Of a stretch of DNA of 41,479 bases, positions 1 through 41,479 are shown in pieces. Under the pieces are notes generated by a model. It was given only the letters and a program-made list of their open reading frames with translations, did not search any database and was not told where the DNA came from. The translations under genes were made by a program, and so were the position numbers. Origin of the DNA: Acidimicrobiia bacterium (lineage in GTDB: Bacteria; Actinomycetota; Acidimicrobiia; Spongiisociales; SHLN01); the NCBI GenBank assembly GCA_041619515.1, contig JBFKDW010000019.1, positions 1 to 41,479 on the forward strand. Reading direction: 5' to 3'. Numbering within the stretch: position 1 is the first letter of the stretch; each line of letters opens with the position of its first letter.

Positions 1-200
1 CCCCACCCTTTCCCCCAGACAACGGCCGGGCAAACCCCTTCCTTCCCATGACCTACCCACGAGGACTGCTCCACCACCAAGCCAAGAGGGCGAAAGCAAA
101 GAAACGTCTTAGCGGACACCCCACCCTTCCCCCAGACAACGGCCGGGCGGACCCCTTCCTTCCCATGACCTACCCACGAGGACTGCTCCACCACCAAGCC
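1..200. repeat. Two copies of an ~82-83-bp direct repeat (1-83 and 119-200), period ~117-118 bp; probably continues off the left edge
   Basis: Both copies read CCCCACCCTT(T)CCCCCAGACAACGGCCGGGC(AA/GG)ACCCCTTCCTTCCCATGACCTACCCACGAGGACTGCTCCACCACCAAGCC. They differ by one indel and two substitutions and are separated by 35 nt. Confidence 0.9.
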
Positions 201-212
201 GAGGGGCTCGGC

Positions 213-1163
213 TCAGTTCAGTTCCGGGGCGGCGGGATACCGGTGTCCGTGCGGCGGCATCTCGGACGTTCCAAGATTGACGACCACCTTGCAGCCGGGA
301 TCTCCGACTGCGATGCGCTCTTCCAACACGACCGTGGAGTCGCCCGCGTTGCGAGCCGCGATGCCGCCGAAGACGCTGGAGGTCATCCGGCACAGGGCAG
401 GGGATTTCTGGACGGCCTTTCCGAATGGGCAGGCCGTGTTGCCGAGAACGATGCGTTCGTCGGTCGCCTCGATGACATAGAAGCCACCGTCGATGGCGTG
501 CTTGAGGCGGACATAGCAGTCGGCCATCTGCTCAGGCGTCAGCCTCCCGACGATCGACTTGGCCCGGCGGTACTCCTGTTCCATCTGGCCGCCGACGCTG
601 GTGCCAACCTGGGCCACAACTCGCTCGGCCGACTCAGGGCCGTGTCTCCATTCGAGCTCCTGGGCGAGCTGCACGACCAGGGCTCGTAGGAAGGGCTCTT
701 TCACGAAGCCGTCTGGACCGGCCTCCTCCAAGGACGGAAGAACGTCTACCACCTCGCGGGGAGCCTCGACCTCGACTTCGGTATCGCGATCGATCGGGAG
801 TTCTGCCTGAACCACGGCACCCCCTCCCTCACGGGCTGCGATCTGGAGATGCTCCGTCAACGACGCCGCTATGGCCAGCCCGCGGCCGCTTCGAGCGTTG
901 CCGGCCGGCATCTCGACGGCATCCAGCTGGAATTGGGGGCCCATGTCCCACACGGTCAGCACGGGATGTTGAGTGGCCCAGTCGACGGCCACCCAGATAT
1001 CGCCACCGGCATGGAGCATGGCGTTGCCGACGAGCTCGGAAAAGGTCAAGAGAGCACCCTCGACATCAGAGCCGGGGGCGCTGTGGCGCTCCAGATAATC
1101 ACCGAACTCGTGGCGGAGGTCGGTCAGGGTTTCGGTCTGCGAGCCGTCGAGATACCAGTTCAT
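213..1163 (-). CDS. RsbW-like HATPase (Ser kinase) domain fused to a C-terminal methanogen output domain 1 (MetOD1, V4R-like)
   Basis: N-terminal part has the N-box SELVGNA, G1 WDMGP and G2 SGRGLAI. C-terminal part FLRALVVQLA...LKHAIDGGF...NTACPFG...LCRMTSSVFGGIAA...ERIAVGDPGCKVVV matches the MetOD1 pattern. Confidence 0.8.
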   Translation of the reverse strand: MNWYLDGSQTETLTDLRHEFGDYLERHSAPGSDVEGALLTFSELVGNAMLHAGGDIWVAVDWATQHPVLTVWDMGPQFQLDAVEMPAGNARSGRGLAIAASLTEHLQIAAREGGGAVVQAELPIDRDTEVEVEAPREVVDVLPSLEEAGPDGFVKEPFLRALVVQLAQELEWRHGPESAERVVAQVGTSVGGQMEQEYRRAKSIVGRLTPEQMADCYVRLKHAIDGGFYVIEATDERIVLGNTACPFGKAVQKSPALCRMTSSVFGGIAARNAGDSTVVLEERIAVGDPGCKVVVNLGTSEMPPHGHRYPAAPELN

Positions 1164-1323
1164 GCCAACGTCGCATGTTCGATCGGACGCGAATTGCTCA
1201 TCGCCATTGTGTTCCTACCGATGTCCGTCGCATGACCATCCGTCGACACGAGGCCGGTGGTCCCACCTACAACGGAGAGCTGCCGTGTGTGATACGCCAT
1301 GGTAGATGGAATTGGTCGATGTC

Positions 1324-1863
1324 TCATGTAGATCGATCCCCGATCAGATCGCTTTCGCGCTCGGGGCGCTCGATGGCGATGAGTCCGTTGATCGTCTGAT
1401 GCAGCATGAGTATCACGCTCACCAAGACGCCGCCGAGCACCGCAGACGCCCCCATGATCGCGTAGTAGACGAGGTTGTAATACCGCAGCAGCTCTTCGGA
1501 TTCCTCGAGAGGGAGACCGATGAAGATGAGGATGGCGATCGAGAGCACGATCATCACCGTCGTGAGGGTCGAAATCTTGGCAACCCGCCGAAAGTGGACT
1601 TCGCTGAATCTCCATTCAGTGGAGAACGTCAAACCGATGAGGGTGAGAATCAACGCCAGCACCGTGACGCCCGCCGCAAGAATCGACGACGCCAGAAACC
1701 GGACGGTGGGAAGCGTGCCCTCGAGCAGTCGGATGCTTTCGACCGATCCGACCCGCCCGACCGCAGCACCACCTGCGAACAACATCACTGCCGCGAACAC
1801 CCCGCCCAATACCGTCCATTGGAGGTCGACGGGCTTTCTCAGTCGGTCGGTCGATCCATTCAT
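1324..1863 (-). CDS. Hypothetical integral membrane protein (~4 TM helices), putative stress-regulon member
   Basis: 179-aa ORF with four hydrophobic stretches and a SigB-like promoter directly upstream. Confidence 0.75.
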   Translation of the reverse strand: MNGSTDRLRKPVDLQWTVLGGVFAAVMLFAGGAAVGRVGSVESIRLLEGTLPTVRFLASSILAAGVTVLALILTLIGLTFSTEWRFSEVHFRRVAKISTLTTVMIVLSIAILIFIGLPLEESEELLRYYNLVYYAIMGASAVLGGVLVSVILMLHQTINGLIAIERPERESDLIGDRST

Positions 1864-1872
1864 CGCACCGCA

Positions 1873-1897
1873 TTACCCGATGACCGAGTTCTCAAAC
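1873..1897 (-). promoter_or_regulatory. SigB/SigF-type promoter GTTT-N15-GGGTAA
   Basis: Minus strand reads GGTTTGAGAACTCGGTCATCGGGTAATGCGGTGCG-ATG. The -10 ends 9 nt before the ATG at 1863, so the transcript is near-leaderless. Confidence 0.7.
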
Positions 1898-2005
1898 CTG
1901 TTCGGGGCCGGATGGTGGGCACAACGCCGACCGGTTCGGCGAACGAGCACACGATCGGGCGGCGCCGGGACACACGGCCGTCGTTGCCTGTATTGTGTCC
2001 GCCTG

Positions 2006-3760
2006 ATGGTTGATGTATCCGACGCCGGGGTCGAGCGGCTCCACCGCCAGTTTGGCGGTGGCGCTGAGGAGCGGCTTCAGCTGGCGCTCAGCGCCGGCAA
2101 CTTCGGTGTATGGGATTGGGACGTTGCCACCGGCGCCGTCTCATGGTCGGATGAGATCTACACGTTCTACGGATTGCAGCCCGGGAGCCTGCGACCCGAC
2201 CTGAAGGCGTTCGTCGAGCGGGTTCATCCCGACGATCGAGCAGACGTTCAGGCGGCGATCCAACGGGCGCTCGAAGACGGAGAGCCCTACCACGTCGAGT
2301 TTCGGAGTTTGCGATCGGACGGGCGCCTCATCTGGTTGGAGGCCTGGGGCCAGACGCTGCGCGATGACGCGGATGAAGCGGTCGGCATGATCGGATTGGT
2401 TCGCGACGCCACCGCCCGACGGACGGCGGAAGAAGAGCGGGCCCAGCTGCTGCGCAAGGAGCGCGATGCCCGCGCCGAGGCGGAGGCCGGCCGCCAACGG
2501 ATGGCGTTCCTCACCCAGGCCTTTCGGGTTCTGGGATCGTCACTCGATCTCGATGCGACCGTCAGCCGCCTTCTCGGGCTGCTCGTCCCCCATCTGGGTG
2601 ACTGGGCGACGCTATATCTGGTTCGTGACGGCCGGGTCGAGGCGCTCGGCGGGCGCCACCGCGATCCCGACAAGCAGCTTCTGCTCGACGAGCTGATTGC
2701 TTCGGTCGAAGTCGATTTCAATACCCCCGGCGGAGTAGGCGATGTCTTGAGGACGGGAGCCTCGGTGCTCGAGACGGCCTTCTCCCAAGAGGTGCTCGAC
2801 GAAATCGAACTCGACGCCGACCAGCGTTCGAAGATCGATGAAATCGGCATCGGGTCGTACATGGTCGTCCCGCTGCGGGCACCGGACAAGCTGATCGGAA
2901 CACTCTCCATCGGAGGTGCCGTCGGGGCCCGCCCCTACGCAAGCGACGATCTCGAGCTCGCAGAACGAATTGCCGACCGGGCCGGAATAGCCATTCAAAA
3001 CGCCATGCAGTTCACGCAACGGACCAAGATCGCCAAGGTCTTGCAGCGGAGCCTGCTGCCCGCCGGCCTACCGAGCATCCCCGGCTGCCAGCTGGCGGGC
3101 GCATACAAGTCGGCGGGCGAAGGGCTCGACGTTGGGGGCGACTTCTACGACGTGTTCCAGATCGACCGGGACAGGTTCGCGGTGGCGATCGGCGACGTGA
3201 GCGGCAAGGGCCACGAAGCCGCGGCTGTCACCGCCCTCACTCGCCACACGCTGCGGGCCACCGCTGTCTCCACCGACGACCCCCGGCGGGTGCTGGCGGC
3301 CGCTAACGAGGTGCTCCTGAACCAGTCGTCTGATTCACGCTTCTGCACCGCCGCCTTCGGAGTTGGGACGGTCAACGATTCCGGCACGGTCAGTATCCGC
3401 CTTGCCAACGCGGGCCATCTGCCCCCCTTGATCGTCCGGCGAGACGGCCGGATCGAATCGGTCAAGAGTGCCGGCGTGCTGCTCGGGATCTACGCCGATG
3501 CCGAGTTCGAAGCGGTGACGGTCGAGCTACGGCCCGGTGATCTGCTGTTGCTGTATACCGACGGGCTCACCGATGTAGTCGTCGACGGCGCCGTACTCGG
3601 CGACGAGTGGCTTCGATCCGAGCTGGTGGCGGTACGGGACCGGCCGGTGTCGGAAATCGTCCGGGCCATCGAGGAACGGGCGTCCCAGACCGGCGGAGTT
3701 CTCGTCGATGACGTGGCGATGCTGGCCTTGAGAATCGTCGAACCCGGGGAAGCGACCTAG
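2006..3760 (+). CDS. PAS-GAF-SpoIIE (PP2C) serine phosphatase, RsbU/RsbP-like
   Basis: PAS_3 (GVWDWD...VHPDDR...DGRLIWL), a coiled coil, GAF, then PP2C motifs LQRSLLP, VGGDFYD, IGDVSGKG, NAGHLPP, LLYTDGL and DDVAML. The start is placed at ATG 2006 because the ORF-track extension to 1520 overlaps the opposite-strand gene. Confidence 0.9.
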   Translation: MVDVSDAGVERLHRQFGGGAEERLQLALSAGNFGVWDWDVATGAVSWSDEIYTFYGLQPGSLRPDLKAFVERVHPDDRADVQAAIQRALEDGEPYHVEFRSLRSDGRLIWLEAWGQTLRDDADEAVGMIGLVRDATARRTAEEERAQLLRKERDARAEAEAGRQRMAFLTQAFRVLGSSLDLDATVSRLLGLLVPHLGDWATLYLVRDGRVEALGGRHRDPDKQLLLDELIASVEVDFNTPGGVGDVLRTGASVLETAFSQEVLDEIELDADQRSKIDEIGIGSYMVVPLRAPDKLIGTLSIGGAVGARPYASDDLELAERIADRAGIAIQNAMQFTQRTKIAKVLQRSLLPAGLPSIPGCQLAGAYKSAGEGLDVGGDFYDVFQIDRDRFAVAIGDVSGKGHEAAAVTALTRHTLRATAVSTDDPRRVLAAANEVLLNQSSDSRFCTAAFGVGTVNDSGTVSIRLANAGHLPPLIVRRDGRIESVKSAGVLLGIYADAEFEAVTVELRPGDLLLLYTDGLTDVVVDGAVLGDEWLRSELVAVRDRPVSEIVRAIEERASQTGGVLVDDVAMLALRIVEPGEAT

Positions 3761-4110
3761 ACGCGCACCCGAATATGGGGGCCGCCGGCCGTTTCGACGA
3801 ACGACACGTCGCCGGAGATCGACTCGAGAACCGTTTCGCTCAGGCTCCCGGTGAAGTCACGAGGTGGCCAGAACACCGCTTCACCGTTGGAGGCCAGCGA
3901 CACCTCGATCGGGCTTTCGGTTGAGATCGTTGTGGTGATCACCGAAGTCCCGGGGACGGCAAGTATCAGACCGGCAGCCTCGTCGATTGCCAGGCCGACA
4001 TCGCTCACCGAGTCCACGCCGACGCTCGACTGGCTGACCACCGCCATAGCCATCGTTCGCAAGATCCCGACGTTTCGCGGCTGGGCCGGTATTGAGATAC
4101 TGATGGACAC
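3757..4110 (-). CDS. Degenerate anti-sigma factor (RsbW/UsfX-like, no recognisable ATP-binding motifs)
   Basis: ISIPAQPRNVGILR...DVGLAIDEA resembles the RsbW N-terminus. The N-box Asn, DxG and GxGL motifs are not visible. Confidence 0.6.
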   Translation of the reverse strand: MSISISIPAQPRNVGILRTMAMAVVSQSSVGVDSVSDVGLAIDEAAGLILAVPGTSVITTTISTESPIEVSLASNGEAVFWPPRDFTGSLSETVLESISGDVSFVETAGGPHIRVRV

Positions 4111-4145
4111 GCCTCATATACTACGGACGAGCTATGGGGAGTTCG

Positions 4146-4484
4146 ATGTCGAAGCATCTCACGATCGACGCCTCGTCACGAGGTGGCTGGTCCATTATCA
4201 CGGTGACCGGAGAGGTCGACCTGGCGACCGCTCCTGCCGTCCGAAGAGCCTTCGAGGATCTGCGGGAGTCGGCCGATGCCGTCGTCGCGGATCTGTCGGG
4301 CGTTTCCTTCATGGACTCCACCGGGCTGCGGGTGCTGATCGCGGCTCACGAGGAGCTGGAGAAGGCCGGCGGGCGATTCGCGGTGATACCTGGGGACGGT
4401 GCAGTGGCCAGGCTCCTCGAGATCACCGGCGTAAAGAGTCACATAGCGGTCCACGAGAGCCTCGGCGAAGTCGTTGGAACCTGA
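4146..4484 (+). CDS. STAS-domain anti-sigma factor antagonist (RsbV-like)
   Basis: VTGEVDLATAP...DLSGVSFMDSTGLRVL, which keeps the phospho-acceptor Ser. RBS GGGGAG precedes ATG 4146. Confidence 0.92.
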   Translation: MSKHLTIDASSRGGWSIITVTGEVDLATAPAVRRAFEDLRESADAVVADLSGVSFMDSTGLRVLIAAHEELEKAGGRFAVIPGDGAVARLLEITGVKSHIAVHESLGEVVGT

Positions 4485-4875
4485 CCGGGGTCACCCCGAG
4501 GGTACGTTCACTCCGGAATCCGACTTCCAGATAACAGTTCCGGCCGACGCTTCCTCGCTCTTCTACATTCGCCTGTTCGCAGGCGCGGTTGCCCGAGCGG
4601 TGGAACCGGTCGACGCGGGCGACAGTGTGCTCTATGAGCTGAAACTGCTGCTGACCGAGGCGACGGGTTTTGCGCTGAGCGACGATCGCGCGGCCGACGA
4701 CACGGTCTCGGTCAGCTTTCGAGTGGCCGGCGGACGGCTCGAATGCCGGATCCGCCCGGTGCCGACCTTCGGGCCCACCGGTCTGATACCCGATCCCTAC
4801 GACGTCGTCATGACGCTGGCTTCCCAGGCCGAGTTGATGGGTGAGGAGCTACTCCTCGTCATGCAGGTTGGGTAG
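4474..4875 (+). CDS. Second degenerate anti-sigma-factor-like protein (RsbW fold, kinase motifs lost)
   Basis: ITVPADASSLFYIRLFAGAVA...ELKLLLTEA is RsbW-like. It lies between the STAS and sigma genes, as in rsbV-rsbW-sigB. The TTG start is uncertain. Confidence 0.65.
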   Translation: MEPDRGHPEGTFTPESDFQITVPADASSLFYIRLFAGAVARAVEPVDAGDSVLYELKLLLTEATGFALSDDRAADDTVSVSFRVAGGRLECRIRPVPTFGPTGLIPDPYDVVMTLASQAELMGEELLLVMQVG

Positions 4876-5559
4876 GTGGCTACGTCGGAGCGAAACGAGC
4901 TGGTAACCGCTCACCTCGGGCTGGCGCGCGGGCTGGCGAGGAAATATCGCCGCAGCGGCGAGGAACTGGAGGACCTCGAACAAGTCGCCATGTACGGCCT
5001 CATCCAGGCCGCGGAACGATTCGACGCGGCTCTCGGCAATCGCTTCGAGAGTTTTGCCGCAGCCACCATCATGGGCGAGCTCAAGCGACACCTGCGCGAC
5101 AAGGCCTGGACGGTGCGGGTACCGAGAGGCCTCAAGGAGACGAGCCGGCGGGTGGCACGAGCCACGGATGAGCTGCGTCACAAGTTGATGCGGTCCCCGA
5201 CGACCGCCGAGATCGCGGCCGCACTCGACATTTCCGAGGAGCTGGTGTTGGAATCCCTCCAGATCGGCTCGGCCTACATGCCGACATCGCTCAATGCGCC
5301 TCTCGGCGAGGATGGCGATGGTGATGAGCTCATATCCCTGCTGGGTGGGGAAGACGAGCTGCTCGAGATGACGGCACGCTGGGGTGACGCCTCCGGAGCC
5401 CTCGCCGCCCTCGACGAGCGATCTCGGCACATTCTCTACCTGCGCTTCTTTGCAGGGGAAACCCAGTCCGAGATTGCGGACACGATCGGGATCTCACAGA
5501 TGCACGTGTCCCGTCTCCTGAGACAGGCCCTCGACTCGGTCCGGTCCCAAGCCGGGTGA
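4876..5559 (+). CDS. RNA polymerase sigma factor, SigB/SigF/SigG family
   Basis: EDLEQVAMYGLIQAAERFD, FESFAAATIMGELKRHLRDKAWTVRVPR and region 4 TQSEIADTIGISQMHVSRLL. Confidence 0.93.
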   Translation: MATSERNELVTAHLGLARGLARKYRRSGEELEDLEQVAMYGLIQAAERFDAALGNRFESFAAATIMGELKRHLRDKAWTVRVPRGLKETSRRVARATDELRHKLMRSPTTAEIAAALDISEELVLESLQIGSAYMPTSLNAPLGEDGDGDELISLLGGEDELLEMTARWGDASGALAALDERSRHILYLRFFAGETQSEIADTIGISQMHVSRLLRQALDSVRSQAG

Positions 5560-5584
5560 ACGAACGAACGTCGGTCCGGAGGCG

Positions 5585-6049
5585 CTAGGACACGCCCTTG
5601 GTGAGACGATCGTGGATGCTCCGGATCTCATCGAGCTGATTCTGGAGTATCGGGCGAACGTCGTCCGGTAGATCGGTGGCCAGCGCATCCTCGTAGGCGT
5701 CGATGGCGGCCCGCTCGCCCCTGGACGCAGATTCGAACACCGACTCGTCGTCTCCGGTCACCATGTTCTTGACCGTCATCCAGGTGCGATGAAGCGTGGC
5801 CCGGGTCGTCCCAGGATCGCCATCGTTCCCGGAGAAGCGGGCGGCAATGTTGTGCAGGTCGGCAAGGAAACTCCGCCGCTCGTTTGCCCAGAGCCGAAAC
5901 AGCGACTGGGCGACGGTGTCCTCGACGAGCTCGGCACACTTCGTTAATCCCTCCACTCCGTCGGACACGAGGTCGATCACCGTCGAGAGCGCTTCCTCGA
6001 CATCGTTGTCGACGCCGTGGGCGAATTCCGACGCCACCGTCGCGTGCAC
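5585..6049 (-). CDS. PA2169/DUF2383-family four-helix-bundle (ferritin-like) stress protein
   Basis: DGVEG...ATLHRTWMTVK...GDDESVFESASRGERAAIDAYEDAL. RBS AGGAGG precedes GTG 6049. Confidence 0.85.
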   Translation of the reverse strand: MHATVASEFAHGVDNDVEEALSTVIDLVSDGVEGLTKCAELVEDTVAQSLFRLWANERRSFLADLHNIAARFSGNDGDPGTTRATLHRTWMTVKNMVTGDDESVFESASRGERAAIDAYEDALATDLPDDVRPILQNQLDEIRSIHDRLTKGVS

Positions 6050-6122
6050 CTTGGGGATTCCTCCTGTGCGATCCATGCCAATCATCCTTCCGTATGGCCG
6101 TAAGAGATTTCTCTCTCTTCTC

Positions 6123-6149
6123 TTTCCCCAATCCGGCCGGTTCTCAAAC
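6123..6149 (-). promoter_or_regulatory. SigB/SigF-type promoter GTTT-N16-GGGGAA(A)
   Basis: Minus strand reads GTTTGAGAACCGGCCGGATTGGGGAAA. It shares GTTTGAGAAC with the promoter at 1873-1897. Confidence 0.6.
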
Positions 6150-6213
6150 ATCGGAGACGCGAGAGAGGGTCGCAGCGAAGCAAATCACTGCGACCCTCCC
6201 GACCGATCCTGAG

Positions 6214-6474
6214 CTAGACGGTTACACCTTTGCGGCTGACGGAGCGATACACGAGAAGCGTGACGACCGCCCCTACGATCGAGCCGAGTATGCCGGTAGC
6301 CGAAACCTCGAGGTCCCCGGCGAACACCAGGGAGGCAAGGAAGCCGCCGACAAACGATCCGACCAGCCCGAGCACGAGCGTGCCAACGAATCCCATCGGG
6401 TCCTCGCCCGGGACGAGCAGTCGTGCAACGAATCCGGCGATCAGGCCGACAATCAGGAATGTGATGATGCCCAT
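6214..6474 (-). CDS. GlsB/YeaQ/YmgE family (transglycosylase-associated) stress membrane protein
   Basis: MGIITFLIVGLIAGFVARLLVPGEDPMG...GSIVGAVVTLLVY. RBS AGGAG. Confidence 0.92.
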   Translation of the reverse strand: MGIITFLIVGLIAGFVARLLVPGEDPMGFVGTLVLGLVGSFVGGFLASLVFAGDLEVSATGILGSIVGAVVTLLVYRSVSRKGVTV

Positions 6475-6519
6475 TGTGTTTCTCCTCACGTGTTACGGGT
6501 CTACCTTCCTGAGGGGTGA

Positions 6520-6545
6520 GTACCCACCTGTCGCCCACTTCAAAC
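6520..6545 (-). promoter_or_regulatory. SigB/SigF-type promoter GTTT-N16-GGGTAC
   Basis: Minus strand reads GTTTGAAGTGGGCGACAGGTGGGTAC, upstream of the GlsB-family gene. Confidence 0.7.
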
Positions 6546-6592
6546 ATCCGGCGATGATCGGCCGGCTTCGAACATCCCTTTTCCGGAATCAA

Positions 6593-6609
6593 CCGTCGGC
6601 GGCCGACGG
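6593..6609 (-). terminator. Possible hairpin terminator downstream of tRNA-Tyr
   Basis: Inverted repeat CCGTCGG-CGG-CCGACGG, followed by TTGATT on the minus strand. Confidence 0.4.
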
Positions 6610-6636
6610 CGGGCGCAGAAGAAAGCTGTGTTCCGG

Positions 6637-6718
6637 TGGTGGGAGGAGGATTTGAACCTCCGAAGGCTGTGCCGGCAGATTTACAGTCTGCTCCCTTTGA
6701 CCGCTCGGGCATCCCACC
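6637..6718 (-). tRNA. tRNA-Tyr (GTA); 3' CCA not fully encoded (ACCG)
   Basis: GGTGGGATGCCCGAGCGGTCAAAGGGAGCAGACTGTAAATCTGCCGGCACAGCCTTCGGAGGTTCAAATCCTCCTCCCACCA: acceptor stem GGTGGGA/TCCCACC, anticodon loop CTGTAAA, long variable arm, T-loop GTTCAAATC. Confidence 0.97.
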
Positions 6719-6839
6719 GTGCGGGACATGAGGTTAGTTCGCCGGCGGGCGTGCAACACATCAACGGTTGCACCCTGGGCATGTCCGATCGAGCCCGGGG
6801 TCGACCGTCAACCCGGATCGTGGGAGCCGGCCGAGCCCG

Positions 6840-7718
6840 CTACGAGCTGAGCGGGCTCGCCATCTGCTCGAGACGGGCGACGCGATCGGGAATCGGCGGA
6901 TGGGTCGAGAACAGCTTGCGCAACGTCCCGCCGCCATCGCGTCGGCCACCGAAGGCTTTGAGGGGGTCGGCGATGTACAGCGGCGCCACCGCCGGGTTCA
7001 CGTTCATCGGAATTCGGGAGGTTCCGGCCTCGAGCTTTCGCAGCGCACTGGCCAGAGCCATCGGCTGGCCGGTTATGTCGGCGCCGGTCCGGTCCGCTTG
7101 ATATTCGCGCGCACGGGTGATGGCGAGCTTGATGATCATCGCCGCCAGGGGGGCGAGGATGATGCTCACCAGAGCAATGATCCCTCCCAGGGGGTTGTTG
7201 TCGTTGCGGCGTCCGCCGAGGGCTCCCCACATCGCCATGCGGGCGAAGATGGAGAGGGCGGCGGCCATCGTGGCGGCGATGGTCCCGATCAGGATGTCGC
7301 GATTGCGCACGTGGGCCAGCTCGTGGGCGAGCACGCCTTCGAGCTCCTCGTTCGTCATGAGCTGGAGGATTCCCCCGGTCACCGCCACTGCGGCATGCCT
7401 GGGGCTGCGCCCGGTCGCAAAGGCGTTCGGCTGGGGCGAATCGATGTAGTAGAGCTTGGGCATCGGCATGTTCTCCATCTGCGCCAGCTTCGATACGATC
7501 GAGGTCACCTGCGGCAGCTGTCCCTCTTCGATCGGGCGGGCATTCGATGCCCGCAGCGCCAGCTTGTCGGAGAAGAAGTACATGCCGAAGTTGAGCACTG
7601 CGGCGATGCCGAGGGCGATGATTGCCCCGCCGGTTCCGCCCAACGTCTGGCCGACCAGCACGATGACGGCGCCGAGGGCGGCGAGTAGCCCAACGGTCTT
7701 CAGGTTGTTGTTGATCAT
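6840..7718 (-). CDS. htpX: Zinc metalloprotease HtpX (M48)
   Basis: QPNAFATGRSP, AHELAHVRNRD (HExxH), RAREYQAD and FSTHPP. Start placed at MINNNLKT. Confidence 0.95.
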   Translation of the reverse strand: MINNNLKTVGLLAALGAVIVLVGQTLGGTGGAIIALGIAAVLNFGMYFFSDKLALRASNARPIEEGQLPQVTSIVSKLAQMENMPMPKLYYIDSPQPNAFATGRSPRHAAVAVTGGILQLMTNEELEGVLAHELAHVRNRDILIGTIAATMAAALSIFARMAMWGALGGRRNDNNPLGGIIALVSIILAPLAAMIIKLAITRAREYQADRTGADITGQPMALASALRKLEAGTSRIPMNVNPAVAPLYIADPLKAFGGRRDGGGTLRKLFSTHPPIPDRVARLEQMASPLSS

Positions 7719-7753
7719 GGTGTGAATGCTACCTCTGGGTCTGAACATCTACT

Positions 7754-7780
7754 CAACGTTCCCGAATCTGACAATGTTCC
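7754..7780 (-). promoter_or_regulatory. ECF (SigH/SigR/SigE-type) promoter GGAAC-N17-CGTTG upstream of htpX
   Basis: Minus strand reads GGAACATTGTCAGATTCGGGAACGTTG. Confidence 0.7.
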
Positions 7781-7829
7781 TGAGCTGTTCCTGAGCTGTT
7801 CCTGAGCTGTTCCTGAGCTGTTCCTGAGC
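7775..7829. repeat. Perfect tandem repeat (TGTTCCTGAGC) x5
   Basis: Copies start at 7775, 7786, 7797, 7808 and 7819. Confidence 0.97.
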
Positions 7830-7985
7830 CGGCGCCAGACCGCGAAAATCAACTACTGAACGCGAAAAGTCTCTGCCGCTGAGAGTGGCAGCCGCCGGCC
7901 GCAGCCACTACTGTCATGCAAAGTTCACAGGCGGAGTGCCTTGGAGCCGGTCCAACCGCCGGCGCCAGAGGGGCCTGTAGACCAG

Positions 7986-8015
7986 CAAAGGGCGCCTCCC
8001 TCGGGGCGCCCTTTG
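7986..8015 (-). terminator. Intrinsic terminator hairpin downstream of the lipoprotein gene
   Basis: CAAAGGGCGCC-N8-GGCGCCCTTTG, a perfect 11-bp stem. Confidence 0.7.
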
Positions 8016-8099
8016 ACCATTCCCCCCGGAACCGACTGCTGCGTCTCGTCCGTTTCGTAGCTGCTCGGCCCGGCGGTTGCCCGCGACCGGGGCGTTCAC

Positions 8100-8717
8100 T
8101 CAGGCCCCGCCCTCGAGGGGAGCCTCAGGCGACGGGCAGTAGAAGGGCAGCGCGTCGCCGGCTGCGTGATACCGGAAGCTGGAATCCTCGATCCGGAGCA
8201 CCACGAGCGACCCCGGCACGAGCGCGTGCGAGTAGGCGATGCCCGGCTCCGGGCATCCAACGCTCCCGTCCCGCCACCTGACCCAGCGGGCATCGAGCAG
8301 CTCGATCACACCTCGTTCCACCCCGAGCCTCGACGCCAGATCGGCAATGGCCGCACCCACCCGTTGGTCGGCCGGATGAAGGGACGTCGGGTAGTCAGCG
8401 GGCTCGGGCGGGGCAGGGGCGGCGACGGCCGGGTCGGCGACGGTGCGATCGGGGGGCGGGGTCGGCTTGCCCGGCCGGGCGGGTTTGGGGGCGGGCGGCT
8501 CTACCCCGCGGGGCGCAGGCTTCACGGCCGGCTGGGCGACGCGGTCGGGTGTCCGCCCGGCTTCACCAGTCTCGGCCTGGCGCACGATCGGGGGTGGTGT
8601 GGAGATCGATGGTGGCTGCGAGGCAGGCGGTGCCGGGCTCAGGCCGGCTGTGGTTCCAGACCCGCAGCCTACGAGCACCAGAATCGAGCCGGCCAAGAAT
8701 GCACGCCGCCTGGTCAT
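8100..8717 (-). CDS. Hypothetical lipoprotein with a Pro-rich linker and a C-terminal WxDGSxGCP domain
   Basis: Signal MTRRRAFLAGSILVLVGC (twin-Arg-like plus lipobox). The C-terminal domain has WRDGSVGCP...YSHALVPG...FRYH...FYC. Confidence 0.75.
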   Translation of the reverse strand: MTRRRAFLAGSILVLVGCGSGTTAGLSPAPPASQPPSISTPPPIVRQAETGEAGRTPDRVAQPAVKPAPRGVEPPAPKPARPGKPTPPPDRTVADPAVAAPAPPEPADYPTSLHPADQRVGAAIADLASRLGVERGVIELLDARWVRWRDGSVGCPEPGIAYSHALVPGSLVVLRIEDSSFRYHAAGDALPFYCPSPEAPLEGGA

Positions 8718-8724
8718 GCCGGTT

Positions 8725-8751
8725 GGACGCCGGCCCGCCACGGCCGGTTCC
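8725..8751 (-). promoter_or_regulatory. ECF-type promoter GGAAC-N17-CGTCC, likely leaderless
   Basis: The -10 CGTCC ends 7 nt before ATG 8717 and there is no RBS. Confidence 0.5.
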
Positions 8752-8811
8752 CCACAGATGCCGGCAGCTAGGCTGCCTCCATCTGATCGAACGGGCTGAT
8801 GGGAGGAAAGC

Positions 8812-9573
8812 ATGCTGGTGGTTCGTCGTTTCACACTCGTCGCCGTGGTGCTGGCGCTGGTTGCAGCTGCCTGCGGGTCCGGCGAATCGGAGGGCACAAC
8901 AACAACGACCACCACCACCATCGAGGCGGGCCCGGTGGCGGCCACCACCACGTCGACCACTCAGCAGGAAGCTCCGTCGGGCGACAGCGGGTCGACCTAC
9001 TGTGAACGGCTCCGAGCCATTCAGGACGAAGGCGACGAGAGCCCGCTCAGTTTCTCCTTCTTCAACATGACGCCCGCCGAGATAGAGGCGCAGTTCAAGC
9101 AGAACCTCGAGATATTCGAAGAGTGGGTCGAGATCGTCCCCTCCGAGATCGAGGATGCCGCCATCGTGGTCCTGGAGGCCTACAAGAAGTTCGTTGCCCG
9201 CGGCAACGAGCTGGGATGGAACCTGGAAGCCATGGGGAACGACCCGGAGTTCAATGCCAGCTTCGACGATGCGGCCCTGACCGCAGCCGCCGACCGGCTC
9301 GATGCCTACAGCCGCGACGTGTGTGGCGTGGAGTTCTCCACCGACACCGACCCCGGCAGCGGGGACGGCCAAACGAGCGACGATCCCATCGCCATCGTGC
9401 TCAATGCGTTCCAGCTACCGGCCTCCTTGTTCTCCGAGGATGACATCGAGTGCATCCGTGCTGAAGTCGGCGCCGAGTTCGAGGCCTCGATCACGCCCGA
9501 TTGGGTTCCCAGCAGCGAGGACATCGAGGTGTTGCTCGGTGCGATCGATGCCTGCGGCATCAGCCTCGGGTAG
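8812..9573 (+). CDS. Hypothetical acidic lipoprotein with a Thr-rich linker and two Cys pairs
   Basis: Lipobox LVAAAC, poly-Thr tract, RBS GGAGG. Confidence 0.8.
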   Translation: MLVVRRFTLVAVVLALVAAACGSGESEGTTTTTTTTIEAGPVAATTTSTTQQEAPSGDSGSTYCERLRAIQDEGDESPLSFSFFNMTPAEIEAQFKQNLEIFEEWVEIVPSEIEDAAIVVLEAYKKFVARGNELGWNLEAMGNDPEFNASFDDAALTAAADRLDAYSRDVCGVEFSTDTDPGSGDGQTSDDPIAIVLNAFQLPASLFSEDDIECIRAEVGAEFEASITPDWVPSSEDIEVLLGAIDACGISLG

Positions 9574-9611
9574 CCGGCCTCCGAACGGTCGAAGAGGGGG
9601 TCCCGCGATGG

Positions 9612-10676
9612 TCACAGGCGGGCCACGAGCGCCCGGAAGTCTCCGAGCCCGCGCGGGTTGACGAGTGCCTCCGCGTCCGTGCGATCGGAGCGCACCTGGA
9701 GGCGGCCGAGCTCGTCACCCGACCTGGCGAACTCCAGTTCCGTCTGTCGGAGCCGGCCGATCAACTCCCGCAAGCCGAGGCCCGCCAGGAAATCGTCCTG
9801 CCGATGCAGCTCGACCTCGGCGCCCGCCAGCTCTGCCACCGCCGCCAGGGCGGTGAAGTTGACGTCGGCCGTGATGTCGGTTTCCCCGGGGGCATGGAGG
9901 GGATGGGGGCCGAGGTGATGGGATCGATAGGTACGAAGCGTGCCCGTGACCCGGCGCTGCTCCAACTCCTCGGCGGTGGCTCCGTAGTCGATGACGAGCA
10001 ACGCACCCGCCTCCAAGGCGCCGAGCACCCGACGAACCCAATCAGCGGCTTCGAGCTGTACCTCGACGATGCCTCCTTCGCCGACTGGGCCCGAATAGGC
10101 ATCTGCCCACTCGGCAACCTCCGGCCGGGCCGGAGCCTCGACCAGCTCGAGCGCCTCTCCGACATGTGCGACATGATGTTCGGCCCACCCCTCTCCGCGA
10201 CGCACTGCGATCGCCATCGGAAGGTTGTCGAGCAACTCGTTGGCAACCACCACCCCCCTCCCGACCGCCCCGGAGACGTCGCCCACGACCCGGTCGGCCG
10301 GTAGCAATTCCCGCAGAGCCGCCCGGGCGGCAGGTGACACTTCGACGGCCCACGCCTCCACCGACACCTCGTCGAGCACTGCAGCCAGCAGAGAGCCGGA
10401 TCCCGCCCCGACATCCACCAACCGGAACGGTTCGCCGATCCGGGCCCGTTCGGATTCGACAAACCGGGCGATCGTGGATCCAAACAGCCGGCTCACCTCC
10501 GGGCTGGTGAGGAAGTCACCCCCCTTGACCGAGCGCAGCACCCCCCCGGCAAAGAACCCGCCGGGCTCGTAGAGGGCAGCGGCCATGAACTCGTCGAAGG
10601 GAAGCGGACCGCGAGCATCGATGGCCGCTTTCAACCGCCTTTCCACGGCGTTCGGCTCCCTGCCGGCGGCCGTCAT
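9612..10676 (-). CDS. SAM-dependent arginine methyltransferase, MidA/NDUFAF7 family (complex I assembly)
   Basis: GPLPFDEFMAAALY, GDFLTSPEVS, DVGAGSG, ANELLDNLP, IDYG and PGETDITADVNF. Confidence 0.9.
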   Translation of the reverse strand: MTAAGREPNAVERRLKAAIDARGPLPFDEFMAAALYEPGGFFAGGVLRSVKGGDFLTSPEVSRLFGSTIARFVESERARIGEPFRLVDVGAGSGSLLAAVLDEVSVEAWAVEVSPAARAALRELLPADRVVGDVSGAVGRGVVVANELLDNLPMAIAVRRGEGWAEHHVAHVGEALELVEAPARPEVAEWADAYSGPVGEGGIVEVQLEAADWVRRVLGALEAGALLVIDYGATAEELEQRRVTGTLRTYRSHHLGPHPLHAPGETDITADVNFTALAAVAELAGAEVELHRQDDFLAGLGLRELIGRLRQTELEFARSGDELGRLQVRSDRTDAEALVNPRGLGDFRALVARL

Positions 10677-10739
10677 CGAGGAGAACCCCACGAGGTGGCC
10701 CGGCGATCCACCCCATGCGCCGGGTGTGCCTGCGCCGTC

Positions 10740-12221
10740 TCAGCCTCCAGCCAAAGCGCTGGCCGCCTTGGCGAACTGGCCGATGGCTTCGGGATACACG
10801 CCCACGACGATGACGCCGACGGCCAGCATGCCGAAGGCGAGTGCCAGCGAGGGCGCTACCCCCGCCGGGGCAGGCTCCGGCGCCACGTGCTCGGGAGCGG
10901 GATCCATCCACACCGTCTGGACCACCCTGGCGTAGTAGTAGAGCGCGATCACCGCATTGACGGCAGCGATGGCCGCCAGCGCCACCGTCCAGCCGTTGGC
11001 GTTCTGCAGCACCGCGAGGAACATCACGAACTTGGCATACCAGCCCGCCAGCGGTGGAATCCCCGCCAGCGAGAAGAAGAAGATGGTCAGCAGGATGCCG
11101 AGGCCCGGCGCGTATGACCCGAGCCCGGCCCAGTCCCGCACCCGGCCGCTGCCCGTGCGGCGGGCGGCGGCGATGACGACCGCGAACGCCCCCAGGTTCA
11201 TGATCCCGTAGATGAGGACGTAGCTGACCGTGGCTTCGAAGGCCAGATTCAGGCTGTCGCCCTCGATGAGCCCGGCGGCCGCGAACGGAACCAGCATGAA
11301 TCCGGCGTGGGCGATGGACGAGTAGGCGAGCAGGCGAACGACGTTCTCCTGCCGGAGGGCCACCAGGTTGCCGACGGTCATCGACAGCGCGGCGAGGATC
11401 CACAGCGCCGGTCCCCAGATATCCGGGGCGCCCGCAAACGCCACGTAGGACACGAGCAGGATGCCGACGAACCCGGCCGCCTTCGAACCGACCGACAGGT
11501 AGGCGGTCACCGGGGTGGGAGCACCCTCGTAGGTATCCGGTGCCCAGAAGTGGAAGGGAACCGCCGACACCTTGAACCCGAAGCCGACCAGCACCAGCAG
11601 GATCCCCAGCACGAACACCGGCTCCTCGGCAACCGAGGCGGAGGCGGCCTTGATTCCCTCGAACGACAGCGAGCCGGTCATCCCGTATACGAGCGACATG
11701 CCGTAGAGGAGGATTGCCGCCGACAGGACGCCGATGATGAAGAACTTGAGGGCGACCTCGTTGGAACGGGTGTCGCCCTTCCGCCAGCCGGCCAGCAAGA
11801 ACGCGGGCCCGGACACCAGCTCGAGGGCGACGAACAGCGTGACGAGGTCGCGGCTCGATGCCATCACCATCCCCCCCAGCAGGGAAGCCAGGACCAGGAA
11901 GTAATACTCGCCCTGGTAGTACCGGTCACCCTCGACGTATGCGACCGACATCAGCAGCACGACGTAGCCGGTGAGGATGAAGAACACTTTGAGCACGAGA
12001 GCGAAATCGTCCACCACATACGATCCGTCCATCATCGATCGCACCGCGTCGTCACCCGCCGCCAATGTGAAGATCGGGACCAGGGCGAGAGTGAGGCCGA
12101 CGATCCCGACCACCGCCGAGAGCCACTTGCGCTCCTGGGGAAGGAACAGATCGGCCCCCAGCACTGCCAGCACGGTGCCGGCCACGATGAAATCGGGAGC
12201 GAGGGCGTGGTAGTCGAACAC
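10740..12221 (-). CDS. nuoN: Complex I-like subunit N (operon 2)
   Basis: EVALKFF, GFKVSAVPFHFWAPDTYEGAP, RLLAYSSIAHAG and SLAGIPP. Confidence 0.95.
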   Translation of the reverse strand: MFDYHALAPDFIVAGTVLAVLGADLFLPQERKWLSAVVGIVGLTLALVPIFTLAAGDDAVRSMMDGSYVVDDFALVLKVFFILTGYVVLLMSVAYVEGDRYYQGEYYFLVLASLLGGMVMASSRDLVTLFVALELVSGPAFLLAGWRKGDTRSNEVALKFFIIGVLSAAILLYGMSLVYGMTGSLSFEGIKAASASVAEEPVFVLGILLVLVGFGFKVSAVPFHFWAPDTYEGAPTPVTAYLSVGSKAAGFVGILLVSYVAFAGAPDIWGPALWILAALSMTVGNLVALRQENVVRLLAYSSIAHAGFMLVPFAAAGLIEGDSLNLAFEATVSYVLIYGIMNLGAFAVVIAAARRTGSGRVRDWAGLGSYAPGLGILLTIFFFSLAGIPPLAGWYAKFVMFLAVLQNANGWTVALAAIAAVNAVIALYYYARVVQTVWMDPAPEHVAPEPAPAGVAPSLALAFGMLAVGVIVVGVYPEAIGQFAKAASALAGG

Positions 12222-13781
12222 TCAGAAGGCCTTGTCGATGAGGGCCGTCACCGCGTCGTTGGCGGCCCCGGTGATGATCTTGGGGTAGACACCGATGGCA
12301 ACGATGGAGATCAGCAGCGGGACCCAGGCGGCGTACTCGTAGCGGTCGACGTCGTGGAATTCGTGTCCGGCCCATTCCTCCTTGGGCTCACCGAGGTTCA
12401 CCTTCTGCAGCATCCACAGCAGATAGCCGGCGGTGAGCACGGTACCGACCGCCCCGATCACCATGGCAGTGCGGAACACGCTCACGCTGAGCCCCTCCAG
12501 CGGCTGATAGCTGCCGAGCAGCGCCATGAACTCGCCCCAGAAGCCGGCCAGCCCGGGCAGACCGAGCGAGGCCATGGCGGTGAACCCCAGCATGCCGCCC
12601 AGGATGGGCATCAACTTGAGATTGCCTCCCAGCCGGGCCATTTCGCGCGTGTGGTACCGGTGCTGCATCGATCCCGCAAGGAAGAACAACATGCCGGTGA
12701 TGACACCGTGCGCCACCATGCCGATGACGGCCGCCGTGATCCCGACCGGGGTGAGGGTGGCGATGCCCAGCATCACGAAGCCCATGTGGCCGACCGACGA
12801 GAAGGCGATCAGCCGCTTCATGTCGGTCTGGGCCAGGCAGGCCAGGGAACCGTAGATGATGGCGATGACGGCGAGGATGGCGATGGCAGGGGCCCAGCTC
12901 TTGGCCTCGTCGGGCAGGATCGGGATGGCGATGCGGATGAAGCCGTAGGAGCCGAGCTTCAGGAGGATGGCAGCCAGCAGCACCGACCCGACGGTGGGGG
13001 CGGCGGTGTGAGCGTCGGGGAGCCAGGTGTGAAACGGCCACATCGGCACCTTGACGGCAAAGCCGAGGAAGAGGGCTCCGAACACGAGGAAGGCGAACGT
13101 CCCGTCGAATTGGCCGGCCGCCCCCATCTCGGCCAGCTCGGGGATCGAGAACGATCCCCCGCGGAAGTTGAGCGCCAGAAACCCGAGCAGCATGAACGCC
13201 GAGCCGAAGAGTGTGAACAGGAAGAACTTGATCGAGGCGTAGAGCCGGGTCTCGACTTCCTTGCTGAAGCCGGGGAGCCTGATCTTGGTCTTGTCGCCCC
13301 AGATCCCGATCATGAAGTACATGGGGAGCAGCACGAGCTCGAAGAAGATGAAGAACAGGACCAGGTCCTGGGCCACAAACGTGCCCGCCATGCCCGTGGC
13401 GAGAAAGAGGATGAGGATGAGGAAGCCCTTCGGATTGTGGGGCTCGGGCCAGTGGTCCCATGAGTACACGATCGACAGCACAACGATGGCGGCCGACAAG
13501 ACCAGCAGCGGGAGGCTGATGCCGTCGATGCCGATCTCGTAGTCGGAGCCGATGGCCGGTATCCAGCTCAGCTTGGCGCCGAGCTGGAGGGACCCCGCCT
13601 CGGCATAATCGAACCGAAACGCAGCCACCACGGCGAAGAACAGCGATACGGCGGCGGTGACGAGCGCCAGGAGCTTGGCGGTCTCTTCGTCCTTCTTGGG
13701 CACGGCAAGCAGCGCAACGGCGCCGACCAGCGGTGCAAAGACCACCAGGCTGAGGCCCCAGCCGTTATCGAACCACTCCAT
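12222..13781 (-). CDS. nuoM: Complex I-like subunit M (operon 2)
   Basis: GIDGISLPL, FFELVLLPM, VKVPMWPFHTWLPDAHTAAP, LLKLGSYG and GFWGEF. Confidence 0.95.
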   Translation of the reverse strand: MEWFDNGWGLSLVVFAPLVGAVALLAVPKKDEETAKLLALVTAAVSLFFAVVAAFRFDYAEAGSLQLGAKLSWIPAIGSDYEIGIDGISLPLLVLSAAIVVLSIVYSWDHWPEPHNPKGFLILILFLATGMAGTFVAQDLVLFFIFFELVLLPMYFMIGIWGDKTKIRLPGFSKEVETRLYASIKFFLFTLFGSAFMLLGFLALNFRGGSFSIPELAEMGAAGQFDGTFAFLVFGALFLGFAVKVPMWPFHTWLPDAHTAAPTVGSVLLAAILLKLGSYGFIRIAIPILPDEAKSWAPAIAILAVIAIIYGSLACLAQTDMKRLIAFSSVGHMGFVMLGIATLTPVGITAAVIGMVAHGVITGMLFFLAGSMQHRYHTREMARLGGNLKLMPILGGMLGFTAMASLGLPGLAGFWGEFMALLGSYQPLEGLSVSVFRTAMVIGAVGTVLTAGYLLWMLQKVNLGEPKEEWAGHEFHDVDRYEYAAWVPLLISIVAIGVYPKIITGAANDAVTALIDKAF

Positions 13782-13793
13782 ACCGCTCTCCTC

Positions 13794-15839
13794 CTATGTG
13801 ATGCTGATCCAAAAACCGATAACGAGGACGATCGACGCGCCGAAAAGCGCTGCCGCGTACTGCTGGACCTTGCCGGTCTGGATGTACCGCAGCTTGCCTC
13901 CCAGGAAGCCGGTACCGGCGCCCGCCTCGTTGATCGCCAGGTCGATGCCACGCTGATCCAGTCCCCCATACACGAATCGACCAAACCCCCGTGTGAGCGC
14001 GCCGACGGCGTTGACGATCAGGTCGATGATGTTTCCGTTCGTCCAGTTGACGAAGCGGGCGATGGGCCCCTTGATGGGGTTGACGATGCCGTTCATGTAC
14101 AGGTCGTCGATGTAGTACTTGTTCTCGAGTACCGGCCACAGCCCTGGGATACGCAGGCGGTCGCGCTCGTGCTGGGTGGAGGCATCCTCGTAGTAGAGCC
14201 GGTATCCGACCGCGATACCCAGCACACCGGCCGCCAAGCCAAGCCCGAGCGCGGTGAGGTCGAAGCTGGTGGCGTGCTCACCAAGCAACTCGGCTGACAC
14301 GAGCCGGGTGACGACCAGCTTGTAGAAGGCGTCGGTGATTCCCGGCACGTTGAGGAAGCCGGCCACCGCTGCCGCCCCGGCCAGGCCGAGCATGGGGACG
14401 GTCATGATGGCGGGCGATTCGTGAGGGTGGCCATCGCCCTTGTACGTGCCGAAGAAGGTGAGCGACACGGCCCGCGTCATATAGAGGGCGGTGATGAAAG
14501 CGGTGCCGACACCCAGCGCCAGCACCACGCCGTGGCCGCCCTCGTTGAAGGCAGCCAGGATCTCGTCCTTCGAGAAGAAGCCGGCCAGCGGAGGAAGCCC
14601 GGCGAGGGCGGCCGAGCCGATGATGAACGTCCAGAAGGTGCGGGGCATGTCTTTGCGGAGCCCGCCCATGTCGGACATGTTGTTGGAATGGACCGCATGA
14701 ATGACCGAGCCGGCACCCAGGAAGAGCAGGCTCTTGAAGAAGGCGTGGGTGAAGAGGTGGAAGAGCCCGGCGGTGTAGGCGCCCGCCCCGAGCGCAGCCA
14801 CCATGTAGCCGAGCTGGCTGAGCGTCGAATAGGCGAGGACTCGCTTGATGTCGTCCTGGACGATGGCGAGCAACCCTGCGATCACGAGCGTGATGGCGCC
14901 GATGATCAGCACGAGGTCGAGCGCCTCGTGTGCCATCTCCTCGAACAGCGGGAACATGCGTGCGGTCAGATACACGCCGGCCGTGACCATGGTGGCCGCG
15001 TGCATGAGGGCCGACACCGGGGTGGGCCCGGCCATGGCATCGGGCAACCACACGTGGAAGGGAAACTGGGCGCTCTTGCCCATCGCTCCGATGAACAACA
15101 GCACCGCGATGACCACAGCCACGTCATCCAGCGCGGCGTCGGTCTCGACGACTTTTTTCATGATGGTCGAGATCGTGAACGACCCGACGGTGATGGCGGC
15201 GATGATGATGCCGATCATGAGGCCGATGTCGGCGATCTTGTTGACGAGAAACGCCTTCATGCCCGCCGACGAGTTCTCCTTCTGTTCCCAGTAGTGGCCG
15301 ATCAGCAGGTACGAAGAAACCCCGACGAGCTCCCAGCCGATGAGCAGCTGGATGAGGTTGGCGGCCGACACCAGCATGAGCATGGCGCCGGCGAACAGGG
15401 TGAAGCTGGCGAAGAAGGCCGTCGGCCGCACGTCACCTTCCATATAGCCGACTGCGTAGACGAAACAGGCGGTGGAGACGACGCCGACGACGAAGAACAT
15501 CATGATCGAGAGGCCATCGACCACCCAGGCCCACTCGATCTCGAACCCGCCGAAGGCCCCGATGGTGACCCCACCCTCGTACACGATGCCGTCACCGAAC
15601 CACGTTGCCAGGAGAAGCACGGTGCCGTAGACGGCGACGAAGGCGACCGCACCGACGGCCAGCTCGCCTCCGTTTCTGGGCAGGCGCTTTCCGAAGAGGG
15701 TGATAGCGAGGGTAGCCAGGAACGGCACCAGCACGATGAGCCAGGCGCCGGCCGCCAGGATCCCGCCGTCGCTTCGCTCGACCGCCTCGCCGGTGGCAGC
15801 GAGGATCGAGGAACCGGACAGCACGGCCGCCGTCACCAT
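13794..15839 (-). CDS. nuoL: Complex I-like subunit L (operon 2)
   Basis: [43 protein letters not shown] and the C-terminal QTGKVQQY. Start placed at ATG 15839. Confidence 0.95.
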
Positions 15840-16138
15840 TTCAGCGCATCCAGCTCGTCGATATTGGCCGAGGCCCGGTTGCGGAAGATGAGCAGGACGA
15901 TGGCAAGCCCGATCCCCACTTCGGCGGCGGCCACAGTGATGATGAACAGCGCGAACACCTGGCCACCGGCAGCCGTGTCCTCGAGGAAACGGCAGAAGGC
16001 AACGAAGTTGATGTTGACGGCGGCCAGCATCAGCTCGACCGACAACAGGACCAGCACCGCGTTGCGGCGAATGAGCACCCCGTAGATGCCGATGGAGAAC
16101 ATCGCTGCCGACAACACGAGGAATTGGGCGATCGTCAT
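15833..16138 (-). CDS. nuoK: Complex I-like subunit K (operon 2)
   Basis: RRNAV...SVELML...[11 protein letters not shown]. Confidence 0.95.
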
Positions 16139-16644
16139 GACTCGGGGTCCTTGCGCGCCAGGACGATGCCGCCGATGAGCGCTGCCAGCAGAACGAACGA
16201 GACCACCTCGAACGGCACGACGAAGCGGTCGAAGATGGTGGTTCCGATCTCCGAGGTGCGGACGGTGTCCAGCCCGCCGATCTTCTCATCGCCGAAGAAG
16301 GCGACCGCAGAGCCGGCGAGAACCGCGAAGGTGGCCACCGCAATGAATGCCGGCGGCCACCGATTGGCGTGGTCTAGCGAGCGCGACCGCCCGATCTCGA
16401 CCCGCGTGATCATCACTCCGAACAGGAACAGCACGATGACGGCCCCGATGTAGACCAGGACCAGCACGCCGGCCACGAACTCGGCGCCGAGCAGGATGAA
16501 CAGGCCGGCCGAGCCGGCGAGGGCGGCCACCAGCATGAGAGCGGCGTGCATGACGTTACGGCTGGTGACCACTACCAGCGAGGCCGCCACCATCACCAGG
16601 GAGATGACGAGGAAGAACCAGTTCTGGGCGAGACCGAGATCCAT
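16135..16644 (-). CDS. nuoJ: Complex I-like subunit J (operon 2)
   Basis: AEFVAG...[12 protein letters not shown]...[17 protein letters not shown]. Confidence 0.93.
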
Positions 16645-17108
16645 CAGGGCTCCAGTGGCGGCGGGTCGGGAACGGTTGCCAGCCAATCGGTGAGCCGGTC
16701 CTTGTCATGCAACATGGCCGAGATCTTCGTTTCCGAATACTCGTACTCGGGGCTCCAGAACAGGGCGTCGAACGGGCATACCTCGACGCAGATGCCGCAG
16801 TACATGCATAGGGCGTAGTCGATGTCGAAGCGGTCGAGCGTGGCGCGGGTGCGTACCCGCCCGCCTTCCTTGGCCGGAGGCTGTTCTTCCTTGTGGCCTT
16901 CGATGTAGATGCACCAGTCGGGGCATTCCCGGGCACACAGCATGCACACGGTGCAGGCTTCGGGGTCGAGGGCGATGACCCCGCGTGCCCGGGGGACGGG
17001 GATCTCCTTTTCCTTGGGGTACATCACCGTCGGGGGCTTCTCGAACAGGGTCTTCAGCGTCAGCCCCATTCCCCGGAAGAGCCCCAGCCCGCGGCCTCGA
17101 GCGTTCAC
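16644..17108 (-). CDS. nuoI: Complex I-like subunit I (two [4Fe-4S] clusters; operon 2)
   Basis: [12 protein letters not shown] and [12 protein letters not shown]. Confidence 0.95.
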
Positions 17109-18107
17109 TTAGAACACCACCTTGAAGATTGCCGTCACGCCGATGTTGGCGAGAGCGAGCGGAACCAGCCACTTCCAGGCCATCGTCTGGAGCTGATCCT
17201 CCCGTAGGCGGGGCCAGGTCCAGCGAATCCAGATCATGAGGAAGGCGAGCAAGCCGACCTTGGCCATCAGCACGAAGGGCCCGAAGAACGTCGGGTCGAG
17301 GCCCCAGAATCCGTAGCCGCCCAGGAAGAGAGTGGAGGCTATCGCCGACATGGCGAACATCCCTGCGTACTCGGCCAGGAAGAAGGTTGTGAACCGGAAC
17401 CCCGAGTACTCGGTGAGATAGCCCATGACCAGCTCGGATTCGGCGATCGGGAGGTCGAACGGCGTTCGGTTGAGCTCGGCCAGGCTGGCGACGAAGAAGA
17501 TCACGAACCCGATGACCTGGCCGCCCACCAGGTAGGGCACGCCCATCTCGATCTGGGCCTCGACGATTCCCACCATGGACAGCGTTCCCGCCTGGATGAC
17601 CACTCCGAGCACGGCGAGCACGAGCGGAAGCTCATAGGCGATGATCTGGGCAGCCGCCCGCAGCCCGCCGATGAGCGAGTACTTGTTGCCGGAGGACCAG
17701 CCGGCCATCAGCACGCCGAGCGTCGAAAGAGATGAGATGGCGAGCGCGAAGAAGATGCCGAGGTCGAGGTCGGCGGCGATGAGGTCGGGGCTGAACGGGA
17801 TGATCACGAACACGGCGAGGGTCGCGACCATGAGCAGGTAGGGGGCCAGCTTGTAGACCTGCCGATCGGCGGCGGCGGGCACGAGATCCTCTTTTTGGAA
17901 GAACTTGAGGCCGTCGGCGAGCGGCTGCGCCCAGCCCCACCGTCCCCCGGCGAAATACGGCCCGACCCTGCTCTGCATGTGGGCCGAGATCTTCAGCTCC
18001 CCGAAGATGATGGGAAGGATCGCGGTCAAGACCAGGCCGGTGATTGCGAGAACCTTGAGGGTCAGCAGGACATAGAAGTTGATTTCGATGGCGACAAGCG
18101 AGATCAC
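17109..18107 (-). CDS. nuoH: Complex I-like subunit H (operon 2)
   Basis: QSRVGP, QPLADGLKFFQKE and AELNRTPFDLPIAESELV. Confidence 0.95.
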   Translation of the reverse strand: MISLVAIEINFYVLLTLKVLAITGLVLTAILPIIFGELKISAHMQSRVGPYFAGGRWGWAQPLADGLKFFQKEDLVPAAADRQVYKLAPYLLMVATLAVFVIIPFSPDLIAADLDLGIFFALAISSLSTLGVLMAGWSSGNKYSLIGGLRAAAQIIAYELPLVLAVLGVVIQAGTLSMVGIVEAQIEMGVPYLVGGQVIGFVIFFVASLAELNRTPFDLPIAESELVMGYLTEYSGFRFTTFFLAEYAGMFAMSAIASTLFLGGYGFWGLDPTFFGPFVLMAKVGLLAFLMIWIRWTWPRLREDQLQTMAWKWLVPLALANIGVTAIFKVVF

Positions 18108-18198
18108 GTCGTGACCTCCAGACCGCCGCCCCCGATCCGCAGCTCCTTATCCACGAGGGCTCCGGCCGGGTGCCGGCGCAGGCGGGCGGGGGGCCGTG

Positions 18199-19392
18199 TC
18201 ATCGGTCGACATCTCCCAGGACGAAGTCGAGGCTGCCGAGCAGGGCAATGATGTCGGGCACGATGAGACCTTTGAGAGCCCAGGGCAGGATCGACAGGTT
18301 CGAGAAGGAGGCGGTGCGGATCTTGAGACGGTACGGAATGCGCCCGCCCTCGGATACGAGGTAGAACCCCATCTCGCCTTTCGGATTCTCGGCCCGGACG
18401 TAGGTCTCGCCCTTCGGAACCTTGATCACGCGGGGCACCTTGGCCTGGAGTGGGCCCGAAGGCATGTCGTCGATTGCCTGGTTGACGATGCGCGCCGCCT
18501 GCCGGACTTCCTCGACCCTCACCATGTAGCGGTCGAAGCAGTCACCGTTGTCGCCGACCGGAATGTCGAAGTCGTACTTGCGGTAGGGCAGATAGTCCTC
18601 GTGCTTGCGCAAGTCGAACGGAACGCCGGAGGCACGCAGGTTGGGCCCCGACACGCCATAGGCGAGGGCCTTGTCGGCCGGGAGCACCGCCACCCCTCTG
18701 GTGCGGGCCTGGAAGATCTCGTTTCCCGAGACCAGGGTGTCCATGTCGTCGCACACTGCCAGCACGTTCTCCATTGCGGCCCGGGTCCCGGCCAGGAAGT
18801 CCTTGGGCAGGTCCTGCGAAACCTTCTTCTGAGTGGTTCCTCCCCCGGCGGCCGGCTTGACCCCCCCGATGCGGTTGAAATTGGGGTGGAAACGCCCACC
18901 CGTCACCCCTTCGATGAGCTCGAGCACGTGTTCGCGCTCCCGGAGCGCGTGCATGAGGGGCGTGGCCGCACCCAGCTCGAGTGGATATGAGGACATGAAC
19001 ACCAGGTGGCTGGCTATGCGGGCGAGCTCGGTGAGGATGAGCCGGATGGATTGGGCTCGGTCGGGGACCTCTATCTCCATCAGCCGCTCCACTGCCACCA
19101 TCAGGGGGATCTCGTTGGCAAATCCCGACACCCAGTCGATCCGGTTGACGAGGGCGGTGATCTGCGGGTAGGTGCGCACCTCCGACAGCTTCTCGTAGCC
19201 GCGGTGCATGTACCCGATGACGGGCTCCACGTGGATGATGCGCTCGCCGTCCAGCTCTGCCACCAGCCGGAGAACCCCGTGCGTCGACGGGTGCTGCGGC
19301 CCGATGTTGAGCGTCATACCCGGCGTTTGCAGCTCGACGGAAACTGCTACCTCCGAGACGTGGGCGGCGGCGCGTGGATCGAGAGTCGTCAT
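18199..19392 (-). CDS. nuoD: Complex I-like subunit D (operon 2)
   Basis: NIGPQHPSTHGVLRL, GYMHRGYEK, ENPKGEMG and the C-terminal GDVDR. No NiFe CxxC motifs. Confidence 0.95.
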   Translation of the reverse strand: MTTLDPRAAAHVSEVAVSVELQTPGMTLNIGPQHPSTHGVLRLVAELDGERIIHVEPVIGYMHRGYEKLSEVRTYPQITALVNRIDWVSGFANEIPLMVAVERLMEIEVPDRAQSIRLILTELARIASHLVFMSSYPLELGAATPLMHALREREHVLELIEGVTGGRFHPNFNRIGGVKPAAGGGTTQKKVSQDLPKDFLAGTRAAMENVLAVCDDMDTLVSGNEIFQARTRGVAVLPADKALAYGVSGPNLRASGVPFDLRKHEDYLPYRKYDFDIPVGDNGDCFDRYMVRVEEVRQAARIVNQAIDDMPSGPLQAKVPRVIKVPKGETYVRAENPKGEMGFYLVSEGGRIPYRLKIRTASFSNLSILPWALKGLIVPDIIALLGSLDFVLGDVDR

Positions 19393-20117
19393 CCGGTGCC
19401 GCTTTCCGACCCGTCGTCTCCCGGTGACTCGTCCCCGGGCGGAGCCTCGGCTTCGGTGTTTTCCTCCGACGGCATGCCTTCGACGTCGACCATTCCCGGC
19501 CAGGGTTTGACCTCTCGCGCCAGCAGCGGGTAGCTCTTCCGGAGCGGGTGCCCCTCGAACTCGTCGGTGAGGTAGAGGTTCGTCAGGTTGGGATGGCCCT
19601 CGAAGTCGATGCCGAACATCTCGGCGGCCTCTCGCTCATGCCAGTCCGCCCCGCCGAACACTCCGATCAACGTGGGAAGCCGGGCATCGTCTTTCGGGAC
19701 GTCGGTCGACAGGGTGACCGCATCGTTGGTGCGAGCGCTCGAGAGCCGCACCAGCACCTCGTATCGCTCTTCGACCGGTTCCTCCAAGGGCTCTCCGACG
19801 GCGACGTCGTTGCTCCAATCCACCGCCGACAGAAACGAGAAGAAGTCGAGCCCGGCTCCGTCGCGCACCGCCCGCACCGCCTCGACCCATCCGTCGCGAT
19901 CGACCAGCACCTTGGCGTTGCCGTAATCCGCCGACCACGCATCGCTGCCGACCAGCCCCGCCACCCGCGCTGCCAGGGCGGCGACCACCTCATTGGAGGC
20001 AGGCTCTTCTGTCGAGTCGGCGCCCGTCGGCTCGGCTTCGGGCGCGGTGTCCTCGGGCGCGCCGCCCTCGGGCGCGGTGTCCTCAGGCGGGGTGTCCTCA
20101 GGCGGGCTGGTGGTCAC
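19389..20117 (-). CDS. nuoC: Complex I-like subunit C (operon 2) with acidic low-complexity termini
   Basis: [20 protein letters not shown]...[10 protein letters not shown]. Confidence 0.93.
20041..20106. repeat. In-frame 15-bp tandem repeat (~4.4 copies) encoding [10 protein letters not shown] at the NuoC2 N-terminus
   Basis: GGCGCGGTGTCCTCG / GGCGCGCCGCCCTCG / GGCGCGGTGTCCTCA / GGCGGGGTGTCCTCA. Confidence 0.85.
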
Positions 20118-20595
20118 GCTGGTTCCACTTCTCGCGAACGTCCTCGTTGGTGATCTTCTCCTGAAGGAGGACGATGCCCTCCATCAGTGCCTCAGGCCGG
20201 GGTGGGCAGCCGGGGACGTATACGTCCACCGGAATGATCTGATCGACGCCCTTGGTCACCGAGTACGAGTCCCAGTACGGGCCCCCGCAGTTGGAGCACG
20301 AGCCCATCGAAATCACGTACTTCGGGTTGGGCATTTGATCGTAGAGTCGGCGGATGGCGGGAGACATCTTGTCCGTCACCGTCCCGGCGACGACCATGAG
20401 GTCTGCCTGCCGGGGAGACGCCGGCAGCGGGATGATGCCGAATCGCATGAAGTCGTAGCGGGGACCGGAGGCGGCCATCATCTCGATGGCACAGCAGGCG
20501 AGGCCGAACTGAAAGAACCACAGCGAGTACTTCCGCGACCAGTTGAGCAGCCAGGAAATGGGCTTTGGTGCACCAAACCGCTCGATTACTCCCAC
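20098..20595 (-). CDS. nuoB: Complex I-like subunit B (operon 2)
   Basis: [25 protein letters not shown] and PGCPPRPE. The GTG start overlaps the nuoA stop. Confidence 0.95.
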
Positions 20596-20951
20596 TTGAG
20601 GACTCCCTTGCGCACCGTGTAGAGCAAGCCCATGAGCAGAATGCCGATGAAGATGAACATCTCCCAAAGGCCGAACGCGCCGAGCGATTCGATCTCGAGG
20701 GCCCAGGGAAAGATGAAGACGGCCTCCACGTCGAAGATGAGGAACAGGAGGGCGAAGACGTAGTAGCGAATATGCGTCTGGCTGTATCCCCCGCCGATTG
20801 GGTCGATGCCGGATTCGTAGGATTCCAGCTTGGCCGGTGTGGGGTTGCTCGGCCGTATCAGCGCGGCGACACCCAGTAATAGTCCGACCAGAACGGCTCC
20901 GAAAGCGCCGAAGGCGAGGACGGTCAGGTATTGGTCAAAGTACTCCGACAA
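20586..20951 (-). CDS. nuoA: Complex I-like subunit A (operon 2)
   Basis: YESGIDP...[22 protein letters not shown]...KGVLKWE. RBS GAGGAG lies 5 nt before TTG 20951. Confidence 0.93.
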
Positions 20952-20983
20952 CAACGCTCCTCGGCCTGCCGGGCGGGCGGACT

Positions 20984-20997
20984 GCGTGGAGTATAGG
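20984..20997 (-). promoter_or_regulatory. Putative sigma-A -10 (TATACT) plus CCACGC discriminator for nuo operon 2
   Basis: Minus strand reads CCTATACTCCACGC, about 35 nt upstream of nuoA2. Confidence 0.55.
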
Positions 20998-21149
20998 CAC
21001 CGGGGTTCGGCCGGAAAAGCCCACCCGGATTGGCCCGGCACCCCGGTTTTCCGTCCGGTCACCCTGCGTCGCGAATCGAGTTTCCACGCTGGGCAATCGC
21101 CGGAAGCGCAGCCCCGACCCCCGGAACGCCACCATCTAGCCTCTTGGAG

Positions 21150-22550
21150 ATGAACGATGAGCACTACGCCGGCATCTTCCGGTCGGTGGTCGGGGGGCGG
21201 AAGTGGATCGTGGCAACCGACGTGGCCGCTGGAGCCACGGGCATGGTTGCCTGGCTGCGGGAGCACGGCGCACCTGACCCGTTCGTCGTGGCCGGTTCGC
21301 GCGGCACCGGCGAGCTGCCGGACGTGCGGGATGAGAACGTCGTGATGCTCGACACCACCGGCGCTTCGATCATGGAGGCGATCCGCAGCTTCCACGAGGC
21401 CGCCCATGCTCCCCTGCCTCCGGCCGCCCAGCGCCGCCTGGACGAGTGGGACCCCGGCGAGGACGCCAAAGTGTTTGCCAGCTTTCTGGATGACGACCGC
21501 CCCATCGGCGGCCGTGCCCAGTTCGGTGCCAGGCCCCCGGCCTGGCTGGCATTGGAAGACAAGACGATGGTCGACGCCCTCTGGGACGAGCTCGGAATCC
21601 AACGCGCCGCCATGGGCATCTTCGACCTGGACGCACGCAGCCTGGGGCGAGCGCTCGCCGATCTCGACGAGGGCGCCGGCGTCGTCGTCACCGGCGACAA
21701 TCGGCTCGGGTGGCACGGCGGAGCCGACCTCATCCGGGTCGTCAAAGTCCCGGCCGACATCGAGCCCGCCCTGGAGTACCTGGGGCCGCGCTCGCACCGG
21801 GCCCGCGTCATGCCGTACCTCGAGGGAATCCCGTGCTCGATCCACGGCGTCGTGTTTGCCGACCATGTGGTAACGGTTCGACCGGTCGAGATGGTGGTCC
21901 TGTACGAGCCTGCCCACCGGCGGTTCCGGTACGGGTCGGCGGCGAGCACCTGGGAGCCGCCACCGGCCGACACCGCCTACATGCGCGAGGTGGCCGTGCG
22001 GGTCGGCACCCACCTGCGGGCAGAACACGGCTACCGGGGTGCGTTCACCATCGACGGGGTGATGAGCCGCACCGGATTCCTGCCCACCGAGCTGAACCCG
22101 AGGGCGGGTGCCGGGCTGCGCGCCGTCGCCACCGAGTCGCCGAACCCGTTCGCGCTCCATACCGTGCTCGTCGCCGGCGTCGAGGCAGATTGGTGGCCGC
22201 GTGAGCTCGAAGAGCACTGGCGCACCAACTCCCGAGAGCCGCGAGGAGGACGCGGACTGACCACCGTCCGGCGGCGCTTCACGCAAACAGACGAACTCCC
22301 GGTCCGCTTCTCGGACGGGGCCTGGTGCGTGGTGGAGGACGGCGACCAGGCGAACGGGACCTTGACCAGGGGCCCGGCGGGTAGCGGCGGCGTCATCTTC
22401 ATCGAATTCGATCCCGGCGTGGTCGAACAGGGCCGGTCGGCAGCCCCGGTGGTCGCGGCCGGGTTCGCCCTTGCGGACGGCCTGTGGGGAACCAACATCG
22501 GGCCGTTGGAGCCCGCCACCGATGTTCGGGCGGAGGGCGCCGATCACTAG
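21150..22550 (+). CDS. Uncharacterised ATP-grasp-fold protein
   Basis: LEDK, VMPYLEGIPCSIHG and GYRGAFTIDG...FLPTELNPR (ATP-grasp ExNPR motif). Confidence 0.7.
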   Translation: MNDEHYAGIFRSVVGGRKWIVATDVAAGATGMVAWLREHGAPDPFVVAGSRGTGELPDVRDENVVMLDTTGASIMEAIRSFHEAAHAPLPPAAQRRLDEWDPGEDAKVFASFLDDDRPIGGRAQFGARPPAWLALEDKTMVDALWDELGIQRAAMGIFDLDARSLGRALADLDEGAGVVVTGDNRLGWHGGADLIRVVKVPADIEPALEYLGPRSHRARVMPYLEGIPCSIHGVVFADHVVTVRPVEMVVLYEPAHRRFRYGSAASTWEPPPADTAYMREVAVRVGTHLRAEHGYRGAFTIDGVMSRTGFLPTELNPRAGAGLRAVATESPNPFALHTVLVAGVEADWWPRELEEHWRTNSREPRGGRGLTTVRRRFTQTDELPVRFSDGAWCVVEDGDQANGTLTRGPAGSGGVIFIEFDPGVVEQGRSAAPVVAAGFALADGLWGTNIGPLEPATDVRAEGADH

Positions 22551-22560
22551 CTTGAGCGCC

Positions 22561-23649
22561 ATGCCCAGGCCACCGGACTACTCGGGCGGCAGCCTCGTCA
22601 ACCTGATGGCCGAGCTCGAAGCCCGGCTCGGCGGGGATCCGCCCCTTCCACCCCTGCACGCTCCGCTGGCGGCTGCGCTCCCGGAGGCAGCCACCTATGT
22701 GCTGGTCCTGTTCGACGGGCTCGGGGCAGCCCAGCTCGATCACCCATCAGCCTCGCTTCGGCCGGATCTCCTGGCGACCATCGATGCACCATTCCCGACG
22801 ACAACGACCGTGAGCCTGGCGAGCGTCGCCACCGGCTTGCCCCCCTCCCAGCACGGCTTGCTCGGCTACCAGCTCTGGATCCCGGAGACGGGTCATGTGG
22901 TCAACACCATCAAGTGGACCACGCTATGGGGAGAACCCATCGACATCGACACCACCGGGTTCCTGCCGGGGCCGAACCTGTGGGAACGCCTGGCCGGGGT
23001 CGGCCGGGAGCCGATCACCGTCCAGCCGGGACACTTCGCCGGGTCCCCGCTATCGCAGGCTCTGTACCGGGGGTGCCGATACGAACCGGTGTTCACGGTC
23101 GACGAGGTGGTTGCCGCCACGTGCGAGCTCGCTGCCGACCCCGGGCGCCTCATCTTCACCTATGTTCCGCACGTCGACTTTGCCGCCCACGTGTACGGGC
23201 AGGATTCCGAGGAGTACGCCGAATCGTTACGGGTTGCGTCGAACATCTGGAGTGGCATCGGCCGGCGCCTGCCCCACGGCGCGGTGATGGTGGGAACCGC
23301 CGACCACGGTCACGTCGACTTCACCGAAGCACAACGGGTGCGGATACCGAAGGAGACGGAAGCCGGCACCACGTTCTACGGGGACAGCAGGGTGATGTTC
23401 GTGCGAGGGGACGAATCACCGTCGTTCGCCTCGCTGCCTGCCAGCTGGATCGCCGCCGAGGACATGGCCGACTGGTGGGGCCCGGAGCCCCGTCATGATT
23501 CGTTCGGCGACCGGGGGCCGGACGGGGTGCTGCTGGCCGACGACGATGCGGTGCTGCTGCACAGCCGCAGCGATCGGCGGCTGATCGGCCAGCATGGCGG
23601 GCTCACCGCGGCCGAGCGGGAAGTCCCTCTGCTGGTGTCGGGCGGCTAG
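22561..23649 (+). CDS. Alkaline phosphatase superfamily / nucleotide pyrophosphatase-phosphodiesterase
   Basis: LFDGLG, FPTTT (catalytic Thr), DFAAH, TADHGH and GQHGGLT. Confidence 0.88.
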   Translation: MPRPPDYSGGSLVNLMAELEARLGGDPPLPPLHAPLAAALPEAATYVLVLFDGLGAAQLDHPSASLRPDLLATIDAPFPTTTTVSLASVATGLPPSQHGLLGYQLWIPETGHVVNTIKWTTLWGEPIDIDTTGFLPGPNLWERLAGVGREPITVQPGHFAGSPLSQALYRGCRYEPVFTVDEVVAATCELAADPGRLIFTYVPHVDFAAHVYGQDSEEYAESLRVASNIWSGIGRRLPHGAVMVGTADHGHVDFTEAQRVRIPKETEAGTTFYGDSRVMFVRGDESPSFASLPASWIAAEDMADWWGPEPRHDSFGDRGPDGVLLADDDAVLLHSRSDRRLIGQHGGLTAAEREVPLLVSGG

Positions 23650-23722
23650 GAAGGACAGCCTCCGGCGCCCGCCGATCGGTCTGAGCGGGACCTGCTGTTG
23701 GACGGGTGCCGCGGGTGAGGGG

Positions 23723-24991
23723 TCATCGGCCGTCCGGGTCGCCTCCGGCCGCAGGCGGCGGCATGTCCAGACCGAGCAGCTCCAGCCTTGGACCTGCCTC
23801 GGTCAGGGCACCAGGTTGGGCGGGACGCGGTCCGGCGACGAGCGGCTCGCTCGCTCTCCAACCGTCCCACAGGCTGAGAGCCCAGGCGCCCATTCCCCAG
23901 ATGGTTACCAGGAGGTAGACGGCGAAGCCGGCGAGAGGAATGATGCGCAGGACGCGCCAACCGAGCGCCGCGATCGCGAACGCGCCGATCAGCCCGTATC
24001 GGTTGCGGGTGGCACGGCGGCCGAGGGCGGTGAGTGCCGGGACGGCGCCGGCAAACAGGCCCAGCACCCACAAGGCGAGCGCAAACAGCGCCACCGGAGC
24101 GAGTATCACCGTGAAGAGCGAGATGACCGCCGCCACGGGAACGAGGATGAAAAGGGCGAGCCCGAGCAGCAACGAGGTGGTGGGTCGGTTCCAGGCGCGG
24201 TCGATAGCCCGCCCCGTCGGCCGCGGGAACAGGTGGATGAGGAGGATCCCCGTGAACAGCAGCCCCACGAACCTGAGCAGCTGGAACAACAGGCGCAGCG
24301 CCCGTACCGCCAGGTCGGTTGGGATGGGCCGCACTTCGGCCACGAGCCCGAGGTCGGCATCGGGCGAGATGTCGGTGCGAGCGGTCCACCCCCGGATGTT
24401 CTGCCCGATCAAACCCTGGCGCCAGGTGACTGCCGACCCCACCGAGGACGCTTCCGTGATGGTGAGCCGATGGATGCCAACGTCGATGTCCTCGGCCACC
24501 GACCCGTCGACGTAGAGGCCCCACAACAGCTCGCCCCGGATCTCGCCGCCCACCGACCCGGAGTTCCGAGCAGAGAGGCCGGCCACGAGCATGTCCCGGC
24601 CGACCCGGCCGTCTACCTCAACGCTGCGGGCAAACGAGAGAACGTCGTCGCCGACCGAGCCGCCCACATCCAGCTCCCACGCCACGGCCCGCAGGCTTCC
24701 GGCCACCTCCCCCTGCATGTCGACGCTCCAGGCAATCCCGTTGACGTCGCCCTCGACGACGCCGTTGATGATCAGGTTGCGGGTGAAGACGGTGAGGTCG
24801 CCCTTGATGCGGCCGTCGACGATCACTCTGCCGCCGGCCGCAAACAGGTCCTCCTCGATGACCCGCCCGGACTGCACGATCACCGTTCCCGACACCGACA
24901 TCGCCGCCACCGGCCCCGACAACGCCAGCCCCACGACGAAGGCTGCACTCAGCAGCGGGGCGAAGACAAAGGCCCTCACGGGAGCAACCAC
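23723..24991 (-). CDS. Secreted/membrane protein with a polymer-forming (bactofilin-like) beta-helix domain and C-terminal TM helices
   Basis: Signal-like N-terminus, repeated V/IxGxVxGDV/L turns, then about five hydrophobic helices. Start uncertain. Confidence 0.75.
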   Translation of the reverse strand: MVAPVRAFVFAPLLSAAFVVGLALSGPVAAMSVSGTVIVQSGRVIEEDLFAAGGRVIVDGRIKGDLTVFTRNLIINGVVEGDVNGIAWSVDMQGEVAGSLRAVAWELDVGGSVGDDVLSFARSVEVDGRVGRDMLVAGLSARNSGSVGGEIRGELLWGLYVDGSVAEDIDVGIHRLTITEASSVGSAVTWRQGLIGQNIRGWTARTDISPDADLGLVAEVRPIPTDLAVRALRLLFQLLRFVGLLFTGILLIHLFPRPTGRAIDRAWNRPTTSLLLGLALFILVPVAAVISLFTVILAPVALFALALWVLGLFAGAVPALTALGRRATRNRYGLIGAFAIAALGWRVLRIIPLAGFAVYLLVTIWGMGAWALSLWDGWRASEPLVAGPRPAQPGALTEAGPRLELLGLDMPPPAAGGDPDGR

Positions 24992-25045
24992 CGCCTGTGC
25001 CTCGGTCGCGGGTGAGGCGGAGACGCCGGGGCCGGATGGCCCGCC

Positions 25046-26500
25046 CTAGAGGGGCAGGGCGCTGGTGACGACATCGAGGAGCGGCCCGGGAGCGATTCCG
25101 AACGCCAGGGTGACGACTGCTACGCCGGTGAGTGCCAGTCGCATCGGGTCGCCTACCCGGATGCTGCCGGTCGCAACTGCCGTCCCCTCAGCGGCCGGAG
25201 TCATGTACATGAGCACGATCACGCGCAGATAGAAGAAGAGGCCGGCCACCGACGCCACCGCCCCGAGGATCACCAGCCACAGATAGCCGGCCTCAACGGC
25301 CTCGCGGAACACATACAGCTTGGAGAGGAAGCCGGCGGTGAGCGGGATCCCCGCCATGGAAAGCATGAGCAACGCCAGCGAACCGGCCAGAACCGGGGCT
25401 CGCTGCGCCAGGCCGGCATAGTCCGTGAGAGCCGACTTGGTGCCGGACGGGCCCGAGACCACCGCCACCACCGCAAACGCCCCGAGCACCTGAAACGCGT
25501 AGGTGACGACGTAGAACCAGATGTAGGGAACCCCGTCGATCCCCGCCACGAGACCGGTGAGGATGAACCCGGCGTGTGCGATCGAGGAGTAGGCGAGCAT
25601 GCGTTTGATGTCGGACTGGGCGATCGCCAGCATCGTGCCCACGATCACAGAGATGGCGGCGATGACACCCACCGCCGGTGCCCAATCGCTGATGTAGGGC
25701 CCGTAGCTGGTGACGGTGATGCGGGCGAGGGCGGCGAAGCCGGCAACTTTGGCACCGGCGGTCATGAATCCGCTCACCCCGCTGGCAGCGCCCTGGTACA
25801 CGTCGGGAGCCCACATGTGAAATGGGGCGGCACTCACCTTGAAGGCGAGCCCCACGATGAGCAGCCCCACCCCGGCGAGCAATGCCGCCGAGTCGAGCAG
25901 CAGGTTCTCCGACAGGAAGTCGGCGGCACCGTAGAGCGACAGCGACCCGGTGGCGGCGTAGCTGAGCGCAACCCCGTACAGGAACACGGCCGAGGCGAAT
26001 GATCCCAGCAGGAAATACTTGATCGAGGCCTCGTTGGCTTCGGCGCTGTCTCGGCTGAAGCCGGCAAGCACGTACAGGCTGATCGAAGCTACCTCCAGGG
26101 CCAGGAACAGCATGATGAAGTGAGCCGACGCCGCCATCAGGATCATGCCGGTAACGGACAGCAGGATGAGGGCGATGAACTCGGCGGCCCGCCGGCCCTG
26201 TTGGAGCACGAGCGGCCATGCGACAAGCAGTGCCACGCCTCCCAACACTGCCAGCACGACAGCTCCGAAGGCGGCGAAGGGATCGAGCACCAGCATGCCC
26301 CGGAAGTAGATGGCCGGGTCATCCGAAGCCCGCACCCACTGGGAGACACTCAGGACGAAGCCGGCTGCCAGGCTCACCCCGGCGATCCCTCCCAACCAGA
26401 TGACGGGAGGCTTGTAGGTGACCTCGACGAGCAGCACGGCCACCACCCCGAGCGTGAGAGCGATGACGGGAGCAATTGCGAGATAGGAGATCTCGGTCAC
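25046..26500 (-). CDS. nuoN: NADH-quinone oxidoreductase subunit N (operon 1)
   Basis: EASIKYF, FKVSAAPFHMWAPDVYQG and KRMLAYSSIAHAG. GTG start at 26500. Confidence 0.95.
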   Translation of the reverse strand: MTEISYLAIAPVIALTLGVVAVLLVEVTYKPPVIWLGGIAGVSLAAGFVLSVSQWVRASDDPAIYFRGMLVLDPFAAFGAVVLAVLGGVALLVAWPLVLQQGRRAAEFIALILLSVTGMILMAASAHFIMLFLALEVASISLYVLAGFSRDSAEANEASIKYFLLGSFASAVFLYGVALSYAATGSLSLYGAADFLSENLLLDSAALLAGVGLLIVGLAFKVSAAPFHMWAPDVYQGAASGVSGFMTAGAKVAGFAALARITVTSYGPYISDWAPAVGVIAAISVIVGTMLAIAQSDIKRMLAYSSIAHAGFILTGLVAGIDGVPYIWFYVVTYAFQVLGAFAVVAVVSGPSGTKSALTDYAGLAQRAPVLAGSLALLMLSMAGIPLTAGFLSKLYVFREAVEAGYLWLVILGAVASVAGLFFYLRVIVLMYMTPAAEGTAVATGSIRVGDPMRLALTGVAVVTLAFGIAPGPLLDVVTSALPL

Positions 26501-28032
26501 CTGCTCACCTCCTCCGCAATGTCGTCGATGCGAAGCGGAGACTCGAACCCGGTTTGATCCTCGATGCGGTCGAGCACCCGCTCCACCGCCGGCTCGATCC
26601 GGTCGAGCACCGGCTTCGGATACACGCCGAGCAGGACGATGAGCGCGGCGATCGGCACGAGAATCCCGACTTCCCGCAGCCCGATGTCGGACAGGGCCCG
26701 GTTTTCCTCCTTGTCCGGCTCGCCGGTGAACACCCGCTCGTAGGCCCACAGCAGGTAGACCGCCGCCAGCAGCACCCCGACCGCGGCGATAACCGTCAGG
26801 GCAGGGTGGCGGCTGTAGGAGCCGAGCAGGATGAGGAACTCACCGACGAATCCGTTGAGGCCGGGCAGCCCGATGGAGGCGAACGCCGTGAACAGGAAGA
26901 ACCCGGCAAACCACGGCATCACCTTTTGCAGCCCGCCGTAGGCAGCGATGTCACGAGTATGGCGCCGCTCGTAGATCATCCCCACCAGCAGGAAGAGCGC
27001 CCCGGTGGTGAGGCCGTGGTTGACCATCTGGATGACGCCGCCCGACACGCCCTGGGAAGTGAGCGCGAAGATACCCAGAATGACGAAGCCGAGGTGGCTG
27101 ACCGACGAGTAGGCCACCAGCCGCTTCAAATCCGGCTGGACGATGGCGACCGCGGCGCCGTAGATGATGCCGACCACGGCCAGCGCGGCCAGAAAGCCGG
27201 CCAGCTGGACGGTGGCCTCGGGGAACAGGTTGAGGTTGAAGCGCAAGAAGCCGTACGTCCCCATCTTCAGCAGCACACCGGCCAGAATGACGGAGCCGGC
27301 GGTGGGTGCTTCGGTATGTGCGTCGGGCAGCCAGGTATGGAACGGGAACAGCGGGACCTTGATCGCGAAGGCAATCCCGAATGCGCCGAACAGCCAGTAC
27401 TGGGCGGTCCGGGAGATGTCGAGCTCGAGCAGCTCGATGTAGTTGAAGGACGGCCCGCCGAGCTGGTCACTGGCCTGGGCCGACAGGAAGATGATGCCGA
27501 CCAGGAGGAAGGCGGAACCGAGGGCGGTGTAGAGGAAGAACTTGAGCGCCGCCGCCAGCCGGCGCTCACCCCCCCACAACCCGATGAGGAAGTACATCGG
27601 GACGAGCAGCACTTCGAAGAACACGAAGAACAGAACCAGGTCGAGCGCCAGGAACACCCCGATGAGGGCACCCTCCAGCAAGAGGAGTGCGGCCATGAAC
27701 TCCTTGCGACGGTGCTCGATGTTGACCGATGCCAGTATCCCGAGCGGGAACAAGAAGGCCGTCAAGGCGACGAGAAACACGCTTATGCCGTCGACGCCGA
27801 GGTGGTAGTCGATCCCGAGATCAGCCCAGATGGGCGACTTCTCGACGAACTGGAACCCGGCGTTGGACGTCTCGAAGTCGAACACGAGAAACCCCGCCAG
27901 GCCGAGGGTGAACAAGCTGAGGGCGAAGGCGACCGGCACCAACAGCTCCGGCCGGCGACGGGGCAGCCCGATCACGACTGCGGCCGCCGCCACCGGTAGC
28001 CAGATGAGGAGGGAGAGCACGTTGAGGCTCAT
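26497..28032 (-). CDS. nuoM: NADH-quinone oxidoreductase subunit M (operon 1)
   Basis: GVDGIS, FFEVLLVPM and IKVPLFPFHTWLPDAHTEAP. Confidence 0.95.
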   Translation of the reverse strand: MSLNVLSLLIWLPVAAAAVVIGLPRRRPELLVPVAFALSLFTLGLAGFLVFDFETSNAGFQFVEKSPIWADLGIDYHLGVDGISVFLVALTAFLFPLGILASVNIEHRRKEFMAALLLLEGALIGVFLALDLVLFFVFFEVLLVPMYFLIGLWGGERRLAAALKFFLYTALGSAFLLVGIIFLSAQASDQLGGPSFNYIELLELDISRTAQYWLFGAFGIAFAIKVPLFPFHTWLPDAHTEAPTAGSVILAGVLLKMGTYGFLRFNLNLFPEATVQLAGFLAALAVVGIIYGAAVAIVQPDLKRLVAYSSVSHLGFVILGIFALTSQGVSGGVIQMVNHGLTTGALFLLVGMIYERRHTRDIAAYGGLQKVMPWFAGFFLFTAFASIGLPGLNGFVGEFLILLGSYSRHPALTVIAAVGVLLAAVYLLWAYERVFTGEPDKEENRALSDIGLREVGILVPIAALIVLLGVYPKPVLDRIEPAVERVLDRIEDQTGFESPLRIDDIAEEVSR

Positions 28033-29927
28033 CAGCCCGCCCCCCGCGATACGAACCAGACGAGCAGCGCCACCACCCCTGCGAAGGTGACGGCGGCATA
28101 ACTTCGGACGAAGCCGGTCTGAATGGGCCGGAGCCAGCCGCTGACGCGGCGCACTCCCCCACCGATGGCACGCACCGACCCGTCGATGACCTCGCTGTCG
28201 AGGACGAACGCCGTCCAGGCCGCCACCAGTTTGGAAGGGAGCACCAGCAGATTGCCGATGATGTCGTCGACGTAGTAGCCGTTGCCGACCCAGCGCCATA
28301 CTCCCGTCCGGCGCGCCGCCAGCGGCGCCGCATCGAAAGCGTCGGCTCCCCGGTAGCGGCCGAACGCGAAGAGGGCGCCGGCGGCGGCGGCCACGATCGA
28401 CACCGCGGCCAGCACCCAGGGTGTGGCCCCGGATGGGAGGTGCGCCATCTCGATGGCTTCGAAGGACGGCTCCAGGTAGTGCTCGAAAGCCGGCTTGAAC
28501 GGCCACGGCGTGTTCAGCAGGCCGAGAACCGCGCTGCCCACTCCCAACCCCAGCAGCGGCAGTGTCATGATCGCCGGTGACTCGTGCGGGTGGACACCGT
28601 CGGCCCAGCGAGGCTCGCCCCAGAACGTGAGATACATCCAGCGGGTCATGTACACCGCGGTCACGAGGGCGGTGATGATCCCGATCACCCATAGGAACGT
28701 GTACCAGCCGCCGGCTCCGAACGCGAGGGCGAGGATCTCGTCTTTCGACCAGAAGCCGGCCAGCGGCGGGATCCCGATGATGGCCAGCCAGCCCACAACC
28801 ATCGTCAGATGGGTGACGGGCATGAGCTTGCGGAGCCCGCCCATCTTGGCCATGTCCTGCTCGCCGTCGAGGGCGTGAATGACCGATCCCGAGCCGAGGA
28901 ACAACAGCGCTTTGAAGAAGGCGTGTGTGAACAGGTGGAAGATGCCCGCCACATAAGCGCCGGTCCCGACTGCAAGGAACATATAGCCGAGCTGGCTGAT
29001 CGTGGAGTAGGCCAGCACCCGCTTGATGTCTCGCTGCATGAGGGCGATGGTGGCGGCAAACAGCGCGGTGAAGGCGCCGACGGTGGCGACCGTGCCCGCC
29101 GAGAATCCAGACAGCTCGAAGAGGGAGGCGGCGCGGGCCACCATATACACACCGGCGGTGACCATGGTGGCGGCGTGGATGAGCGCCGAGACCGGCGTCG
29201 GACCCTCCATGGCGTCGGGTAGCCAGAAGTAAAGGGGGATCTGGGCAGACTTGCCGGCCGCCCCCAGCAGCAGGAGCAGGGTGATGGCGGTAGCCGTGCC
29301 TGCGGTTATCACCCGCGCCGGCTCCTCGAGGACGGTGCCGTAGGTGAGCGTATTGAAATGTGCGAGAATCAGCATCAGCCCGACGAGGAAGCCCACGTCA
29401 CCGACGCGGTTGACGATGAACGCCTTCTTGCCGGCAGCGGCCGCCGACGGCTTCTGGAACCAGAACGAGATGAGCAGGTAGGAGCTGAGGCCGACCAGCT
29501 CCCAGCCGACGAAGAGCAGGCCGAAGTTGTCGGCCAGCACCAGGATCAGCATCGAGGCGGCGAAGAAGTTGAGGTTGGTGAAGAACCGGCCGTAGCGGGG
29601 GTCACCGTGCATGTAGCCGATGCTGTAGAGATGGATCAGCGACCCAACGCCGGTCACGGTGAGCGTCATGATCGCCGACAGCGGGTCCCACAGCAGCTGG
29701 GCGTTGGCACCCAGCGCCGGGATCCAATCGAAGAGGTGCACGGTCTCGGCTTCGCCGGTGCCGGTGATGAAGTCGCCGGTGGCGATGAGCGCATACACGA
29801 ACCCGAGACCGATGGTGGCACTGGCGACCACCCCCGGGACTGGCTCAGGCAGGCGGGAGCCGAAGAAGTGGAGGAACACGGCCCCGGCGAGCGGGAGAGC
29901 TATGACGATCCAGATGTAGTCGACCAC
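28032..29927 (-). CDS. nuoL: NADH-quinone oxidoreductase subunit L (operon 1)
   Basis: [37 protein letters not shown] and QTGFVRSY. Confidence 0.96.
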   Translation of the reverse strand: MVDYIWIVIALPLAGAVFLHFFGSRLPEPVPGVVASATIGLGFVYALIATGDFITGTGEAETVHLFDWIPALGANAQLLWDPLSAIMTLTVTGVGSLIHLYSIGYMHGDPRYGRFFTNLNFFAASMLILVLADNFGLLFVGWELVGLSSYLLISFWFQKPSAAAAGKKAFIVNRVGDVGFLVGLMLILAHFNTLTYGTVLEEPARVITAGTATAITLLLLLGAAGKSAQIPLYFWLPDAMEGPTPVSALIHAATMVTAGVYMVARAASLFELSGFSAGTVATVGAFTALFAATIALMQRDIKRVLAYSTISQLGYMFLAVGTGAYVAGIFHLFTHAFFKALLFLGSGSVIHALDGEQDMAKMGGLRKLMPVTHLTMVVGWLAIIGIPPLAGFWSKDEILALAFGAGGWYTFLWVIGIITALVTAVYMTRWMYLTFWGEPRWADGVHPHESPAIMTLPLLGLGVGSAVLGLLNTPWPFKPAFEHYLEPSFEAIEMAHLPSGATPWVLAAVSIVAAAAGALFAFGRYRGADAFDAAPLAARRTGVWRWVGNGYYVDDIIGNLLVLPSKLVAAWTAFVLDSEVIDGSVRAIGGGVRRVSGWLRPIQTGFVRSYAAVTFAGVVALLVWFVSRGAG

Positions 29928-29930
29928 TCG

Positions 29931-30236
29931 CTATCCCTTCAGCAGCACGAGGTCGTCGACCGAGGCGCTGGCGCGGCGACGGAAGACGGCGATCATGATG
30001 GCAAGACCCACGACAACCTCGGCGGCGGCCACCACCATGACGAAGAACACCGCCACCTGCCCGTTGAGGTCGCCGACATGGCGGCCGATCGCTACGAAGG
30101 TGAGGTTGACGGCGTTGAGCATGAGCTCGATGGACATGAACATCACGAGGGCGTTGCGCCGCAGCAGCATGCCCCCGGCTCCGATGACGAACAGCACCGC
30201 TCCCAGCGCCAGATACCAGCCGGCGGTTACGTCCAT
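29931..30236 (-). CDS. nuoK: NADH-quinone oxidoreductase subunit K (operon 1)
   Basis: [16 protein letters not shown]...[11 protein letters not shown]. Confidence 0.95.
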
Positions 30237-30243
30237 GCGGCCC

Positions 30244-30762
30244 TCATTCGTCCCCCCCTCTGCGGCGCGGGCCGTACTGGGCGAGGGAGACCGCACCCAC
30301 CGATGCGATGATGAGCAGCAGCGTGGTGACTTCGAACGGCAGCAGCCAGGCGGTGAACAGCAGATCGGCAATCGCTTCGACGGTGCCATTGGGCGCTATG
30401 GCCGATTCGGGAGCGGTGATCCAGGCATTGCCGCCGATGAGGGCGAGGAGCACGAGGAAAGCGACCCCGAGGCCGATCGCCAGCTGGCGCTGCAGCGGCA
30501 GCCGTTCCTCGAGGCTCTCAGCCCGATCGACACCGATCAGCATGATGACGAACAGGAACAGCGTCATCACCGCTCCGGCGTATACGACCACCTGGACGGC
30601 GGCAATGAAATGGCCCGAGTTGACGACGTAGAAGACTGCGATCGACAACATGGTGGCCATCAGGCCGAGGGCGCCGTAGACCGGGTTGGGGTGCAGCACC
30701 ATGGTGAGGGCACCGGCTACGGCAACCGAGCCAAATATGACGAACAGCACGAGCTCGGCCAT
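30244..30762 (-). CDS. nuoJ: NADH-quinone oxidoreductase subunit J (operon 1)
   Basis: [19 protein letters not shown]...LPFEVT. Confidence 0.94.
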
Positions 30763-31406
30763 CAGGACGGTCCCTCCTCGTCCTCGGAGCCGGTCTCCGG
30801 CGGCGGAGCCTGACCTCGCTCTGGGGGCCGCAACCCCACTCCTGCCGATGGAGTCCACCCCGGCACGCCCTCATAGGCAGCCCGCCCCGACGGGGCCGTC
30901 GCCCGCATCCATCCGTCGGCGATGGTGAGCTCCTCCAGGTCGATCAGCGGGCCGGAAGGCTGGGCATGATTGGGCGAGCCGTCCTCATTGACCAGCAGCT
31001 CGTCGCGCGTGTAGATCGCCTCCTCGCGCCCGGTCGTCGACATCTCGAAGAGCTGGGTCATGGTGATCGCCTCGGTGGGGCACGCCTCGACGCACAGGCC
31101 GCAGAAGATGCAGCGCAGCATGTTGATCTCGTAGATGAAGCCGTACCGCTCCCCCGGGCTGATCGGGGCCTCGGGCGGGTTGTCGGCCCCCCGCACATAG
31201 ATGCAGCGAGCCGGGCACACGCCGGCACACAGCTCGCAGCCGATGCACTTCTCCATGCCGTCTTCGTAGCGGTTGAGGACGTGGCGGCCGTGGAACCGCT
31301 GCGGCTTTACGCGCTTCTCCTGCGGATAGCTCGTGGTGACGCGGGGCCGGAACATCTGGCGGAACGTCACCGAGAGGCCCTTGGCAAAGGTGGCTAGGAG
31401 GCCCAT
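30762..31406 (-). CDS. nuoI: NADH-quinone oxidoreductase subunit I (operon 1)
   Basis: CIGCELCAGVCP and CIFCGLCVEACP, followed by a C-terminal extension. Confidence 0.95.
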   Translation of the reverse strand: MGLLATFAKGLSVTFRQMFRPRVTTSYPQEKRVKPQRFHGRHVLNRYEDGMEKCIGCELCAGVCPARCIYVRGADNPPEAPISPGERYGFIYEINMLRCIFCGLCVEACPTEAITMTQLFEMSTTGREEAIYTRDELLVNEDGSPNHAQPSGPLIDLEELTIADGWMRATAPSGRAAYEGVPGWTPSAGVGLRPPERGQAPPPETGSEDEEGPS

Positions 31407-32455
31407 GGTGCTCCGAATTCGTCGAAAGCGAGCGCTACCGCCACAAAGACCATCCAGATGAGGGTCCCGGGAATGAGACGTTTCCAGCCCAGCTCCATCA
31501 GCTGGTCGTACCTGAGCCGCGGGAGTGTCGCCCGCACCCAGAAGAACACGAACACGATGGCGAAGGTCTTGAGCAGGAACCAGAGGATGGGGAAGACCCA
31601 CGTGATGGCGGCCGGGAGCGACCCGTCCCAGGTAGGCCCGTTCCAACCACCCAGGAAGATGGTGGCGGTGAGGGCCGACATCGTGAAGATGTTGATGTAC
31701 TCGGCCAGGAAGAACAGAGCGAAGCGCAAACCGGAGTACTCGGTGTGGAAGCCGCCTACCAGCTCGTTCTCCGCTTCGACGAGATCGAACGGGGCCCGGT
31801 TGGTTTCGGCGATGGCCGCCATCAGGAAGAACACGAACGACGGGAGCAGGATGATGTTCCAGGCGGGCACCATCCCGAAGAACTGGCCCGCCTGCCCCTC
31901 CACCAGCTTGGAAACCGACAGCGTGCCCTCGTAGATCACCACGGGAACCAGGGCGAGCCCGAGGGCGGCCTCGTAGCTGATGGCCTGGGCGGTGGCCCGC
32001 ACCCCGCCGAGCAGCGGATACTTCGAGCCGGACGACCACCCGGCCAGAACCACGGCGTACACGGCCATCGACGACACCGCCAGCACGAACAGCAGCCCGA
32101 CGTTCAAGTCCATCGCCTGCAGGGTGATGACGCGGTCGCCGATGGAGAAGGGCCGACCAATCGGCACAACGAGGAACATCAGGAGCGCCGGGATCAGAGC
32201 GAGGATGGGAGCAAGCAGGTAGACCGATCTCTCGACCCGGCTGGGGATGATGGGCTCCTTGAAGAACAGCTTGATTCCGTCGGCGAGCGATTGCAGCAGG
32301 CCCCACGGTCCGGCCCGGTCGGGCCCCACCCGGTTCTGCATGTCGGCGAGAATCTTGCGTTCCGCCCAGATGAGCATGAGGGTCGCCACCAGCAAGATGG
32401 CGAAGGCGGCGACCACCTTGACGATGACGATGAGCACGTCGAGCCAGTCGGTCAC
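31394..32455 (-). CDS. nuoH: NADH-quinone oxidoreductase subunit H (operon 1)
   Basis: ERKILADMQNRVGP, ADGIKLFFKE and ETNRAPFDLVEAENEL. Confidence 0.96.
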   Translation of the reverse strand: MTDWLDVLIVIVKVVAAFAILLVATLMLIWAERKILADMQNRVGPDRAGPWGLLQSLADGIKLFFKEPIIPSRVERSVYLLAPILALIPALLMFLVVPIGRPFSIGDRVITLQAMDLNVGLLFVLAVSSMAVYAVVLAGWSSGSKYPLLGGVRATAQAISYEAALGLALVPVVIYEGTLSVSKLVEGQAGQFFGMVPAWNIILLPSFVFFLMAAIAETNRAPFDLVEAENELVGGFHTEYSGLRFALFFLAEYINIFTMSALTATIFLGGWNGPTWDGSLPAAITWVFPILWFLLKTFAIVFVFFWVRATLPRLRYDQLMELGWKRLIPGTLIWMVFVAVALAFDEFGAPWAS

Positions 32456-34890
32456 GAAAGAACCTCGAGCTTCACTTCGAGCGCATCACCAATGCCGCCC
32501 CCGTCTTCCTGATTGAAAGGCACGTACACGGCGCCGGCTGCCAGGGTCGGATCGTGGCGCACCTCCAGGTCGGCTGAGCCGGCGGCCCCGGTCACCCGCA
32601 CCAGCGCTCCGTCGGCTATGCCGAGCCGGGCGCCGTCGGCCGGGTTGACGAAGGCGTAGGCGCCCGGGGCGAGGCGGGCCAGCGAGAGGCTGAATCTGAC
32701 GTGCACCCCGTCGTCGTACAGCGTCCGAGCGGAGTGGAGCGCCAGCCGGGCCGTCTGGGCCGGGACACCGATGTCGACCGGCACATAGCGAAGCGGCTGC
32801 TCCCCGGCGGACGTCGGGATCACGACGCCTTCACGGCCAGGGCCCCATTCGAGCTGCTCCCAGGTCAGACCGCGATAGGCCGGGACCACTTCGGCGATCT
32901 CCTTCTGGATCGCTTCCGCCGACACCGCACCGAGCGACGAGCCGAGCGATACGGCAATGTCCTCGAATATCGACCACGGGGGGCGGGATTGCCCGGGCCC
33001 GGCCACCAGCCGGGCCACCTTCTGGACGCGCCCCTCCAAATTGGTGACGGTCCCGTCGGTCTCTGTGAAGCCTTCGGCGGGCAGGACCACGTCTGCGAGC
33101 CGGGAAGAATCCGTGAGGAACTGGTCCACCGCCACTACCAGATTGGCCTGCTCCAGGGCCGCCCTGGCGGCTGCCTGGTCCGGGAAGTCCCGCACCGGAT
33201 CTGCTCCGAACAACAGCAGGCCGTGGATCTGGCCTGCGGTGAGGCCCGAGATGATGCCGGCGGCGTCGCGCCCGGTGCTCTCCGGGATCGGGGTCGCCCA
33301 CTCTGCGGCCAGGGCGGAGCGAGCCTCCGGGCTGGCGAAGGCAGCCCGGCCGGGAAGCAGCGAGGGGGCAAGGCCCATATCGAGGGCACCGAACACATTG
33401 GACCGGCGGGCGAGCGGCATGATGCTCGCCTGGGGGAGGTCCCGCACGAAGGCGGCCACCGCCTCGGCCAACATGGGGTCCTCGGTATAGCCGGTGCGGC
33501 CGATGAGGCCCACGACCGGCCCCTCGCTCATGAGCAGCCGGCGGGCCTCCGCCATCTCGTCGCTGCCGGCCCGCAGTGCCGCCAGCGCCTCGGGCCCGCG
33601 GCCGGGAACGTAGGAGGCGGTATGGGAAGCGACATCGTGGAGGCCGGTGTGGCGGGGGTGGATGATGATGAGGTTCGCCCCCTCCTGGGCTGCCTGTCGC
33701 ACCCGCAGGTACAGGACGGGCAGCTCTTCCTTGAGGTCGGGGCCCCAGACGAGGATCGTTCCGGCCGAGTCGAGATCGGGAATCGATGCCCGCGGTGTGA
33801 CTGCGCTCAAGAACTGCGGGTTGAGCCCGTCGTCGAGCTGGGCGTCCAGATGATTGGTGCCGATCACGGCCCGCAGCAGCTTGCCGAAGGCATAGGCATC
33901 CTCATTAGTTCCGCGGGCGCCACCCAGCCCGGCGACGCCGTCGGGGCCGTGCTCGGCGATGATGTCACCCAGCCACTGGCTCACCACGGTGAGGGCGCCG
34001 TTCCAGGTGGTTTCCTCGAACTCGCCGTCCTCTCCCCGCACCAGCGGCACGGTCAGCCGCTCGGGAGACCCGATGTATTCGAAACCGAATCGACCTTTGT
34101 CACACAACCATCCTTGATTGGTCGGCTCGTTGTCGACTCCGAGAAACCGGAGAACCTGATTCTGCGAGGACTGCACACTGATCCGGCATCCGACCGAGCA
34201 GTGCGGACACGTCGACTCGACCGCTTCGAGATCCCACGGGCGGGCTCGAAAGCGATAGGGACGGGCGGTCAGAGCGCCGACGGGGCAGATCTGTACGGTG
34301 TTGCCGGAGAAGTACGAGCGGAACGGCTCATCGGGGAACGTCAGCACCTGGGTGTAGTTGCCTCGATCCTGGAACTCGATCAGCGGGTCGCCTGAGATCT
34401 CATCCGAGAAGCGGGTGCAGCGCGCGCACAGGATGCACCGTTCCCGGTCGAGCAGAACCAGTTCGGAGATGTCGATCGGCTTCTCGAAGTGGCGCTTCTC
34501 TTCGACGAAGCGGCTCTCCCCCGGACCGTAGGCCATGGTCTGGTCCTGCAACGGGCACTCGCCGCCCCGATCGCAAACCGGGCAATCGAGCGGGTGGTTG
34601 ATCAGCAGGAATTCGAGAACGCCTTCCTGTGCCTTCTTGACCGTTTCGGATTTGGTGCTCACCACCATCCCGTCGGTGCACGGCATCGTGCACGAGGTCG
34701 TCAACAGCGGGCCGCGGCCCGTATCGACTTCGACCAGGCACATGCGGCACATCCCGACCGGCTTCATGCGGGGATGCCAGCAAAATCGCGGGATGTAGGT
34801 CCCGGTGTCCTGGGCTGCCTGGATGAGGAGCGAGCCGCCGGGCACTTCGTGCTCGGCTCCGTCGATGGTCACCTTCACCGGGTCAGGCAA
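32452..34890 (-). CDS. nuoG: NADH-quinone oxidoreductase subunit G (includes the N7 cluster motif)
   Basis: FC...GMCRMCLV, NHPLDCPVCDRGGEC, RCILCARC...ICPVGAL and CPHCSVGC...LCDKGRF. Confidence 0.96.
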   Translation of the reverse strand: MPDPVKVTIDGAEHEVPGGSLLIQAAQDTGTYIPRFCWHPRMKPVGMCRMCLVEVDTGRGPLLTTSCTMPCTDGMVVSTKSETVKKAQEGVLEFLLINHPLDCPVCDRGGECPLQDQTMAYGPGESRFVEEKRHFEKPIDISELVLLDRERCILCARCTRFSDEISGDPLIEFQDRGNYTQVLTFPDEPFRSYFSGNTVQICPVGALTARPYRFRARPWDLEAVESTCPHCSVGCRISVQSSQNQVLRFLGVDNEPTNQGWLCDKGRFGFEYIGSPERLTVPLVRGEDGEFEETTWNGALTVVSQWLGDIIAEHGPDGVAGLGGARGTNEDAYAFGKLLRAVIGTNHLDAQLDDGLNPQFLSAVTPRASIPDLDSAGTILVWGPDLKEELPVLYLRVRQAAQEGANLIIIHPRHTGLHDVASHTASYVPGRGPEALAALRAGSDEMAEARRLLMSEGPVVGLIGRTGYTEDPMLAEAVAAFVRDLPQASIMPLARRSNVFGALDMGLAPSLLPGRAAFASPEARSALAAEWATPIPESTGRDAAGIISGLTAGQIHGLLLFGADPVRDFPDQAAARAALEQANLVVAVDQFLTDSSRLADVVLPAEGFTETDGTVTNLEGRVQKVARLVAGPGQSRPPWSIFEDIAVSLGSSLGAVSAEAIQKEIAEVVPAYRGLTWEQLEWGPGREGVVIPTSAGEQPLRYVPVDIGVPAQTARLALHSARTLYDDGVHVRFSLSLARLAPGAYAFVNPADGARLGIADGALVRVTGAAGSADLEVRHDPTLAAGAVYVPFNQEDGGGIGDALEVKLEVLS

Positions 34891-36166
34891 CGGGCACCTC
34901 CGCCGGAATCATCGCCGCCACCTCGTCTCGAAAGTGGCGGAGGATGGACGTCACCGGCGACACCGCCGAGGGCCCGAGCGGGCAGATGGTGGTCATCTTG
35001 GGTGGCCAGCCCAGCCCGGGGGCGATGTTGTCCGAGACGTCAAGCAGCAGGTCCAGGTCGACCGCCCGTCCCTCGCCACGGAGGATGCGGGCGAGCACCA
35101 TTTCCAGCCACGACGTCCCCTCCCGGCACGGCGTGCACTGTCCGCATGACTCGTGGGCGAAGAAGCTGACGATGCTGTGGGCGGCGGCGACGACGTTGGT
35201 GGTCTCGTCCATGACCACGATGGCCCCTGATCCGAGCATGGAACCCGCCTTGCCGACGTCGTCGATGGTGATGGGGATGTCGAGTTGATCTCCCGTGAAC
35301 CAGGGGGCCGAGGCACCACCGGGAATGAAGCATTTGACCTCCCGACCCTCTCGCACCCCGCCGCCGTGCTGCTCGATGAACTCGCCGAAGGTCATGCCCA
35401 TGACGATCTCGTAATTCCCGGGTTTGCGCACGTGTCCGGAGAGGCTGAACAGGCGGGTGCCGGCCGAGCCCTCCGGCCCGAGTGCGGCATAGGCGGCGCC
35501 GCCGTTGGTGACGATCCACGGCATGTTGGAGAGGGTTTCCACATTGTTGACGATGGTGGGCTTGCCGTAGAGCCCCTCCACGGCTGGGAAGGGCGGCTTG
35601 ATGCGCGGCTCCCCCCGCTTGCCCTCGAGGCTGTTGAGCAGCGCGGTCTCCTCTCCGCAGATGTAGGCGCCGGCTCCCAGATGGAGCGTCAGCTCGAGAT
35701 CGAAGCCGCTTCCGAAGATGTCCCTGCCCAGGTAGCCGGCGGCATAGGCCTCGGCCAGCGCCTGCTCCACCCGGCGAGCCGGTTTCGGATACTCGCCGCG
35801 TATGTAGATGAACGCCCGATGACAGTCGATGGCATACGCGGCGATGATGATGCCTTCGATGAGCTGATGCGGGTCGCGTTCGAGCAGCTGGCGATCCTTG
35901 AAGGTCCCCGGCTCCGACTCGTCACCGTTGACGACGAGGTAGCGAGGCCTGGTGTCGGGGGGCAGGAACCCCCATTTGACCCCGCAGGGGAAACCTGCTC
36001 CCCCCCGCCCTCGCAGGTTCGAAGCCTTCACCTCCTCGTGGACCGCGGCCGGGGTCATGCTGGTCAAGGCGGTGCGGGCCGCCACGTACCCGTCGGTTGC
36101 CAGATACCGCTCCATCGTGTGGCTGTCGGAGGGATGGGCCTCCATGCGAGTGGTGAGGATCTTCAT
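34883..36166 (-). CDS. nuoF: NADH-quinone oxidoreductase subunit F
   Basis: GRGGAGF, DESEPGTFKD, GAYICGEETAL and ESCGQCTPCREG...ICPLG. Confidence 0.97.
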   Translation of the reverse strand: MKILTTRMEAHPSDSHTMERYLATDGYVAARTALTSMTPAAVHEEVKASNLRGRGGAGFPCGVKWGFLPPDTRPRYLVVNGDESEPGTFKDRQLLERDPHQLIEGIIIAAYAIDCHRAFIYIRGEYPKPARRVEQALAEAYAAGYLGRDIFGSGFDLELTLHLGAGAYICGEETALLNSLEGKRGEPRIKPPFPAVEGLYGKPTIVNNVETLSNMPWIVTNGGAAYAALGPEGSAGTRLFSLSGHVRKPGNYEIVMGMTFGEFIEQHGGGVREGREVKCFIPGGASAPWFTGDQLDIPITIDDVGKAGSMLGSGAIVVMDETTNVVAAAHSIVSFFAHESCGQCTPCREGTSWLEMVLARILRGEGRAVDLDLLLDVSDNIAPGLGWPPKMTTICPLGPSAVSPVTSILRHFRDEVAAMIPAEVPVA

Positions 36167-36774
36167 CCGGCCTCACCTACCGTGCCAAGGCTCTCGAGAG
36201 CCGGCACCGGCCCTCCGGCACCGGCCGTCTCGGCCGGTCCCCAGTCGAAGCTGCGCTGGCCGCCGAACAGAGCCTGCATCTCGTCGCCGTTCACCACCTG
36301 CGGCTCGCCGTCGCGCAGCCACTGGACCAGCTCCCGGGCCTTCTCCACGCCGACACCCTCCACCAGCTCGTAGTTCACCTGGATGGCGGGGGCCCCGCCG
36401 CACGCACCGATGCATTCGACATGCTCGACCGAAAACACCCGCTCGGCATCGGTCTCCCCGGCCGGCACCCCGGTGGCGTCCTCGACGGCATGGAGCACAT
36501 CGGCGGCGCCGAGCACGGCGCACGAGATCGAGGTGCAGACCGACAGCAGGTACCGGCCGGTTTCTTCGCGCTTGTACATGGTGTAGAAGGTGGCGACTGC
36601 CGAGACCTGGACCGGGGTCATGCCGACGAGCTCGGCGACTTCACGAATCGCACGGTCGGGCAAATACCCGTGCTCGGCCATAGCGAGGTAGAGCAGGGGC
36701 ATGACGGCCGATTTCCGGTCCGGATAGGACGCGATGATCTTGTCGACACGCGAGCTGCTCGACCATTCAGCCAT
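36163..36774 (-). CDS. nuoE: NADH-quinone oxidoreductase subunit E
   Basis: VATFYTMY and the [2Fe-2S] motif CTSISC...ECIGAC. Confidence 0.95.
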   Translation of the reverse strand: MAEWSSSSRVDKIIASYPDRKSAVMPLLYLAMAEHGYLPDRAIREVAELVGMTPVQVSAVATFYTMYKREETGRYLLSVCTSISCAVLGAADVLHAVEDATGVPAGETDAERVFSVEHVECIGACGGAPAIQVNYELVEGVGVEKARELVQWLRDGEPQVVNGDEMQALFGGQRSFDWGPAETAGAGGPVPALESLGTVGEAG

Positions 36775-36810
36775 GGCGGCTCCCGCCGACCGACCCTCGG
36801 CTGCGGTTCC

Positions 36811-38229
36811 TCATCGGTCGACATCCCCCAGCACGGGATCGATGCTGGCGATGATGGCGATCGAGTCGGCGATCAGCTGGTCGCCCATCATGGTCGGCAG
36901 CGCCTGAATGGCAGCGAAGCTCGGGGTGCGGCAGTGAAGGCGCCACGGCTTGGCTTCACCGACCGAGACCACGTAGTGGCCGAGCTCCCCTCGCGGCCCT
37001 TCGATGGCCTGGTAGTGCTCGCCGGCCGGCACCTTGAAGCCCTCGGTGAAGATCTTGAAATGATGGATGAGCGCTTCCATCGATTCGTCGATGCGCTTGC
37101 GGGGCGGAGGCGTCACTTTGAGGTCCTCAGTGCGGTAGTCACCCGCCGGCATCGATTCGGCGACCTGGGCGGCGATGCGGAGGGACTGCCGCATTTCTTC
37201 CATGCGGACCAGGTAGCGGTCGTAGACGTCCCCGTGCTCGCCGAGTGGCACATCGAAGTCGTACTGCTCGATGCCGCTGTACGGCTGCGCCTTGCGGAGG
37301 TCCCAATCGACACCGGCCGCCCGCAGGGGGGGCCCGGTGATCCCGTAGGCAAAGCACTCCTCGGGTGTGATGACGCCGACCCCCTGGGTGCGGCCCAGGA
37401 AGATGGGGTTGTTGGTGAGAAGGTCGTGATAGTCGTCGAGGCCCTCCGGGATGCGCTCGAGGATCCCGGCCACATCATCCTCCCAGCCGTCGGGGAGGTC
37501 GGCGGCCACCCCGCCCGGCCGGATGTAGTTGTGGTTCATGCGCAGGCCGGTCGTCTTCTCGAAAAAGGCGAGCAGCAGCTCGCGTTCACGGATGCCGTAG
37601 ATCATCATCGACACCGCCCCCAGGTCCATCCCCTGGGTGGCCACCCAGGTCAGGTGGCTGGAGACGCGGTTTAGCTCGGTCATGAGCACTCGAATCGCCT
37701 GGGCCCTCGGCGGCAGGTCGATACCGAGCAGCGCCTCGGTCGCCAGAGAGAAGCACAGCTCATTGTGGAAGGGGGCCAGGTAGTCCATACGGGTGACGTT
37801 GGTCGGTCCCTGCAGGAACGTCAGGGTTTCGCCGGTCTTCTCCATCCCGGTGTGGAGGTACCCGATGATCGGCTTGACCCGGCGGACGATCTCGCCTTCG
37901 AGCTCCAGTTGCAGCCGCAGCACCCCGTGAGTGGAGGGGTGCTGGGGCCCCATATTGAGGATGGTGACCTCCTCCTCGGGGAGCTCCTCGTCGTAGAGCC
38001 GATCGTCGCTCACCAGGGTCCCGCCCTCCTCGGCGACTTCGACGACCGAAGCCTGGTCGCGCGGAAGCATCATCTGGGCCCCTTCGGCCGTGGAGGCTCT
38101 CACCCAGGCCGGCTCCTCGGTTCCCGCCGCCCAGATCTCGTGCAGCTGCCTGCGCTCATGCTCGGTGGCAGGCGGTGGCGCGTCCGCTCCGACGTCGACG
38201 TTCTCCTCGGTGGTCGTGTCTTCGCTCAT
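36811..38229 (-). CDS. nuoD: NADH-quinone oxidoreductase subunit D (operon 1) with a long acidic N-terminal extension
   Basis: NMGPQHPSTHGVLRL, GYLHTGMEK, RMDYL, MEALIHHFK and GDVDR. Confidence 0.96.
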   Translation of the reverse strand: MSEDTTTEENVDVGADAPPPATEHERRQLHEIWAAGTEEPAWVRASTAEGAQMMLPRDQASVVEVAEEGGTLVSDDRLYDEELPEEEVTILNMGPQHPSTHGVLRLQLELEGEIVRRVKPIIGYLHTGMEKTGETLTFLQGPTNVTRMDYLAPFHNELCFSLATEALLGIDLPPRAQAIRVLMTELNRVSSHLTWVATQGMDLGAVSMMIYGIRERELLLAFFEKTTGLRMNHNYIRPGGVAADLPDGWEDDVAGILERIPEGLDDYHDLLTNNPIFLGRTQGVGVITPEECFAYGITGPPLRAAGVDWDLRKAQPYSGIEQYDFDVPLGEHGDVYDRYLVRMEEMRQSLRIAAQVAESMPAGDYRTEDLKVTPPPRKRIDESMEALIHHFKIFTEGFKVPAGEHYQAIEGPRGELGHYVVSVGEAKPWRLHCRTPSFAAIQALPTMMGDQLIADSIAIIASIDPVLGDVDR

Positions 38230-38756
38230 CACTGGACCTTGTGGGTGTCGCGGAACTGAATCGGCACCGAGCCGACCGGAGTGTCCTTCCTCAGTGGGTG
38301 CCCGTCCCAATCGTCCGGCATCATGATGCGGGTGAGGTCCGGGTGCCCGGTGAAGTCGATGCCGAACAGGTCGTAGACCTCCCGCTCGTAGAAGTTGGCA
38401 CCCGGATACACCGAGGTGATGGAGGGTGCCGACGGTACATCACCGTCGACGCCGACCAGGATCCGCAGCCGCAGGTTGTGGGTGAGGGACAGGAGCCCGA
38501 TCACTACGTCGTAGCGGGGCCCGGGCCGCCGGCGGTAATAATCGACGGCCGTGACATCGATGAACATCTCGAATCCAGCGTCCCGTGCCGCCTGCACGAA
38601 CTCGACGAGACGGGACCCGTCGACCTGGAACACGTTCTGGCCGGTGGCCGAATACTCGACGACCGCGTCGGGGAAGGCCTCAGCCAGGGCTGCGAGCGGT
38701 GGCGCCGACAGCACGCCGGCCTTTGCTTCTTCCGGGACGGGTGATTCGTCGGTCAT
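38229..38756 (-). CDS. nuoC: NADH-quinone oxidoreductase subunit C (operon 1)
   Basis: [39 protein letters not shown]. Confidence 0.95.
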
Positions 38757-39217
38757 ACTCGGACGAACTCGCCGGTCTTGATGCCCTCGTGGAGGGTCAG
38801 GATGGCATGCATCAACGATTGTGGCCCGGGGGGACATCCGGGAACGTACACGTCGACCGGCACAACCTGGTCAACGCCCTGCACCAGGGCATAGTTGTTG
38901 AACATGCCTCCTGTCGAGGCGCAGGCGCCCATCGAGATGACCCACTTCGGCTCCGGCATCTGGTCATAGACCTGGCGAAGGACGGGAGCCATCTTCTGAG
39001 ACACCCGGCCGGCCACGATCATCAGGTCGGCCTGACGCGGCGAGGCCCTGAAAACTTCCATCCCGAACCGAGCCAGGTCGTTGTGGGCGGCGCCGGTGTG
39101 CATCATCTCGATGGCGCAGCAGGCCAGGCCGAAGGTGGCCCCCCACGAAGACTGGTAGCGGGCCCAGTTGGCAATTGAGTTGATGGTGGTGGTGAGAAAG
39201 CCGGGCGGCTCGGGCAT
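38753..39217 (-). CDS. nuoB: NADH-quinone oxidoreductase subunit B (operon 1)
   Basis: [28 protein letters not shown] and PGCPP. Confidence 0.96.
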
Positions 39218-39621
39218 CAGGCGGCCTCCTCGACATCCCGCACATAGCGCTCTCTGAGGGGCGGGTTCCAGTCGAGTGCGCCTCGTTTCCACACATAGAT
39301 CAGCGTCTCGATAGCGAGCCCGACGAACACGGCAATGGTGCCGACGCCCACCCAGCCGAGCTCGGAGAAACGGGTCGCCCACGCGAAGAGAAAGATGATC
39401 TCGATGTCGAAGATGACAAACAGCATGGCCACCAGGTAGAACTTGACCGGGAAGCGCTCGACCGGCTCGACCTCGGGAACGATGCCGGATTCGTATGGAG
39501 CCAGCTTCTCGGGGGTGGGCCGGCTGGGGGAAACCAGGCCCGATACGAACAGCGAAACGACCGCGAACCCGACGCCGAGTATGACCATGACGACGATGGG
39601 CAGATAGTCGAACAGCTCCAC
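39217..39621 (-). CDS. nuoA: NADH-quinone oxidoreductase subunit A (operon 1)
   Basis: PYESGI...[34 protein letters not shown]. Confidence 0.95.
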
Positions 39622-39642
39622 GCGGCGGGGCCTCCCTTTCCA

Positions 39643-39678
39643 GCGTGGAGGTTAGGAAGCGGCGGCGCCGTTGCCCAA
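39643..39678 (-). promoter_or_regulatory. Putative sigma-A promoter TTGGGC-N18-TAACCT plus CCACGC for nuo operon 1
   Basis: Minus strand reads TTGGGCAACGGCGCCGCCGCTTCCTAACCTCCACGC, upstream of the nuoA1 RBS. Confidence 0.5.
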
Positions 39679-39708
39679 GTCTCTCGTCCGGCTCAGACCA
39701 CGTCGTTC

Positions 39709-41478
39709 TTAGCAGATGCCGATGCCCGGCGACGCGCCGAAGGAGAGGATGAAGTCCCACAGGTTGTCGTCCAGATCGGTACACCCGCCATGGCCACGGC
39801 TGAAGCTGATGTCGTCGCCGCCGATGCCCACGTAGGCCGGGAGTGGCGAGCCTTCGCCGGTGCCAGAGCCCCAGGCGACGGCGTCGATCACGGAGGCACC
39901 GTTTCGAAGCTCCACTGCATCGCTGGTGCCGAGATGCGGTGAGATCACGACGCCGTTGTAGGCGTCATCCTTGAAGCCGGTGTATCCGATCGGTGCACCT
40001 GCCACATAGCGCTGGCCCGGCGTGAGGATCGTGCCGGCCTGGTAGGTGTGCAGAGTTCCGACACCGGGAACCTCCAGCGTCCATCCGCTGATGTCGATGA
40101 TCCCGCCGGTGGGATTGAACACCTCTACGAACTCATCGGCGGCCCCACCCGGACCGGCAGGACGCAGTTCACTGATGATCGGACCGCCGGCGACCGGGGG
40201 CGTCGCGCACGGCGTGAGAGGTGAGCCCATGTTCTGGAGGGTGCTCTTGCCGTAGTTGTGAACGAAGTCGGCGAGGTTGTCATCGGTGTCGACACAGTTG
40301 CCGTAGGCATCTCCGTACAACCGCTCCCAGCTGGCATCGATGGCGTTGGGACCGCTCCAGCTTGGAAGCGGGCTTCCCTCACCGATGGTGGGGCCGACCC
40401 CGTAGTGGAGGGCATCAACCTGCGCTCCAGTTCCGGTGAGCAGTTGCACGTCACCGAAGCCGGTTCCGTAGAACAACCCGCTCCACGTGTCGTCGGCGAG
40501 GCCGGCCAGCGGGGAGAGCGGGTTCATCACCAGGTAGTGCTGGCCGGGCAGGAGGGTGACCGGCGGGAAGACATAGAAGTCGATGTCGACTCCGCTGGTG
40601 ACGTGCATCTTCCATCCCGTCAGATCCTGGCCGACCGAACCGGCATTGAAAATCTCGACGAACTCGTCGTCGGCACCGCTCGGACCGCGCGGCCGGAACT
40701 CCGATATGACGATGTCGGGGGTGCCGACGGTGATGTCGAAGCTCTGTGGAGGCGAGGTGTCGTCGCCGCCGTTGGCGGTCCCGCCGTCGTCCTGCGCCTC
40801 CAGGGTGATGGTGGCGGTGCCCGACTGGCCGGGAGCCACCGTGAAGACCAGAGTGCCCGTCGACGCCACCAGCGGAGGAGCTGAGAACAAGGCTGGGTTG
40901 GTGTTGGCGGTGGTATTGAAGGAGACAGATTGGCCTGCCTCATTGGCAGGACCGGGGCTGATGGCCGTGGCCCATCCGACGATCGAGTGGGCGCCTGAGT
41001 TCATGGCGACCGCCTGATCGGCCCCCTTGGTGAACGACGGGGCGTCGTTGACGGGGTCGGCCGTGATCGTGAACGGCCGGGTCGGTGAGGTGTCCTCACC
41101 GCCGTTGGCGGTGCCACCGTCGTCGACCAACCTGAAGCCCACGTTGGCCACGCCGTGGGCGTTTGACGCAAGCGCGAACGCCAGGTTTCCGGTTGCCGGG
41201 TCGATGCTGGGACCGGTGGAGAACAATCCGGTGTTGTCGTTGCCGATGATCTCGAACGTGAGCGTTTGGGCCGGAGGCTCTTCGTCGGCGGCTCCGGCTG
41301 TGATGTCGGTGGCCCAGCCCACGAACGTTATCGGGCCGGAGTCCTCCAACACCGAAACATCCGCACCCGCCGTGAACGAGGGCGCATCATTGACCGCCGT
41401 CACCGTGATCGTCACCGTGGCAGGTGCCGAAGTGTCATCGCCACCATTGGCCGTCCCACCATCATCGGACAACTCCAC
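39709..41478 (-). CDS. 3' part of a large extracellular protein: cadherin/Ig-like repeats followed by two lamin-tail domains (5' truncated)
   Basis: Repeated VNDAPSF...DDGGTANGG(D/E)DTS units, and two domains beginning [21 protein letters not shown] and [21 protein letters not shown]. The ORF is open at the window edge. Confidence 0.85.
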
Positions 41479-41479
41479 G

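Follow-up and report, generated by a model that had tools for sequence, protein, structure and literature searches.

Why does a gene for a methyltransferase of the MidA/NDUFAF7 family follow the second of two nuo operons in an actinobacterium, and which residue would its product modify? This question is raised by the window, a stretch of 41,479 nucleotides from an Acidimicrobiia bacterium (contig JBFKDW010000019.1), in which a complete 14-gene operon (nuo1) is accompanied by a second operon (nuo2) of 11 genes, namely A, B, C, D, H, I, J, K, L, M, and N, without E, F, and G. The analysis suggests that MidA likely dimethylates Arg64 of NuoD2 during assembly of the 11-subunit complex I. The features of the window are as follows.

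6840..7748, minus strand: htpX-like membrane protease (PF01435), conserved tail neighbour of midA/nuoN2
9612..10691, minus strand: midA, MidA/NDUFAF7-family SAM-dependent methyltransferase (PF02636), start GTG 10691 or ATG 10676
10677..10739, minus strand: nuoN2-midA spacer (63 bp if midA starts at the ATG), foldable and rich in GC
10740..12221, minus strand: nuoN2 (PF00361)
12222..13781, minus strand: nuoM2 (PF00361, PF01059)
13794..15836, minus strand: nuoL2 (PF00361, PF00662), approximate start
15833..16138, minus strand: nuoK2 (from its translation and tblastn to relatives)
16135..16644, minus strand: nuoJ2 (PF00499)
16644..17108, minus strand: nuoI2 (two CxxCxxCxxxCP motifs in the translation), approximate start
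17109..18107, minus strand: nuoH2 (PF00146)
18199..19392, minus strand: nuoD2, Arg-type 49-kDa subunit and putative substrate (PF00346; NF004739 above cut-off)
19132..19134, minus strand: codon of NuoD2 Trp87, which replaces the quinone-site Tyr87 of Thermus Nqo4
19201..19203, minus strand: codon CGC of NuoD2 Arg64, in the motif GYMHRGYEK
19389..20117, minus strand: nuoC2 (PF00329)
20098..20589, minus strand: nuoB2 (PF01058), Thr70 codon at 20380-20382
20586..20951, minus strand: nuoA2 (PF00507), approximate start
25046..39621, minus strand: nuo1, complete 14-gene operon nuoA-N (Pfam matches for all 14 subunits)
36811..38229, minus strand: nuoD1, Thr-type, Thr codon at 37849-37851 and quinone-site Tyr codon at 37780-37782
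38753..39217, minus strand: nuoB1, Arg71 codon at 39005-39007

The midA gene and its product

The open reading frame at 9612-10691 is the single midA copy in the genome and matches PF02636 (Methyltransf_28) with an E-value of 2.7e-40 and 138.8 bits, against a curated cut-off of 23.3. The predicted structure (pLDDT 96) contains the seven-β-strand methyltransferase fold together with the MidA-specific insertions. When this model was used for a Foldseek search, the top six matches were all of the MidA family, with TM scores of 0.77-0.85, and the next family reached 0.34; the predicted model and Dictyostelium MidA (5zu0/5ztz) gave TM scores of 0.81-0.82 at 22% identity. A profile of 58 actinobacterial homologues aligned with Dictyostelium MidA over the full length (E 2.3e-52). 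SAM motif I is formed by Asp93-Val-Gly-Ala-Gly-Ser-Gly99, followed by Glu117, and aligns to the Dictyostelium motif. In the 58 homologues, the D/E-x-G-x-G-x-G motif, Glu117, Glu152, Asp155, Asp235-Tyr236, Asp272, and Thr274 are invariant or nearly so; the candidate catalytic acids Glu152, Asp155, Asp235, and Asp272 are invariant and are also found in 5ztz. The family assignment of the preliminary description is borne out by the PF02636 match, the six Foldseek matches, and the intact SAM motif.

The stop codon of nuoN2 ends at 10740, and on the same strand midA follows after 63 bp if it starts at the ATG and after 48 bp if it starts at the GTG, in agreement with the spacing of about 60 bp and the common direction noted before. 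In this spacer, hairpins are possible, but none is conserved in relatives, and no promoter-like or terminator-like site was found. There is no clear sign of a recent horizontal arrival of midA: its GC content is 0.69 against 0.665 for the genome, its GC3 is 0.80 against 0.85-0.89, and the MidA tree groups by family.

The predicted target arginine and the quinone site of NuoD

The assembly contains only two NuoD genes, nuoD1 and nuoD2. The motif GYMHRGYEK of NuoD2 carries Arg64, whereas that of NuoD1, GYLHTGMEK, has a threonine (codon ACC) at this position. According to PDB alignment offsets, Arg64 aligns to Thr64 of Thermus, Arg85 of bovine NDUFS2, Arg121 of Yarrowia, and Arg65 of Paracoccus, and it is invariant in all 45 aligned sequences. 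This agrees with the earlier claims that NuoD2 is the sole NuoD with the target arginine and that this residue corresponds to the arginine methylated in the 49-kDa subunit.

A tryptophan occupies position 87 in 41 of the 45 aligned sequences. The canonical quinone-site tyrosine is absent from NuoD2, whereas NuoD1 keeps it. Trp87 is a variant feature of the NuoD2 paralogue and has no bearing on the midA family. It should be mentioned that NuoD is separated from hydrogenases by the cysteine pairs that bind NiFe, according to passages of PMC3144371; no CxxC pair of the NiFe hydrogenases is present at either end of the NuoD2 translation, whose C-terminus is DVDR.

Co-occurrence of midA and Arg-type NuoD

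In a phylum sample of 221 genomes, whose kinship means that the counts overstate independence, 72 of the 73 genomes with midA encode an Arg-type NuoD. The midA gene was found in one of 25 Thr-only genomes, in none of 40 genomes without a motif match, and in none of 13 genomes with only an Ech/Mbh-like motif. Five genomes had appeared to be Thr-only with midA; four of these hold a second, Arg-type NuoD that the pattern had missed, and the fifth (G136, 98% complete) stays, with midA present and only a Thr-type NuoD found. A divergent midA had been overlooked in none of 77 negatives retested with an actinobacterial profile, for which three positive controls scored E-values of 1e-48 to 1e-68; ten of the negatives gave just short, weak matches (E about 1e-4). 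As further controls, PF02636 matched in Caulobacter but in neither E. coli nor Thermus, two organisms that bear NuoD.

The midA gene is absent from 68 of the 140 Arg-type genomes. The link is one-way: midA is found almost only together with an Arg-type NuoD, and Arg-type NuoD often occurs without midA. Arg-Gly-Phe NuoD2 without midA occurs in families f24, f61, f58, f42, f20, and f46; in families f25 and f27, some genomes with an Arg-type NuoD2 have midA and others lack it.

Gene neighbourhood of midA

The linkage between midA and nuo2 is more than chance: in a class sample, 48 genomes fall outside the window's order, and in 37 of these midA follows the Arg motif on the same strand at a distance of 8.5-10.2 kb, which is the length of nuoD2-nuoN2. 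The genuinely Thr-only genomes of this sample lack midA (3/3); the two apparent exceptions, G309 and G323, were traced to contig breaks. In the phylum sample, 35 of the 73 midA genes are at most 10 kb away from the Arg motif, and none is that close to the Thr motif; in 34 genomes, midA is distant from nuoD or on a different contig. Among the 80 closest midA loci in the window's order, nuoN2 is adjacent in six (four of the 41 loci that extend 9.9 kb or more upstream), htpX is present in 60 and a groEL-like ORF in 45, and nuoN2 and midA are often separated by other genes. The view of midA as operon-encoded is correct for a large part of the class; it fails for the majority of loci in the window's order and for the 34 phylum genomes in which the gene is unlinked.

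In 26 of the 35 neighbouring pairs, midA and the Arg motif are closer than the nuoD2-nuoN2 span or are in another orientation. In 16 of the 17 such stretches examined, this is a nuoD2 without other nuo genes nearby, and midA takes three orientations. In the Streptomyces-like genomes, nuoD2 has left its operon, and midA adjoins nuoD2, not nuoN2. The nuo2 operon reads A-B-C-H without D in G219 and G074, and no D follows C within the stretch examined in G112. G111 contains a complete nuo2 operon, whose NuoD is of the Arg-Ala type, and also a third NuoD, Arg-Gly, which is tail-to-tail with midA. The orphan NuoD2 sequences fall into three groups in a quick tree. These genomes strengthen the case for a partnership of midA and nuoD2 beyond what had been described.

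The linkage might instead be a relic of gene order, the substrate of MidA being an unrelated small molecule or another protein. The intervening genes in the window's order, the steadier neighbour htpX, the unlinked midA genes of the phylum sample, and the retention of midA in G136 are in line with such a relic. However, nuoD2 and midA are about 8 kb apart in an intact operon, so that their reunion outside it requires separate breaks, and the orphans form more than one group. In addition, midA is absent from 24 of 25 Thr-only and 40 of 40 motif-less genomes. The relic explanation is very unlikely.

The residue modified is a separate point. Eleven of the 26 nuoD2 genes next to midA read Arg-Ala instead of Arg-Gly, a departure from the substrate motif of mitochondria; the idea that midA tracks Arg-Gly rather than Arg alone was rejected on the basis of these 11 genomes and of the six families with Arg-Gly-Phe NuoD2 and no midA. 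MidA might be an assembly chaperone specific to NuoD2, which it would bind in the free state. Arg64 would then not be the methyl acceptor, or would have lost this role in some cases; MidA would act by binding or would methylate another residue of the Q module. Gene linkage identifies the partner and not the residue, the quinone site of NuoD2 is remodelled around Trp87, and the Streptomyces-like MidA homologues are divergent (PF02636 E-values of 1e-11 to 1e-19; a long branch in the tree). These points and the Arg-Ala genes fit a chaperone. On the other hand, the SAM-binding and acidic active-site residues of MidA and Arg64 of NuoD2 are conserved as described above, and the known site of the family is the same arginine in mammals, yeasts, and Paracoccus. 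A role as a chaperone is thus considered rather unlikely, and methylation of Arg64 is preferred.

The NuoB/NuoD switch and the separation of the two complexes

An intersubunit switch has been described in passages of PMC8042128: Thermus has Nqo4 Thr64 and Nqo6 Arg83, whereas Yarrowia has NDUFS2 Arg121 and NDUFS7 Thr122, and the two arginines occupy the same space in solved structures. Arg71 of NuoB1 is equivalent to Arg83 of Thermus Nqo6, the compensating arginine, and NuoB2 has Thr70 at the switch position, as Yarrowia has Thr122. Thus, nuo1 is in the Thermus state and nuo2 in the Yarrowia state; both states occur here in one cell, whereas the same passages describe them only between species. 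Because the arginine of complex 1 sits on NuoB1, this complex offers no target for MidA. Neighbouring nuoB-nuoD pairs (n=38) comprised 25 Thr/Arg, 11 Arg/Thr, and 2 other/Arg combinations; neither Arg/Arg nor Thr/Thr was observed.

The preliminary description had suggested that methylation marks NuoD2 and keeps the paralogous complexes from exchanging subunits. It is in accord with this that 59 of the 73 midA genomes encode both Thr-type and Arg-type NuoD, and that differential use of paralogous NuoL/M has been proposed for Streptomyces (in passages of PMC3765725). However, 37 of the 68 Arg-type genomes without midA encode both types, and in 13 genomes with midA the only motif found is of the Arg type. 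NuoD1 and NuoD2 are just 41% identical, and the switch, present in both operons, would be a lock independent of methylation: since both arginines fill the same space, hybrids would clash or miss the arginine, methylated or not. As judged from these sequences, the known switch would better explain the separation of the paralogues than methylation does, and sorting by methylation is most improbable.

Proposed function of MidA

In the preferred reading, MidA would dimethylate Arg64 of NuoD2, the residue that neighbours cluster N2 in the 11-subunit complex I encoded by nuo2. This modification would precede docking of NuoD2 on NuoB2, so that MidA would serve as an assembly aid for the nuo2 complex alone, and the benefit might be a steadier NuoB/NuoD interface around N2. 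For the symmetric dimethylation, its timing, and its benefit, we extrapolate from the enzyme of mitochondria and from Paracoccus. Across the phylum, the modification of Arg64 would be helpful but dispensable, because about half of the Arg-type genomes lack midA.

A further reading, which we regard as rather unlikely, is that nuoD2 and midA form a separable catalytic cassette, in which MidA licenses one NuoD for a complex without the NADH module. If true, the choice and methylation of the D subunit would let the cell set the chemistry of N2 and of the quinone site.

Comparison with known systems

Tuning of the N2 potential by methylation is a published suggestion (passages of PMC8042128 and PMC3829151), and the role of the methyl groups in assembly or N2 potential, apart from the arginine itself, is posed as a question in PMC8042128. 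Mice that lack NDUFAF7 die as embryos (review PMC9006661). If methylation of NuoD2 is true, Actinomycetota offer natural pairs with and without midA (families f25 and f27). The second complex of Streptomyces would be genetically tractable and probably dispensable, with complex 1 as an untouched internal control for deletion of the methylase.

Both the layout with two operons and the orphan nuoD2 are already in the literature, and MidA adds no new kind of enzyme or of system. Passages on Ca. Actinomarinales report a second 11-gene nuo cluster (PMC7771536), and those on Streptomyces report nuo2 and an orphan nuoD2 (PMC3765725, PMC8388888); the layout without nuoEFG is as here, and the orphan is as in the sampled Streptomyces-like genomes. 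The MidA gene is not named in the main texts of these three papers, and a literature search found no paper on a midA-nuo link in Actinomycetota. The family is described as alpha-proteobacterial in origin, its bacterial activity being backed by bioinformatics and structure only, and the passages available from this source (PMC9006661) name neither an actinobacterial member nor the nuo linkage. If the present reading is true, this family would extend to a Gram-positive phylum, with gene order backing the substrate.

A precedent for a dimethylated bacterial NuoD is Nqo4 of Paracoccus denitrificans, in which Arg65 is dimethylated; the E. coli equivalent is not, and Thermus has a threonine (passages of PMC3750175). 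The best structural matches to the MidA model include the proteobacterial COG1565/DUF185 proteins 4f3n, 4g67, and 1zkd, within the TM range given above. Human NDUFAF7 and MidA of Dictyostelium discoideum (5ztz, 5zu0, 5zzw), which act on Arg85 of NDUFS2, share the Pfam family, fold, and motifs with the protein studied here, and the predicted substrate carries the same arginine. In contrast to these enzymes, the actinobacterial gene is physically tied to that of its predicted substrate; the latter is part of a complex of 11 subunits and has Trp87 at the quinone site, in a cell whose other complex is without the target.

Gene organization around midA

Two nuo operons are found in the window, separated by a few unrelated genes, and all relevant genes are on the minus strand.

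Features of the window (+, plus strand; -, minus strand)
213-5559: anti-sigma signalling cluster (HATPase-MetOD1 fusion, PAS-GAF-SpoIIE phosphatase, anti-sigma antagonist, SigF/B-type sigma factor)
6635-6718, -: tRNA-Tyr(GTA), just downstream of htpX
6840-7748, -: htpX-like protease, conserved at the end of the nuo2 region, where it follows midA or lies a short way past nuoN2
9612-10691, -: midA, next after nuoN2 (PF02636, E 2.7e-40)
about 20951-10740, -: nuo2 (nuoA2, B2, C2, D2, H2, I2, J2, K2, L2, M2, N2), without nuoE, F and G
21030-23649, +: 506-aa ORF and overlapping alkaline-phosphatase-superfamily gene (PF01663), between nuo1 and nuo2
25046-39621, -: nuo1, complete nuoA-N operon (profile matches and translation)

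As stated in the preliminary description, midA directly follows nuoN2 on the same strand. Counted from the nuoN2 stop, the spacer measures 63 bp if midA starts at the ATG (10676) and 48 bp if it starts at the GTG (10691), and neither a promoter-like nor a terminator-like site was found in it. The two genes overlap by 8 bp in two relatives, which is compatible with a single transcript. midA was found once by profile search in its own assembly (95.65% complete), and its nearest homologues are, by label, mostly from Acidimicrobiia MAGs.

The htpX-like protease may have a role in quality control of membrane subunits. A conserved short domain is located 3' of midA in the 7916-8960 region (minus strand); it recurs in most of 80 order-level loci and gave no matches in Pfam or NCBIfam. 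The 506-aa ORF likewise had no match in these two databases; judged by eye, it looks ATP-grasp-like.

The target arginine and its placement on NuoD or NuoB

The genome has only two NuoD genes. NuoD2 reads GYMHRGYEK (Arg codon at 19201-19203), whereas NuoD1 reads GYLHTGMEK (Thr codon at 37849-37851), which confirms what had been described for both. By alignment offsets, Arg64 of NuoD2 corresponds to bovine Arg85, Yarrowia Arg121, Paracoccus Arg65 and Thermus Thr64. This arginine is symmetrically dimethylated in bovine, human, Pichia and Paracoccus and unmethylated in E. coli; Thermus has Thr (PMC3750175). Among the control genomes, PF02636 was matched in Caulobacter, Synechococcus and Haloferax and was not matched in E. 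coli, Thermus or Deinococcus, although NuoD is present in all three. This agrees with the reported methylation pattern.

In Thermus, Thr on Nqo4 is combined with Arg83 on Nqo6; in Yarrowia, Arg121 on NDUFS2 is combined with Thr122 on NDUFS7, and both arginines occupy the same space (PMC8042128). NuoB1 Arg71 (codon 39005-39007) aligns with Thermus Arg83, and NuoB2 has Thr70 (codon 20380-20382, minus strand) at that position: both states of the Arg/Thr switch are present within one genome. This means that complex 1 is not simply devoid of the arginine but has it on the other subunit. The 38 neighbouring nuoB/nuoD pairs in the examined loci comprised 25 Thr/Arg, 11 Arg/Thr and two other/Arg pairs, with neither Arg/Arg nor Thr/Thr among them.

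It should be mentioned that Trp or Pro occupies the switch position of NuoB beside an Arg-type NuoD at two loci (L209 of genome G089 and L237 of G151). In addition, NuoB2 (20098-20589, minus strand) reads P-L-P-A-S-P-R versus F-R-x-S-P-R in other subunits, so that it is without the arginine hydroxylated in mammalian PSST (PMC3750175).

The MidA protein

By family and predicted fold, the midA product is a member of the MidA family. The model, built from 58 homologues, has a mean pLDDT of 96. Its top six Foldseek matches were Burkholderia COG1565, Dictyostelium MidA and Rhodopseudomonas DUF185 chains (TM 0.77-0.85), and the next methyltransferase family followed at TM 0.34. The MidA profile aligned with Dictyostelium MidA over the profile length (E 2.3e-52). 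Motif I, Glu117, Glu152, Asp155, Asp235-Tyr236, Asp272 and Thr274 show little or no variation across the homologue alignment.

Class and order

In the class sample (71 genomes, completeness at least 95%), midA and the Arg motif were each found in 67, and midA was absent from all three Thr-only genomes. Two apparent exceptions were rejected: in G309 (midA, no Arg motif seen) the contig start cuts nuoD2 and midA follows nuoN2, and in G323 (Arg, no midA) the operon is cut after nuoH2. Four genomes without midA have htpX after nuoN2, within about 2 kb.

The nuoN2-midA gene order is looser inside the order of the window than outside it. Outside, 37 of 48 class genomes have midA downstream of the Arg motif at a distance of 8.5-10.2 kb. 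Inside, where most genomes have both NuoD types, 1.5-kb flanks of 28 close relatives with midA showed nuoN2 directly upstream in 12 and about 1 kb between the genes in two (one being the unpublished G028). The 80 closest loci contained nuoN2 in 6, a groEL-like ORF in 45 and htpX in 60.

A NuoF-like gene (44% identity) flanked by two NuoG-like pieces was observed elsewhere in the genome (G000:C4 58408-62159), and clusters of this kind also precede midA at loci L063, L082, L084, L089, L090 and L094. Such a cluster could feed electrons into the 11-subunit complex, or it could encode a formate dehydrogenase-type enzyme.

Distribution of midA in the phylum

PF02636 and the NuoD motif were searched in 221 genomes (completeness at least 90%); ten were rechecked by family search and the counts were tabulated by hand. 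These genomes are related, so the counts are not independent, and the Fisher value was disregarded. midA was present in 73, of which 72 have an Arg-type NuoD (71 tabulated, plus G089), and in one of 25 Thr-only genomes (G136). It was found in none of 40 genomes without a NuoD motif match, although a motif miss does not prove absence of NuoD, and in none of 13 whose sole Arg motif is in families with Ech/Mbh-like clusters, as read from the two clusters examined. Three genomes, all without midA, were set aside: two with a second NuoD cut at a contig end and one with an unread motif match.

Thus, of the correlation expected in the preliminary description, one direction held. midA depends on Arg-type NuoD, but Arg-type NuoD does not imply midA, which is missing from 68 of 140 Arg-type genomes. 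A further search of 77 midA negatives with an actinobacterial profile remained negative (three positive controls, E 1e-48 to 1e-68).

The conclusions are independent of the unpublished genomes G146, G061, G106, G177 and G028; three of these (G061, G106 and G177) belong to the 73, and G061 is also in the MidA alignment.

midA beside nuoD2

In 35 of the 73 genomes, midA is less than 10 kb from an Arg motif. The distance is 10-31 kb in three others, and in two more midA and the motif share a contig but are far apart; in 32 they are on separate contigs, and one genome has no Arg motif. No genome has midA closer than 10 kb to a Thr motif. Nine of the 35 have the nuoN2-midA layout (this genome, with three others examined as examples), and the remaining 26 are spread over nine families. 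Of these 26 loci, 17 were examined: 16 have nuoD2 as the sole nuo gene of the stretch, and the remaining one is a 4-kb contig carrying nuoC-nuoD. Twelve of the 17 have midA tail-to-tail with nuoD2, four have it upstream in the same direction, and one has it head-to-head. (G146 is within the 26 and the 17, with a row in both alignments.) The nuo2 operon reads A-B-C-H in G219 and G074, and no D follows C within the stretch examined in G112. The strongest evidence is that midA adjoins nuoD2, not nuoN2, once nuoD2 is outside the operon.

Five of the 26 are genomes of 7.5-9.2 Mb (73% GC in the three examined) and appear Streptomyces-like; streptomycetes have an orphan nuoD2 (PMC3765725, PMC8388888). 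The orphan NuoD2 sequences form three groups in a quick, unbootstrapped tree, and MidA groups by family in FastTree. Both fit shared descent and are not proof of co-evolution.

G111 (L145 7203-9417, L221) has three NuoD genes: Thr-type, operon Arg-Ala and orphan Arg-Gly, the last tail-to-tail with midA. In its family, three midA genomes have Arg-Gly-Tyr NuoD beside midA, and five without midA have only Arg-Ala-Phe. The lone nuoD2 of G181 (L157 8161-9222; 31% identity, branch 3.8), a genome without midA, is very divergent, possibly decaying following loss of the second complex.

Proposed mechanism and comparison with known complexes

MidA would bind free NuoD2 and move two methyl groups from SAM onto Arg64. 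The dimethylated side chain, bulkier and less hydrogen-bonding, would then pack onto NuoB2 and cluster N2, in line with the model put forward for the mitochondrial enzyme (PMC3829151, PMC8042128). By analogy, this sequence of events seems probable. Family, fold, residue equivalence, one-way dependence and nuoD2 linkage are the observations supporting it for MidA; against methylation of Arg64 stand Arg-Ala in 11 of the 26 NuoD2 adjoining midA, G136 and the many genomes doing without midA.

It had also been suggested that methylation keeps subunits of the two paralogous complexes from mixing. This idea is weak, since 37 of the Arg-type genomes lacking midA have both complexes, midA occurs in 13 genomes in which only an Arg-type motif was found, and the Arg/Thr switch would disfavour hybrids in any case.

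The two-operon layout has been published for Ca. Actinomarinales (PMC7771536), in whose main text 'midA' occurs 0 times. No midA-nuo link was seen in the accessible text of PMC12008989, PMC4453560, PMC3144371 and PMC9006661, or in a literature search of main texts that covered few subscription journals. The midA of the window adds a member to a known family, and gene order is good evidence for what its substrate is; in Streptomyces, the role of the methyl groups could be tested directly. Trp87 of NuoD2 (codon 19132-19134, minus strand) replaces the quinone-binding Tyr87 of Thermus Nqo4 and is present in 41 of 45 aligned sequences, from lineages with and without midA. This quinone site is therefore unlike its mitochondrial counterpart, and methylation may bring a different benefit as well.
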